A stretch of 59,541 nucleotides of DNA, taken from contig CAVJFW010000004.1 in the NCBI GenBank assembly GCA_963648975.1, forward strand, positions 1-59,541. Reading direction: 5' to 3'. Positions 1 to 59,541 of the stretch are shown piece by piece. The position numbers and the translations under genes are program-made. Numbering within the stretch: the stretch's first letter is position 1; each line of letters opens with the position of its first letter. The DNA is from a bacterium (lineage in GTDB: Bacteria; Bacillota_I; Bacilli_A; RFN20; CAG-288). A model generated the notes under the pieces. The model saw only the letters and a program-made list of their open reading frames with translations. It searched no databases and was not told where the DNA came from.

Positions 1-220
1 GACGAAAATGTAATAAAATGTAAGCGTTTCCCGAAATAAAAAATATCACTAAAATACGATTTTTTCGAACTTTTTTTAAAAAAACAAATGATTTAGCTGT
101 TTTTTGAAAAAATGAAGAGAAATTTAAACTTTCTGAAAAACCTAAAACATAATAATATTTATGCGTGCCTACGGGGAACCGTATGGTCAAATTTGATTTA
201 ATTTCAAAGGAGGTATTTGT

Positions 221-1915
221 ATGAACGAACAATTCAACAAATTTAAGAAGAAACTGATGATTGAACACATCGTCAAATCTGCCTTGCTCGGTTTGGGATG
301 TGGTCTTGCCGGAGCAGGCATTTCCATGTTTGTCTTCGGATTCACGGGAACAGCATTCATCTGGTGGGTACACCTGCTTATCGGTGTTGGCATCATGCTT
401 GCAGTCAGTATCGCTTTCTTCTTCTGGAAAAAGCCGACTGATGTCACGGTCGCCGCAAGAATGGATAAGGACATGGGCCTTCAGGAAAAGATTGCCACCA
501 TGGTCGAATTCCAGGATGAGAGTTCTCTTCTCATAGATAAACAGAGGGAAGATGCAACGGAGCAGCTTTCCACCAAGACGACAAAGAACATGCCATTCAA
601 GCTTGCCGTCTTCACGATTCCTGTCATCGCCGTATCCGCAGCTCTCTTTGCATCGAGCTTCTTCGCTCCAAAGATTGCTGAATCCACTGGTATTATTAAG
701 GATAATACGAAAATCGACGATACCATCGACAACATCAACGACAGGACTGACCAGATCACTGACAAGATTCAGGATGTCATCGATAAGTCTGATGCCGATG
801 AAGACTTCAAGGATGAACTCAGTGATATCATCAATGACCTGAACAAGGAACTTCAGGATGATGATGATGTCGCCTCCCGTCAGGATAAGATTGATGAGGC
901 CAAGGATAAGATCGATGAAGCACTCGACAAGGCTAATTCCAAGGAAGAAATCGGTGATGCCCTCAAGGATCAGTCCGATGATGCCCTGAAAGAACTTGGC
1001 GATGCCATCAAGAATGGTGACGAGGAAAAGATCAATGAAGCCTTGGATAAACTTGCCGAGGAACTTGATGAGGAACAGGGCCAGGACAAGGCTGACCTCA
1101 TGAAGGAAATCGCCGATGAGATAAATCAGGCTCTTGAAGATTCCGAAATCCCTGAAGGTGATGCCTTACGTGATTCCTTGAAGGAACTTGCAGATAAATT
1201 CGAAGCTGCAGCTGAAGAACTTGAAAATGCCTTAAAGGAAAATGAAAGCAAGTCTGATTCCGAAAAGGAAGAGGCTGATCAGCAGGCCAGTGATTCTGCC
1301 CAGCAGTCTGCACAGGATGCCCTCAATGAAGCTGGTGACAAGATCAATCAGGCTGTTTCACAGCAGAAGAAGAATGAAGAACTTGCTGAAGAAGTCAAGG
1401 ATATGGTCGATCAGTTTGCCCAGGATAAGGATGAGACCGATGAATTCGATCCTGATGAGGATGAACAGGACGACCAGGAAGGTGATGATTCCAATTCCGA
1501 CCAGAACAGTGATCAGGATGGCTCCGACAGTGATTCCGATCAGAGTCAATCCGGTCAGCAAGGCGGTCAACAGTCCGGAGATCAGCAGTCTGGAAATCAA
1601 TCCAGCGGTCAGTCTGGTCAACAGTCCGGACAGTCTGGAAGCCAGCAGGGAAGTTCCGACAAGCAGGAAAGCTCCAGTAGCGGTTCTGCAAGTGACGGAG
1701 CCGGAAAAGGTGGCGACGGTGAAACCAATTACGCCAGCAATGATCACGTCTTTACCGGTGGCGATAATGGTGACAAAAAATATTCTGATGTCATCGATGA
1801 ATACAACAACGCAGCCAAGGAAGAAGCCAAGAACAATGGTGATGAATCCGGTGAAATCGATGATTACTTCAAGCTTCTCTATGGTGACAAGTCTGGATCA
1901 AGCAATAATCCGTAA
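221..1915 (+). CDS. Membrane protein with three predicted TM helices, then a long acidic coiled-coil-like region and a Q/S/G/D low-complexity tail; first gene of the MoxR/vWA cluster
   Basis: 564-aa ORF with AAAGGAGG just upstream of ATG 221. Hydrophobic stretches lie near aa 20-70 and 125-150. About one residue in three is D/E between aa ~160 and 430. No family recognised. Confidence 0.75.
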   Translation: MNEQFNKFKKKLMIEHIVKSALLGLGCGLAGAGISMFVFGFTGTAFIWWVHLLIGVGIMLAVSIAFFFWKKPTDVTVAARMDKDMGLQEKIATMVEFQDESSLLIDKQREDATEQLSTKTTKNMPFKLAVFTIPVIAVSAALFASSFFAPKIAESTGIIKDNTKIDDTIDNINDRTDQITDKIQDVIDKSDADEDFKDELSDIINDLNKELQDDDDVASRQDKIDEAKDKIDEALDKANSKEEIGDALKDQSDDALKELGDAIKNGDEEKINEALDKLAEELDEEQGQDKADLMKEIADEINQALEDSEIPEGDALRDSLKELADKFEAAAEELENALKENESKSDSEKEEADQQASDSAQQSAQDALNEAGDKINQAVSQQKKNEELAEEVKDMVDQFAQDKDETDEFDPDEDEQDDQEGDDSNSDQNSDQDGSDSDSDQSQSGQQGGQQSGDQQSGNQSSGQSGQQSGQSGSQQGSSDKQESSSSGSASDGAGKGGDGETNYASNDHVFTGGDNGDKKYSDVIDEYNNAAKEEAKNNGDESGEIDDYFKLLYGDKSGSSNNP

Positions 1916-1973
1916 TCAATCAATTAATTAGTCAATCAGTATATAAGAGATAGAAACAAGGATAATAATTACA

Positions 1974-3041
1974 ATGGAAAACGAAAATTTAAATTACGAA
2001 GTCGAAGAAAATGAAGAAGTTGTCGCTGCCGTCAGTGAACCTGCAACAGGTTCTCACAACGATGACATCCTGATTCAGCACTTTGCTGAATCAGTTGCCA
2101 TGATCAAGAACGAACTCCATAAGGATATCGTCGGTCAGGAAGAAGTCATCGATTCCGTCATCATCGCTGTCGTTGCCGGTGGTAACGTTCTTCTCGAAGG
2201 TGTTCCGGGAACTGGTAAGACCAGATTGGTCCGTTCCTTGGGTCAGACACTTTCCTTGCCATTCTCCCGTATTCAGTTCACACCAGACCTTATGCCAAAT
2301 GATGTCACTGGTACGAACATCATCCGTAAGGATGAAAACGGCAACCTTGTGACAACCTTCCAGCGTGGTCCGATTTTCGCCCAGATTGTTCTCGCCGATG
2401 AAATCAACCGTGCTACTCCGAAGACCCAGGCTGCTATGCTTGAAGTTATGCAGGAACACAAGGTCACTGTCTCTGGTGTCACCTATAAGATGGCTGAACC
2501 ATTCTTCGTTCTTGCTACGCAGAACCCTGTCGAACAGGATGGTACTTATCCGCTTCCTGAAGCTCAGATGGACCGTTTCATGTTCAAGGTCACGATGCAG
2601 TTCCCATCTGCAAAGGAACTTGGTGACATCGTCAACATGACCCAGGGTCATATGGAAGAAAATGCCGTTAAGGTCGTCGATGGCCCAACCATCCTTGAGA
2701 TGAGAAATCTTGCTCAGGGCGTCCCGGTCATCCCAGAAGTCCTTGACTATGCCGCAAAGCTTGTCGAAATGACTCATTCCGAATTGGAAGATTCCAGTGA
2801 AACCGGAAAGAAGTACATCCGTTATGGTGCTTCTCCACGTGCTGCCCAGGCTTTGATTACCGGTGCAAAGATCCGTGCTCTCATCCATGGCAACTACAAT
2901 GTCTCCTATGATGACATCGATGCTCTTGCCTACCCAGTCTTACGTCACAGAATCAAGATCAACTACAATGCCATCAACGAAGGTCTCTCCATCGATAAGG
3001 TCATCGGCCTTCTGATCAAGGAAAACAGAAAGAACATTTAA
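1974..3041 (+). CDS. MoxR-like AAA+ ATPase
   Basis: Walker A GVPGTGKT, Walker B LADEINRA, and PKTQAAMLEVMQE followed by ATQNP, typical of the MoxR/AAA_3 family. Confidence 0.93.
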   Translation: MENENLNYEVEENEEVVAAVSEPATGSHNDDILIQHFAESVAMIKNELHKDIVGQEEVIDSVIIAVVAGGNVLLEGVPGTGKTRLVRSLGQTLSLPFSRIQFTPDLMPNDVTGTNIIRKDENGNLVTTFQRGPIFAQIVLADEINRATPKTQAAMLEVMQEHKVTVSGVTYKMAEPFFVLATQNPVEQDGTYPLPEAQMDRFMFKVTMQFPSAKELGDIVNMTQGHMEENAVKVVDGPTILEMRNLAQGVPVIPEVLDYAAKLVEMTHSELEDSSETGKKYIRYGASPRAAQALITGAKIRALIHGNYNVSYDDIDALAYPVLRHRIKINYNAINEGLSIDKVIGLLIKENRKNI

Positions 3042-3042
3042 T

Positions 3043-3918
3043 ATGAAACAGGTGATCGACGAATCATTTCTCCAGCAATTGGAACAATTTACCTTAGCGG
3101 TTAAAGATAATGTCGCCGGTCTTTTTGGTGGAAACCACAAATCAAAAAAATATGGTTCTTCCTGTGAATTCGCTGACTATAGAGATTATATGGAAGGCGA
3201 TGATATTTCCAAGATTGACTGGAATCTATATGGTAAATTTGAAAAGATGTATCTGAAACTCTTCTTGGATGAAAGACAGATGCAGACCAGAATCTATATC
3301 GATGCTTCTGGCTCCATGAAGTTCTTCAAGAAGGATGAATATGTTTTACGTTTGGCTACTTCCTTAGCCTATCTTTCTGTCTCTGAAATGGACAAGGTTC
3401 ATGTCTATTACATCCAGGGCAATGAGTGCAAGCCGCTCATCGAGAACTTGGTCGGACGTGACTCCTTCATGAACAGTGTCGGACGTTTCAACAACATCGA
3501 ATTTGAAGGTGAATCCTCGATTTCCGATGCCATTGTCCGCTCCAATGTCGGCTATGGTGATGGAAGAAGTATCATCATTTCTGATTTTGAGACTGACAGG
3601 AACTACACTGATGCCATCGACTATCTCCGTCAGAAGAGAAGAGACGTTCTTTGTATGCAGGTGCTTGCCGATGAGGAAATGCATCCAAGTTTCCGTGGAA
3701 AGACCATCATCCACGATTCCGAAGATGACAACCACACCTACAAGAGCAACGTTACCAGGGATGTTCTTAAGGCTTATCAGAAAGCCATTGACTATGTGGA
3801 ACACAAGATTCAGGATTATTGCATGGCCAGAGAGGCTGACTATCTTCTTTGCTCCACCAAAGATACATTGAAAGATGTATTCCTTAACATGATGGTCCAG
3901 AAGGGGGTGCTGAAATGA
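3043..3918 (+). CDS. DUF58 family protein (vWA-like partner of MoxR)
   Basis: GSSCEFADYRDYMEGDDISKIDWN signature, then DASGSM. Starts 1 nt after the MoxR stop. Confidence 0.85.
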   Translation: MKQVIDESFLQQLEQFTLAVKDNVAGLFGGNHKSKKYGSSCEFADYRDYMEGDDISKIDWNLYGKFEKMYLKLFLDERQMQTRIYIDASGSMKFFKKDEYVLRLATSLAYLSVSEMDKVHVYYIQGNECKPLIENLVGRDSFMNSVGRFNNIEFEGESSISDAIVRSNVGYGDGRSIIISDFETDRNYTDAIDYLRQKRRDVLCMQVLADEEMHPSFRGKTIIHDSEDDNHTYKSNVTRDVLKAYQKAIDYVEHKIQDYCMAREADYLLCSTKDTLKDVFLNMMVQKGVLK

Positions 3919-5897
3919 GTTTGACTTATCCATATGCTCTCTTTGCATTGATTGCCATCCCGATTGTCATCCTTATCTATATTCTCAAGAACAAATATCG
4001 TGATGAGACGGCTCCTTCCACTTATCTCTGGGAGTTGAGTGAAAAGTTCCTCAAGAAGAGAAACCCACTCAGGAAGATGGAACATCTTCTTGCCTTGATC
4101 ATGCAGTGTCTTGCCATCGCCGGCATGGCATTTGCTCTTGCCCGTCCTGTCTTCACTGTCAAGGATGGTGCTGACAACATCGTCTTCGTCGTCGATGGTT
4201 CTGCCAGTATGTCCATGAAGAGTTCCGAGGACAACACCATGACACGTTTCGATATGGCAAAGTCCCAGATCGTCGAAGTGATCCGTGATGCCAATGTCGG
4301 TTCTCAGTTCACCATCATCATCGCGGATGACAATCCCAGAGTCGTCTGCAAGAGCGTCTCCGACAAGGAGAAGGCTGAAATCTATGTTGATTCATTGACT
4401 GTCTCTGCCGGAGAAGGTGACCTTGATGAACCAATCAACATGGCTCAGGAAATGTTCTCCAGTGGTTTATGCAACGTCTGCTATCTTGCCACTGATCGTC
4501 CATTCCTCAAGGCTGATGTCGAAGAGAAGAAAGCTCTTCAGAACATCAATCTCATCGATGTCTCTGATGAGAAGAGCGTCAACTATGCCATATCCGATCT
4601 TTCCTACGAATATTATTCTTCCGACGGAAAATATTGGATGAATTTCACTGGTAGCTTCATCAGCTACAATCAGGATCTTCTCACCAATGAACTTCCAATC
4701 CGTTTCTATCTTGATGACACAAAGTTAGGTTCACTTCCTATCTCTGCCATGTATGACAGCAATGGTGCATCAAGGAAGAACATCGAGAAGATTGAGAAGA
4801 ACACAAAGTATTATTTCGATCTGACTACCGAAGACACGGAGAAAAAGTTCACCAGTGTCACTGAGGTCAAGGCTGTCATCGAAAAGGATGATGCACTTGA
4901 AGCAGACAACACGGCCATCTACTACAACACCGATGTCCTTGCCAATACCAAGGCTCTTCTTGTTCAGGGTAGCGATGCTCCGTTATACATGTCTGCGGCA
5001 TTGAAATCCGTCAAGACGGCCGGCACTGTCGAACTTACCACCATTTCCGAGGCCAGATACAATGGCCAGTCCGGATATGATGTCTACATCTTCGACAGCT
5101 GCAATGACGTTTCTGTCCTTCCTGAGACTGGTACATGCTGGTTTGTCAATTGCACCAACATTTCCGCTTCCGATACCGGCTTCAAGGTCGGTGACAGAAG
5201 AAGTGGTTTGGATGTCACGATGAAGTATGCCGGAAACACGGATGACATTCTCTATAACCAGTTTGTCAACAGCATCGATGTTTCCAAGTCTTTCGCTTTG
5301 TCTGACTACATCCGTTATTCATTGGATGGTGGTGAATTCACATCCGTCATCTCCTACAATAACACTCCTATCGTCTTTGCCGGTATGAATGATACCGGAA
5401 GAAGAGAAGTCGTTTTTGCCTTACCTCTCGATAAGTCAAACCTTTGTCTTAACATCGACTTTGTCTATCTTGTCCGCAACTTCATCAACTATTCCAATCC
5501 TACACTTCTCAAGCAGTTCACTTATGAAGCCAAACAAAAGGCTACTTTCTCCATTTCCAGCAACATCAAATCCATTCAGATCACCTCTCCTGATGAATCC
5601 AGCTCTCCGCTTGACATCGAAGGAAAGGAATATGTCGAATATCAGTTCAATAAGGTTGGAACCTACAAGGTCACTGTCACCTACATCGATTCTACATCCA
5701 AGCAGGTTTCCATTTACGCAAGTTATCCAGAAGAGGAGGAGAACCCCTACGTCACGGATTACAAGAAATACAACTTGGTGACCAATGTGAACACCAAGAA
5801 GGGCGATGGATTGTTCGATAACATCTTACCGTTCGTCATCGTCGCTGCCGTCTTGTTCATCGGTGATTGGGCCTTATACACACATGAGCAATATTAA
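3915..5897 (+). CDS. BatA-like membrane protein with a vWA domain
   Basis: N-terminal double-TM segment (YPYALFALIAIPIVILIYILK ... LALIMQCLAIAGMAFALARP), then the MIDAS-like VVDGSASMS, and a C-terminal TM helix. ATGA overlap with the DUF58 gene. Confidence 0.8.
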   Translation: MSLTYPYALFALIAIPIVILIYILKNKYRDETAPSTYLWELSEKFLKKRNPLRKMEHLLALIMQCLAIAGMAFALARPVFTVKDGADNIVFVVDGSASMSMKSSEDNTMTRFDMAKSQIVEVIRDANVGSQFTIIIADDNPRVVCKSVSDKEKAEIYVDSLTVSAGEGDLDEPINMAQEMFSSGLCNVCYLATDRPFLKADVEEKKALQNINLIDVSDEKSVNYAISDLSYEYYSSDGKYWMNFTGSFISYNQDLLTNELPIRFYLDDTKLGSLPISAMYDSNGASRKNIEKIEKNTKYYFDLTTEDTEKKFTSVTEVKAVIEKDDALEADNTAIYYNTDVLANTKALLVQGSDAPLYMSAALKSVKTAGTVELTTISEARYNGQSGYDVYIFDSCNDVSVLPETGTCWFVNCTNISASDTGFKVGDRRSGLDVTMKYAGNTDDILYNQFVNSIDVSKSFALSDYIRYSLDGGEFTSVISYNNTPIVFAGMNDTGRREVVFALPLDKSNLCLNIDFVYLVRNFINYSNPTLLKQFTYEAKQKATFSISSNIKSIQITSPDESSSPLDIEGKEYVEYQFNKVGTYKVTVTYIDSTSKQVSIYASYPEEEENPYVTDYKKYNLVTNVNTKKGDGLFDNILPFVIVAAVLFIGDWALYTHEQY

Positions 5898-8631
5898 GAT
5901 TGAAAATCCATGGTTGCTCTTTGTCGGATTGGGATTGATACTCGCCTCCGTCGGTGCGTTCTTCCTTATTCCGAAAGCAAAGAGAATCCGTCCGAAGAAC
6001 CTGATTTCCTTAGGCTTGCATATCGTCATTTCCATCACCTTGGCCCTTGCCTTTGCCAACATCAAGTTCGTCACGACATCGTCTGATGTCGAAGTCTATG
6101 CCGTTGTCGATGTGTCTGATTCCGAAAGCCAGAATGCTGACAAGCTCACTGAACTCGTTCAGGACCTCTACAAGCAGGCTGGCAGCAAGAATGCCAAGGT
6201 CGGTGTCGTTGCCTATGGCAAGAACCAGACCACTTTGGCCAAGGCAGGCAGCAGAATTTCTTCCGATGCCATCAAGAAGCTGTTTGAGGAAAACAATTCG
6301 ACCATTGACAGATCTGCCACTGATATCGCCTCTGCCTTAACCTATACCAACAACCTCTTTTCCGACAATGTCGTGAGAAGAATGGTTCTCATCTCTGACG
6401 GAATCGAAACTGATGGCAATGCCATCGATACCATCGAGACATTGAAGAACAACGATGTCATGCTCGACTGCATCGATGTGTCCGATTCCCTCAAACATGA
6501 AGTCGCCATCACCGGTATCGAGTATACCGACAGGGTATTCAAAGGCAGAACTGAGACGGTCACCATTTCCGTCCGTGCCACCAGATCCACGAATGGCAAG
6601 ATCAAGATTACCTGTGGTGGAAACACGATTGCTGATTCTGATGTCAGAGTCAGTATCGCCAAGGGTCTGAATGTCGTCACCTATACCTTGCCTACATCTG
6701 AGGCGGGAAGATTCGACTATGAAGTCACCCTTGAAGCCGACAGTGATACATTCGAGGAAAACAACATCAAGAGATTCACTCAGACCGTTACCGAAGACTA
6801 TAAATTCCTTTATCTCTCCGGCAATGAAAGGAATGAAGAAACAAACATTCTTAATTCACTGGGTATCTACAATGATTCCTCCAAGGTCACATACAGCTTT
6901 GAATATGTGAATGTTCCATATAAGATGGAAGAGCTTGTCAAGTATGATGAAATCATTCTTTCTGATTTCAACGTAACAAAGCTTGATGAGGAACTTGATC
7001 TCGAAAGAGAGGACTCCATTGCCAGTCAGTTTGTCAATAACATCAAGGCATGTGTGTCCGTCTATGGAAAGTCTCTTCTTACCTTTGGAGACACCCATAC
7101 CGGTTTAAGCAATGAAGAATATTCCTATCTCAGCGATTATGGCGATATGCTTCCTGTCCAGTCTCATTCAGAGGGTGGAAAAGCCGTCATCTTCTTGATT
7201 GACGTCTCCGGTTCCATGGACACTGACAACCGTCTTACCATGGCCAAGAAGGGCGCCATTGCTGCACTTGATACTTTCTCCGATGAGGATATGGTCGGTA
7301 TCACTACATTCTCTGATGAGACTAAGATTGTCAAGCCACTTACCAGCATCAGAAACAAGGAAGAACTTGCCAGAGCCATCAACAAGATGAAGACCGAAGG
7401 TGGTACCACCATGGGTCCAGCCTTGAAGATGTGTGGTAAGGAACTCAATGATTCCACTGCTGAATTCAAGACCGTCATCACCTTGTCTGATGGTGATCCG
7501 TTCGATACTGATGCTTCATTAAACAAAATCGTGAGACAACTTGCCGAAGACAACATCACCTGCTCCTTCATCAATATTTCCAACAGAGACAGTACCTCTG
7601 TCTCCAGATTGAAGAGGCTTGCAACCTATGGCAATGGTAACTATTACTTTGTCAGCAAGGCTCAGCAGCTTGTCGATGTCATGGTCAATTCCGTTTCTGA
7701 GGAAATCACCAACATAGCCATCAAGCAGGATGACACGACCGTCGTTGTCAGAAATGCAAATGATGAAGTTCTCAATGGTACCAACAATACCTTTGCATCT
7801 CTCAGCGGTTTTAATTATTGCCGTATCAAGCCACAGGCTGAAACGGTCCTGACTGCTACCTATATCAGAAATGAGGAAACGCTTGATGACAACGGAAATT
7901 CCAATTCCACCACGACCACATATAACGTTCCGTTATATGCACATTGGACATATGGAAAAGGGACTGTTTCCAGTTTCACTGCAGATCTCATCGATGATAC
8001 AACGGCATCCTTCCGCAACACTCCAGGTGGTGCACAGTTCTTTAGGAATTTGGTTACGACAACTTTGCCGACACGTTCTGCAAACAACCTTCTTGACTTC
8101 TCCTATGTCAACTATGGTTATACGACGACCGTAAATGTCAATCCGAACAACGGTGACTATACCGGCAAGATTGTCATCAAGGTAAAGGATCCTGACAATG
8201 CCACTACCGAATATGAGCTCATCTATAACGGCAGTAGCTATTCTGTCAGTGTTCCAGTCAGCAAGACTGGCATCTATGACGTCGAAATCAACTACTATGA
8301 GTCCAATGACGGCAATATCTCTTCCGAGATCACTGCCACGGATACTCAGCCGCTCTATTTCGATTATTCCAAGGAATACAATTTCTTCGATACCGATATG
8401 AGCAGCGATATTCTCTATCGTCTTGCCAGCAATCTTTCCGGAAATACGACTTCCGACAGGGTTGACTACAATACCAGCGATGCCGAATATCAGTATTCAA
8501 GCTACTTCTCAACGATGATGATCTTCCTTCTCATCTCCGTCGGTCTCTTCCTTGTCGATATCTTTGTCAGAAAGAGCGACATCATCTTCAGAAAGAAGAA
8601 GGCAAGCGAAAACGCCGCCATCAATCAGTAA
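5884..8631 (+). CDS. Membrane protein with two vWA domains
   Basis: I place the start at ATG 5884 (MSNIKIENPW...), overlapping the upstream stop by 14 nt. N-terminal TM pair, MIDAS motifs DVSDSES and DVSGSMD, C-terminal TM helix. The ORF-track start at 5806 lies inside the previous gene. Confidence 0.8.
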   Translation: MSNIKIENPWLLFVGLGLILASVGAFFLIPKAKRIRPKNLISLGLHIVISITLALAFANIKFVTTSSDVEVYAVVDVSDSESQNADKLTELVQDLYKQAGSKNAKVGVVAYGKNQTTLAKAGSRISSDAIKKLFEENNSTIDRSATDIASALTYTNNLFSDNVVRRMVLISDGIETDGNAIDTIETLKNNDVMLDCIDVSDSLKHEVAITGIEYTDRVFKGRTETVTISVRATRSTNGKIKITCGGNTIADSDVRVSIAKGLNVVTYTLPTSEAGRFDYEVTLEADSDTFEENNIKRFTQTVTEDYKFLYLSGNERNEETNILNSLGIYNDSSKVTYSFEYVNVPYKMEELVKYDEIILSDFNVTKLDEELDLEREDSIASQFVNNIKACVSVYGKSLLTFGDTHTGLSNEEYSYLSDYGDMLPVQSHSEGGKAVIFLIDVSGSMDTDNRLTMAKKGAIAALDTFSDEDMVGITTFSDETKIVKPLTSIRNKEELARAINKMKTEGGTTMGPALKMCGKELNDSTAEFKTVITLSDGDPFDTDASLNKIVRQLAEDNITCSFINISNRDSTSVSRLKRLATYGNGNYYFVSKAQQLVDVMVNSVSEEITNIAIKQDDTTVVVRNANDEVLNGTNNTFASLSGFNYCRIKPQAETVLTATYIRNEETLDDNGNSNSTTTTYNVPLYAHWTYGKGTVSSFTADLIDDTTASFRNTPGGAQFFRNLVTTTLPTRSANNLLDFSYVNYGYTTTVNVNPNNGDYTGKIVIKVKDPDNATTEYELIYNGSSYSVSVPVSKTGIYDVEINYYESNDGNISSEITATDTQPLYFDYSKEYNFFDTDMSSDILYRLASNLSGNTTSDRVDYNTSDAEYQYSSYFSTMMIFLLISVGLFLVDIFVRKSDIIFRKKKASENAAINQ

Positions 8632-8635
8632 ACAT

Positions 8636-8670
8636 AAAGCCATTTGGATTTATTCCATTTGGCTTTTTTT
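8636..8670 (+). terminator. Probable intrinsic terminator of the MoxR/vWA operon
   Basis: AAAGCCA ... TGGCTTT stem with an inner GG/CC pairing, followed by a T7 run, 5 nt after the stop. Confidence 0.5.
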
Positions 8671-8742
8671 ATGGCTTCATGAGGTTGTATTTGTTTTCCT
8701 TAAGACTTAAAATCATAGGGTGGTTTTTAAGGAGCGAGAATT

Positions 8743-9633
8743 ATGTTTTCATGGCAACATTTCGTTTGGTTGGGAATATCCATCATTTTGATTGCACTTT
8801 GTTTCTATCTTTTCAGATTCAACAAAAAAATCAGTAGGATGAGTCTTACGAAATTCCTTTATTTTTCCTCGGCATTTGTCTTCATCCAGGAAATCATCCA
8901 GATGATGGCCATGATGAATTTCCTTCCCTATGCCTTCGGAAACGAACATAACGTGGATGGAGTTGTCCATTATGCACCATATTTCGATCCGAGGGACTTT
9001 CCGCTTCATCTCTGTTCGATACAATTCATCTTCCTCTTCCTTGCCGCTCATACGGAAGATGAAAAGAAGAGAAAAAAGATTCTCTCCTTCTTCTTCCCGA
9101 CAGCCATTTTCGGTGCCTTCATGGCTTTGGTCATGTCCAATGTCTTCACCATCAAGAATGATCCTGATTGGATGAGTCAGTGCTTCATATCCCCTGTTTT
9201 CTATTCATTTTTCCTGATCCACGCCTATCTGTTCTTCTGTGGCATATTCATCGCCACGGACAAGAGAATCAATTTCCATTTCAAGGATTGCATCTCTGGA
9301 ATGTTCATCATGGAATGCCTCGGATTCTTCTCTTTGATGGTCAATTCCATGGTCACTGTCGTCAGAAGAGATCCGGATAATTTCCTCGCTCCATATGAAA
9401 TCGTCTCCAATGCAAATCTGTTCTTTACATCCGACATTCCGGTAAATCTTGTGTTAACCGAGAAATGGCAATGGATATTGTATTTCATCATTCTATTCAT
9501 CCTGGTCATCGTGATCTTCATTCTGTTCTTCCTGCCGTTTTATTTCCTCGACAAAAGGAAAAAGAAGATGGAATCGATATCCCATCCTGATGTAGCTGAA
9601 ACGAATCATGATGACAAAGAAAATAATATTTGA
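8743..9633 (+). CDS. Multi-pass integral membrane protein, function unknown (possibly YwaF-like)
   Basis: 296-aa hydrophobic ORF with AAGGAG upstream. The family assignment is a recollection only. Confidence 0.65.
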   Translation: MFSWQHFVWLGISIILIALCFYLFRFNKKISRMSLTKFLYFSSAFVFIQEIIQMMAMMNFLPYAFGNEHNVDGVVHYAPYFDPRDFPLHLCSIQFIFLFLAAHTEDEKKRKKILSFFFPTAIFGAFMALVMSNVFTIKNDPDWMSQCFISPVFYSFFLIHAYLFFCGIFIATDKRINFHFKDCISGMFIMECLGFFSLMVNSMVTVVRRDPDNFLAPYEIVSNANLFFTSDIPVNLVLTEKWQWILYFIILFILVIVIFILFFLPFYFLDKRKKKMESISHPDVAETNHDDKENNI

Positions 9634-10246
9634 CGGTGATGGTACCCTGTATGATTCAGAGAGAAGCATCAAGAAATCGTGTAATCATGCCTTGAAGAGT
9701 CTGGGCTATAAGGAATACAGGTTTGATGAACTTGATTTCTTCATCGGGCCTCCGCTTCGGGAGAGCTTCAGGCTTTGCCATGTGAAGGAAGATGATTTGG
9801 ATTCGGCTATCGACATATATCGTAAACATCAAAGAGAAAACACTCTATATGACATCGATCTTTACCCCAATGTGGAGAAGACACTCTCCTGGCTTCATGA
9901 ACATGGTTATTCCATCTATTTGGGAACATCAAGACCTGGATTCTTGGGAATGGAACTTCTTACCCATACAGGCATCATCAAGTTCTTTGACGGAGTTTTT
10001 GGGGCTGATGATGATGGAAAAAATGCCTCAAAGGTAGATGTGATTTCCAAGGTGGTGTCATGCACGGCAAAGACGGATGTTACATATATGGTCGGAGACA
10101 CAAAGATGGACATACTTGCCGGAAAGAAATTCTCTTGCCATACCATCGCATGCCTTTATGGATTTGGAAACCTCGATGAACTTGATGGTTGTCTTCCTGA
10201 TTATAAGATTTCCGACTTTGGGGAAATCATCGACATCGTGAAATGA
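9608..10246 (+). CDS. HAD-superfamily hydrolase (phosphoglycolate phosphatase-like)
   Basis: FDGDGTLYDS motif I, GTSR motif II, and VGDTKMDILAG motif IV. Confidence 0.85.
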   Translation: MMTKKIIFDGDGTLYDSERSIKKSCNHALKSLGYKEYRFDELDFFIGPPLRESFRLCHVKEDDLDSAIDIYRKHQRENTLYDIDLYPNVEKTLSWLHEHGYSIYLGTSRPGFLGMELLTHTGIIKFFDGVFGADDDGKNASKVDVISKVVSCTAKTDVTYMVGDTKMDILAGKKFSCHTIACLYGFGNLDELDGCLPDYKISDFGEIIDIVK

Positions 10247-10280
10247 AAAGAAGTGCCTCTTATCGGGACACTTCTTTTTT
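10247..10280. terminator. Bidirectional terminator between the convergent HAD and MATE genes
   Basis: AAAGAAGTG ... CACTTCTTT stem followed by a T run. The 3' arm overlaps the last codons of the MATE gene. Confidence 0.55.
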
Positions 10281-11645
10281 GCTGAATTCAGTTTTGAAGA
10301 TTCTCTTGGAAATGATGAAGTAACAGATGAAATGGGCAATCATGGTGACTCCCCAGCTGATTGGGTAGGATAGATACAAACCGAATATGGAATGTAATGA
10401 TTCCATCCTGAAGAAAGTGTAGATGTATAGAATTCTAAGTGCACAGATTCCGACTAATGAGACCATCATTGGGATGAAGGAATAACCAAAGCCTCTTATG
10501 GCACTGGATATCGTACATACGAGCGTATATATGATGTATGTCGTTCCGATGATCTTCATCTTCTCGACGCCATAGCTTATGGCTTCGGCATCACTGATAT
10601 AGATTCTCAACAGTGGTTCTGCCATGAAATAGACGAAGATTCCTGCTATTAGGGAGAATGCCACACCATATAGTGAGCAATAGAATGTGGACTGTTGGAT
10701 TCTCTTTTTGTCCTTGGCTCCGTAATTGGCACCGACAAAGGCAACGGATGCCTGGGCAAAGGCATCGACACCGACGGAAAGGAATGACTCTATGGAGCTT
10801 TCGGCACCAGTCCCTGTGACAGCCGCAGAACCGAAGGAATTGATGCTGGATTGCAATACGACGTTTGAAAGGGAGAATAAGGCTGACTGGATTCCTGCAG
10901 GAACGCCGATTCTGATGATTTCCAGGATTTCTTCCTTATGAATCCTGAAATTCCTCAATGTGAGTCTGCAGAACGAATTCTTGTTTTTGATGAGACATAG
11001 TGTGACAAGAGTAGCCGAGATGACCTGGGCAATCGTCGTCGTGATGGCGACACCGGCAACATCAAGCTTGAAGACGATGACGAACAGGAAGTTGAGAGAG
11101 ACGTTTACGATTCCGGAGAGACATAGGATGAGGAAAGGCTTTGTCGTATCTCCTAGGCCCCTCATCAATGCTGCACCGAAGTCATAGATGATGACAAAAG
11201 GAATGCCTAGGAAGTAGATTCTCATGTAAGTCGTCGAAAGGTCGATGATGTCATCCGGTGTGGACATCCAAATCAGAAAATATTTTGAGCAGAAGACACC
11301 GACGATCATCAAGATGACTCCGGATATGACGGCAAGGAAGTAGGTAGCCTGAAGGATTCTTTCGGACTTTTCCTTATCCTTTTTTCCATAGGCCTGGGCG
11401 ATCAGGACGTTGGCACCGACGGAGAAGCCTAGAAACAAGGAGACGATGAGTGAAGTCAATGAGGTCGTTGCGGATATGGCACCGACCGAGTTCTGGCTTC
11501 CGAAGTTTCCACATGTGATGAGGTCAGCAGCGGAATAAAGTAGTTGCAGCCAACCGCTCAAAAGCACGGGTATGGCAAATATGATGACCTTTTTGGCCAG
11601 GTTTCCACTTGTCATGTCAAGTTGTGCATCTAGTTTCAGTTTCAT
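10260..11645 (-). CDS. MATE family efflux transporter
   Basis: 461-aa 12-TM-type protein with the typical MATE N-terminus (GNLAKKVIIFAIPVLLSGWLQLLYSAADL). Confidence 0.9.
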   Translation of the reverse strand: MKLKLDAQLDMTSGNLAKKVIIFAIPVLLSGWLQLLYSAADLITCGNFGSQNSVGAISATTSLTSLIVSLFLGFSVGANVLIAQAYGKKDKEKSERILQATYFLAVISGVILMIVGVFCSKYFLIWMSTPDDIIDLSTTYMRIYFLGIPFVIIYDFGAALMRGLGDTTKPFLILCLSGIVNVSLNFLFVIVFKLDVAGVAITTTIAQVISATLVTLCLIKNKNSFCRLTLRNFRIHKEEILEIIRIGVPAGIQSALFSLSNVVLQSSINSFGSAAVTGTGAESSIESFLSVGVDAFAQASVAFVGANYGAKDKKRIQQSTFYCSLYGVAFSLIAGIFVYFMAEPLLRIYISDAEAISYGVEKMKIIGTTYIIYTLVCTISSAIRGFGYSFIPMMVSLVGICALRILYIYTFFRMESLHSIFGLYLSYPISWGVTMIAHFICYFIISKRIFKTEFSKKEVSR

Positions 11646-11649
11646 AACG

Positions 11650-11682
11650 GAAAAGAGTATAAATCAGGTTGATTTATACTCC
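11650..11682 (-). terminator. Intrinsic terminator after GGDEF-1, directly abutting the MATE start codon
   Basis: Perfect 12-bp stem GAGTATAAATCA / TGATTTATACTC with a 3-nt loop, then TTTT on the minus strand. Confidence 0.6.
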
Positions 11683-11695
11683 GTTGTGAAAGCGG

Positions 11696-12763
11696 TTAAC
11701 GGAAAGGATAATGGTTGATGGTGGAAAAGAGAAGCGTCATCGTCTGATAGACGTCGAATTCCTCATCGCTCCATACCTTGTCACGTCTGGCATAAATACA
11801 AAGGTAGGATGGTTCGTTTTTCCCGTTGATGAGCCTGAATGCCAATAGGGATCTCGTATGATTCTTCATCATAAGGTCGTGGATTGGTTTCTGTGCCGGT
11901 ATCTTTGAGGCTTCCAGACGATAGAAGTATTTGAATCTTTCATTTCTGTCGAAGAAGAAGTCGTTTTCATCATAGGGAACAAAAGTGACATCCTCTTCTT
12001 CCTGGTCGATATAAAGAAGCTCATCCCTTTCTGAATCATGGTAGGTGATCAGGGAATCATTATAATATTTGCCTAGCATGGTCGATGTGACCTTGAGTGA
12101 ACGATAAGGATCCTTTGAATTGTTGAAGGTTTCAAAGATATAGGTGATCAGACCGGTCTTCGTCAGTTTCAGGCTTTTCTTTTCAAGATCGATGTTTCCG
12201 TGAAGATCCTTGTCATAGATGATGAAGCAGTTCTTTCCCTTGAACTTACCTCTGTATAAGGCTTTGTCGATAAGTTTGAGAAGGGAATCGAAGTCCTTGG
12301 CATCAAACGGATATCTGACGATACCGGAAGTAAAGGAAATCCTTCCGTTAGGAAGTATGGAGTCAAGATAGCCAAGAGGATGGTTTCTTACATATTCGGA
12401 ATATTCATGAGCTATGTTCCATACCAGCTGTCTTTCCTGTATTTCCGGAACGATAAGAGCAAATTCATCTCCTCCGACCCTGAAGAAAAGACCTTTCTCA
12501 CCGACATTTGTCCTTATCATGTCACAGGAATCCTTCAGAACCCTGTCACCGATGACATGTCCTAAGGAATCATTGACTTTCTTGAAATTATCAAAATCGA
12601 TGAAATAAAGTGCATATGGGATATTCCGCTCAATCAAAAAATGACCAAGCTTCTCAAATAATTCCTTTGAAAAGGCCATGGTCATTGAATCGTATCTTCT
12701 GTCTATCGGATAATCGGATATGAAAGTTTCAATTATTTTGTTCATGATTTGATTATATTTCAT
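11696..12763 (-). CDS. GGDEF-domain protein (putative diguanylate cyclase) with an uncharacterised ~170-aa C-terminal domain
   Basis: FIDFDNFKKVNDSLGHVIGDRVL and RVGGDEFAL motifs in the N-terminal half. ALYRGKFKGKNCF ends the GGDEF domain. The C-terminal half is shared with the paralog at 17672-18721. Confidence 0.85.
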   Translation of the reverse strand: MKYNQIMNKIIETFISDYPIDRRYDSMTMAFSKELFEKLGHFLIERNIPYALYFIDFDNFKKVNDSLGHVIGDRVLKDSCDMIRTNVGEKGLFFRVGGDEFALIVPEIQERQLVWNIAHEYSEYVRNHPLGYLDSILPNGRISFTSGIVRYPFDAKDFDSLLKLIDKALYRGKFKGKNCFIIYDKDLHGNIDLEKKSLKLTKTGLITYIFETFNNSKDPYRSLKVTSTMLGKYYNDSLITYHDSERDELLYIDQEEEDVTFVPYDENDFFFDRNERFKYFYRLEASKIPAQKPIHDLMMKNHTRSLLAFRLINGKNEPSYLCIYARRDKVWSDEEFDVYQTMTLLFSTINHYPFR

Positions 12764-12816
12764 GTATTTTCAAAATGAAAGAACTTTCATGGATGATTTT
12801 CAAGGAAAATGCTGAT

Positions 12817-14025
12817 TTATGCAAGACTGTTGAAGATTGTCTCGCAGGTGGTGAGATATTCCTTAGACTTCGGCTCAAGGACATAGACCGTCTCTGTGCC
12901 GTAAAGTGGATTCAGGTAATATGGATAGGAAGAGATGAAATCAGAAAGAAGGATTCCTTTTTTCGTGGCTTCGTCCTGATAATAATATTCTCCCTCTTCA
13001 GCCTTTTTCCTGAATTCGGTCACGACATTCTTCAGAGTCGGAGAATATCCGATTGTGTTTGCATTCTGATAGGCATGATCTTTATCCAGCATGAAGTTGA
13101 TGAACTGGTTGGCCAGAGTATAGTTCTGGGTCGTGGTTGGTATGACCATGCTGTCAAAGAAGGCTGTCGTTGTCTTTGGAACATAGATATTGAAGTTGAT
13201 GTCTGCATCGATGTCGGTCGAATACATGAGATATAGGGTATCGAAGAAGTCACCTGATTGGGTATAGCAGAAATCCAGAGAGGAATTTGCGACATTTCTT
13301 TTCAGTGAATCGTTTCCGAATTCATCGAATTTTACTTTCTTCAATGCAGTGATGCAGTCGTTCTTTATCTCATCCGAAAGATCCTTTTCCTTGCTGTTGT
13401 CGTAGGAGGTGATGTTTGGATCAAGGTTTCTGCTCATGAGATAACTTGCCAAAATCCATCTGGCGGTGTCGTACATGCCTATTTTGACATTGGAAGAAAA
13501 ATCATTTCGGTTCCATAAGGCATCAAAACCTTTTTCCTTCAGAGTCGTGCCGACATCCGGATTCCTTGTCGAATAGATGAGGGAGTAGCTCCCCCAGAAA
13601 TATGGCATGAAGTAGGAATTGAATTCCTTTCCCTCCGAGACCATGTATTCCTTCATCAGGGTTGAAAGCCCATCCGAGAATAGGGTCTGATAGTTCTTCA
13701 GATTGTCATAGGATTCGTTCTTTACATCCAGTTCCATGAGATATCCTTGATCATAGAGCTGATGCACGGTATAGTCCCCTGGAATGGCAACGTCATAGCT
13801 TGTCGTCTTGCTGGTGATCTTCTGATACATGGATTCAGAGGATGTCACATCCTCTTCGATGACCTGACAGTGATATTCCTTCTCGAAGGCACTGACTAGG
13901 TCCTTGTCGATGTACTCACCCCAGTTGAGGAGATATAAGGTCGTATTAGGAGTAGATAATACGATGACAGCAAAGGTTGTGAAAAGAATCAGAAACGTGA
14001 TGGAGATATATAATATTTTTTTCAT
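12817..14025 (-). CDS. potD: Spermidine/putrescine ABC transporter substrate-binding protein
   Basis: PotD-like sequence (LYLLNWGEYID ...) as the last gene of the potABCD order. N-terminal TM anchor without a lipobox Cys. Confidence 0.9.
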   Translation of the reverse strand: MKKILYISITFLILFTTFAVIVLSTPNTTLYLLNWGEYIDKDLVSAFEKEYHCQVIEEDVTSSESMYQKITSKTTSYDVAIPGDYTVHQLYDQGYLMELDVKNESYDNLKNYQTLFSDGLSTLMKEYMVSEGKEFNSYFMPYFWGSYSLIYSTRNPDVGTTLKEKGFDALWNRNDFSSNVKIGMYDTARWILASYLMSRNLDPNITSYDNSKEKDLSDEIKNDCITALKKVKFDEFGNDSLKRNVANSSLDFCYTQSGDFFDTLYLMYSTDIDADINFNIYVPKTTTAFFDSMVIPTTTQNYTLANQFINFMLDKDHAYQNANTIGYSPTLKNVVTEFRKKAEEGEYYYQDEATKKGILLSDFISSYPYYLNPLYGTETVYVLEPKSKEYLTTCETIFNSLA

Positions 14026-14864
14026 TTCTGTCTTTCTCCCTTCTTTTTCTTCCTGGCATCATGCATGGAGAAGAGAAAAACGATGAGAAGCGTGATGAAG
14101 GTAAGCAAAGCGTTGAAGGCATAGCTTCCTGCAGAGAAATTCTTCTTTGTATAGGAAGAATAAACATAATTCGAGAAGTTGGAGAAACCATTTCCCTGTG
14201 TGTAGAAGGAAATGACAAAATCATCAATGGACAAGGTAAATGCGACAAGAGCACCTGTAAGTATGGCTGTGGACAAGGATGGTATGACGACCTTGAAAAG
14301 AGATTTTATCGGAGAGCAGCCAAGATCCCTGGCAGCCTCATATAAGGAATCATCCATCTGTTCGAGTTTCGGAAGAATCATCATGATGACATAAGGCAAG
14401 GTGAAGAAGACATGGGCGACAAGCATCGTGGTAAAGCCGAAGATGTCAGGAATCAATGGCTTGATGACGCTGAAGATGATCATGATGGAGATGCCGGTGA
14501 CGATTTCGGAATTCAGCATAGGTATTTCGTTCAGGAAGTCCATGGCTTTTCTTGCCTTCTTTGACAAGGCATTTATTCCGATACTTGAGAAGAGTCCGGC
14601 AATGGTGGAGATGAAGGTTGCCCAGAAGCTGACAAGAAGTGAGTCAAGAATGGATGTGAAAAGCTGACGGTTGGTGAAAATCTCAGCATAGTTTTCGAAT
14701 GTGAATCCTCCCCACTGCAGTGGAGTGATGGAATTTGCACTGGCGTTGAATGACTGGTAGATGATGATGAAGACCGGGACATACATGATGGAGAAGACAA
14801 AGAGGATGAAGATGACCTTCAATATGGAGGTCACATAATGCTTCCAATGATTCTTTTCTAGCAT
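14022..14864 (-). CDS. potC: Spermidine/putrescine ABC transporter permease
   Basis: 6-TM permease with the EAARDLG motif. 4-nt overlap with potD. Confidence 0.9.
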   Translation of the reverse strand: MLEKNHWKHYVTSILKVIFILFVFSIMYVPVFIIIYQSFNASANSITPLQWGGFTFENYAEIFTNRQLFTSILDSLLVSFWATFISTIAGLFSSIGINALSKKARKAMDFLNEIPMLNSEIVTGISIMIIFSVIKPLIPDIFGFTTMLVAHVFFTLPYVIMMILPKLEQMDDSLYEAARDLGCSPIKSLFKVVIPSLSTAILTGALVAFTLSIDDFVISFYTQGNGFSNFSNYVYSSYTKKNFSAGSYAFNALLTFITLLIVFLFSMHDARKKKKGERQK

Positions 14865-15664
14865 GATTTTCTGTCCTTCTTCTTGTTATGTTGGCTTCTT
14901 TCAAAGAAAAAGACCATGAGTATGATGATGATACTGAGCAATATGCTGAGCAACGAGCCGAAATTGAAGTTGTTCTTTTCAAATACAGACTGTATCAGGT
15001 TTCCGATCAGTCTGATTTTTCCTTCACCGATGGTCTGCGAGATGGCAAAACCTGTTGCAGCTGGAAGAAAGACCATGATCACACCTGAACTTACACCGCT
15101 TAGGGATAAAGGAAGTGTCACCTTGAAGAAAGTCTTCACAGGTGTGACGCCTAAATCCTTGCTTGCCTCAAGATAGGATCTGTCTAGTTTCTCAAGGACG
15201 GTGAATATAGGAAAGATCATAAAGGGAAGATAGGTCGTGACGGTGACAAAGATGACTGCGGGATAGGAACCCACCAAGTCGAGTGCCTTGAATGCATCGG
15301 TGGAGAAGAGCCTTAACCAGGATACGATTCTCAACATGGAATTTGACCACATCGGAAGTATGAGAAGAAGGAGGAAGACCAACTTGTTCTTTATCTTGGA
15401 AAAGGATAGGAAGTAAGCGACCGGATATCCCAAAAGGATGCAGATCAGGACGGTGATCAGGGCAACGATGAGAGAATTGACGATTGCCTTGAGGATGGAC
15501 ACATCATTGAGTCGGTAATAGCTTTCGATACTTGCACTGGCGGAAGAAAAATCCATGCCATTGGTGGACATGAAGGTAAGAATGAGCATCAGAACCAGAG
15601 GCATGACGACAAGGAACACAAGCCATACGAAATATGGTATGGCAAGATACTTAAATCTTTTCAT
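14858..15664 (-). CDS. potB: Spermidine/putrescine ABC transporter permease
   Basis: Permease with the EASKDLG motif. Overlaps potA and potC. Confidence 0.9.
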   Translation of the reverse strand: MKRFKYLAIPYFVWLVFLVVMPLVLMLILTFMSTNGMDFSSASASIESYYRLNDVSILKAIVNSLIVALITVLICILLGYPVAYFLSFSKIKNKLVFLLLLILPMWSNSMLRIVSWLRLFSTDAFKALDLVGSYPAVIFVTVTTYLPFMIFPIFTVLEKLDRSYLEASKDLGVTPVKTFFKVTLPLSLSGVSSGVIMVFLPAATGFAISQTIGEGKIRLIGNLIQSVFEKNNFNFGSLLSILLSIIIILMVFFFERSQHNKKKDRKSC

Positions 15665-17522
15665 TTTTCTCAGTTTCCTCTAACATCAGCCTGGCCTGAA
15701 GCCTGAGATCCTGGATTTCCTTTGGCTGAAGGGAATCCTCAACCTTCATCAGATGGATTTCATAGGCATCAACCTTGAGCCCTATGACATCTCCGACCTC
15801 AACGTTCTGATAGTCCTGTACCATCACGGTCTGTCCGTTGACCTCTACCCAGATGTCAAAGGTGACACCGGTGAAGGCAGTCTTCAGGACTTTTCCCTGA
15901 AGGATGGCCTTGTCGACATCCTCCAGAACAATATCGAAATCCTCGGGACGGATGACGGCATCCACGATTTCTCCTGGAATGAAAGTGGTGACGTAACTCT
16001 TGAATTTCTGATTGAGGAACATCACCTGCTGGTTGCCAAGGAAGGTACCCTCGAGAATGTTTGGATTCTCATAGTTGGCAAGAAGTTTCGCCTTGGACTC
16101 ATTTATGGACTCCACATATATGTTACCCGGAGATACGGAAAGTCCGATGATGTCATGGACTTTTTCCTTGTCTTCGGATTCCATCTTGATGATGGTGTCA
16201 TCGATCTTGACATTAAGAAGATATTTGTTTTCCTCATAGGTGCAACTGAGCACCTCCCCTTTCAGCTTTGCGATATCGAGTGAGCAGATATCGAAATCCG
16301 GTCTTTCGATGATGACATAGACATTGTCTCCCGGTCTGAAGTCAAAGGCTGAGACCTTGAATGTCTTGTTGAGGATGTTGAGCCTTCTGATGTCAGAGTA
16401 GACACCTCTGAAGATATTGGCCTCACCGATGAAGGTTGCCACAAATCTGTTGACCGGCGTATTGTAGATATCTTCCGGTCTTCCCATCTGCTGTATCTTT
16501 CCTGAATTCATGACGACGACGGTGTCTGACATGACCATGGCTTCTTCCTGGTCGTGGGTGACGAAGATGAAGGTGATTCCAAGTTTTCTTTGCAGTTCCC
16601 TGAGTTCAAGACGCATGCTTTTCCTTAACTTCAGGTCAAGAGCGGAAAGTGGCTCATCCAAAAGAAGAATACGTGGTTTGTTGACGATGGCCCTGGCAAT
16701 GGCGATACGCTGCATCTGTCCTCCGGAGAGGGAGGATATTTCTCTCTTCTCATAGCCTTCGAGGTTGACGAGCTTGAGTGCTTTTTTGACTTCTTCCCTG
16801 ATGACATTTTCCTTGAAGTGCCTATCCTTGATTTCTTCTATCATCTGATAAAAGCAGTCTTTGGATGAAACATTCTCAAGAAATTCCGTTCTGAATGTCT
16901 TGTATTTGAGAGAACCATCGATCTTGTCCAAAGGGTATTCGACATTATATTTTTTGATAAGTGTCTCTATATATTCCTTCGCATCATGGAATGTGTGGAA
17001 ACGGTGTGACTTTTCAAGAGCTTTCAGTTCGATTTCTAATTGATATTTGATGGATTTTGATTCGAAAGTGGAAATGACATAGGCTTTGACATCTTTTGGC
17101 TTTTCGATGAAAGTGAGCTTATGGACAAGTTCGTTGATTTCTTCTTCACCAAAGCCGTTCTTCTCCATCATGTTCATCGTACCGATGTCATAAACGTTGG
17201 AGTAGATGTTGTTTCTCAGGCCAAAGGCGATATTGTCATAGATATTGAGGTGCGGGAAAAGTGCATATTTCTGGAAGACGGTATTGATCGGCCTTTTATG
17301 GGATGGAAGAGAGGCGATGTCGACACCGTCGAGCAGAAGTTGGCCATGTTCCATCGATTCAAATCCGCCGATGATTCTCAATGTCGTCGTCTTGCCACAT
17401 CCGGATGGTCCTAGGAATGTGACGAACTCATTTTCGTTGATGGACAGATTCAGGTCATCCAAGATGACATTGTCACCATACGATTTTCTGACCCCCTTCA
17501 GCTCAAGAATCTTACGTGCCAT
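15651..17522 (-). CDS. potA: Spermidine/putrescine ABC transporter ATPase, oversized (623 aa)
   Basis: Start at ATG 17522 (MARKILELKG...) behind AGGAGG. Walker A GPSGCGKTT, signature LSGGQMQR, Walker B LLLDEP. Carries a ~130-aa insertion and two C-terminal TOBE-like modules. Confidence 0.9.
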   Translation of the reverse strand: MARKILELKGVRKSYGDNVILDDLNLSINENEFVTFLGPSGCGKTTTLRIIGGFESMEHGQLLLDGVDIASLPSHKRPINTVFQKYALFPHLNIYDNIAFGLRNNIYSNVYDIGTMNMMEKNGFGEEEINELVHKLTFIEKPKDVKAYVISTFESKSIKYQLEIELKALEKSHRFHTFHDAKEYIETLIKKYNVEYPLDKIDGSLKYKTFRTEFLENVSSKDCFYQMIEEIKDRHFKENVIREEVKKALKLVNLEGYEKREISSLSGGQMQRIAIARAIVNKPRILLLDEPLSALDLKLRKSMRLELRELQRKLGITFIFVTHDQEEAMVMSDTVVVMNSGKIQQMGRPEDIYNTPVNRFVATFIGEANIFRGVYSDIRRLNILNKTFKVSAFDFRPGDNVYVIIERPDFDICSLDIAKLKGEVLSCTYEENKYLLNVKIDDTIIKMESEDKEKVHDIIGLSVSPGNIYVESINESKAKLLANYENPNILEGTFLGNQQVMFLNQKFKSYVTTFIPGEIVDAVIRPEDFDIVLEDVDKAILQGKVLKTAFTGVTFDIWVEVNGQTVMVQDYQNVEVGDVIGLKVDAYEIHLMKVEDSLQPKEIQDLRLQARLMLEETEKNEKI

Positions 17523-17568
17523 GTTTCTTTCCTCCTTGGGAAGAACCTTGTTATTAGAAACGAAATAA

Positions 17569-17596
17569 ATTATAGAACTATGTAGAGAATATACAA
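17569..17596 (-). promoter_or_regulatory. Putative sigma-A promoter of potABCD
   Basis: On the minus strand: TTGTAT, 16 nt, TATAAT, about 45 nt upstream of the potA ATG. Confidence 0.45.
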
Positions 17597-17623
17597 CTAT
17601 TTTTTCATATTTTTTTGAGGTAT

Positions 17624-17659
17624 GAAAAACACGACCTTTCCAATAGGAAAAAGGTCGTG
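17624..17659 (-). terminator. Intrinsic terminator after GGDEF-2
   Basis: CACGACCTTT / AAAGGTCGTG 10-bp stem followed by T5 on the minus strand. Confidence 0.65.
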
Positions 17660-17671
17660 TCGTCATAGCGT

Positions 17672-18721
17672 TCATTCAGTGTAATTCTTTGGATTTGCAA
17701 CCATGGAATAGACATTACTCATGGTGAGGTAAAGAAGGATTTCCATCTCTGACCATACCTTTTCGACTCCTGATTCCACGAGTATGAGATTTCCTTCTTT
17801 GTCCTTCGTCCTGAATATGATGAAGGAACGTGTCTTTCGTCTTTCCATCAGAGCGAGGATTTTCTTTTCATAGTCATCATCTTTCTTCAGAAGGGAAAAA
17901 TAATTGACATGGTATGTTTCTTCCCTGTTGAACCTGTATTCGTCTTTCTTCAGGCATGGAAGTCCACTTATCTTGGCCTGGGGATCCTGATAGAGCAGGA
18001 CAGGTGCATCAGATGTTATCAAATAGATTGATTTTGCCGAATAGTAGTTACCCAGCATATGACTCACCATGGACAAGGCTTTGGCTGTATCATGGATACG
18101 GAACATCTCGAAAATATAGTCGACAAGACCATGGACGTTCAGACTTGATTTTCTTTGTGCGACATTGATGTCTCCATGAAGGTTTCGGTTATAGATGATG
18201 AAACAGTTCTTTCCCTTCATCTTCCCTCTGAAAAGAGCCTTCTCGGAATTCTTCAGAAGTCCTTCAAAATCAGGGGCATCTATCGGATGACGGGTGATAC
18301 CCATCGTCAAGGTGACTGGATATGGCTTTGCATCGGTTGTGAGATATCCCAAATTGAGATGTCTGATGGATTCTGAAATATCTCTTGCGATGTTCCATAC
18401 ATCCTCATATGTTGCGATGTTGGGAACGATGACGACGAATTCATCTCCACCATAACGGAAAAGAACGCCTTTTTGTCCGATGACGTTTTCAATTCCGGTT
18501 GCAATGTCCTTCAAAAGTGTTTCGGAGGCAGTGATACCTTTTGTTTCACTGACACTCTCGAAGTTGTCGATATCGATGAAATACATGGAAAAGATGCCAC
18601 CGTTCTCGATAAGGAAATCTGCATATTTCTTCAGATAATCCTTATTGACGGCATTCGTCAGGGAATCATATACATGTTCCTTGTTGTGAGTGGAGAAGAA
18701 TTGGCTTTCTTTTAGTTTCAT
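17672..18721 (-). CDS. GGDEF-domain protein, paralog of 11696-12763, with variant base-recognition residues
   Basis: FIDIDNFESVSETKGITASETLL and RYGGDEFVV motifs, then ALFRGKMKGKNCF. Start chosen at ATG 18721 (MKLKESQ...) by alignment with the paralog. The ORF could extend to 18835. Confidence 0.8.
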   Translation of the reverse strand: MKLKESQFFSTHNKEHVYDSLTNAVNKDYLKKYADFLIENGGIFSMYFIDIDNFESVSETKGITASETLLKDIATGIENVIGQKGVLFRYGGDEFVVIVPNIATYEDVWNIARDISESIRHLNLGYLTTDAKPYPVTLTMGITRHPIDAPDFEGLLKNSEKALFRGKMKGKNCFIIYNRNLHGDINVAQRKSSLNVHGLVDYIFEMFRIHDTAKALSMVSHMLGNYYSAKSIYLITSDAPVLLYQDPQAKISGLPCLKKDEYRFNREETYHVNYFSLLKKDDDYEKKILALMERRKTRSFIIFRTKDKEGNLILVESGVEKVWSEMEILLYLTMSNVYSMVANPKNYTE

Positions 18722-18887
18722 CGGTGAATTCCTAATGCAATATTGTACGATAAGTTTGATTGAGAATGTATTTATTTCCTTCTTTTTACCTTGATTGAAA
18801 TGTTTTTTGTCTTCGAAAAACAAAAAATAGAGCATAATTCACGTTTTGTTTCTTTCCAGGAATCACGATTTTTGATAAACTAAGAAC

Positions 18888-19349
18888 ATGAGGAAACGGA
18901 AAATTCATTTTGATTCAGAATTCAGGAATATCAGCTCAGAAATACTTATGAACGAAGAATTCCAGAAAATGAAGAATTATGTCGCACATGGAAAATATTC
19001 CGTGTATGACCATTGTTTCCGAGTGGCCCTTCTCAGCTATTCCATTGCCAAGGAAAACGACATGAAATTGGATTATTCCTCTCTCATCAGAGGAGCCTTA
19101 CTTCATGACTTCTATCTCTATGACTGGCATCATAAGGGAGAAGGACATCGGTTACATGGACTCCGTCATCCTTATTTCAGTTATCGCAATTCCGTCAGAT
19201 ATTTCAGCGTCAATGACAAGGAAAGGAACATGATTCGTTCCCATATGTTCCCGCTCACCTTCTGGTCAGTTCCCTTGTCTAGGGAAGCCTGGATATTGAC
19301 GCTTGCGGACAAAATCTGTGCACAAAGAGAAACGACCATCAAAGGATAA
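18888..19349 (+). CDS. Small HD-domain phosphohydrolase, function unknown
   Basis: H ... LLHDFYLYDWH ... metal-binding pattern in a 153-aa protein. Confidence 0.75.
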   Translation: MRKRKIHFDSEFRNISSEILMNEEFQKMKNYVAHGKYSVYDHCFRVALLSYSIAKENDMKLDYSSLIRGALLHDFYLYDWHHKGEGHRLHGLRHPYFSYRNSVRYFSVNDKERNMIRSHMFPLTFWSVPLSREAWILTLADKICAQRETTIKG

Positions 19350-19359
19350 CCATATTGCC

Positions 19360-19956
19360 ATGGAAAACATCATATTCGATTTGGGTGGCGTGCTTGTCAG
19401 CCATGACCCAGGACCATATCTTGAAAGGCTCTTTTCTGATCCTAAGGATCGTCAAAGAGTACTTGAAATCCTTTCTGAAAAGGATTTCTGGACAAACCTC
19501 GATTTAGGCTTGCATGAAACCTATAAGGATGCCTTGCCGGAAATCTATGGAAAACACAAAAAAGATGAAAATCTTCTCAGAAGATTCTTTGATAGTGATT
19601 TCATGGACGAATACACATCACTTAAAAAGGGAACTGAGCTTCTTTCCAGCTTCAAAAAGCAGGGATATGGAATATATATTCTCAGCAATTTCTCCAAGGA
19701 TGGCATAAAAAAACTGATGGACAGCTTTTCCTTCTTTGATGATGCCGACGGTATGCTGATTTCCTGTGATGTTCATCTTGTAAAGCCGGATAAGAGAATC
19801 TATAGGCTATTGGAAGAAAAATTCGATCTTTTTGCGGATGAATGTCTCTTCTTGGATGACAGGGAAGAAAATGTCCTCTCAGCCAGAAATGCCGGCTTCA
19901 ATTCCATCGTCTATTCTGAGGATACAATCGACGAAGAACTGAAGAAATACCTATAA
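19360..19956 (+). CDS. HAD-superfamily hydrolase (subfamily IA-like)
   Basis: Start at ATG 19360 (MENIIFDLGGVLV). LSNFS and FLDDREENV motifs. Confidence 0.85.
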   Translation: MENIIFDLGGVLVSHDPGPYLERLFSDPKDRQRVLEILSEKDFWTNLDLGLHETYKDALPEIYGKHKKDENLLRRFFDSDFMDEYTSLKKGTELLSSFKKQGYGIYILSNFSKDGIKKLMDSFSFFDDADGMLISCDVHLVKPDKRIYRLLEEKFDLFADECLFLDDREENVLSARNAGFNSIVYSEDTIDEELKKYL

Positions 19957-20244
19957 TGCACAGGATTCCTTAAGTTTTGGATCATCTATATAGATTTCAT
20001 CAGGGTGCTTCTCAAAATAACTGCGTGCATAGGAACATGTCGCCTTTATATGGTAATTTTTCTCCTTTGCATAGCTGATGATTTCCTTCATCAGAAAGGA
20101 AGCCTTCCCCTGACCACGGAGAGAATCATCGACAAAGGTCTTGTTTATGATGATGTTGTCGTCTTCCTTAATGAAACATACCTTCATCAGAATCCTGTCT
20201 TCTTCCGTATAATATATGCCATCTTCCCTGATTTCCTTGTTCAT
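19951..20244 (-). CDS. Small GNAT-like N-acetyltransferase (YjdJ type)
   Basis: FVDDSLRGQGKASFLM and ATCSYARSYFEKHPD patterns. 6-nt convergent overlap with the HAD gene. Confidence 0.8.
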   Translation of the reverse strand: MNKEIREDGIYYTEEDRILMKVCFIKEDDNIIINKTFVDDSLRGQGKASFLMKEIISYAKEKNYHIKATCSYARSYFEKHPDEIYIDDPKLKESCAL

Positions 20245-20334
20245 GAGTATGTATCTCCTTTTGGTGAAATTATATAATATTCTTATATGACTTTATGAAA
20301 ATATGCTTCTGTAGAAGATTGTGAGGAAAATGAA

Positions 20335-20775
20335 ATGAGAAAATTTGAGATTGCCCGTGGATTTGAAAATGAAGATGTCGAACTTCCGAAAAGAGGTTCA
20401 TCCCATTCTGCCGGATATGACATCAAGTCTCTTGAGACATTTACCTTGAAAGGTGGGGAGATGCATGTCTATAAGACGGGTATCAAGGCCTGTATGGAAG
20501 ATGACGAAGTCCTTCTTCTTGTCGTGAGATCTTCCATCGGAATCAAGAAGGGACTTTGCCTTGCAAACCAGGTGGGGGTCATAGATTCCGATTACTATGG
20601 AAATGAGAACAACGATGGGCATATCATGGTTGCCCTCAGGAATATGACGGATAAGGATGTCACCATCGAAAAAGGTGACAGGATATGCCAAGGCATATTC
20701 AGCAAATATCTTGTCACAGACGATGATGATTCCACGACGGTCCGCAAAGGCGGTGTCGGTTCCACCGGAAAATAA
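20335..20775 (+). CDS. dut: dUTP diphosphatase
   Basis: SAGYDI, RSSIG and GVIDSDYYG motifs in a 146-aa trimeric-type protein. GAGGA RBS. Confidence 0.92.
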   Translation: MRKFEIARGFENEDVELPKRGSSHSAGYDIKSLETFTLKGGEMHVYKTGIKACMEDDEVLLLVVRSSIGIKKGLCLANQVGVIDSDYYGNENNDGHIMVALRNMTDKDVTIEKGDRICQGIFSKYLVTDDDDSTTVRKGGVGSTGK

Positions 20776-20780
20776 AAAAT

Positions 20781-20832
20781 ATCCTTACCTTCCTTCGGCG
20801 TGATTCCGATAGGAAAGAGGTAAGGATTTTTA
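20781..20832. terminator. Bidirectional terminator between dut and degV
   Basis: ATCCTTACCT / AGGTAAGGAT 10-bp stem, flanked by an A run upstream and a T run downstream. Confidence 0.55.
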
Positions 20833-20838
20833 TGTGGA

Positions 20839-21723
20839 TTAGAGTTTTCTGTCAGTTCCTTCGTAGAAAACGGCGATGGTTCCAGGACCGACATGGGCAC
20901 CGGTGACAAGGTCATAGAAATAGATTTCGATGTCTTTGATGCCGGCTTCCTCGAGAAGTGATTTCAGCTTGTCTGCATCCTCGAATGCATTGCAATGTGA
21001 AACATAGACCTTGCTGTTTTTGTCGGCGATATGCTCGATGACCTGATTGGCAAGTTTCTTTATGGCCTTGAGTTTTCCATGGGCAAGGGAAGTGACTTCG
21101 ATTTTTCCTTCCTCTGAGCCATAGAGGAGAGGCTTGATGGAAAGAAGAGAGACCATCTTGGCCTTGAGCTTGCTGACTCTTCCGGTATTTGTGAGATAGA
21201 TGAGGGAATCAACGATGAATTCACTTCTTGTCTTCTCGACAAAGTCAAGCACATTCTTTGTGAGAGCATCCAAATCATCGGTCTTCATGGATTCCTCATA
21301 GGCATGCATGGCAATCATGCCTTCACCTAGGCCTGCTGTCTTGGAATTGACGATATGGATAAAATCTCCGCCATGCTTTTCGTTGAGCTGGTTTGCAACC
21401 ATCTGACAGGTCTGGTAGGCTCCGGAGATTCCACCGGCGAGGGAAATATAGAGAACCTTGTTCCCTTTGCTGATTTCCTCTTCCATCTTTTCCTGGAACA
21501 TACCAGGATTGGGAAGTGATGTCATCGGCGTGTTTCCATCCTTCATCAGCTGATAGAAGGTCGTGGAGAATTTCTCGACATCGACATCATCCTGGTAACA
21601 TAATAGCTTCTGATCCTTGATTTCGACAAGCATCGGAAGAACCGTGATATCTTCCATATGTTTGCTTTCAAGAATGCCCTTGAAAAGATTGCTGCTTGCG
21701 TCAGTATATATTTTAATAGCCAT
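20839..21723 (-). CDS. DegV family fatty-acid-binding protein
   Basis: MAIKIYTDASSNL start, with a length and pattern typical of DegV. Confidence 0.9.
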   Translation of the reverse strand: MAIKIYTDASSNLFKGILESKHMEDITVLPMLVEIKDQKLLCYQDDVDVEKFSTTFYQLMKDGNTPMTSLPNPGMFQEKMEEEISKGNKVLYISLAGGISGAYQTCQMVANQLNEKHGGDFIHIVNSKTAGLGEGMIAMHAYEESMKTDDLDALTKNVLDFVEKTRSEFIVDSLIYLTNTGRVSKLKAKMVSLLSIKPLLYGSEEGKIEVTSLAHGKLKAIKKLANQVIEHIADKNSKVYVSHCNAFEDADKLKSLLEEAGIKDIEIYFYDLVTGAHVGPGTIAVFYEGTDRKL

Positions 21724-21814
21724 TTCAAAACCTCGTATTCATGAAATTAGTTTAACACCATATTCCGGATATTGATAGATAATTCCGCCAAGTTTGTGTT
21801 GAATCCAGGCTTCT

Positions 21815-22900
21815 TCAGTCCTTTTTCTTCTTTTTGAAGTTGTTCAATCTGAGATTCGTTATGAACCCTACCATGTAGAAGAAGTTGAAGATGAAGGAGA
21901 AGATGGCATTGAAGAGTGTCTTGACGGAGAAATCGTTGCCGGTGACCCAAGTATAGATGATATAACTGACCTCGATGATGACGATGATGCAGTTTACCGT
22001 ACCGAAGAAGGTGAGATGGTTTCTTATCTTCCATCTCTTGGAATAGGTGGAAATGGCAGCCAGACCGCTGAGAATGTAGAAAATGGCTATCATTATGGCC
22101 GTGATGAATGCCGTGATGGTGGCTGTTCTTTCTTCATTCCAGTTCATGGAGTTTGCCGTTGCGATGCCAGAGATGATGCTTGAGAATCCAACCCCCATCA
22201 GACCTGTGCCGCCTATGAGAAGCGCATATTTTTCTACCTTGTGTATCTTCTGTTCTTCAAGCCAGGAAGCAAAGATGGCTTGAGATGATTCCGAAAATAC
22301 CATATTGTTTTCCTTGTCGAGGAAACTTATGCTGTTGAGTTTTCTTTTGTATCTGATGCTTCTGATATGTTCCTCACTGGGGGAGAGGAAAAGGATGGAA
22401 ACGGATTCCCAAATGAAGACCCAACCGCTGATTTCTATGATCTCAAGGAAAATCTCCTTGGCCATTCCATCCTGTATCCAGGTGGTGTTGTTGACAGATA
22501 CCTTGAGTATGAGAAGGAGGATTCCTGCCAGCAGGAGGAAGGCAATCTGAAGACTCTTCTTCCTTGATTCTCCATATCCGTTATAATGTTTTTCCTCAAA
22601 GGAATCGTTCAGTGATTCCATGACAGTTTCGGCCTTGTAGTTCTCATAATCCTGTATGCGGAATTCGATGTTTGCCTTGTATCCTAAGGGAACCTTGCCA
22701 AGACTATTGGATATGGTGTCAATGACATCATTTGAGATTTCGTGATATCCGTTATATCCCACCTGATTGAGGAAAAGATCGCTGACTTTGTCATAATCAA
22801 GGGAGATATGCATGATTTTGGCTTCATCGTCGATTTCATATTTCTTTTTCAATAATTCTATCTGTCTTTTATAGACAGGATTTTCCTGTAGTTTCTTCAT
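21815..22900 (-). CDS. Hypothetical membrane protein (soluble N-terminal domain plus several TM helices)
   Basis: 361-aa ORF with an AAGGA RBS. No family recognised. Confidence 0.65.
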   Translation of the reverse strand: MKKLQENPVYKRQIELLKKKYEIDDEAKIMHISLDYDKVSDLFLNQVGYNGYHEISNDVIDTISNSLGKVPLGYKANIEFRIQDYENYKAETVMESLNDSFEEKHYNGYGESRKKSLQIAFLLLAGILLLILKVSVNNTTWIQDGMAKEIFLEIIEISGWVFIWESVSILFLSPSEEHIRSIRYKRKLNSISFLDKENNMVFSESSQAIFASWLEEQKIHKVEKYALLIGGTGLMGVGFSSIISGIATANSMNWNEERTATITAFITAIMIAIFYILSGLAAISTYSKRWKIRNHLTFFGTVNCIIVIIEVSYIIYTWVTGNDFSVKTLFNAIFSFIFNFFYMVGFITNLRLNNFKKKKKD

Positions 22901-23086
22901 TTTTTTCGGTCCTTTGTTTTATCTTGAATATTTTGCTCTGCAAATGGCATGAATGCCATCATATTTTCTGTTGCCAGTGCTTGGTTATTATTGTATTTGT
23001 TTGTCTCTATCTGGTTGAATTTGTAGTGAAGAATGAAATCTGTTTTACAATTTCGTGTATCGAACTCAAAGTTGATTCTGTTGGCT

Positions 23087-24400
23087 TCATTCAGAAACTT
23101 CCATATGATTTATCTTTTCTTTTTTCTTTTTGTCAAACGGCATGTCATCATGGTCTAGTTTCATGAGGTCATATAATGTCAGTCCAAGTATGAAGAGATT
23201 GATGATGGCTGCGATGGATACGGAATCCTCGCCCATGACATCTATGGAATATTTCGAAAAATCGGTCATGTAATGATAATAAGCGATAAGAGAGGAGATT
23301 TGCATGAGAGGAATCAGGAAATGACGTTTCTTATGACTTAACAAAGCATAGATCAGAATCAGAACATCCATGGAATAGAAATATCTTTCATGCATATGGG
23401 GAAGGAAGAAGGGGACGATGCCGATAAGGAAGGTTGCGACATAAAGGATGTTCTCATCCGTCAATCGGATGTTTCTCATATAGATTAAGGCACAGAAGAA
23501 GAAAATGAAGACAAGCCCAATCCATGTGGATGCGCCGTTTAATGGTGTAGTGGAGGAATCCATTCCTGTTATGTTGATTAGATGCCAGAAGTTTGCACAA
23601 CCCAAGGTCAGATTGTCATATCCATTGAGTTGCTTTGAAAAATAGGTGAATGGCTGAGTGAATCCAGCTCCGCAGCAATACGCGGGAAGGAAGGATATCA
23701 ATACGGCGAATACTGCCATGAAGACAGGATAGAACTTCAGCCTTCTGGAAAGACAAAGGTATACCAAGAAAGGAAGTATGAATATGGATTGCATCTTCAG
23801 CGACAATGCTAGACCAAAGAAGAACCAGACAAGATAATCCTTTCTTTTCAGTATGAAGTAGATGGAATAGAGGAAGAAACATGTATAGACGGTATCACAG
23901 TTTCCCCATAAGGCGGAATTGATATACTGAGCAGGAAGAATGAGCAGGACACAATAACCTATCGTTGCCTTTATTTTATCCATCGTGACATGTCTGATGA
24001 TGAGATAGATGGCAATGGCCATGAAAATATCCGATATGAAATAAATCGACTTCAGCATATACATGTGCACGGGAGCAAATGTATATCCGTTTATGGAGAC
24101 ATTTTCTCCACCTGGGAATAAGGAAATGATTGCGATGATGAATAGGAACAACGGAGAATAATCGGCATCTATGGAATAGAATTTGCTGAATCCCACTTCC
24201 TGTATTTGCTTCATCCAACCATTTAGGATGTATCCCACCATGTCGTTTGTCGGATGTAGGGCAACAAGATATCTTATGGTGAGTGATCCTACACTCATCA
24301 GAATCATTAGAATCATCAGAAAATGATTTTGAAGGAATGAAAGACAGATATCCGTAATCTTCTTATATATTTCCTTGAATTTATCTATATGATTTTTCAT
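23087..24400 (-). CDS. Polytopic membrane protein, GT-C-like glycosyltransferase candidate
   Basis: Start at ATG 24400 behind AGGAGA. DADYSPL in the first loop and HMHERYFY later resemble GT-C (ALG/PIG-V/DUF2029-like) motifs. Confidence 0.6.
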   Translation of the reverse strand: MKNHIDKFKEIYKKITDICLSFLQNHFLMILMILMSVGSLTIRYLVALHPTNDMVGYILNGWMKQIQEVGFSKFYSIDADYSPLFLFIIAIISLFPGGENVSINGYTFAPVHMYMLKSIYFISDIFMAIAIYLIIRHVTMDKIKATIGYCVLLILPAQYINSALWGNCDTVYTCFFLYSIYFILKRKDYLVWFFFGLALSLKMQSIFILPFLVYLCLSRRLKFYPVFMAVFAVLISFLPAYCCGAGFTQPFTYFSKQLNGYDNLTLGCANFWHLINITGMDSSTTPLNGASTWIGLVFIFFFCALIYMRNIRLTDENILYVATFLIGIVPFFLPHMHERYFYSMDVLILIYALLSHKKRHFLIPLMQISSLIAYYHYMTDFSKYSIDVMGEDSVSIAAIINLFILGLTLYDLMKLDHDDMPFDKKKKEKINHMEVSE

Positions 24401-24530
24401 GTTGAAATCTCCTGAAAACATCTTTTGGAAGACTTTTTTCTTCAACCGGTTTATTATACCAATTTAGCAGATTTGATTGTATGGTTATCATTGAAGTATG
24501 AACGAAATGATGTGTACGATTTGTGGCAAT

Positions 24531-24592
24531 GAAAAAGAGGCTGTTAAGCAGTCGACATCATTTTTTTCAAAATGTCAAATGCTTTAACAGCC
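24531..24592 (-). terminator. Possible terminator downstream of tRNA-His (long-loop hairpin)
   Basis: GGCTGTTAAGCA / TGCTTTAACAGCC arms with one bulge and a 29-nt loop, then CTTTTTC on the minus strand. Confidence 0.35.
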
Positions 24593-24608
24593 CCTTATAT
24601 CTTCCAAA

Positions 24609-24685
24609 TGGGGCGGATAATGGGGCTCGAACCCACGAATGAGCGGTTCACAGCCGCTTGTGTTAACCTCTTCACCATATCCGCC
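24609..24685 (-). tRNA. tRNA-His (anticodon GTG)
   Basis: Hand-folded cloverleaf: extra 5' G(-1), acceptor GCGGATA/TATCCGC, anticodon arm AGCGG-CTGTGAA-CCGCT, T arm GTGGG-TTCGAGC-CCCAT, discriminator C, encoded CCA. Confidence 0.9.
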
Positions 24686-24692
24686 ATATATA

Positions 24693-24713
24693 TCTGGCAA
24701 CAATGTTGCCAGA
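24693..24713 (-). terminator. Strong hairpin between the rpsD stop and tRNA-His (terminator or processing site)
   Basis: TCTGGCAAC-ATT-GTTGCCAGA, a 9-bp stem, followed by TATATAT and then the tRNA 5' end 7 nt later. Confidence 0.45.
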
Positions 24714-24732
24714 ATATAACAGGGTAATCAGA

Positions 24733-25341
24733 TTAGAGCTTTCTGTTGTAGAATTCAATAACCTGTGCTTCATCGACTTCACTGGAAAGTTCATTTCTTT
24801 CTGGAAGTCTGGTATATGTTCCTTCGACCTTGTTGCTGTCGACGCTGACATATGCAGGAATGGTTGGCTTTGTGTTGATGGCTTCAAGAACAACCTTGAG
24901 GTTCTTGGAGGAATCCTTGAAGGAGATGACATCATTGATGGAGACGATATAGCTTGGGATGTCAACCTTCTTGCCATTGACGGTCACATGACCATGGGTG
25001 ACAAGCTGTCTGGCCTGTCTGCGGGTAGTGGCAAAACCCATTCTATAGACAAGGTTATCAAGTCTGGATTCGAGAATCTGAAGGAGTCCCAAACCAGTGG
25101 ACTTGCTCTTGTCAGCCTTGGCGAGCATGAAGAAACGTCTGAACTGCTTCTCGCTCATGCCATAGGTGAAACGAAGCTTCTGCTTTTCAGTGAGCTGCTG
25201 ACCATATTCAGTCTTCTTCTTTGGACGTCCATCACCATGGACACCTGGAACTGTCTGACGCTTGGCAAGCTCCTTGCCAGTTCCCAAAACGGAATAACCT
25301 AATCTTCTGGACTGTCTCCAGACTGGACCTGTGTAACGCAT
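24733..25341 (-). CDS. rpsD: 30S ribosomal protein S4
   Basis: MRYTGPVWRQSRRLG ... with an S4 domain (LDNLVYRMGFATTRRQARQLVTHGH). AAAGGAG RBS. Confidence 0.95.
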   Translation of the reverse strand: MRYTGPVWRQSRRLGYSVLGTGKELAKRQTVPGVHGDGRPKKKTEYGQQLTEKQKLRFTYGMSEKQFRRFFMLAKADKSKSTGLGLLQILESRLDNLVYRMGFATTRRQARQLVTHGHVTVNGKKVDIPSYIVSINDVISFKDSSKNLKVVLEAINTKPTIPAYVSVDSNKVEGTYTRLPERNELSSEVDEAQVIEFYNRKL

Positions 25342-25484
25342 TATTGAATCTCCTTTCCGTTACAATCTGCATAACGATAAGAGCGTAAGTTCATTTACCC
25401 CGGATGAACGTCGTTCACCTTTATAGCTAGGCTACTATTTCAGGCGTCATCGGACGAGTAACTACTTGCGTGCTACGCAATGCG
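25342..25484 (-). promoter_or_regulatory. Structured ~140-nt rpsD 5' leader (candidate S4 autoregulatory leader)
   Basis: Several short hairpins (TTGCG/CGCAA, GGTGAAC/GTTCATCC, CGTTA/TAACG) between the predicted promoter and the RBS. S4 autoregulation via a leader is known in Bacillus. Confidence 0.35.
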
Positions 25485-25490
25485 AAAAAT

Positions 25491-25519
25491 ACTATATCAA
25501 ATCGACTGGACATTATCAA
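25491..25519 (-). promoter_or_regulatory. Putative sigma-A promoter of rpsD
   Basis: On the minus strand: TTGATA, 17 nt, TATAGT. Confidence 0.55.
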
Positions 25520-25631
25520 GAAAAACTTTGCTTTTCTCACTTCTCCTGAAATCATGACGTTTTTATCCATCATGTTTCTTTCAAAAACCAAAAAAGTGAT
25601 TATACTATCCATGTCATAAAGGATTACCATC

Positions 25632-26120
25632 ATGAAACACAACTATCAGAGAACCATAGAAGTATTGCTTGGAACGATGTTTACCATATTATTGGTAGGC
25701 TTTGCCTTATCCATAGCCTTTCTTGACTATGGCATGGGATATTATGGGGAAGATCAGGAATTTGCGAATCTGTTGCTTAGACATGACAGATATCTCATCG
25801 GCTTTACGGCAGCAAGCATCGCATGCTGCTTTGCCTATGCCGGACTTGATTTCGGCAAGGCAAAACATCGTAAGTTCATCCAGTTCATGCTTGCCCTCAT
25901 ATTGCTAGGCATTTCGATCTATCTTATCATTATGATGGTAGGATTGAGGAACCAGGCGTTCTCCGTGGATGGGTATTCCTTGAACAATGCATTCATATTA
26001 TATAAGGAATATCGTATATTCTCCGTCATGGTCACCACGGCACAGCTCGTCATATCCTTATATGCCATATGCCGTTCATGCTTCAGTTATTTCACCACAA
26101 GGAAAAATGAAGCGCTGTAA
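25632..26120 (+). CDS. Hypothetical small membrane protein
   Basis: 162-aa ORF with four or five hydrophobic helices and an AAGGA RBS. Confidence 0.6.
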
Positions 26121-26200
26121 GTCTGTGTCGGTACTACATTAAACACAAAAAAAGAAGTATAATAATTCAGTTTCCAAAGAAAACAAGGAGAAATTTCACC

Positions 26201-28612
26201 ATGGGTTATGATTTTAAGAATATAGAAGAGAAGTGGGAAAAGGTATGGGAGGAAAACAAGACATACAAGACAGATGCCTATGATTTCTCCAAACCGAAAT
26301 TCTATATCCTGGATATGTTTCCCTATCCGTCAGCCGTAGGACTTCATGTCGGACATGTCGAAGGATATACCGCCACGGATGCCTTGGCAAGAATGAAACG
26401 TTCTCAGGGATTTAATGTCCTTCACCCAATCGGATATGATGCCTTTGGTCTTCCGGCAGAACAGTTTGCCATCAAGAACAACCAGAATCCCTCCATCTAT
26501 ACGGATCAGAACATCGACAATTTCCGCAGACAGCTGAAGAGATTGGGCTTTTCCTATGATTGGGACAGGGAAATCAAGACGACCGATCCGAATTACTACA
26601 AGTGGACACAGCATATCTTCCTCAAGATGTATGAGAAAGGTCTTGCCTATGAAGACTATCGTCTTGTCAACTATTGTCCAGCCTTGGGAACTGTCCTTGC
26701 CAACGAGGAAGTCATCGACGGCAAGAGTGAGAGAGGCGGATTCCCAGTCGAGAGAAAGCCGATGAAGCAATGGGTTTTGAAGATCACAGCCTATGGAGAC
26801 AAACTTCTCGACGGCTTATCCACGATCGATTGGCCAAACAGCACTTTAACCATGCAGAAGAACTGGATTGGAAGAAGTGAAGGTACTGTTGTCCGCTTCG
26901 ATGTCGTCGACAGCGATGAGAAAATAGAAGTGTTCACCACAAGGGCAGATACACTCTTTGGATGTACTTATGTCGTCTTGGCACCGGAACATCCATTGGT
27001 CAATAAACTGACTTCTCCGGAACAGAAAGAAGAAGTGGATAAATACCTCAAGCAGGTCAGCTGCAAGTCTGATTTGGAAAGAACTGATGGTTCAAAGGAA
27101 AAGACCGGTGTCTATATCGGTGCCACAGCCATCAATCCGATCAACGGAAAAGAAGTCAAAATCTATATTGGTGACTATGTTCTCGCAACCTACGGAAGCG
27201 GTGCCGTCATGGCGGTTCCGACACATGATCAGAGAGACTATGATTTTGCTGTCAAGCATAACATCGAGATGATCCAGGTCATCGAAGGCGACTGCTCGAA
27301 GTCAGCCTATGAGGGAGATGGTAAACATATCAATTCCTCCTTTGCTGATGGCATGAACATAGCCGAGGCAAAGAAAGCAATCACCGAGAAGCTCATCGAA
27401 CTCAACAAGGGCAGATATCAGGTGAACTACAAGCTTCGTGACTGGCTCTTCTCAAGACAGAGATATTGGGGTGAACCGATTCCTGTCATCCATATGGATG
27501 ATGGAGAGACTAAGCCGGTTTCATATGATGAACTTCCGCTAGAGCTTCCGGAAATGACGGATTACAAGCCGAGCGGAGATGGTCAGCCACCGCTTTCCAA
27601 GGCCAAGGACTGGCTCAATGTCACCATTGACGGAAAACATGGCCTCAGAGAAACAAACACCATGCCTCAGTGGGCAGGTTCAAGCTGGTATTATGCCAGA
27701 TACATCGATCCACATAACAACGATGCCATCGGTGACAAGAAACTTCTTGACCACTGGCTTCCTGTCGATGTTTACGTCGGCGGAGCGGAACATGCCGTCT
27801 TGCATCTTCTCTATGCCAGATTCTGGCATAAGTTCCTGCATGATGAAGGTGTCTTCAAGTGTGACGAACCTTTCCAGAAGCTCTTCCATCAGGGCCTTAT
27901 CTTAGGTACAGATGGTCAGAAGATGTCCAAATCATTGGGTAATACCGTTTCTCCTGATGATGTCATCAAGGAATATGGTGCTGATGCCCTTCGTTTCTAT
28001 GAGATGTTCAAGGGTCCTGTCGATCAGTCCATGCCATGGAGCAAGGATGGCCCGAAAGGTGCCAAGACATTCCTTGACAGAGTCTATCGTCTTTATACCG
28101 ATGAGAACTACAGAAACATGTGGACTACCGAAGATAATCCGGATCTCGATTATGTCTACAATGCCACAATCAAGAAATGCACAGCCGATTATGAAATTCT
28201 TCACTTCAATACCGGCTTGAGCCAGATCATGGTCCTCGTCAATGAGCTTTACAAGTCCAAGACACTGCCGAAGAACATTCTTCTTGGTCTCATCCAGCTT
28301 CTTGCACCAGTCGTTCCTCATTTTGCACAGGAACTTTACACACTCCTTGGTTATGAAGGACTTGTTGATTTCGTCAAGTGGCCCAGTGTCGATGAGTCAA
28401 AGATCAACAGCAAGCCTGTGACTTATGCCGTTCAGGTTAACGGAAAGCTGAAGGGAACCATAGACTTCAAGAAGGATGCCAGCGACGAAGAACTCGAGGA
28501 ACTGAAGAAACAGGCTCTTGCGATGGAGAAGGTAGCCTCAGCCACCGAAGGCAAGGAAATCAAGAAAGTCATCGTCGTCAAGAACAAAATCATTTCCATC
28601 GTCATCAAGTAA
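26201..28612 (+). CDS. leuS: Leucine--tRNA ligase
   Basis: [12 protein letters not shown] (HIGH), KMSKSLGN (KMSKS), 803 aa. Confidence 0.97.
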
Positions 28613-28613
28613 A

Positions 28614-28643
28614 CAAAAAAACGCAGGGCAACCTGCGTTTTTC
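28614..28643. terminator. Bidirectional intrinsic terminator (leuS / pepC)
   Basis: A7-ACGCAGG-GCAA-CCTGCGT-T5. Confidence 0.75.
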
Positions 28644-28649
28644 TTATGT

Positions 28650-29990
28650 TCAGTCAGCCAAGGTTCCGAATGGATCCCATGGAGGAAGAAGGGTCGGCTT
28701 TGTCTTTAGTGCCTCAAGCTCCATGTCGTTGAGATATTTCTTCTTGATGGCAACCTGATATACGAAGGAATCAAACCAACTGTCAGACATGACATAGTAT
28801 CCCTTGTTTCCGTTTTCGGAGCCCCAGGAATTCTCGATCTTGTATCTGTTTGGCTTACCGTCAATGAGGTTCACACCAGTGATGCACATGGCATGATTCA
28901 TCATGGAATTGGAATAGTCAAGCATATCTGCCTTGTCAAACTTGAAATCAATTCCATAGGTTGTCTTAAAATCAAAGGTCAGATCATTCCAGATTCCATT
29001 GGTTCTGTCTCCATAATAGGATACATCGGAACCGAACCATACGATTTCGTCATCCTTGAGCTGAGAGATGATGAGTTGCTTGATTCTTTCGAGTGGAAGA
29101 TTGAGATGCGTGATCGGCTTTCCGTCGATGACGTTGCCGACAAGCTCGATGTTATAGGTCTTATAGTATTCCTTGTCCTTTGTGGGTGCATGGATGATGG
29201 AGACATATTCATCGATTTCGGAACCGACATATTTGTCGAAGAAGGCTTTCGGTGTTAGGTCTTTTTCGATGTGATAGACATCCTTGTCATCGGTGTACTC
29301 GAAGTCAAATTCCTTCGGAGGAACACCAAATGCATTGGTAAGTAGATCATAGACCTTCTTCATGTATTCTCCTTTGAGTTCTTCCATCGCCTCATAACCG
29401 AGACCTTCTTCCTTCATCTTGCCGACCTCGGAAGCAAATCTGCGTATGTGGGAATTCAGAAGAATGCACGAAAAACGTGTGTTTTCAGACTGTGCTGTCT
29501 CAGGAAATGCACACTTTGGGACAATGCCGTATTTCTTTACGAGATCAACATACATATCCCATTGACCGCCATCGGAGACGCCCTGAAGAAGGAAGGCCAT
29601 CTTCCTGTCATCATGGACTCTGCCCTGAAGGGTGAGAAGAATGATGTTCTCAAGGTAATAATTGTATTTTTCAAGCTTGTCGAAATAGGAAATATAGTTC
29701 TGCGAAATCTCAAACTGATCCTTCACATGAAGCTTCTTATTGATGATTTCCCTCAAGATAGTGGAGGCAGAGAAAATCCAGCATCTTCCGCTTCTTTTCT
29801 GATTGGAGACAGGTAAAGTCTTCACATCGATGCTGAAAGTGAACTGACTTGAAGATGGTTTGTCCTGACAATGGACGATGTCATCCATTCCACATTTGCT
29901 GAGTGCATGTCTGATGATTGTGTTCTTCTCATCGGAAAGATATTCCTTTTCGAAGGAGGCGATATCCTGATTGGTGATGTTTTCTTTCAT
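28650..29990 (-). CDS. pepC: Aminopeptidase C (C1 / bleomycin hydrolase family)
   Basis: Start at ATG 29990 behind GAGGAG. QKRSGRCWIFSA (Cys), NHAMCITGV (His), ENSWG (Asn). Confidence 0.9.
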   Translation of the reverse strand: MKENITNQDIASFEKEYLSDEKNTIIRHALSKCGMDDIVHCQDKPSSSQFTFSIDVKTLPVSNQKRSGRCWIFSASTILREIINKKLHVKDQFEISQNYISYFDKLEKYNYYLENIILLTLQGRVHDDRKMAFLLQGVSDGGQWDMYVDLVKKYGIVPKCAFPETAQSENTRFSCILLNSHIRRFASEVGKMKEEGLGYEAMEELKGEYMKKVYDLLTNAFGVPPKEFDFEYTDDKDVYHIEKDLTPKAFFDKYVGSEIDEYVSIIHAPTKDKEYYKTYNIELVGNVIDGKPITHLNLPLERIKQLIISQLKDDEIVWFGSDVSYYGDRTNGIWNDLTFDFKTTYGIDFKFDKADMLDYSNSMMNHAMCITGVNLIDGKPNRYKIENSWGSENGNKGYYVMSDSWFDSFVYQVAIKKKYLNDMELEALKTKPTLLPPWDPFGTLAD

Positions 29991-30001
29991 TTTGTTCTCC
30001 T

Positions 30002-31339
30002 CTAGTCCATATACATCCAAAGTGTGTCAAACGGATCTGTTTCAAGTAATGGTGCATTGTCGTATTTCTCGAGAAGTTTTTCGGAAAGATATTTTCTGTT
30101 CACATAGATCTCATAGACATATTCCTCGAACCATTTGTCAGACATGACGAAGAATCCGTTCTTTCCGTTTTCCTTTCCCCAGGAATTTTCCACCTTCCAG
30201 CGGTTAGGCTTTTTGTTGACAAGATTGACACCGGTGAAGGTCATGGCATGATTGCAGAAGGAAGCTCTGTAGCTGAGTCTTTCCTTTTTGTTCAGATGAT
30301 AATCGATGTCAAAAAGTTCCTTTCTCATCAATATGCCATCGGCAAGTATGCCATCCTTTCTCAGGGACTGGGTGGAGACATCGGCACCAAACCAGACTGG
30401 CATGTTGTCCTTGAGAGAATCGATACAGGCTTTCTTCATCTCCGAGAGAGAGACATCGAAGAAGATGACAGGTGATCCGTCGATGACATTGTTGACCAGG
30501 GAACAGGTGTATTTTGTGTATTTCTCATGTCCTTCAAGTGGTCCATTGCAGAGTGGAACATAAGCTTCAAGATCCTCGGCGATATATTTGTCGTAGAATT
30601 CCTTTGGAGTGAGTCTGCCGAGACTGACATATTTGTTGTCCTTGTCAACATATTCATATTCGAAATCCTTGACCGGTGTGCCTAAGGAAATGGTAAGAAT
30701 ACGATAAATGTCGCTGAGATACTGCTTCTTTATCTTGTAGAGGTCCTTTTCTGACTTTCCTTTGGCTTTTGCGTTCCTTAGTTCGATCATGCCCTGAGCA
30801 AGATAGTTTGTAAGGACGCTGTTGAGCTCTGCCGTATCGACGCTTACGGCAAGGTCTGGCATTTCCGATAGCGGAACGACACCATATTTTTTCACGAGAT
30901 TGCTGAACATGACGAAATGTCCGCCATCACCCAAGGCGGAGTCAAGGATGAAGACATTGTTTCTGCTTCTGGAATCCTCAGAAGAGAGTTCCATCGCCTT
31001 TTCAAGGAAGAAATTGCTCTTTTCCAGTTTGTCATAGAACTGAAGATATGCCTGTGAAAGCTCTATGTTCTTCACATTGAGCTTTTTGAAGAGGATGGTT
31101 CTGATGACGTTGAGACCGGAGAACATCCAGCATCTTCCGCTTCTCTTCTGATTGCAGACCTCTCCGGCGTCGACATCGACGCTGAAGGTGAATTTCATCT
31201 CCCTGAGAAGATCCTTGTCGATACAGGAAGCGTTGATTCCGTTATTGGTGACGGAGGACTTCCTCAGAATGTAATCTGGATTGCTTCTGAAATCCTTTTC
31301 AAAGGATTCCAAATCAGATGAATTGATTTTCGTATTCAT
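30002..31339 (-). CDS. pepC: Aminopeptidase C paralog
   Basis: QKRSGRCWMFSG, NHAMTFTGV and ENSWG. The catalytic triad is intact. Confidence 0.9.
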   Translation of the reverse strand: MNTKINSSDLESFEKDFRSNPDYILRKSSVTNNGINASCIDKDLLREMKFTFSVDVDAGEVCNQKRSGRCWMFSGLNVIRTILFKKLNVKNIELSQAYLQFYDKLEKSNFFLEKAMELSSEDSRSRNNVFILDSALGDGGHFVMFSNLVKKYGVVPLSEMPDLAVSVDTAELNSVLTNYLAQGMIELRNAKAKGKSEKDLYKIKKQYLSDIYRILTISLGTPVKDFEYEYVDKDNKYVSLGRLTPKEFYDKYIAEDLEAYVPLCNGPLEGHEKYTKYTCSLVNNVIDGSPVIFFDVSLSEMKKACIDSLKDNMPVWFGADVSTQSLRKDGILADGILMRKELFDIDYHLNKKERLSYRASFCNHAMTFTGVNLVNKKPNRWKVENSWGKENGKNGFFVMSDKWFEEYVYEIYVNRKYLSEKLLEKYDNAPLLETDPFDTLWMYMD

Positions 31340-31495
31340 TTTTTTACCTCTTATTCGTTCGTTGACTAGTATAACATCTTAAATTAGTTAAGACTAATCA
31401 AAAAAACTCCATTCCGGATTTGCTGGCTGAATAAAGAATGGAAAGCGATTACATCGTGTCTGCTGACATATGGGATCAATGAAAATACCATTCTT

Positions 31496-31504
31496 TGGTA
31501 TAAT
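31496..31504 (+). promoter_or_regulatory. Extended -10 element TGGTATAAT, 8 nt upstream of the desulfurase ATG
   Basis: TGn-TATAAT at 31496-31504. There is no Shine-Dalgarno sequence before ATG 31513. Confidence 0.4.
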
Positions 31505-31512
31505 GTCCCAGT

Positions 31513-32628
31513 ATGATATTTTTGGATTATGCAAGCAATCATCCTGTGAGAACGGAAGTACTCGATGCCTTTTATGAGGCGGAGAGGAAATATTACGGGA
31601 ACGCAAATTCCCTGCATCCTTTGGGAAAGGAATCATTTTTGCATATCCAGGAAATCATTTTGGAGATGAAGAAGCTTCTCTTGCTTGACGAAAACCATGA
31701 AATCGAATTCACCTCCTCAGCCACGGAATCGAACAACATGGTCATCAAGGGTCTATATGAATCACATTCCGGGTATTCAGATCATTTCCTTTCGAGTGAA
31801 TTTGAGCATTCCAGCGTCAATTCCACTCTGGCCTACCTGAAGGACAAAGGTGCCCTTGTTGAAATGGTGAAGACGACCAGTAAGGGTAAGATGGATATTT
31901 TGGATCTGAAAAAGAAATGTGAGACTAAGCCCTTGCTTACCTGTCTGACCATGGTCGAAAGCGAAGTAGGTACCATTCAGGATTATGAAGAAGTGGCTGA
32001 TGTCATCCACCATAACGAGGATTCCTATCTTCTCCTTGATGCCACCCAGGCAGTAGGAAAGATACCTGTCGATTTCAACGTCTCAGATTTCACCTCCTTT
32101 GCTCCACATAAGTTTGGTGGAATCATCGGAACAGGAATATTGATCAGGAGAAAAGGCGTTCCTCTCACGCCTCTCATCCATGGTGGAAAGTCGATATCCA
32201 TCTATCGTAGCTCGACCCCATCTGTCGGACTTATCGAATCAAGTCACATGGCCTTGAAACTTGCGTTGCAGGAGATGGATGTCAATCGAAGAATCGTCAC
32301 TTCAAGAATGGAACTTTTGGTTTCTCTTCTAAGTAACAATCCACATGTGGTGATAAATTCTTTCCTTGAAAACCCATATATCATCAATATTTCCTACATG
32401 GATGAAAAAGCCATGGACGTCGTTTCCTATCTATCGGAACATGGTATCTGTGTATCACAGAAATCCGCATGTTCCATAACAAATACACCATCTAAGATCA
32501 TCAATGCCATCTATCATGACAAGAAGAGAGCCTCATCTTCCTTCCGCATCTCACTTTCCGAGATGACGAGCGAAGATGAAATATATGAGTTTGCCAAAGT
32601 ACTTGGAGAATATGAAAATGCAAGATAA
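31513..32628 (+). CDS. Cysteine desulfurase (NifS/IscS-like class V aminotransferase)
   Basis: PLP lysine context SFAPHKFGG. Catalytic Cys in QKSACS. Confidence 0.9.
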   Translation: MIFLDYASNHPVRTEVLDAFYEAERKYYGNANSLHPLGKESFLHIQEIILEMKKLLLLDENHEIEFTSSATESNNMVIKGLYESHSGYSDHFLSSEFEHSSVNSTLAYLKDKGALVEMVKTTSKGKMDILDLKKKCETKPLLTCLTMVESEVGTIQDYEEVADVIHHNEDSYLLLDATQAVGKIPVDFNVSDFTSFAPHKFGGIIGTGILIRRKGVPLTPLIHGGKSISIYRSSTPSVGLIESSHMALKLALQEMDVNRRIVTSRMELLVSLLSNNPHVVINSFLENPYIINISYMDEKAMDVVSYLSEHGICVSQKSACSITNTPSKIINAIYHDKKRASSSFRISLSEMTSEDEIYEFAKVLGEYENAR

Positions 32629-33607
32629 AGAAGACAAGAAAAAGGAAAAGAAGGATCTGACACCTGCCGAAATGGCAGAGCGTTCCCTCATCACGACTTA
32701 TAAATATCGCCTTTGGAGAAAATTCACCAAGGCCATCATCATCTATCAGTTGATTCAGCCAAATGACAAGGTCTGCGTATGCATTTCCGGTGGAAAGGAC
32801 AGCATGCTCATGGCCCTTCTTTTCAAGCATCTCCAGAAATATTCCTCCTTCCCGTTTGAAGTGGAATACCTCGTCATGAATCCTGGATATAACGAAATCA
32901 ATTTCCAGGTCATCAAGAATAATCTGAAACTCCTTGAAATTCCGGCTACCATCGTGAATACCGATATCTTTGACATTGCCAATTCCACGGACAGGAAACC
33001 GTGTTATCTCTGTGCAAAGATGAGACGAGGTGCCCTATATCGCATCGCAAAGGAAATGGGTTGCAACAAGATAGCCTTAGGTCATCATTACGACGATGTC
33101 ATTGAGACAACCTTGATGAACATGCTCAATGCCGGAAGTTTCCAGACCATGCTTCCCAAGCTTCATTCAGACCATTATCAGGGTATGGAAGTCATCCGTC
33201 CGATGTATCTCATCAGGGAAAAGGACATCATCGATTTCAAGAAGATGAATCATCTGACTTTCATTCAGTGCGCCTGCAGATTCACCGAGAACTGTTCCAT
33301 ATGTGACAACGGATCGGGTGGAAGCCAAAGGGCGAGAACCAAGAAGCTGATTCAGGATCTCATGAAGGATTATTCCCCTGTCGTGGAAAAGAACATCTTC
33401 CAGGCTGCGTCAAATGTCAATCTCGACATGATTCTCGGGTATAAGGAAAATGGTGTCGAACATGATTTTCTTGATGATTATGATGAAAAATCCAAGAAAA
33501 TCGATCAGGAAATAGAAGAAAGCGGAATCGAAGCCATATCACTGAGGAAGGCTGAGAGTGAACATAGAGCCTTAGAGAAGGACCTTACCTTCAAAAACGA
33601 CAAATAA
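32612..33607 (+). CDS. PP-loop ATPase, TtcA-like tRNA thiolation enzyme
   Basis: CISGGKDS PP-loop and CYLCAKMRR / CxxC cysteines. Start is 32612 or 32618 and overlaps the desulfurase stop. Confidence 0.8.
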   Translation: MKMQDKEDKKKEKKDLTPAEMAERSLITTYKYRLWRKFTKAIIIYQLIQPNDKVCVCISGGKDSMLMALLFKHLQKYSSFPFEVEYLVMNPGYNEINFQVIKNNLKLLEIPATIVNTDIFDIANSTDRKPCYLCAKMRRGALYRIAKEMGCNKIALGHHYDDVIETTLMNMLNAGSFQTMLPKLHSDHYQGMEVIRPMYLIREKDIIDFKKMNHLTFIQCACRFTENCSICDNGSGGSQRARTKKLIQDLMKDYSPVVEKNIFQAASNVNLDMILGYKENGVEHDFLDDYDEKSKKIDQEIEESGIEAISLRKAESEHRALEKDLTFKNDK

Positions 33608-33654
33608 ATCTTCCTGTTGGACAAAAAACGATTTCTTTGTGGTATAATCAAGCC

Positions 33655-34098
33655 ATGAAAAAATCGTTCTTTTTAATTTTGTTTCCCATCGTATTGTCTT
33701 CCTGTGGTCAAGCATCCATATCTGATGTCCTGGAGTCTGACAAGAAGGCAATTTTTGATGTGCAGGAAAATCAGTTCGTGGACACCAAGGAATATTTCTC
33801 CTCAAGGATCGAAAGAGAAAGCAAGGATGACAAATATATCTTCCGTTTTTCTCTCGATGATGCCAAAATGACGTTCCATTGTGTTAGGGTTCTTCTTGCC
33901 GATGAAGAAAAGAATACATTCTTCTTCGGATATAACGATGTTTCCTATACTCTCGTGGAGGAATCAAAGGACATGAATGAGAAAAAACATATCTATCATG
34001 GACTGAGAATCAGTTTTTCCCTGAAGGAGGAAATCTCTGTCATGAACGCATATTTTCATTCGGAAGAAAAAAGCTTTTTCTTCCGTGTATTCGCCTGA
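33655..34098 (+). CDS. Putative lipoprotein
   Basis: Start at ATG 33655 (MKKSFFLILFPIVLSSCGQ), a signal peptide with the lipobox LSSC. Confidence 0.7.
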   Translation: MKKSFFLILFPIVLSSCGQASISDVLESDKKAIFDVQENQFVDTKEYFSSRIERESKDDKYIFRFSLDDAKMTFHCVRVLLADEEKNTFFFGYNDVSYTLVEESKDMNEKKHIYHGLRISFSLKEEISVMNAYFHSEEKSFFFRVFA

Positions 34099-34116
34099 CA
34101 AGAAAGGAAATCAATC

Positions 34117-36261
34117 ATGGATATCAATAAAGTCATAGCCGATGAGCTGAAGCTCAACAAGGAAGGTGTCGACGCTGCAATCCAACTTCTCGATGAAGGG
34201 AATTCCGTTCCTTTCATCGCCCGTTACAGAAAGGAAGTGACTTTCGGTCTGACGGATGAGAATCTCCGTGACTTGGAGGAAAAGCTTCTTGCCTATCGCA
34301 ATCTGGAAGACAGGAAGAAGACCGTCTTCAAGTCTCTTGATGATCAGAACATCACCGATGAGGAACTGAGAAAGAAGATTCAGGATGCGATGACACTTTC
34401 CGAGGTGGAGGATCTCTATCGTCCATACAAACCAAAGAAGGTCACCCGTGCCTCCAAGGCCATCAAGGCAGGCCTCAAGCCACTTGCTGAATATATCCGC
34501 AATGACAGGACGGGTGGACTTGATGCCGAGGCTGAAAAATATGTCTGTGAGGAATATCCTGACAAAAAGAAATGCATACAGGGTGCTCTCGACATCATCG
34601 CCGAGGAAATCAGCGACAACACAAATTATCGTATCTTCATCAAGGATCTCGCCTATAGGAAAGGCCTTCTTACCAGCACCAAGATTGAAGGTGCCTTAGA
34701 TGCCACATATGACAACTACAAGGAATATTCAAGACGTATCAGCGATCTGAAATCCTATCAGGTCCTGGCTATCAACCGTGGTGTCGACAGAAAGGTGCTG
34801 ACAAGGAAATTCATCTTTGACGAAGAGGCAATTCTTGCCCATATCCGTCTTTTCGAGACACCGACGAAGACTCCCTACAAGGAACTGTTTGATGCAACTA
34901 CGCTTGATGCCTATGAAAGACTGATTTTCCCATCCGTATCCAATGATATCTTCTCTGATCTCATGGAGAAGGCCAGTGACAAGGCAATTGAGGAATTCAA
35001 GGTATCCTTGAAGGCTACCTTGCTCTATCCGCCTTTGAAGAACAAGCGTGTTTTGGGATTTGATCCTGGCTTCACCCATGGATGCAAGCTTGCCTTCATC
35101 GATGAGAACGGCAAGGTTCTTGATACATTGGTCCTGAAGGATCCGTTCCACTCCAATTACAACAAGGATGTTGCCCTGAAGGAACTGCATCGTCTCATCA
35201 TAAAGAATGGATGCTATACCATTGCCTTGGGTAACGGAACCGCCAGCAGGGAATCCCAGAAACTTCTTCAGGAACTCAAGGAGAAGAACTATGATCTCAA
35301 GGATTTGGTGATTTCCATCGTCTCGGAATCCGGAGCCTCCATCTGGTCAGCGACAAAGGATGCCCAGAATGAATTCCCGAATTTCGAACCGAACCTCAGA
35401 AGTGCCGTTTCCATTGCAAGAAGACTACAGGATCCTCTTGCCGAACTTGTCAAGATTCCGCCGGAAAGCATCGGAGTCGGGCAATATCAGTATGACATCG
35501 AGCCAAAGAAACTTTCCCAGGCGTTGCAGGGTGTGGTTGAGGATTGCGTCAACATGATCGGTGTGAATCTCAATACGGCATCCATGGCATTGCTCAGCTA
35601 TATTTCCGGTATTTCCAGTAAGATTGCCCAGAATATCGTGAAGTACAGGGAAGAAAACGGTGCCTTCAAGACAAGAAAGGAACTTCTCAAGGTCAGCGGA
35701 CTTGGTCCGAAAGCCTTTGAAAACTGCGCTGGTTTCCTTAGAATCGTCGATGGAAAGGAACCTCTTGACAACACAGCCGTCCATCCGGAATCCTATGACA
35801 TCGCAAAATCCGTTCTTGCCGGAATCAATGAAAAAGACCCGGCACTGCTCAAGGAAAAGCTGAAGGCACTTGACGATGAAAGCGTCAAGGGAATGGCCTT
35901 GAAACTGAATGTAGGCATTCCGACTCTGAAGGATATCATCCATGAACTGATTGCCCCTTCGAGAGACCCGAGAGAAAACATCCAGACAGCCAACCTTACC
36001 GATGGCGTAAATGACATCAAGGATCTTGCAAAAGGCATGATTCTCGAAGGTACGATCAGAAACGTCACAGGATTCGGATTCTTTGTCGACATCGGTGTTG
36101 AAATCAATGGCTTGGTCTATCTCAGTGAGATTGCCAACAGACGTGTGGAAGATCCACATGCCTATGGCAAACCGGGTGACATCGTCAAGGTCAAGGTCAT
36201 CGACATCGACATGACAAGAAAGAGGATTTCCCTTTCCATGAAGGGAATCAAGAAAGATTAA
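34117..36261 (+). CDS. tex: Tex-like transcription accessory protein (S1 domain)
   Basis: VPFIARYRKE N-terminus, YqgF-like core, HhH region, and a C-terminal S1 domain (GTIRNVTGFGFFVDIG). Confidence 0.93.
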   Translation: MDINKVIADELKLNKEGVDAAIQLLDEGNSVPFIARYRKEVTFGLTDENLRDLEEKLLAYRNLEDRKKTVFKSLDDQNITDEELRKKIQDAMTLSEVEDLYRPYKPKKVTRASKAIKAGLKPLAEYIRNDRTGGLDAEAEKYVCEEYPDKKKCIQGALDIIAEEISDNTNYRIFIKDLAYRKGLLTSTKIEGALDATYDNYKEYSRRISDLKSYQVLAINRGVDRKVLTRKFIFDEEAILAHIRLFETPTKTPYKELFDATTLDAYERLIFPSVSNDIFSDLMEKASDKAIEEFKVSLKATLLYPPLKNKRVLGFDPGFTHGCKLAFIDENGKVLDTLVLKDPFHSNYNKDVALKELHRLIIKNGCYTIALGNGTASRESQKLLQELKEKNYDLKDLVISIVSESGASIWSATKDAQNEFPNFEPNLRSAVSIARRLQDPLAELVKIPPESIGVGQYQYDIEPKKLSQALQGVVEDCVNMIGVNLNTASMALLSYISGISSKIAQNIVKYREENGAFKTRKELLKVSGLGPKAFENCAGFLRIVDGKEPLDNTAVHPESYDIAKSVLAGINEKDPALLKEKLKALDDESVKGMALKLNVGIPTLKDIIHELIAPSRDPRENIQTANLTDGVNDIKDLAKGMILEGTIRNVTGFGFFVDIGVEINGLVYLSEIANRRVEDPHAYGKPGDIVKVKVIDIDMTRKRISLSMKGIKKD

Positions 36262-36272
36262 GGAGTGAAACA

Positions 36273-36614
36273 ATGACATATTATTCAAACAGGAATTCCA
36301 ACAAAGGAAGTCTGAACATCGGTGATTTCGTCTTTTCCCAGATTGCGCAGGAGACTCTTGAGGAACTTGCCGGAGATGAGCTGAAGAATGCCATTTCCCT
36401 GAAACTCGTCAAGAACAGAAAGAATGTAAAGGTCGAAATCGACCATAACAAGGTCGTCGTCAACATCTTCTTCTCTGCGGTCAGGAATTCTGATGTCCAG
36501 AAGTCCGTCAACACCATCCAGACAGCAGTCTATGAAGCACTTAACGAAGCCACGGAAATCAATGACGTCAAAGTCAACGTATCCGTCGTAAGCTTCGTCG
36601 AAAATGATAAATAA
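36273..36614 (+). CDS. Asp23/Gls24 family envelope stress protein
   Basis: 113-aa protein with an Asp23-like pattern. Its position upstream of nusB matches Bacillus yqhY. Confidence 0.75.
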   Translation: MTYYSNRNSNKGSLNIGDFVFSQIAQETLEELAGDELKNAISLKLVKNRKNVKVEIDHNKVVVNIFFSAVRNSDVQKSVNTIQTAVYEALNEATEINDVKVNVSVVSFVENDK

Positions 36615-37176
36615 GATGAATCCGAAAGAAAGATATGAAAAGGACAGACGCATCTATGGCTATCTGTCCTCACTACCCATTGTCATAGCGATTGTCCATC
36701 TCTTCTTCACCCTCTTCTTCATGACCACGGTGAATTATCATGAGGATACCAACACATTCTCAAATCTCTATACATTGGGTGAGATGTTTTCATCCAGCGT
36801 CATGGCCGGTGTCCTTGTCGGTCTTAAGCCATCCTTATCCCTGATGAAATCGATACCTGGTCTTGCCGGCATTCTTTTCGGACTCGTGATGATTTTCCTC
36901 TCTTCCTTTGCCGTGAAGGGGAAGAAACTTTATTACTATCTTTCCATGGGTGTCTATGGACTGGATACCATCCTGACGATTCCGGCAATCGTCTTCTCCT
37001 ATGTTCTTGAGTCGAATGTCCATCTTCAGGTCTATGACATCATCATCATGATTCTCATGCATGTCATCTTCATGGGTCTGTTTGTCTATGGCATACATAT
37101 CGTAAAAAGACTTAACGACTATGAGGAGCAGAAAGCTCTTGAAGAATCAGAAATACACATCCAGAAAGGAAACTGA
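36604..37176 (+). CDS. Hypothetical membrane protein
   Basis: 190-aa ORF with about five hydrophobic helices. The start is uncertain (36604 or 36616). Confidence 0.6.
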   Translation: MINKMNPKERYEKDRRIYGYLSSLPIVIAIVHLFFTLFFMTTVNYHEDTNTFSNLYTLGEMFSSSVMAGVLVGLKPSLSLMKSIPGLAGILFGLVMIFLSSFAVKGKKLYYYLSMGVYGLDTILTIPAIVFSYVLESNVHLQVYDIIIMILMHVIFMGLFVYGIHIVKRLNDYEEQKALEESEIHIQKGN

Positions 37177-37180
37177 AACC

Positions 37181-37621
37181 ATGAAATGCTATACAAGAAA
37201 AGATGAAAGAGTGAAGACCATGCAGGCTTTTTATCAGGTTTTCATCAATCTGGAGGGAAAAAGTGATTTCGATGCCACGGAAGTCATCAATTCCATCTAT
37301 GGCGTAAATGATATCGATGGTGTTCCAAAGTTTTCCAAGGCCATTTATGCCTATGGGCTTGAACACATCGAGGAACTCGAAAAGGAAATCGAGGGACATC
37401 TTGTCGGTTGGACTTTTGACAGACTCGACGATGTCTGCAAAGCCATCCTTGTCGCCGGATCTGCTGAAGGCCTCTATGTCCGCCTGGCTCCAAGAAAAGT
37501 CGTCATCAACGAATGGGTCAACATCGCCAAGGATTTCCTGAAACTCAATGACCATAAGTTCGTCAATGCCGTTCTTGACAAGATGATCACTCCATACGAA
37601 TTCAATATCGAGAAAAAATGA
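37181..37621 (+). CDS. nusB: Transcription antitermination factor NusB
   Basis: Start at ATG 37181 (MKCYTRKDER...). VINEWVNIAKDF and FVNAVLDK motifs. Confidence 0.85.
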   Translation: MKCYTRKDERVKTMQAFYQVFINLEGKSDFDATEVINSIYGVNDIDGVPKFSKAIYAYGLEHIEELEKEIEGHLVGWTFDRLDDVCKAILVAGSAEGLYVRLAPRKVVINEWVNIAKDFLKLNDHKFVNAVLDKMITPYEFNIEKK

Positions 37622-38889
37622 ACATTCCTGCTCTTTCCGTCGGAGAGCTCTCTGATATCCTGACAAACTGCTTCAACAATCCGAGATTCTCCTCTCTTCA
37701 GGTCTATGGTGAGGTCTATTCCATAAGACTTGGGAAATTTTCCTATATCGAAATCGGCGACCAAGGGAAGAATCAATCCTCTTCCCCTCTTTTGAAATGT
37801 GCCTTTTCCTCATTCCAGAGATATCAGACATCATTATCTGACATCAAGGTCGGAGATGTCATAATGGTGACAGGGAAACTGAGCTATTATGCCCATGGCT
37901 CATCCATCACCCTTTGGGGAAATGAAGTTAGCATCCTTCAGTCACAGGAAGGAAAGACCCTTCTGGAGAAAAAGAAGACCCTTGAAAAACTTGATAAGCT
38001 AGGATATCTGACAAAGGAAAAGAAGAAAATTCCACAATATTGCAACAGAATTGCCATACTCACGGCCGAGACGGGAGCTGCCTATCAGGATATCCTGAAG
38101 ACGCTCCATGACCGGTTTCCCGTCTCGACGGATCTATATCCCGTCATCGTTCAGGGAGAGGGTGCTGCAAGAAGCATGGTCAAGGCTCTTTTGGAGGCAA
38201 ACACGAAAGATTATGACTGCATCCTTTTGGGAAGAGGCGGAGGAAGCAAGACGGATCTTTCCTGCTATGATGACGAAAAGCTCTGCCTTGCCATCGCTCA
38301 ATCCAGAATCCCCGTCATCACCTGCATTGGTCACACGATAGATACGGCGATAGCCGACAGGGTAAGTGACTATCAGGCCATCACGCCAACTGAAGGAGCA
38401 AGTCTCATCAATCCCTCTCTTTCCGATGTGAAAAGAAGAAGAGAGGATTACATATCCAATCTCAATCAGAGGATGAACGAGATTCTTCAGGAAAAAATCA
38501 GCGAACTTGCCTACCGTTATGAAAGACTACAGCTTCTTTCACCTTTGAATCATGTCAAGGAGGAGAAGGAAAAAATCATTTCAGCAAGAAAACAGATGAA
38601 GGTCCTCTATTCTTCCTCACTTGACAGAAAACTTCTTTCGTTAAGACAAAATGAGGAAAGAATGAGTCATCTGATGGAAATTCTCATTCAGAAAAAAAGA
38701 ATGAAAATCAATTCCTTCAAATCATTTTTGGACAAATATGACATGAAATCCATGGCTGAGAAAGGCTATGCAATGGTTTATAGGGACGGAGCGCTGATAA
38801 AAAGCAGCACCGAATTATCCGTAAATGACGAGATTACGATCACATATTATGATGGTAGGGTCAAAGCCACCATCAAGGAAGGAGAATGA
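37618..38889 (+). CDS. xseA: Exodeoxyribonuclease VII large subunit
   Basis: N-terminal OB fold, GRGGGS motif, 423 aa. ATGA overlaps on both sides. Confidence 0.92.
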   Translation: MNIPALSVGELSDILTNCFNNPRFSSLQVYGEVYSIRLGKFSYIEIGDQGKNQSSSPLLKCAFSSFQRYQTSLSDIKVGDVIMVTGKLSYYAHGSSITLWGNEVSILQSQEGKTLLEKKKTLEKLDKLGYLTKEKKKIPQYCNRIAILTAETGAAYQDILKTLHDRFPVSTDLYPVIVQGEGAARSMVKALLEANTKDYDCILLGRGGGSKTDLSCYDDEKLCLAIAQSRIPVITCIGHTIDTAIADRVSDYQAITPTEGASLINPSLSDVKRRREDYISNLNQRMNEILQEKISELAYRYERLQLLSPLNHVKEEKEKIISARKQMKVLYSSSLDRKLLSLRQNEERMSHLMEILIQKKRMKINSFKSFLDKYDMKSMAEKGYAMVYRDGALIKSSTELSVNDEITITYYDGRVKATIKEGE

Positions 38890-39110
38890 CGATGGCCGCA
38901 AAAAAGAATGCAGATGAATCCTTGTCAAAGAAGACTTATCAGGAACTTGAAGAGGAATCTGATAAGGTCCTTGAGCAGTTGCAGGATGATTCCTTGCCAC
39001 TTGATGAGAGAACCGCATTATACGAATATGGTAAGAAGGTCTACTCCGAAATGGAGAAGAGACTTGACGAATTGCAGAAGAAAGTGAGTGACAACGTCAT
39101 CAGAAACTGA
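38886..39110 (+). CDS. xseB: Exodeoxyribonuclease VII small subunit
   Basis: 74-aa helical protein directly after xseA. Confidence 0.85.
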   Translation: MTMAAKKNADESLSKKTYQELEEESDKVLEQLQDDSLPLDERTALYEYGKKVYSEMEKRLDELQKKVSDNVIRN

Positions 39111-39111
39111 T

Positions 39112-40947
39112 ATGGCAGAAAAGATCAAGAAAGATTTCCAGGAACTGAAAAAACTTGACAAGGAATCCCTCAGGGTCCTTGCAAGTGACATCAGGGCAGA
39201 CATTCTCTCTGCCTGTCTTTCCAATGGCGGACATCTTTCGAGCAATCTCGGTGTCGTCGAACTCACGCTTTCCATGATGAAATGCTTTCCACCGGATCAG
39301 AACGACATCCTCTTTGATGTCGGACATCAGTCCTATACCTACAAAATCATGACGGGAAGGGATATTTCCAACATCAGAAAGACGGATGGCGTCTCACCCT
39401 TCAACCTCCGTGAGGAAAGCATCTATGACGTCTATTCTAACGGCCATGCCGGAGATGGCATCTCCACCGCATATGGTATTGCAAAGGCCAAGGAACTTTG
39501 CCATGAAGAATCCTATACCTTGGTCGTCGTCGGTGACGCATCCATTGAAAATGGCATATCATTTGAGGCTATCGACCAGATTGCCGGGAAACACGAACCA
39601 AAGCGTCTCATCATCATCCTCAATGACAATGGAATGGCAATCAGCAGGAACAACGGCCCATTGAGCAGAAAATTTGCCCATCTAAGGAATTCCCGCTTCT
39701 ATTTCAGGACTTCCTCCTTTTTGGGAAGAAAGATGTCCAAGCACAAATTGACCTGGAAGATATTCCTCAAGATGCGTTCATTGAAGGACCATCTCAAGGG
39801 GATGGTCCTGAAACCGACCATCTTCGAGGCCATGGGAATCAAATATATCGGTCCCTATGACGGACATGATTTCGATTCATTGGATCTGGCTTTCGAAAAA
39901 GCGAAGGTTCTTTCACAAAAACAGCCTGTCATTGTCCATTTCCTTACAAGGAAAGGCTTCGGCTATCCAGAGGCGATGAAGGATGAGAAAGGTGACTTCC
40001 ATGGTGTAAGAAAGGATTTTGACCAGAAATCCTATGCTCCGAACCAACAGTTCACATCTATCAAGCAGTCGCTGCTTTATGGACCGATGAAGGAAGATGA
40101 AAAGATGGTGGTCATCACTCCTGCCATGGAAAAAGGAAGCGGCCTTGAAAAACTGTTTGCAGATTTCCCATCCAGATGCATAGATACCGGCATCAGCGAA
40201 GAACATGCCATGGTTCTTGCCAGTGGACTTGCCTTACGTGGATATCATCCTGTCCTGGACATCTATTCCACCTTCTTGCAGAGAACATATGATGAAATCA
40301 TCGAGAATGTATCCAGAAACGATGTTTCCGTCATGGTGCTTGTCGAAAGAGCTGGCCTGGTCGGTGAGGATGGTTCATCCCATCAGGGCATATATGATGT
40401 TGGAATGATTTCCAACATTCCTCACTGCAGATGCCTGATGCCTTTTGATGCGATGAGCGTGAAATATCTTTTCGATATGGTCAAGGAAAACAGGCATGGT
40501 CCCTTCTTCATCCGTTTTCCAAAAGGCAATCCTAATTTTGACGTTCCAAGTCATACGATCGAGAACGGCTTTGCGTTCTTCAGGAAATTCAACAACAGAA
40601 AACTTGTCCTAGGCATATCCGTCATGGGATTTGATCTCATAAAGAAAATGCCTGAAGACTATGACACGGCCATCATGGTCGATCTTCTTCCGGAGGATGC
40701 TCTCCTCAACACGCTGAATCTCAACCATTATGATGAAATCTATCTTTATGATGCCTATTCCACCATGGATGGGAGTGTCAGACATCTTGAAAGCTATCTC
40801 GTAAGACATCATTATCAAGGAAAATTCCATTCATTTGCGTTTGAAAGAAAGTTCATCGGCTTTGGCCAGGTAAAGGACTTACTTGAAAGAGAAGGCATGG
40901 ACGTCGACTCCGTCTATGACAAGATCATCGGAGGTGATAAGAAATGA
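39112..40947 (+). CDS. dxs: 1-deoxy-D-xylulose-5-phosphate synthase (somewhat divergent)
   Basis: GGHLSSNLGVVELT, DVGHQSY, ILNDNGMAIS, and IYSTFLQRTYDEI ... GEDGSSHQG. The usual GDG is GDA here. Confidence 0.88.
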   Translation: MAEKIKKDFQELKKLDKESLRVLASDIRADILSACLSNGGHLSSNLGVVELTLSMMKCFPPDQNDILFDVGHQSYTYKIMTGRDISNIRKTDGVSPFNLREESIYDVYSNGHAGDGISTAYGIAKAKELCHEESYTLVVVGDASIENGISFEAIDQIAGKHEPKRLIIILNDNGMAISRNNGPLSRKFAHLRNSRFYFRTSSFLGRKMSKHKLTWKIFLKMRSLKDHLKGMVLKPTIFEAMGIKYIGPYDGHDFDSLDLAFEKAKVLSQKQPVIVHFLTRKGFGYPEAMKDEKGDFHGVRKDFDQKSYAPNQQFTSIKQSLLYGPMKEDEKMVVITPAMEKGSGLEKLFADFPSRCIDTGISEEHAMVLASGLALRGYHPVLDIYSTFLQRTYDEIIENVSRNDVSVMVLVERAGLVGEDGSSHQGIYDVGMISNIPHCRCLMPFDAMSVKYLFDMVKENRHGPFFIRFPKGNPNFDVPSHTIENGFAFFRKFNNRKLVLGISVMGFDLIKKMPEDYDTAIMVDLLPEDALLNTLNLNHYDEIYLYDAYSTMDGSVRHLESYLVRHHYQGKFHSFAFERKFIGFGQVKDLLEREGMDVDSVYDKIIGGDKK

Positions 40948-42599
40948 TTCAGGAATTACATATCCACAATCTCGCCGTCATCGAAGATGCCACATTGGAA
41001 TTCTCATCCAGGGATACGGCTCTTGTCGGTGAAACCGGTGCGGGTAAATCTCTCGTTGTCAATTCCCTCATGCTTCTGATGGGTAACAGAAGCGATTTTT
41101 CCCTTGTCAGGGATAGTCAGAAGAAGGCTTATGTATCTGCCTTGTTTCAAATCGAGGAAGGCTTTCTACAAAATCATGCTGAACTGAAGGATTATGTAAA
41201 TGAAGATAAAACCCTGTTGATCAAGAGAGTCCTCAACAGTGACAAGACATCGAGATATTATCTCAATGATGAACAGGTCACCGCAAATGAGCTTAGGGAA
41301 GTGACCTCTCATCTTATCGATATCCATTCACAGAATGCCAAATCCGATCTTCTTGATGAGACAAAGCAGATAAGATATCTCGACATGTCATCGGAAGAAA
41401 TCCTCTCTGCTCTTCAGGATTACAGGAAAGCATATTACGAATATACGGAAACAAAAAATCAGCTTTCCCAGCTGGTATCCTCCCATAAGGAATATGACAG
41501 GGAATACCTCGAATTCCAGATCAAGGAAATCGAAAAATATCATCTTTCGGAAAATGAAATCGAAGAACTCAACGCCGAATATCTTTCCCTCAGGGATCAG
41601 GACAGACTGAAAGAAAAATATATGTCCTTCAAGACGACGGTTTCCTCTTCTTCCCTATCCCTGAATGAAATGCTTTCCCAGGCCAGCCATCAGCTGAAAG
41701 GTCTGTTTGACACCTCGTTGGATGAAAAGGCAAAGAGAGTTTATTCTGAAATTCTTTCGCTTCAGGAATCTCTTAACGACATTGATTATGAATTTGAATC
41801 AAAATCCATTGATCCAAAGCGCATTGATGACATCAACGAAAGACTCTTTTCCCTGAAGGGCCTGATGAGAAAATATGGTAAGACGACCAAGGAGATTCTG
41901 ACAAAATATGATTCCTTCAGGAAGACACTTTCCCAAATGGACTCCTATGAAGAGAATGTCAAAGACCTTGAAACTGAAATCGAAAGGAAAAAGGCTTCGG
42001 CCATGAAGAAGGCTGAAATTCTTTCCTCTCTCAGACAGAATCAGGCACTTGTCCTTTCCAAGAACATTCAGGACGAGATGGAATCTCTTGGGCTTAGGAA
42101 AGGTGGCTTCAGAATCGATGTAGAAAAGAAGGATGAATTAAGTGAAAATGGAATCGACCACGTGACATTCAAGGTTTCACTCAATGCCGGACTTTCTGAA
42201 CAGCCTCTATCCAAGGCAGCCAGTGGCGGTGAGGCCAGCAGACTCATGCTTGCCCTGAAAATCGTCCTTAACCGAATTGATCCCTATGATCTCATGGTTC
42301 TTGATGAAATCGATACCGGAATTTCCGGAAAGGCTTCATTCCTTGTGGCCAAGAAGATAAGACAGCTTTCAAGGGAAAGCTCCCTTATCATCATATCCCA
42401 TATTCCACAAGTCGTCTCAAGCTGTGATACATCCATCCAGATTGAGAAGAAGACGGACGGAAAAAATACCTTCACAACAGCAAAATCACTTGACGAAAAA
42501 GAAACCATTCGCTTTGTTGCCGCTATGATTTCCCTCGACAAGGTGACTGACAATGCCCTCAGCCAGGCTCAGGAACTGTATTCAGAATTCCATAAATGA
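40944..42599 (+). CDS. recN: DNA repair protein RecN
   Basis: Walker A GETGAGKS, coiled-coil middle, SGGEASR signature, VLDEID. Confidence 0.93.
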   Translation: MIQELHIHNLAVIEDATLEFSSRDTALVGETGAGKSLVVNSLMLLMGNRSDFSLVRDSQKKAYVSALFQIEEGFLQNHAELKDYVNEDKTLLIKRVLNSDKTSRYYLNDEQVTANELREVTSHLIDIHSQNAKSDLLDETKQIRYLDMSSEEILSALQDYRKAYYEYTETKNQLSQLVSSHKEYDREYLEFQIKEIEKYHLSENEIEELNAEYLSLRDQDRLKEKYMSFKTTVSSSSLSLNEMLSQASHQLKGLFDTSLDEKAKRVYSEILSLQESLNDIDYEFESKSIDPKRIDDINERLFSLKGLMRKYGKTTKEILTKYDSFRKTLSQMDSYEENVKDLETEIERKKASAMKKAEILSSLRQNQALVLSKNIQDEMESLGLRKGGFRIDVEKKDELSENGIDHVTFKVSLNAGLSEQPLSKAASGGEASRLMLALKIVLNRIDPYDLMVLDEIDTGISGKASFLVAKKIRQLSRESSLIIISHIPQVVSSCDTSIQIEKKTDGKNTFTTAKSLDEKETIRFVAAMISLDKVTDNALSQAQELYSEFHK

Positions 42600-43720
42600 A
42601 AAGAATCGCCCATATTGACCTCAACGCCTTTTTCTGTCAGTGCGAGATACTTAAGAATCCCAGCCTCAAAGGCAAGGCGATTGCGGTCGGCTCCATTCAG
42701 CGTAGGGGTGTCATCTCCACATCCAGCTATGAGGCAAGGAAAAAGGGAGTTCATTCAGCATTGCCGACTTCCATTGCCCGGTCAAGATGTCCCGAATTGA
42801 TTCTAATCGATGGAAATTATTCCCTCTATCAGAAATATTCCAACATGTTCTTTTCGTACCTGGAGAGCCGGTTTCCGATATTGGAAAAGGCATCCATCGA
42901 TGAATGCTATATCGACATGACCAAGGAAATGATGGATGTTGGAGATGAGGAAGCCTATCTTTTTGACTTGCAGATGGAAATATTCCATAAGACAAGGCTG
43001 AAGTGTTCCATCGGACTATCCTATAACCGTTTTCTTGCCAAGATGGCATCCGACATGAAAAAGCCGCTTGGACTGACAATCATCCAAAAGGAAGACATTC
43101 CAAGGATGATTCATCCGCTTCCCATCGACAAATTCTTCGGAATCGGAAAGAAGACCACCCCACAGCTAATCGATGCTGGAATAACGACAATCGGAGATCT
43201 TGCCAGAAGCGATGATGACAATGTCAGAAAAATCCTTGGATCATCCTTTGATTATTTCAGGAATGAGGCTAACGGCATTGCCTCTGACATCGTGGACAAT
43301 TCCGCATTTGACCCAAAAAGCATATCGGCGGAACGTACTTTTCCTGATGACGTGACGGATTATGATGAAGCCATGAACATGATCAGGAAATGCGTCGATG
43401 AAGTCTGTGCTGACCTGAAAAAGCATCAGAAGCTCTGTGAATGTCTCTCCCTGAAGCTCAGGGACAATCATTTCGTGACAAGAAGCAAGCGAATCTCACT
43501 TGCTCAACCGACCATGGATTCCTCCATCCTTTTTACCTATGCGATGAGAATCTTTGATGAGTTCTACAAAGATGAACCGCTTCGCCTCATCGGAGTATCC
43601 GCTGAAAAGGTTCTCAATGCCATGGAAAAGAAAAAGGACGAGACGGATAAGCTCATCAGGGAGATAAATCAAAATCTTACGTTTGGTGGTAAAATCATCA
43701 AGGGAGAAGACTTAGGATGA
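42596..43720 (+). CDS. dinB: DNA polymerase IV
   Basis: [14 protein letters not shown] and [11 protein letters not shown]-family motifs. Confidence 0.93.
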
Positions 43721-44592
43721 AAATCTCTTTGGAAGTCGAGGAATTTCTGACCTACCTGATCACGGAAAAGGGAGACAGCCTCAAGACCATCGAATGTTAT
43801 AAAAAGGACCTGAAGGAATTTTCTGATTATCTTTCGGATAAGGACTGTTCCTTGCTGAGCAATGATGACATGAATGATTTCCTGTCCTTTCTCAAGGAAA
43901 AAGGGATGAAGAACAATTCCTTGATAAGAAAATCCATGTCGGTGAAAGGATTTTATTCCTTTCTGAAAAGAGAAGGCATCATAACAGTTGCCTTAAGCGA
44001 TCTTGTAACTCCGAAAAAAGAAGGAAAACTCCCTGACATCCTTTCCATGGATGAGATGGAAAGACTTCTCGGAATGATGGACTTGTCAACAGCAAAAGGG
44101 CAGTTGGACCATGCCATGGTACTCATCTGTTTCAGCTGTGGTTTACGTGTCAGTGAACTCGTAAACCTCAGAATTGACCAAATCAACACCAAAAACGGCT
44201 ATCTGAGGGTCTCGGGCAAGAGAAACAGGCAAAGACTCATACCCATATCAAAAGATGCCCTAGAGGGCATGAATCAATATGTCTTGGCTGTCAGGGATAA
44301 ATCCCATACGAAAAGTCCATGTCTCTTTGTACACGAAAACGGCAAGGAAGTCTCAAGGCAGTACTTTTTTCTCGAACTGAAGAAATATGTGAAGATGGCA
44401 GGAATCAACAAGAACGTCTCACCACATACGTTGAGACATAGCTATGCATCGATTCTGCTTGAGAATGGTGCTCAGCTTAGGACGATTCAGGAACTTCTCG
44501 GCCACCAGGATATCTCCACGACACAGATTTATACGCATATATCCAAGAAGAAGGAGCAGGAAGAATACGATCAGGCGATGAGACGGAAATAA
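43717..44592 (+). CDS. xerD: Tyrosine recombinase XerD-like
   Basis: [31 protein letters not shown] catalytic motifs. The position upstream of deoB matches my recollection of Bacillus ripX-drm. Confidence 0.85.
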
Positions 44593-44611
44593 ATAAAGAG
44601 AGGGATAAAAA

Positions 44612-45823
44612 ATGAAATTCAAAAGAATATTTGCGATTGTCATGGATTCCGTCGGAATCGGAAGTGAACCCGATGCCGACAGATTTTACAATGACGGACA
44701 TACGGATGAAGGAAGCAACACATGGCTTCACATCTCCGAGAAGATGGATGGATTCCATATACCGACAATCAACAGCCTAGGCATACATGACCTTTGTGAT
44801 GTCGTATCCTCAAGTGAGGTCAGCCATCCTAACAGCTACATCATGACCATGAGGGAAAAATCCATGGGTAAGGATACTCTTACCGGACATTGGGAGATGA
44901 TGGGCATAGAAACAAAAGAACCGCTTGTCACATTTACGGAGCATGGATTTCCTCAGGAACTGATTGACGAGCTGGAAAGAAGAAGCGGAGTTTCGTTCAT
45001 TGGAAACTACTCCTCAAGTGGTACCGTCATCCTTGATGAACTAGGTGAACAGTCAATCAGGGAAAAGAAGATGATTCTCTATACGTCCGCTGATTCCGTC
45101 CTTCAGATTGCTGCCAACATGGATGTGTTCTCCCTGGAGAAACTTTACGAGACATGTCTCATCGCCAGGGAAATCACAATGAAGAAGGAATGGAAGGTTG
45201 GAAGAGTCATCGCCAGACCTTTTGTGGGGACTGAAAAAGGACATTTCACAAGAACGACGGACAGAAGGGATTATTCCGTCAAGCCAGAAGGAAAGACTGA
45301 CATGATGGATCTTGTCGACAACGGATATAAAGTCTATGCCATCGGAAAGATTCATGACATTTTTGCTGGAAGCGGAATGACATCCAGCGAACATATAGAT
45401 TCAAATCATGATGGCATGATGAAGACCCTGAATGTCATAAGGAATGAAGAATTCACAGGTTTGTGTTTTGTCAATTTGGCTGATTTTGATGTACTCTATG
45501 GACATAGGAGGAATCCTATCGGATATGGAAAGTGCATCGAAGAGTTCGATGCCGATCTGAAGTTATTGATTGATTCCCTCAGGGAAGACGACCTTCTTAT
45601 GATTACGGCTGACCATGGAAATGATCCGACCTGGTATGGGACTGATCATACCAGGGAAAAGGTACCTCTCTTCTGCTACAGCAAGTCCTACCATAACGGA
45701 AGGATGCTTGAGGAAAGAGATACATTTGCTGACATGGGCATGACCATTATGAAGAACTTCAATGTTGAGTCTTCAAATGAAAAAATCATCGGAAAATCAA
45801 TCGATGAACTGTTAAATGACTAA
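44612..45823 (+). CDS. deoB: Phosphopentomutase
   Basis: IVMDSVGIG, TGHWEMMG and ADHGNDPT motifs. Confidence 0.93.
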   Translation: MKFKRIFAIVMDSVGIGSEPDADRFYNDGHTDEGSNTWLHISEKMDGFHIPTINSLGIHDLCDVVSSSEVSHPNSYIMTMREKSMGKDTLTGHWEMMGIETKEPLVTFTEHGFPQELIDELERRSGVSFIGNYSSSGTVILDELGEQSIREKKMILYTSADSVLQIAANMDVFSLEKLYETCLIAREITMKKEWKVGRVIARPFVGTEKGHFTRTTDRRDYSVKPEGKTDMMDLVDNGYKVYAIGKIHDIFAGSGMTSSEHIDSNHDGMMKTLNVIRNEEFTGLCFVNLADFDVLYGHRRNPIGYGKCIEEFDADLKLLIDSLREDDLLMITADHGNDPTWYGTDHTREKVPLFCYSKSYHNGRMLEERDTFADMGMTIMKNFNVESSNEKIIGKSIDELLND

Positions 45824-45824
45824 A

Positions 45825-45841
45825 TAGTATTTATTTAGTAC
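45825..45841 (+). repeat. Left copy of the 17-nt direct repeat TAGTATTTATTTAGTAC
   Basis: 16/17 identical to 46216-46232. Begins 1 nt after the deoB stop. Degenerate copy (13/17) at 45895-45911. Confidence 0.85.
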
Positions 45842-45846
45842 TAAAT
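45833..45846. repeat. Perfect 14-bp palindrome ATTTAGTACTAAAT
   Basis: Read directly from the sequence. Shares the 10-bp core TTAGTACTAA with 45905-45914. Confidence 0.85.
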
Positions 45847-45876
45847 TGCAACTACTAAGTGTGGTTGCAATTTTTT
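45846..45876 (+). terminator. Intrinsic terminator of deoB
   Basis: TTGCAAC-11 nt-GTTGCAA followed by T6. Confidence 0.75.
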
Positions 45877-45903
45877 AGTGATCAATTTAATTACTAGTTA
45901 TTT

Positions 45904-45915
45904 ATTAGTACTAAT
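45904..45915. repeat. Perfect 12-bp palindrome ATTAGTACTAAT
   Basis: Read directly from the sequence. Lies 70 bp from the first palindrome. Confidence 0.85.
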
Positions 45916-45965
45916 TATAAACTAACTTCTTAAAAGATACTACTAACTTAATTTTTCGATTTATT

Positions 45966-45993
45966 TATTAACATAATAAACATTATACGAATA
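45966..45993 (-). other. Candidate dif (XerC/XerD) site
   Basis: The minus strand reads TATTCGTATAA-TGTTTA-TTATGTTAATA. This matches recalled E. coli dif (GGTGCGCATAA-TGTATA-TTATGTTAAAT) at 21/28, with 9/11 in the XerD arm. It matches B. subtilis dif (ACTTCCTAGAA-TATATA-TTATGTAAACT) at 19/28. Confidence 0.35.
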
Positions 45994-46064
45994 AACCTCT
46001 TTCATAATAAAAAATAGACTTATCTGGATATTCAAAACCAAACAAGCCTATATCCTTCTATAAA

Positions 46065-46083
46065 ACTACTAAATTACTACTAA
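46065..46083 (+). repeat. Tandem ACTACTAA units with 11-nt period (reverse orientation of the TAGTA half-sites)
   Basis: ACTACTAA at 46065-46072 and 46076-46083. A related TACTACTAA is at 45938-45946. Confidence 0.8.
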
Positions 46084-46215
46084 TTCCAAATCGATTCATA
46101 GATGATATTATGAGTATCTCTATTTATCTTACTGAGATTTAAACTTTAGTACTTTATTGGTACTAATAATATACTAGTAACTCTGATATATCAAATTTTA
46201 ATATGCTAGTCTATT

Positions 46216-46232
46216 TAGTATTTCTTTAGTAC
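46216..46232 (+). repeat. Right copy of the 17-nt direct repeat TAGTATTTCTTTAGTAC
   Basis: Ends 3 nt before the mtnN stop codon. Degenerate copy (13/17) at 46147-46163. Confidence 0.85.
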
Positions 46233-46235
46233 CAT

Positions 46236-46925
46236 TTATCTACTATATCTATTTACAATATACTTCACGACCTCTGCGGCACGATGAGATGCCATATCGA
46301 GATTATCTTCGTATTGATTCTTGTTTCCGTCATCATTGCTTGCATCATCGGAGATGGATCGTATGATGACAAAAGGAACCTTTGACAGATAAGAGACTTG
46401 AGCCACTGCAGCAGATTCCATGTCGACGGCAACTGGTTCATCAAACTTGTTGAATACATCCATATTGACGTTTTCCTTCGTCATGAAGGAATCACCGGAT
46501 AGTATCAGTCCATTGGCAATGCCTTTGACTTCGGATTGATTGGCAACATCAATTGCCTTTCTGTCGCATTCGAAATACAAAGGACATTGACACATCTGAC
46601 CATAGGAATATCCGAATGCAGTGACATCCACATCATGATAAGCACATTTTTGGGCAATCAATGTCGAAAAAGGTTTTAGTCTACCTTCTATGGTACCTGC
46701 AACTCCAACATTGATTACCAGGTCGAAATGATGTCTTTCCAACATTCTTCCCAACTGATATGCCATCGATACCTTGCCGATTCCACCGATCATGGAATAG
46801 ACTTCGTCTTTGGATTCATGAAGCGAGAAGTGAGTGACACCATCTTTGATGTCCATCTTCTCATCGAAGAGAGAAAGGAAAGCATCCTGTTCTTCCTTCA
46901 TCGCACAGACAACAAGATAAGTCAT
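46236..46925 (-). CDS. mtnN: 5'-methylthioadenosine/S-adenosylhomocysteine nucleosidase
   Basis: VVCAMKEE, GIGKVSMA, DMESAAVAQV and IRSISD motifs. Confidence 0.92.
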   Translation of the reverse strand: MTYLVVCAMKEEQDAFLSLFDEKMDIKDGVTHFSLHESKDEVYSMIGGIGKVSMAYQLGRMLERHHFDLVINVGVAGTIEGRLKPFSTLIAQKCAYHDVDVTAFGYSYGQMCQCPLYFECDRKAIDVANQSEVKGIANGLILSGDSFMTKENVNMDVFNKFDEPVAVDMESAAVAQVSYLSKVPFVIIRSISDDASNDDGNKNQYEDNLDMASHRAAEVVKYIVNRYSR

Positions 46926-46927
46926 GA

Positions 46928-47377
46928 TCAGTTGTTACCTTGCTGAGAGGCCGGTTTCTTTCTCTTGCGGTATTTTGGTTCCTCGGTTGCCTTTACAAGT
47001 TTATGAGGACATTCCTGATAAAGTGAATCCAAGCCGACTCTCTTTCTTTCATCGCGGGTGAAGAGCTGAATGACGACATCCTTTGCGTCGAGAAGAATCC
47101 AAGTGGATTCCCTTCCACCTTCGGTATGATCGAGATTCTTGTAGTTGTCATACAACGCTTCCTTGGCAGACTGGGTCAGAGAACGGAGTCTGGTCTCGTT
47201 GCTGGCTGTTGCAACGATGTAATAGGAAACGAACGGGGAATTGTTCCTGACATCATAGATGACGACTTCCTCGCCATAGTTCCAGCTCAATTCCTCAGCG
47301 ATATGAATCGCACGGTTGGAAGTGATTCTTCCTTTGTCCTGAATGCCTGTCTTTGCAGTGCTTGATTTCTTCAGCAT
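46928..47377 (-). CDS. rsfS: Ribosome silencing factor RsfS (extended termini)
   Basis: Iojap-like core (VVIYDVRNNSPFVSYYIVATASN ... WILLDAKDVVIQLF). 149 aa. Confidence 0.88.
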   Translation of the reverse strand: MLKKSSTAKTGIQDKGRITSNRAIHIAEELSWNYGEEVVIYDVRNNSPFVSYYIVATASNETRLRSLTQSAKEALYDNYKNLDHTEGGRESTWILLDAKDVVIQLFTRDERKRVGLDSLYQECPHKLVKATEEPKYRKRKKPASQQGNN

Positions 47378-47383
47378 ATGTGT

Positions 47384-48478
47384 TTACTCCTTGAATATAT
47401 ATTTTGAATACATTTCCTTACTTAGGAAATGTTCCATGAACGGAATGTTTTTTTCTTCGAAATATCTCATCTGATCCTTCAATGTGAGGACAAATCCCTT
47501 CTCTAGGTTTTCATAGCAGGCAAGACGACACCTTCTCGTCTTGAACTGCCTTGTCGGTTCGACCTTGTCAGCGGAATATATCAGTTTTTCCAAAGCTGAC
47601 ATATCACCTTTTCCAGTGCAATGATACATGATGGAAGAAAGTACTTCTTCGTTGTCGATATGGAATTTTTCCTTGGCAAGATGACTTCCGACAAACTGAT
47701 GCAAGGCGAAATCCGGACAGGGAAGATAAGATGGGAAATGCTCTTCAACGATTTTTCGTTGATCATCGACGGCGATATCCTTTCCGCAGTCATGGAATAT
47801 TCCTGCCTGAAAGGCAACAGTCGGATCAAGTTCAAGCCCAGGATTGTGTCTTGCGATTTCAAATGCAGTCTTAGCAACGCTCAGAGAATGAAGATACCTG
47901 CTTTCCTTCATCATCGAGGCAATTTCCTTACAGAAATAAAGTTTATGCAGGCCGATATAGGAGAGTACCCTCTTTGTCGTGTAAAGATGCGTTCCGTTCC
48001 TGATTGCTGATGCCTGTATCGGCATTTTATAAATAGGGAGGGAATGTATCACGTATTTCTTCTCAAGTTCCTTATCAAAGGACTCATCGCGGGGAACATA
48101 ATATACCTGACTTAGATAGGTAATCTTATCGATTCCGTTTAATGCGTAAAAGGAAGAGAGCTCATCTTCACCCAAAAGAAGGATAAGCCTATCATCCGGA
48201 TATCTCAGCTTGAAATGAGAGACCATGTCAACCATTTTCTCGTTCGCACTGAAATATTTGGATACGGTGAAATTTTCTTTTTCCAGGCCATAATCCTCAA
48301 TGGAAAGCTCAATCATCTTGCTTCTGTCATCAACTGACACCTGATCCGATGTTTGACCAAAAGGCAGGAATATGACCTTTCTTGCATTCAGAATATTGAA
48401 GGCAGACAACGCCATCATGAGATGGGCGATGTCGATGGGTGAGAAGTTTCCAGGAAAAAGAATGATGTTTTTCTTCAT
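47384..48478 (-). CDS. Fusion protein: NadD-like nucleotidyltransferase domain plus YqeK HD-domain hydrolase
   Basis: The N-terminus has FPGNFSPIDIAHL (degenerate GxFxPxHxGH) and IQASAIR (ISSTxIR-like). The C-terminal half has H ... GIFHDCGKD ... HD-domain motifs of YqeK. Confidence 0.85.
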   Translation of the reverse strand: MKKNIILFPGNFSPIDIAHLMMALSAFNILNARKVIFLPFGQTSDQVSVDDRSKMIELSIEDYGLEKENFTVSKYFSANEKMVDMVSHFKLRYPDDRLILLLGEDELSSFYALNGIDKITYLSQVYYVPRDESFDKELEKKYVIHSLPIYKMPIQASAIRNGTHLYTTKRVLSYIGLHKLYFCKEIASMMKESRYLHSLSVAKTAFEIARHNPGLELDPTVAFQAGIFHDCGKDIAVDDQRKIVEEHFPSYLPCPDFALHQFVGSHLAKEKFHIDNEEVLSSIMYHCTGKGDMSALEKLIYSADKVEPTRQFKTRRCRLACYENLEKGFVLTLKDQMRYFEEKNIPFMEHFLSKEMYSKYIFKE

Positions 48479-48479
48479 T

Positions 48480-49640
48480 TTAAAGTTTTACTGAAACTTC
48501 TTCGATGGTTACGGAAACACCACTAGGTGCGTAAACATCGATTTCCTGATCAGATCCGTTGAATTCGATGAATCCAAGGCCATAGATGCGAATCCTGTTC
48601 TGTGCGTCAGGAATGGCCTTCAATGTGGTCTTTTCAAGAGCGTTGATGGACTGGAATCTTTCACTTCTCGTTTCGAGTGACACATTCGAGGCAAGAGCGA
48701 GATAGAGTTCATCTGCCTTGTTGATCTTGGCTCTTTGGATGGTCAGGTCATTGGATTTGTAGAATGTGAAGGTCGTCTTGCTTCCGGAGATGAAATCCAT
48801 CCTGGCAAGGTTGGAGAATAGGAAGGACTGTCCATCCTTGGCAGCATAACTTTCCGGTCTGACTTCATTTCTGGGAAGGACATATTTTATGATTTTTCCT
48901 TCGAGCTTGGAGATGATGGATTTGCTGTTGTAGATGCCAGGAGTGTCATACATATTGGATTCCTCATCAAGAGGAATGGATATGACATCGAGTGTTGTTC
49001 CCGGATATGGACTTGTCGTGATGACACGACTTGTCTCATTCTTATAGGCCATCAGAAGAGAATTGATGATGGATGATTTTCCGACCTGATAGGCACCGAT
49101 GAAATAAACATCTTTTCCATCCCTGTATTTGTTGATATCCTCGATGAGGGTAGGAATGTTGGCTGTCTTGCTGGAAGAAGCGGATGTCACAAGGATATCG
49201 AGTGGTTCGATGTTTTCCTTCTTGAGGAGAGCTTTGGTCTGGGCGATGAGGTATTCGTCGGAATAGCTTCTTGGAAGAAGGTCACGCTTATTGATGACGA
49301 CGAGAACTTTCTTGGGAAGGTACTGACCAAGTCCTTCAAGAAGGGAACCGTTCAATGAAAAGGCATTGAAGACATACACAGCCAGTGAATTGTTTTCCTT
49401 GGCGGTGTCAAGGATGGTGATGTAATCGATATTGATGTCCTTTGTTTCCTTGTACTGGGAATAATGTCTCAGCTTATAGCATCTTTCACAAAGTGTCTCA
49501 TCATCAGAGTCGAATTTCTCCGGAGGTACATAACCGGGCTCATTCGGGTCCTGACTCTGCAGGATAGCTCCACAGCCGTAGCATCTCTTGACTCTGATTT
49601 CAGCGGTAAGTCCGCTGGCATTGTTCTTTTTGAAAAACAT
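48480..49640 (-). CDS. yqeH: Ribosome biogenesis GTPase YqeH
   Basis: Start at ATG 49640 behind AAAGGAG. N-terminal CxxC...CxxC zinc finger, circularly permuted GTPase motifs (NKRDL ... GAYQVGKSS). Confidence 0.9.
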   Translation of the reverse strand: MFFKKNNASGLTAEIRVKRCYGCGAILQSQDPNEPGYVPPEKFDSDDETLCERCYKLRHYSQYKETKDINIDYITILDTAKENNSLAVYVFNAFSLNGSLLEGLGQYLPKKVLVVINKRDLLPRSYSDEYLIAQTKALLKKENIEPLDILVTSASSSKTANIPTLIEDINKYRDGKDVYFIGAYQVGKSSIINSLLMAYKNETSRVITTSPYPGTTLDVISIPLDEESNMYDTPGIYNSKSIISKLEGKIIKYVLPRNEVRPESYAAKDGQSFLFSNLARMDFISGSKTTFTFYKSNDLTIQRAKINKADELYLALASNVSLETRSERFQSINALEKTTLKAIPDAQNRIRIYGLGFIEFNGSDQEIDVYAPSGVSVTIEEVSVKL

Positions 49641-49641
49641 T

Positions 49642-50169
49642 TTATGAATTCTCCTTTCTGATTTCCTGACCCAGAATATTCTTCTTTTTCCATTTGCGTC
49701 TTTTATACATATCATATCGTCTGATGAACCTGGTAAAGAATTGATCTTTTTTTACCAAAGGTTCGGTGAGTATGAGCCTTCCCTTGAGCCTGTTGACGTA
49801 AATTCGGTCCGTGAAGACCTGATCTCCGACAAACAGACATTCATTTAGAGGAATATGATTTGTTTCAAGGAACTTGAGTATTCTGCCTTTCCTGAATTTC
49901 TGGGCAGAGGCAAGATACCTGACACCAAGTTTCCTACAATATGGCTCAACTCTTTTCCTGTTGTTGTTTGAGATGACGATGAGCTCAATGTTTCTTTTCC
50001 TGAGTTCATCCTTCAGCAGGAATGCCTCATTTCGTGGCATATCGCTATATGCGGAATCAAGCGTGTTGTCCAAATCAGCGACAAGATACCTGATTTCCTG
50101 CTCCTCATAGAAGGAGTAGGGAATGTCATATATGGTGGATGCATGAAATGAGACTTTCTGTTTTTTCAT
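49642..50169 (-). CDS. yqeG: YqeG-family HAD phosphatase
   Basis: Start at ATG 50169 (MKKQKVSFH...). ADLDNTL, SNNN and VGDQVFTD motifs. Confidence 0.85.
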   Translation of the reverse strand: MKKQKVSFHASTIYDIPYSFYEEQEIRYLVADLDNTLDSAYSDMPRNEAFLLKDELRKRNIELIVISNNNRKRVEPYCRKLGVRYLASAQKFRKGRILKFLETNHIPLNECLFVGDQVFTDRIYVNRLKGRLILTEPLVKKDQFFTRFIRRYDMYKRRKWKKKNILGQEIRKENS

Positions 50170-50191
50170 CTTGAATATAGTATAGCAAAAA

Positions 50192-52801
50192 TCACTTCTT
50201 TGAGCTGTCTCTTTCAAACAAATCAAAGAGGGAAAGCTGAGTATCGGCATCATCGACGTTGGCTTTTGTTGTCTCTGTCTTGGCTGCACGTGGCTCTTCG
50301 ACGACATAATCCTCGTTGATTACTTCACCAATATCATCAAAGCCGATGAGGTCGTTCTTGCCGAGATTCGGAATGTTCTCCCTCATTTCCGAATTTGGTT
50401 CCACAGGTGTAAGGTCATTGATATCCATGGCAACCATGGAGTCGAGTGTTGTGACACAGACATAATTGGCCTGACCTCTGATCTTCTCTGCCTTGGAAAC
50501 ATTGACAATCTTCCAAGGATTCTTCTTCAGGATCTTCACAAGTGGAGTCTTGGCTGAAAGTCTCTCTGTACAATCTATCTTTGTTGAGGAGATGAGTCTT
50601 GCAGCCCTCTTGCTGCCAAGAACGAGAAGCAGGCAGACTTCCTTGGAATGCAATGAAATAAGGGATTTCAAAGGTGCGTTCTCAATGCCGGAGGCGATTG
50701 CCTTGACACCCATGGCTGAGGTGGAGACAAGCGGGACATCACTCTCATTGAATCTTGAGCAGCGTCCAAGCTCATCGACAACGATGAGATCGGAATTTCC
50801 ACCGCTGATTACAACATCCGTAAGTCTGTCATCCTTGTTGAGCATTTTACAGGCCCTGAGAGGCTTCTTGGTGAGTGATGCCTGTTCAAAATCCTTCAAA
50901 GGTGTTCTCTTGATCTTGTTTTCCTTTGTCAGAAGGCAGACATTGAGTCCTTCCTTGAAGGCTTCGATTTCAAAAGCCTTTATGATCTTTTCATTTGGCT
51001 GAAGCTTTGTGAGATTATTCAGGTGTTTTCCTTCTTCCTTCCATTTCATGTCGCTCAGCATATGGCATGGAACATAGGCATAATTGCCTAAGGAAGTGAA
51101 GAGAAGGAGAGAGGAATGAGTGCTGACCTGTCTTGAGAAGACAAGGCGGTCTCCCGTCTTCATCTTGGTGAGGGTCAATGGATCGCTTGCATCCTTGTTT
51201 GCCTTCACGCTTGCCTGATAGGACTTAAGGGAAGTTCTCTTGGCATAGCCATCATAGGTGATGGCAACCATGACATCTTCCTTGGCAATGAGCTTTGTCG
51301 GATCGACACTGGCAAAGGACAACTTGGAATCCAGGATTTCCGTCTTGCGGTTGACGGAGAAATCCTTTCTGACCTCGCTGAGGGTCTTGACGATAGTATC
51401 GTCAAGCTTTGATTCATCGGCAAGAATGCCGTTGATTCTTACGACATCCGCATCCAACTGGCTCTTTTCTTCCCTCAGGGCAAGAATGTCGGTATTGGAA
51501 AGACGATATAAAGGCATCATGGCGATGGCTTCTGCCTGTCTTTCGCTGAAGCCATAGTCATTCTTCAGCATCGTCTTGACGCCTTCCTTTCCATTGCATT
51601 TCCTGATCTTGTCGATGAGTTCGTTAAGGATGGAATAGGCCTTGATATAGCCTTCGATGATCTCAAGTCTGTCTTTGTCAGTCTTAAGATCGAACTGGAA
51701 TGCCTTGGTGGAAACGATTCTCTGATGGGATACGAACGCATCGATGAGTTCCATCAGCGACATGCACTTTGGGTGACCTTTGTCGATGGCAAGGAAATTA
51801 CAGGAGATTGTCGTCCTCAATGCACCTTTGCTCATCAGGTAATTGTAGATGTCATATGGAGAGGCGCCATCCTTGATCTTGATGACGATCTTTACATCAT
51901 CCTTAGCGGATTCATCGATGATTTCCTCGATGTTATCAAGTTTTTCAAGGTCTTTTCTCTTGTTGAGGCTGGCGACAAAATCGATTTTGACGACACCATA
52001 AGGGATTTCGGTGATGATGATGGCATTTTCTCCTTCATCGATATGGGACTTGCAGTACAAATAGAAGTTTGCTCTTCCAGTCTCATACAGAGTATGGAGG
52101 ATTTCCTTGTCATCGATGACGCCACCGGTTGGGAAATCCGGGCCTTTCACATAATTCATCAGGTCATCAAGATTGGCCTTCTTATGCTTGATTCTGTAAA
52201 TCGTGGCATCGATGACTTCACTGAGGTTATGAGGTGGAATGTTCGTTGAGGAGCCTACGGCAATGCCACTCGTACCATTGACGAGAAGGTTAGGATATCT
52301 TGCAGGAAGGACAGTCGGCTCAAGTCTCTTGTCATCGAATGTCGGAACCATCTTGACTGTATCCTTGTCGATGTCCTTTACCAGGAATTCACTGAGCTTG
52401 GAAAGTCTTGCCTCGGTATAACGGTATGCAGCAGCCGGATCATCATCGATGGATCCGTTGTTTCCCTGGAAGTCAACCAGCGGAGCTTCCATCTTCCATG
52501 TCTGGGAAAGATGTACCAAGGCATCATAGATGGAGGAATCTCCATGTGGATGATAATGACCCATGATGTTACCGACGATGGTAGCACATTTGATTGTAGG
52601 CTTGCTATATACCATGCCCTGATCGAACATGGAGAAGATGATACGTCTCTGGACGGGCTTCAGACCATCCCTGGCATCAGGTATGGCTCTGTCTGTGATG
52701 ACTTCCTTGGCATAGCGGTTGAAGGCTCCGACAAGGACATCGCTAAGTGGAGATTCAACGATGTTTTCGGTATATTTGACGATATCTTTCTTATTTTTCA
52801 T
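50192..52801 (-). CDS. parC: DNA topoisomerase IV subunit A
   Basis: GLKPVQRRI and active-site AAAYRYTE. No GyrA-box (QRRGGKG) seen. Follows parE, with plsY adjacent as in Bacillus. Confidence 0.9.
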
Positions 52802-54728
52802 TTCTCTCTACCTCCGATGTGAAGCTATCGGTCGTATTGAAGTCGATGTTGTTCTCAATCCAGTCTTTTCTTCTTTCGGAATCCTTGCCTAAGAAGATAT
52901 TGACCTTGTCATGGGAATCTTCGTCATCGACGATGTTGACCTTGAGAAGTTTTCTGTGTTCGATGTCCATCGTGGTGGAAGAAAGCTGAGAATAATTCAT
53001 CTCACCAAGACCTTTGTAACGGTTGACCTTGTATCCAGCACCGATCTTCTTCTGTGCTTCGGCAAGTTCAGTGTCATCATAGCAATAGATCTCCTTGCCT
53101 TTTCCGTTATAGACACGATAAAGCGGTGGACAGGCGATATAAAGATGTCCTGTCTCGATAAGTGGTTTCATATGATTGTAGAAGAAGGTGAGAAGGAGGG
53201 ATTGGATATGACTTCCGTCATCATCGGCATCGGTCATGATGATGACTTTCCCATAGTGGATGTTCTTGATGTTGAAGTCCTGGTTGAAACCGGCACCGAT
53301 TGTGGAAATGAGTGTGGCAATCTCAAGGTTACCAAGAAGTGCCTTTTCATCCTCGACGTCGGTTGTGTTCTTAGGTTTGCCCCTGAGTGGAAGAATGGCC
53401 TGATGCTGTGGGTTTCTCCCCTTCTTTGCGGAACCGCCTGCGGAATCACCTTCGACGATGAAGAGTTCATTCTGCATATAATCCTTGCTTGAGCAAGGTG
53501 TCAGCTTCTTGGAGATTTCAACCCCGGACATCTTGTTGTTGGCAAGTTCCCTTTCCTTCTTCCTGTCGGCTTCCGTCTTGTCACGGATTCTCATCTCTTC
53601 GACCGTCTTGCGGACGACGTTTTCAGCCTCATCCTTATGCTCTTCAAGGTAATAGGCAAGTTGTCCTTCAACGATGGAATCCACACTGTTCAGTGCTTCC
53701 TTGGTGCCAAGTTTTCCTTTTGTCTGACCTTCGAACTGAAGGAGATGCTCCGGAACCCAGCAGGAAAGAATGGCGACAAGTCCTTCTCTGAGGCAATCAC
53801 CATCCAATGTCTGAGATGCTCTCACAAGATTATGGTTGGCCGCATACTGGTTATATATGCTTGTCAGAGCCTTCTTCAGACCAGTGACATGATATCCTCC
53901 GTCACCGGTCCTGACACCGTTGGCGAAAGAGATGATTTTCTCGTTATAGTCGTTCTTGAGGAATCCAAAGACAACTTCAAGACGGATACCGTTGTCGACC
54001 CCTTCGAATCTCATCGGTTTGGTAAGAAGTTCCTTGTCGACGGTATGACGATTGAAATATTCCCTGAGTCCATCCTGATAGAAGAAATCCTGTTTTCTTC
54101 CGGTTCTTTCATCTGCGAGATGGAAAGTGACGCCTTTGGTAAGGCAGGCCTGATCATCGAGATGGCTTGCAATTCTGTCAAAATTGAAGGTTATATCCTC
54201 AAAGATTGTGGCATCAGGAAAGAATCTTACATCAGTTCCTCTTTTTGTGGTATTGCCCAATTCCTTGATACCGGAAAACTTACTTCCGCCTTCCTCGAAT
54301 CTGGCGAAGTGATCGATTCCGTCACGGTAGGAATGGACTTCCATCCAGGAAGAAAGGGCATTGGTGACCGAGGCACCGACACCATGCAAGCCACCGGCGG
54401 ACTTGTAGTTGCTTTCATCGAACTTTCCGCCACCATGCAATGTCTGATATACAATCTGGAAACCATTCATGTTTTCCTTTTCGTTATAGTCACATGGCAC
54501 GCCTCTTCCCTGATCCTCGACTTCCAGGGAACCATCAGAATGAATTGTGATGAAAATATGTTTGCCATGTCCCTCGTTTGCCTCATCGACGGCGTTGTCG
54601 ACGATTTCCCAGACAAGGTGATGAAGACCGAGCGTGGATGTCGAACCGATATACATGCCAGGTCTTTCCCTGACAGGTTCAAGGCCATGGAGAATGGCTA
54701 ATGAAGAAGCATTATAATTAGATCCCAT
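52791..54728 (-). CDS. parE: DNA topoisomerase IV subunit B
   Basis: Start at ATG 54728 (MGSNYNASS...). RPGMYIG, GGLHGVG, EGDSAGGS and PLRGK motifs. Confidence 0.92.
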   Translation of the reverse strand: MGSNYNASSLAILHGLEPVRERPGMYIGSTSTLGLHHLVWEIVDNAVDEANEGHGKHIFITIHSDGSLEVEDQGRGVPCDYNEKENMNGFQIVYQTLHGGGKFDESNYKSAGGLHGVGASVTNALSSWMEVHSYRDGIDHFARFEEGGSKFSGIKELGNTTKRGTDVRFFPDATIFEDITFNFDRIASHLDDQACLTKGVTFHLADERTGRKQDFFYQDGLREYFNRHTVDKELLTKPMRFEGVDNGIRLEVVFGFLKNDYNEKIISFANGVRTGDGGYHVTGLKKALTSIYNQYAANHNLVRASQTLDGDCLREGLVAILSCWVPEHLLQFEGQTKGKLGTKEALNSVDSIVEGQLAYYLEEHKDEAENVVRKTVEEMRIRDKTEADRKKERELANNKMSGVEISKKLTPCSSKDYMQNELFIVEGDSAGGSAKKGRNPQHQAILPLRGKPKNTTDVEDEKALLGNLEIATLISTIGAGFNQDFNIKNIHYGKVIIMTDADDDGSHIQSLLLTFFYNHMKPLIETGHLYIACPPLYRVYNGKGKEIYCYDDTELAEAQKKIGAGYKVNRYKGLGEMNYSQLSSTTMDIEHRKLLKVNIVDDEDSHDKVNIFLGKDSERRKDWIENNIDFNTTDSFTSEVERNEK

Positions 54729-54863
54729 ATAAAAAACCTCATGCAATGATTTTACCGATAAACAGCCAAAAAATAAAGCGTTTTAGCCCATTTGGGTGAA
54801 ATACTTTTCAGCAGTAGCACACATGATATTGTCACTTGTAAAACCGCATTCCTTCATAAACTC

Positions 54864-54893
54864 TTGCCAGAACATTTCCTTATTCTCTATAAT
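54864..54893 (+). promoter_or_regulatory. Putative sigma-A promoter of plsY
   Basis: TTGCCA, 18 nt, TATAAT, about 20 nt upstream of ATG 54915. Confidence 0.5.
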
Positions 54894-54914
54894 GTTCGGG
54901 AAAGAAACTTTTAT

Positions 54915-55670
54915 ATGGAAATTTTATACACGATACTTTTTATATTCGGTGCGATGATATTCGGCTATCTTTTCGGAAGCATCCCAAGCGGAGTCATCAT
55001 CGGAAAGATACATGGAATCAACATCAGGGATTACGGAAGCCATAATACCGGAGGAACCAACGTCGGAAGAACCTTGGGAAAAAGAGCTGGCATCATGACG
55101 ATGGTCCTCGATGGACTGAAATGCTATATTCCACTCATGATCATCTTCCTTCTTTTGAAGCTTGTTCCTATTCTTAATGAGTCCTTTATTGATTATTCGC
55201 ATCTCGACGAGCTCATCATCGACATCACGGCATTCTTCGTTCTCATCGGTCATACGCTTCCTTTGTTTGCCCATTTCAAGGGTGGCAAGGCCGTCTCATC
55301 CATGGCTGGATATATCTTCTTCATCTCTCCGATTCTCTGTGTATGTGGAGCATTGATCTTCTTCACCTTGTTCAAGCTGACAAGGAAAATCAGCATTTGC
55401 TCCATGATAACCGTCGCTTCATTATTCCTTTTATCCATAATCCCAATGATTCTTGATCTTACCGTACTGAATGATATCAATTCCTTCAATGGTGGCATAT
55501 ATTTCTCCGAGGCGCTCAATCTTCATCTTTCCTATATCACTACTATTGCAATATTCCTCTTTGCTTCCTTCATCATCTACAGACATAAATCAAATATCAT
55601 AAGACTGAAGAAACACGAAGAACCCGTCACACATTTCGAAAACACCATCGATAAAAAAGATTCAGACTGA
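54915..55670 (+). CDS. plsY: Glycerol-3-phosphate acyltransferase PlsY (longer than usual)
   Basis: Start at ATG 54915 (MEILYTILFIF...). FGSIPSG, GSHNTGGTNVGR and FKGGKAV motifs. Confidence 0.9.
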   Translation: MEILYTILFIFGAMIFGYLFGSIPSGVIIGKIHGINIRDYGSHNTGGTNVGRTLGKRAGIMTMVLDGLKCYIPLMIIFLLLKLVPILNESFIDYSHLDELIIDITAFFVLIGHTLPLFAHFKGGKAVSSMAGYIFFISPILCVCGALIFFTLFKLTRKISICSMITVASLFLLSIIPMILDLTVLNDINSFNGGIYFSEALNLHLSYITTIAIFLFASFIIYRHKSNIIRLKKHEEPVTHFENTIDKKDSD

Positions 55671-55687
55671 ATTCTGAATCTTTTTTG
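55658..55687 (+). terminator. Intrinsic terminator of plsY
   Basis: AGATTCAGA-CTGAAT-TCTGAATCT followed by T6. The stop codon sits in the loop. Confidence 0.7.
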
Positions 55688-55805
55688 GTGGTCACATACC
55701 TCATAAATCAAAGCAACCTTTATTTGCACTGAAAAACTGATAAAAATCACATAATCAATATGTTGTTTTATGTATAATATTTAGGTTTGATTGGAGGATA
55801 AATTT

Positions 55806-58121
<2,316 letters not shown>

Positions 58122-58342
58122 AAAAATCAAAATTCTGAGTGTTTTCCATAACCTGATTTTTCAGAAATCATCAATTGATCGGAGTAAAAAACGTAGAAGT
58201 TTAACTAAAACTTTTCCAATTTCGTCATACTACAACTCTAATATCTTCATCTGTTGACTTTCTTCTTTGGTCATCGTACAAGTACCCCAGACACCCTATT
58301 TACGCTTACTTGGTATGGAGCAGGAAGATTTCATTCATTATT

Positions 58343-58396
58343 AAAAAAGGACATCCATGACAGGTAACTTAGCCGGGTCACATATGTCCTTTTTTG
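58343..58396. terminator. Imperfect long hairpin flanked by A6 and T6 (bidirectional terminator candidate)
   Basis: AAGGACAT ... ATGTCCTT outer stem with inner TGAC/GTCA and GG/CC pairs. Confidence 0.45.
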
Positions 58397-58402
58397 ATAT
58401 GA

Positions 58403-58424
58403 CAAAAGCCACCTTACGGTGGCT
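58403..58424 (-). terminator. Intrinsic terminator of yneF
   Basis: AGCCACC-GTAA-GGTGGCT followed by TTTTG on the minus strand, 7 nt after the stop. Confidence 0.65.
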
Positions 58425-58430
58425 ATGGAT

Positions 58431-58667
58431 TTACTTCTTGCCTTTCTTCTGGGCGCCCTCGATGGCCTTCATGGTCTGATTGACCTGAGCTTCGGAAGGG
58501 GTTCTTCCCATGGAACGATACATTGCCTTGATCATATCACGGTTGATTGGAGGGTTATCCTGCAATGTCTTCTTGAAGAGTGCACGTGCACCAAAGAAGC
58601 CACCGACAAGACCGACCAAGAGACAACCGATGAGAGAAAAGACAAAACCTACTACTGGAATCGACAT
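58431..58667 (-). CDS. yneF: UPF0154 / YneF family small membrane protein
   Basis: 78 aa with one N-terminal TM helix, then the RALFKKTLQDNPPINRDMIKAMYRSMGRTPSEAQVNQ pattern typical of YneF. Confidence 0.85.
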   Translation of the reverse strand: MSIPVVGFVFSLIGCLLVGLVGGFFGARALFKKTLQDNPPINRDMIKAMYRSMGRTPSEAQVNQTMKAIEGAQKKGKK

Positions 58668-58685
58668 ATCAATTACTCCTTTTCA

Positions 58686-58715
58686 TGAAAGAAAAGGTCG
58701 TCATGAAACGACCTT
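58686..58715 (-). terminator. Intrinsic terminator of efp
   Basis: AAGGTCGT-6 nt-ACGACCTT followed by TTCTTTC on the minus strand. Confidence 0.6.
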
Positions 58716-58733
58716 CAGAAATACAAAGCGGAA

Positions 58734-59312
58734 TTAGGCTCTGGAATCATAGGAACCATCTGCAGTCTTGATCCAGACCTTGGAATGATTCTTGATGAAC
58801 ATAGGAACCTTGACCTTGAGACCAGTCTCAAGAATGGCATCCTTGCTTGCCTTGTTGACTGTATCACCGGCAATAGCATTGTCGTCAGTCTCGACGATTT
58901 CAAGTGCAACCTTGTCCGGTAACTGGATACCAAGGATTTCCTGTCCATAATAGGTGATGACAACTTCGGCGTTGTCAGGAAGGAAGGAGAGTTCTCTCTT
59001 GATTCTTTCAATCGGAAGTTCGACCATTTCATAGGTTTCGCTGTCCATGAAGTGGGCAAAACCATCAGCATCGGAATCACGATAGGAAAGAGTCATGTTC
59101 TTCTTGTCGAGGAAAGCTCCATCAACCTTATCGCCAGAGAAAAGCATCATTTCGATCGTTGCACCAGAACGTAAGTTCTTGGCTTTGATCTTATGCTTCA
59201 TCTTGGCCATAGCGGTCTTGTTGTGAATAACATCGATGACCTGAAGAAGATCTCCCTTATAGATGAAGATCTTGCCAGGATTCAATTCGCCTGCATCTAA
59301 TACATCAGCCAT
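58734..59312 (-). CDS. efp: Elongation factor P (atypical loop tip)
   Basis: 192 aa with a three-domain EF-P pattern (C-terminus GDTVNKASKDAILETGLKVKVPMFI). The loop reads HNKTAMAKM instead of VKPGKG. Confidence 0.9.
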   Translation of the reverse strand: MADVLDAGELNPGKIFIYKGDLLQVIDVIHNKTAMAKMKHKIKAKNLRSGATIEMMLFSGDKVDGAFLDKKNMTLSYRDSDADGFAHFMDSETYEMVELPIERIKRELSFLPDNAEVVITYYGQEILGIQLPDKVALEIVETDDNAIAGDTVNKASKDAILETGLKVKVPMFIKNHSKVWIKTADGSYDSRA

Positions 59313-59342
59313 TTTCTATTTCCTCCTAATGGTTCGAAGAAT

Positions 59343-59501
59343 TTATTTCTTTTCTTCGTGAAGAGTCATCTTGTTGCACTTCGGGCAATACTTGTTGGTA
59401 GAGAAGCGATCTGGATGTAATCTCTTGTTCTTGGTGGTAATATAGTTTTCGGATTTGCATTCTTTGCAACGAAGAATGATGTTCATACGTTTATCAGCCA
59501 T
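59343..59501 (-). CDS. rpmG: 50S ribosomal protein L33 (zinc-ribbon type)
   Basis: Not in the ORF track (52 aa). The minus strand translates to [60 protein letters not shown]. Confidence 0.9.
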
Positions 59502-59541
59502 TTTATTTATCCTCCTAAGCTTGACTTGTAAAGTATATCGA

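Follow-up and report, generated by a model that had tools for sequence, protein, structure and literature searches.

A candidate chromosomal dif site set in a conserved array of 30-bp palindromic units, putative protein sites, in a lineage of uncultured Bacilli

Described terminus systems and the locus analysed

To our knowledge, the known chromosomal dif sites are described as not requiring flanking accessory sites, and the dif of B. subtilis is located outside the TerI-TerII interval. Enterobacteria that use a Tus fork trap have dif inside the interval bounded by their innermost Ter sites (PMC10331603, PMC3317982), a placement that one of these sources emphasizes for fork traps in general (PMC10331603), and for species with neither Tus nor RTP a further termination mechanism near dif remains possible (PMC3317982). 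The Ter site of B. subtilis (consensus KMACTAANWNNWCTATGTACYAAATNTTC; PMC3317982) measures 29/30 bp and is bound by four RTP monomers (PMC10331603, PMC3317982). Homologues of RTP formed 88 clusters, all at least 45% identical, and each homologue with a named source came from Bacillaceae.

Palindromic sites near dif are also known from the MatP/matS organisation of the enterobacterial Ter macrodomain, in which a bridging protein keeps the terminus in place up to division; the 23 matS sites are distributed over about 800 kb, and we know of no MatP in Bacillota. For the plasmid sites cer and psi, ArgR, PepA and ArcA are placed on accessory DNA that adjoins the XerCD core, and in parC of plasmid R1 two sets of 11-bp iterons flank the core. 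The accessory-protein precedent of cer and psi is set out in a preprint (bioRxiv 10.64898/2026.02.23.706985). The winged helix of Rok prefers the pentamers AACTA and TACTA, and Rok homologues have been reported in Bacillus species only (PMC6212790); another source describes Rok as an oligomeric, bridging or looping protein (PMC9757077).

The stretch of DNA analysed here (59.5 kb; hereafter, the window) contains a 412-nt spacer (45824-46235) between converging deoB-like and mtnN-like ORFs. As a preliminary description of this DNA had claimed, the spacer holds no ORF of 60 aa or more (the sole ORF of at least 25 aa is 26 aa long) and is strongly A+T-rich (GC 0.22, as compared to 0.43 for the window). 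The flanking genes matched the NCBIfam models for phosphopentomutase (505.7 bits; cut-off 256) and MTA/SAH nucleosidase (140 bits; cut-off 73.8), the latter gene closing a minus-strand operon with the order yqeG-like, yqeH, nadD-HD fusion, rsfS and mtnN. The nearby tyrosine recombinase gene showed XerD as its best NCBIfam match (290.7 bits, under the strict cut-off of 329.6), and its pairing with deoB is kept in almost all related loci in which that flank is covered; no second Xer gene was found in the 59.5-kb window.

Only one ordinary terminator, that of deoB, had been recognized in the preliminary description, whereas we found two, i.e., T1 for the deoB operon and, on the minus strand, T2 for the mtnN operon (Table 1). 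The T1 region (45824-45885) folds at -19.9 kcal/mol (z = -4.2) and T1 overlaps, and thereby interrupts, the right half of the repeat unit L1; the T2 region (46000-46070, minus strand) folds at -22.1 kcal/mol (z = -5.4). As T2 ends the mtnN operon so close to dif, the right-hand repeat units sit in the mtnN 3' UTR. T1 was not picked up by a terminator consensus scan, and a promoter-like match at 46194-46166 (minus strand) was not taken as real (2 such matches as compared to 4.9 expected).

Table 1. Features of the deoB-mtnN spacer and its flanks (window coordinates)
Feature	Position	Strand	Remarks
xerD-like tyrosine recombinase gene	43717..44592	+	Pfam Phage_integrase and SAM-like N domain; 1.4 kb from dif
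deoB (phosphopentomutase)	44612..45823	+	Final gene of plus-strand operon running toward the spacer
Unit L1	45825..45854		TAGTA-TTTATT-TAGTACTA-AATTGC-AACTA; 17/18; begins 1 nt past deoB stop
T1, intrinsic terminator of deoB operon	45844..45877	+	12-bp stem, 5-nt loop, T-run
Unit L2	45895..45924		TAGTT-ATTTAT-TAGTACTA-ATTATA-AACTA; 16/18
Additional overlapping pentamer elements	45938..45946		TACTACTAA; between L2 and dif
dif	45966..45993	-	28 bp, spacer centre; minus strand: TATTCGTATAA-TGTTTA-TTATGTTAATA
T2, mtnN-operon terminator	46009..46051 (approx.)	-	Hairpin and U-tract; ends 16 nt from dif
R1, degenerate unit	46065..46085		ACTACTAAATTACTACTAATT
Unit R2	46147..46176		TAGTA-CTTTAT-TGGTACTA-ATAATA-TACTA; 17/18
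Unit R3	46216..46245		TAGTA-TTTCTT-TAGTACCA-TTTATC-TACTA; 17/18
mtnN (MTA/SAH nucleosidase)	46236..46925	-	Final gene of minus-strand operon

Palindromic units, dif and their conservation

The repeat in the spacer is a 30-bp palindromic unit, TAGTA-N6-TAGTACTA-N6-TACTA, which is present in four good copies and one degenerate copy; each unit combines four (T/A)ACTA-type pentamers, with elements of the same orientation 11 bp apart. Units matching at least 16 of the 18 consensus positions start only at 45825, 45895, 46147 and 46216 in the 59.5 kb (shuffle mean, 0.002). The 17-nt direct repeats that had been described at the two spacer ends are present (TAGTATTTMTTTAGTAC, exact at 45825 and 46216 on the plus strand), but they are really the left halves of 30-bp palindromes; their degenerate copies (13/17) at 45895 and 46147 and all perfect palindromes listed in the preliminary description were found again. 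A scan of the window for TAGTATTTMTTTAGTAC with up to 3 mismatches yielded 5 matches, every one in the spacer, as compared to 0.10 expected. R2 includes a 19-bp dyad (TAGTAC-N7-GTACTA), R3 covers the mtnN stop codon and final codons, reaching 10 nt into mtnN, and R1 is orthologous to a conserved TACTAAtTTAGTACTAAttcc block of the relatives, with the central TAGTACTA here turned into TACTACTA.

The spacer contains 18 of the 39 TAGTA/TACTA pentamers of the window (4.4 per 100 nt), and density is much lower in every other intergenic region (at most 1.25 per 100 nt), a comparison that the preliminary description had suggested. Dinucleotide shuffles of 45824-46245 gave 5.7 +/- 2.1 such pentamers, as compared to 19 observed. 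All 7 copies of TTAGTAC/GTACTAA in the window (1.56 expected over the whole window) and all 4 copies of ACTACTAA also fall in the spacer; the 11-nt step between the ACTACTAA copies at 46065 and 46076, noticed earlier, was confirmed. Pairs of the form TAGTA-N6-TAGTA, as well as units, are absent elsewhere in the 59.5-kb window and in the approx. 20 kb inspected per locus of the window's clade.

Complementarity between the N6 spacers of a unit was 2.47 of 6 positions, as compared to 2.56 of 6 for permuted partners. This lack of complementarity argues for protein recognition of duplex DNA over an RNA or a cruciform. The units of an arm did not share an 11-bp register (resultant lengths were similar for periods of 10 to 12). 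Unit spacing showed mirror symmetry about a single axis in the window (2 of 2 pairs; P = 0.036) and in loci L012 (3 of 3 pairs; P = 0.004) and L015 (3 of 3 pairs; P = 0.008), P values that overstate independence as the loci share phylogeny; such symmetry was not seen in L002-L004, L010, L017, L026, L027 and L036.

Judging from its sequence, the spacer centre is the chromosomal dif, i.e., a candidate dimer-resolution site, single copy in the window, where the preliminary description had placed no dif. It is made up of an XerC-type arm (TATTCGTATAA), a 6-nt centre (TGTTTA) and an XerD-type arm (TTATGTTAATA), and represents the best-conserved block in the whole spacer. A position weight matrix (PWM) derived from the sites of 33 relatives scored it at 34.8, the sole match above 12 in the window, while the same matrix scored the E. 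coli and B. subtilis dif sites at 28.7 and 27.3, respectively; the consensus of the relatives' sites is identical to each of these two experimentally defined sequences (PMC3025954) at 21 of 28 positions. Another dif-like sequence, located at 141-170 of the window, scored below 12 and was taken as a chance match. The site follows the plan of chromosomal dif (28 bp, with two 11-bp arms, an inner ATAA/TTAT dyad and a 6-bp centre) and likewise occurs as a single copy at the skew switch of converging replichores, with an Xer gene present. It differs from known dif sites in lying 1.4 kb from xerD with conserved 30-bp palindromes arrayed symmetrically around it, and our search of the literature on the motif and on arrays flanking dif returned nothing like this array around a chromosomal dif.

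In 27 of 32 loci, GC skew is positive before the orthologous site and negative after it (mean +0.075 and -0.071, respectively). The window's own GC skew is flat at dif (0.012 and 0.009); its AT skew switches there (+0.11 to -0.10), and the coding strand of the genes flips as well. As skew changes sign at dif in the skewed relatives, the site therefore represents the replication terminus, and the earlier suggestion of a replication-termination or segregation locus holds in substance. Beyond approx. 450 nt from dif, TAGTA and TACTA showed no strand skew of the KOPS/SRS type (185 and 206 on the left, 180 and 169 on the right).

The order xerD-deoB, units, dif, units, mtnN recurs in approx. 25 related uncultured Bacilli from gut and rumen (approx. 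20 kb inspected per locus, i.e., approx. 400 kb in the window's clade, and 59.5 kb for the present genome). In approx. 25 loci, with deoB identities ranging from 82% to 57%, hot spots of 13 to 19 TAGTA/TACTA per 400 nt surround dif. The related loci hold 62 units with an exact centre and symmetric arms. At a threshold of at least 15 of 18 positions, 85 units were found in 21 loci (44 to the left and 41 to the right of dif), none of them between -50 and +55 of the dif centre, and unit numbers on the two sides were equal in 11 of the 18 loci examined. The preliminary description had also called for a check of conservation: in four relatives, identity to the window base was 0.82 for the elements and 0.92 for dif as compared to 0.42 for the remaining DNA, so that elements and dif are conserved and the intervening DNA is not. 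Distances from units to the dif core differ by lineage (-49 to -93 on the left, +55 to +114 on the right) and show no helical phasing, which argues against a precisely built synaptic complex.

An exact-unit scan of metagenome and viral contigs returned, among the matches listed, sequences that are for the most part unrelated (satellites of 11 bp, iterons and very AT-rich DNA devoid of ORFs); the relatives among these listed matches (L099, L124, L126, L140, L142 and L187) all matched at the dif-spacer locus, and each of the six listed matches that carry deoB or mtnN represents this locus. Two possum-gut contigs start or stop within the array, and the locus may therefore tend to break assemblies. 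The frequency of TACTA, examined for a genome-wide depletion that an abundant binder might cause, was uninformative: among the clade's pentamers composed of four A/T and one G/C none is rarer, but TACTA also ranks 3-4 of 80 in control lineages that have no array, and its observed/expected ratio is 0.97 (order-3 Markov model).

In a sister clade, the repeats are mirror-polar about dif, with TAGTA direct repeats on the left and TACTA on the right, and further co-oriented arrays occur at -7.3 kb, -5.3 kb and +3 kb from dif. The sister-clade arrays are located in operon spacers (xseB/recN, xseB/dxs, dinB/xerD and upstream of a yqeG-like operon), without exception in the sense orientation of the local transcript; their polarity agrees with the direction of transcription and also with that of replication. 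The distant co-oriented arrays are easier to reconcile with a barrier that senses direction, or with a wider regulon, than with a clamp that acts at dif only.

Alternative explanations for the array

Overall, the data favor an array of protein sites, one of the options raised in the preliminary description, as indicated by the footprint across relatives, the fixed internal geometry of the units and their non-complementary spacers. We consider it probable (approx. 0.9) that the locus comprises dif together with a conserved array of putative protein sites acting in cis at the terminus. We infer protein binding, bridging and function of the array, and several other explanations need to be weighed.

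One possible, though unlikely, explanation is a compact fork trap or pause zone, in which bound units would act as contrahelicase barriers and forks would meet at dif ('dif-stop'), a third independent invention after Tus/Ter and RTP/Ter. Arrays on both flanks of dif at the skew switch would be consistent with such a trap, as would the sister-clade repeats, which are polar and mirrored about dif and whose outer co-oriented arrays resemble nested Ter sites. The location of dif inside the innermost Ter sites of Tus-bearing enterobacteria and the termination mechanism suggested near dif for species without Tus and RTP (see above) point in the same direction. With RTP/Ter, the array has in common the location at the terminus, a site of approx. 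30 bp with room for four protomers (i.e., four protomer-sized elements per 30-bp unit, recalling the 29/30-bp Ter site with its four RTP monomers) and the strings ACTAA and GTACYAAAT.

The resemblance to the RTP/Ter core that the preliminary description had pointed to holds for the 9-mer GTACYAAAT, which is found inside the Ter consensus (PMC3317982), but does not extend to the full consensus: the best match to KMACTAANWNNWCTATGTACYAAATNTTC overlapping the array is mismatched at 7 of 25 specified positions, and the Ter B-site core has no match with up to 2 mismatches in the spacer. Moreover, tblastn detected no RTP homologue (PF02334) in the window or in 1.35 Mb of loci (the RTP query sequence was validated against 1bm9, the Rok query used below against 5zuz), and the named RTP homologues come from Bacillaceae; the B. 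subtilis Ter site was thus rejected as a candidate, with its consensus unmatched and no RTP locally. ACTAA elements are spaced by 11 bp here, as compared to 16 bp in RTP/Ter, and opposed repeat orientation on the two sides of dif is a likeness to RTP/Ter seen in the sister clade only. RTP/Ter sites are A/B-asymmetric, whereas the units of the window's clade are all symmetric (dif-distal and dif-proximal arms differed only slightly, with 4.64 vs. 4.30 and 4.61 vs. 4.46 matches). With symmetric units, a strict barrier would therefore halt both forks outside dif and leave approx. 420 bp unreplicated, so that only leaky pausing fits; the polarity in the sister clade tracks the direction of transcription, too.

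Alternatively, a general nucleoid-associated protein or transcription factor of the Rok or response-regulator type could bind the units, which would simply have accumulated in a large, AT-rich convergent spacer; they would regulate or insulate the 3' ends of the two operons and share the place with dif by coincidence, a reading that we judge quite improbable. The unit follows a layout of 5-mer-N6-5-mer, which is typical of winged-helix response regulators. Its (T/A)ACTA arm elements are identical to the AACTA/TACTA pentamers preferred by Rok (PMC6212790). The sister-clade arrays within operon spacers, sense to the transcript, and the placement of the right-hand units in the mtnN 3' UTR and of L1 in the deoB 3' UTR would also suit a regulator of this type. 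However, Rok targets loosely AT-rich regions rather than phased 30-bp palindromes, it is reported in Bacillus only (PMC6212790), and a search for Rok homologues in the window and the related loci was negative. Units are confined to the dif spacer in the 59.5-kb window and approx. 400 kb of relatives, the convergent genes leave no promoters between them that would need regulation, and the array has balanced sides and a unit-free gap around dif. The array tracks dif and not deoB in the seven loci in which other genes part the two (L008, L010, L015, L018, L020, L026 and L027).

A cer/psi-like role as Xer accessory sequences, where bound proteins would confer selectivity on resolution or substitute for FtsK activation, appears slightly less probable still. 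The likeness consists of putative protein-binding DNA directly adjoining an XerCD core; the array is centred on dif, the core is free and xerD is 1.4 kb away, and cer and psi themselves provide the precedent (bioRxiv 10.64898/2026.02.23.706985). However, the accessory DNA of cer and psi covers approx. 180 bp on one side with a fixed geometry and other motifs, while the units here occupy both sides of the core, not the XerC side alone, at variable and unphased distances. The best spacer matches to the ARG box and the ArcA repeat carry 4 to 5 mismatches, i.e., neither is found in the spacer, the sister-clade arrays lie kilobases from dif, and the XerD of the window is of ordinary length and has no arm-binding domain.

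An element acting at the RNA level, either UAGUA repeats bound by a protein or structured 3' UTRs in the transcripts of deoB and mtnN, is very improbable. L1 and R1 to R3 precede their terminators and hence would be transcribed, and the sister-clade repeats are consistently sense-oriented; L2 and the inner left units of relatives, however, lie past T1, the units are palindromic yet have non-complementary spacers, shuffled sequences fold as well as the L2 region does (z = +0.78), and Rfam 15 gave no match at gathering scores (sub-threshold chance matches only, with E up to 10).

Least probable of all is a decayed mobile element (MITE or IMEX remnant) with terminal repeats filling the gap, an option of the preliminary description prompted by near-identical 17-mers at both spacer ends and compatible with dif sites being known targets of integrative elements, as these 'terminal repeats' are merely two among several palindromic units, the spacer is single-copy within the window (several copies in the genome had been named in the preliminary description as the sign of a MITE-like element), plasmid and phage collections gave no match to it, and all relatives carry the orthologous, dif-bearing spacer with the same architecture wherever the deoB/mtnN gene pair occurs, with the two genes abutting in no genome among them.

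Two further systems share single traits with the array. parC/ParR and iteron arrays resemble it in 11-bp phased short repeats that form two blocks around a functional core, but parC is a plasmid partition locus with a promoter at its centre and an unrelated motif, while the centre here is chromosomal dif. MatP/matS is the nearest match in proposed logic, not in sequence (the best match to the matS palindrome GTGACRNYGTCAC in the spacer region is mismatched at 4 of 12 positions), and the 4 to 6 sites inside 450 bp found here are unlike the dispersed matS sites. Consensus sequences for the SlmA SBS, Noc NBS, parS, E. coli Ter, DnaA box, matS, ARG box and ArcA repeat were all absent from the spacer.

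A putative nucleoprotein bracket around dif

We propose that dif lies in a protein-free gap of roughly 100-250 bp, bracketed on each side by two or three 30-bp units. The duplex units would be occupied by a multivalent protein that recognizes specific DNA sequences and brings at least four DNA-binding domains to each unit, as could be expected of a dimer of dimers or of an oligomer resembling Rok, RTP or TetR. This putative protein would be encoded outside the window: among the window ORFs, DNA-binding domains were found only in the xerD, recN, dinB and topoisomerase IV genes, while the uncharacterised ORFs showed no DNA-binding domain and only weak matches, to membrane-protein families. The bound units would make up a terminus-specific nucleoprotein bracket around dif and, in the mechanism that we favor, would bridge either the left with the right arm on the same duplex or the same arm across sister chromosomes; the mirror-symmetric unit spacing and the mirror polarity in the sister clade give a hint of bridging. 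Bridging would clamp and mark the dif region, keeping it in position for XerCD and for the septal translocase as the cell cycle ends, and as a side effect the complex may hinder forks and transcription entering dif. The logic of such a bracket recalls MatP/matS and the plasmid accessory sequences, although by sequence it belongs with neither. For this clamp or organiser mechanism specifically, we put the chances a little short of even. A wider proposal, in which a dedicated multivalent protein on both arrays forms a clamp that stops or pauses forks at dif and also licenses dimer resolution, is doubtful.

Were a fork-stopping clamp nevertheless true, replication termination would have been solved independently a third time, beside Tus/Ter and RTP/Ter; the 'termination at dif' model, debated for a long time, would gain a physical footing, and an uncultured Bacilli lineage with small genomes would have a new terminus system of its own. 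The array bears on how replication ends in the many bacteria without Tus or RTP and on whether anything acts near dif; a whole lineage keeps a dense, symmetric, footprinted array within approx. 250 bp on either side of dif. For practical purposes, the motif together with dif pinpoints the terminus in metagenome-assembled genomes of this group, and the 30-bp unit provides a short, concrete DNA bait for finding the putative binding protein. An action of the array on forks or on the synapsis of dif would make it a novel type of terminus organiser, present in gut bacteria for which no cultured representative exists.

The dif site and the replication terminus

The spacer between the convergent genes deoB and mtnN has a GC content of 0.22 as compared to 0.43 for the window, and its longest ORF encodes 26 aa; ORF and GC analyses thus bear out the 412-nt AT-rich gap of the preliminary description, and all sequence strings listed there were found in place. 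Conservation in the spacer is highest at 45966-45993, a block that has the classical dif layout and, judged by its sequence, is a canonical dif. A PWM derived from 33 relatives' orthologous sites detected a single site in the window (score 34.8, everything else scoring 12 or less), and gave scores of 28.7 and 27.3 to the dif sites defined by experiment in E. coli and B. subtilis, respectively (reference sequences from PMC3025954). The relatives' dif consensus is identical to each of these two sites at 21 of 28 positions. Taken alone, this dif is one more ordinary representative of a known family. A weak dif-like sequence upstream of the first ORF (AAACATAATAATATTTATGCGTGCC, 141-170) probably arose by chance, because it has a PWM score below 12 and no flanking TAGTA elements. 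A second copy of the dif block and its flank around an N run in L002, the locus of one relative (11375-11410 and 11685-11720), is most likely an artefact of scaffolding, not a true second dif.

With the deoB protein as query, 80 loci were retrieved, and in 36 of them dif follows xerD-deoB in an unchanged orientation. GC skew switched from positive to negative across dif in 27 of 32 loci (10 kb on each side; means of +0.075 and -0.071), with the strongest switches (about +0.2 to -0.2) in four loci; such a switch at an orthologous dif is a terminus signature. The window's own clade shows almost no GC skew; in the window, AT skew (+0.11 and -0.10) and gene orientation both flip at the spacer. A replication-termination locus, one of the options raised initially, is therefore upheld by the dif in the spacer and by the relatives' GC skew, which switches there. 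The loci L003 to L011 and the window, with 42-45% GC, are essentially without GC skew across the terminus and show strand asymmetry only as AT skew tracking gene orientation, while lower-GC relatives show GC skews of +/-0.1 to 0.2.

The neighbourhood of dif is rich in chromosome-maintenance genes, with xseA, xseB, dxs, recN, dinB, xerD and deoB on the left and mtnN, rsfS, nadD, yqeH, a yqeG-like gene and then parC and parE on the right. Genes recN, dinB and xerD occupy 40944-44592, and parC/parE (topoisomerase IV, with plsY adjacent) lie at 50192-54746, 4-9 kb from dif. Elsewhere, the window carries two tandem paralogous Peptidase_C1_2 (PepC-like aminopeptidase) genes (28650-31339, minus strand) and a sugar-type ABC transporter between two GGDEF proteins (11696-18835).

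Features of the deoB-mtnN spacer and extra arrays in loci of relatives
Feature	Coordinates	Strand	Basis or description
deoB, phosphopentomutase, 403 aa	44612-45823	+	NCBIfam 505.7 bits
T1, deoB terminator	45844-45877	+	fold z = -4.2
dif	45966-45993	-	TATTCGTATAA-TGTTTA-TTATGTTAATA; 11-bp arm, 6-bp centre, 11-bp arm
T2, mtnN-operon hairpin and U-tract	~46009-46051	-	fold z = -5.4
Degenerate fifth unit (R1)	46065-46085		orthologous to conserved TACTAAtTTAGTACTAAttcc block of relatives
mtnN, MTA/SAH nucleosidase, 229 aa	46236-46925	-	ORF
Extra TAGTA array	L038:4052-4095
Extra TAGTA array	L039:4067-4115
Extra TAGTA array	L028:5895-5921
Extra TAGTA array	L047:5997-6012
Extra TAGTA array	L042:1356-1371
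Extra TAGTA array	L037:14800-14826
Extra TAGTA array	L034:14790-14805

A palindromic repeat unit on both sides of dif

TAGTA/TACTA pentamers are enriched in the spacer far beyond chance, as are longer motifs containing them. The spacer holds 18 of the window's 39 pentamers (4.4 per 100 nt, as compared to at most 1.25 in every other intergenic region), and 19 were counted in 45824-46245 versus 5.7 +/- 2.1 in dinucleotide-preserving shuffles of the same region. All seven TTAGTAC/GTACTAA heptamers of the window (whole-window expectation, 1.56) and all four ACTACTAA octamers also fall in the spacer. Comparison with relatives identified the repeat as a 30-bp palindrome, TAGTa-N6-TAGTACTA-N6-tACTA; the 17-nt strings previously described as direct repeats are present, but represent only its left part. 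At a cut-off of at least 16 of the 18 specified positions, the 59.5-kb window contains just four such 30-mers, at 45825, 45895, 46147 and 46216 (units L1, L2, R2 and R3, lettered by side of dif), while shuffled spacers yielded a mean of 0.002 units at this cut-off. R3 overlaps the 3' end of mtnN by 10 nt. An alternative reading of the unit is a pair of interdigitated TAGTA-N9-TACTA 19-bp dyads offset by 11 bp, and lone dyads occur too (e.g., TAGTAC-N7-GTACTA within R2). Two terminators are present rather than the single one, for deoB, reported initially; given their positions, R1 to R3 lie in the mtnN 3' UTR and L1 in the deoB 3' UTR. L2 is located past T1.

The relatives closest to the window are uncultured Bacilli from gut and rumen, labelled for instance "uncultured Mollicutes", "Bacilli bacterium" or "Candidatus Enterosoma"; several of the CAV* bin labels clearly cannot be trusted. 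A pentamer hot spot around dif (13-19 per 400 nt) was found in approx. 25 of their loci, spanning deoB identities from 82% down to 57%, and stays with dif where genes intervene between deoB and dif (L008, L010, L015, L018, L020, L026 and L027). The relatives' loci contain 62 units with the exact TAGTACTA centre and symmetric arms. At a cut-off of at least 15 of 18 positions, 85 units were found in 21 loci, 44 to the left and 41 to the right of dif and none from -50 to +55 of its centre; of 18 loci examined, 11 had as many units on the left as on the right. Four relatives aligned with the window matched its bases with an identity of 0.82 for elements (the pentamers making up the units), 0.92 for dif and 0.42 elsewhere, a phylogenetic footprint of conserved elements and dif amid diverged DNA. 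Within a unit, complementarity between the two N6 spacers does not exceed that of randomly paired ones (2.47 of 6 versus 2.56 +/- 0.13); selection therefore acts on four short duplex-DNA elements rather than on a hairpin. In the window's clade, neither units nor TAGTA-N6-TAGTA pairs were found outside the dif spacer (59.5-kb window and approx. 20 kb in each of approx. 20 loci).

Relative to dif, the innermost left units lie at -49 to -93 and the innermost right units at +55 to +114, differing by lineage, with no helical phasing of these distances among lineages and no shared 11-bp register between units. In some genomes, unit spacing is mirror-symmetric about one axis, 7-55 bp right of dif. 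This holds for 3 of 3 pairs in L012 (68, 88 versus 89, 69; P = 0.004) and L015 (48, 83 versus 82, 48; P = 0.008), for both pairs in the window (70 and 69 bp; 45825/45895 versus 46147/46216; P = 0.036) and for 2 of 3 pairs in L007, L009 and L011; the other eight loci tested showed no symmetry. The mirrored values differ from genome to genome, and in L011 and L015 symmetry occurs without sequence similarity of the unit spacers (8 of 24 positions identical, about chance for such AT-rich DNA). Mirrored spacings may reflect either co-varying arms or a retained old inverted duplication.

An exact-pattern metagenome scan gave six lineage-related matches among those listed, all at the same locus. Two possum-gut contigs from one co-assembly (L126:1-500 and L142:7030-7464) start or end within the array, on the deoB side in one case and the mtnN side in the other, and the locus may tend to break assemblies; the retained pieces of these contigs lack a canonical dif. 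Some of the matches listed to the exact 30-bp pattern come from unrelated DNA (L110/L177, L114/L185, L123, L083/L088/L204, L085/L100/L107 and similar), including 11-bp TAGTACTA-N3 satellites and iteron-like arrays. Metagenome loci L083 and L088 and viral contig L204 share a repeat adjoining a short ORF, and some unrelated matches are ORF-free contigs of 16-20% GC with a recurring unit layout.

Direct repeats in a sister clade

Nine loci of a more distant sister clade (L028 to L032, L038, L039, L047 and L048) have 11-bp-phased direct repeats instead of palindromic units, with TAGTA on the left and TACTA on the right, i.e., mirror-polar about dif. Extra co-oriented arrays occur 3-8 kb from dif in operon spacers (xseB|recN, xseB|dxs, dinB|xerD and upstream of a yqeG-like operon). 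These comprise 2-5 TAGTA direct repeats, 11-bp-phased, that begin at or just past stop codons and are always co-oriented with transcription and replication. Perfect DnaA boxes (TGTGGATAA) are found approx. 85-99 nt left of dif in L031, L032, L038, L039 and L048 (two in tandem at L039:11260-11285). Their position, with the TAGTA repeats on one side and dif on the other, and their strand are both conserved, and their density there is 34 times that of the rest of those loci.

Possible functions of the array

Overall, dif at the terminus has a unit-free surround, and the array of four-element palindromes on its two sides is conserved, footprinted and balanced. A multivalent DNA-binding protein contributing four domains per unit probably occupies the units and forms a terminus-specific nucleoprotein bracket. 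This bracket may act as a clamp or organiser in which bound units would bridge the left arm to the right arm, or sister to sister. We assign the clamp reading a probability of roughly 0.45; it fits best because the units are palindromic and equal in number per side, spacing is partially mirror-symmetric, the sister clade shows mirror polarity, and exact distance from dif is indifferent.

The mirror polarity and nested outer arrays of the sister clade would also suit a fork trap or pause, which is nonetheless unlikely in that symmetric units on both sides of dif would give leaky pauses at most. The array is not a B. subtilis Ter site: the suspected likeness extends to GTACYAAAT, which is part of the published consensus KMACTAANWNNWCTATGTACYAAATNTTC (PMC3317982), but not to the full consensus, of which the best array-overlapping match misses 7 of 25 specified positions. 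A search of the window and 1.35 Mb of loci with an RTP sequence validated against PDB 1bm9 found no homologue. RTP has 88 relatives in the database, none less than 45% identical, and all those with a source name are from Bacillaceae.

Sites for a general nucleoid-associated protein or transcription factor appear improbable: the pentamer is Rok-like, as the Rok winged helix favours exactly AACTA and TACTA (PMC6212790), and the sister clade has operon-spacer arrays, but dif specificity is strict in the window's clade. No Rok homologue was found in the window and loci with a query validated against 5zuz. Still less probable are Xer accessory sites of the cer/psi type, given the two-sided, unphased layout. 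An RNA element, with no match to known RNAs, and the remnant of a non-autonomous insertion, proposed initially for a spacer that is single-copy, matches no plasmid or phage and has an orthologue in all relatives, are both very improbable.

No KOPS-like strand skew of the pentamer away from dif was observed, and no matS, ARG box, ArcA repeat, SlmA, Noc, parS, E. coli Ter or DnaA-box consensus was found in the window's spacer. The palindrome array bracketing a chromosomal dif matches no known system tested, and a non-exhaustive search of the searchable literature found no published description of one. We classify the locus as a dif/terminus site with a dedicated flanking site array; that the array represents a new termination or terminus-organising system is doubtful. 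Should the array trap or pause forks, it would answer the question of termination near dif.
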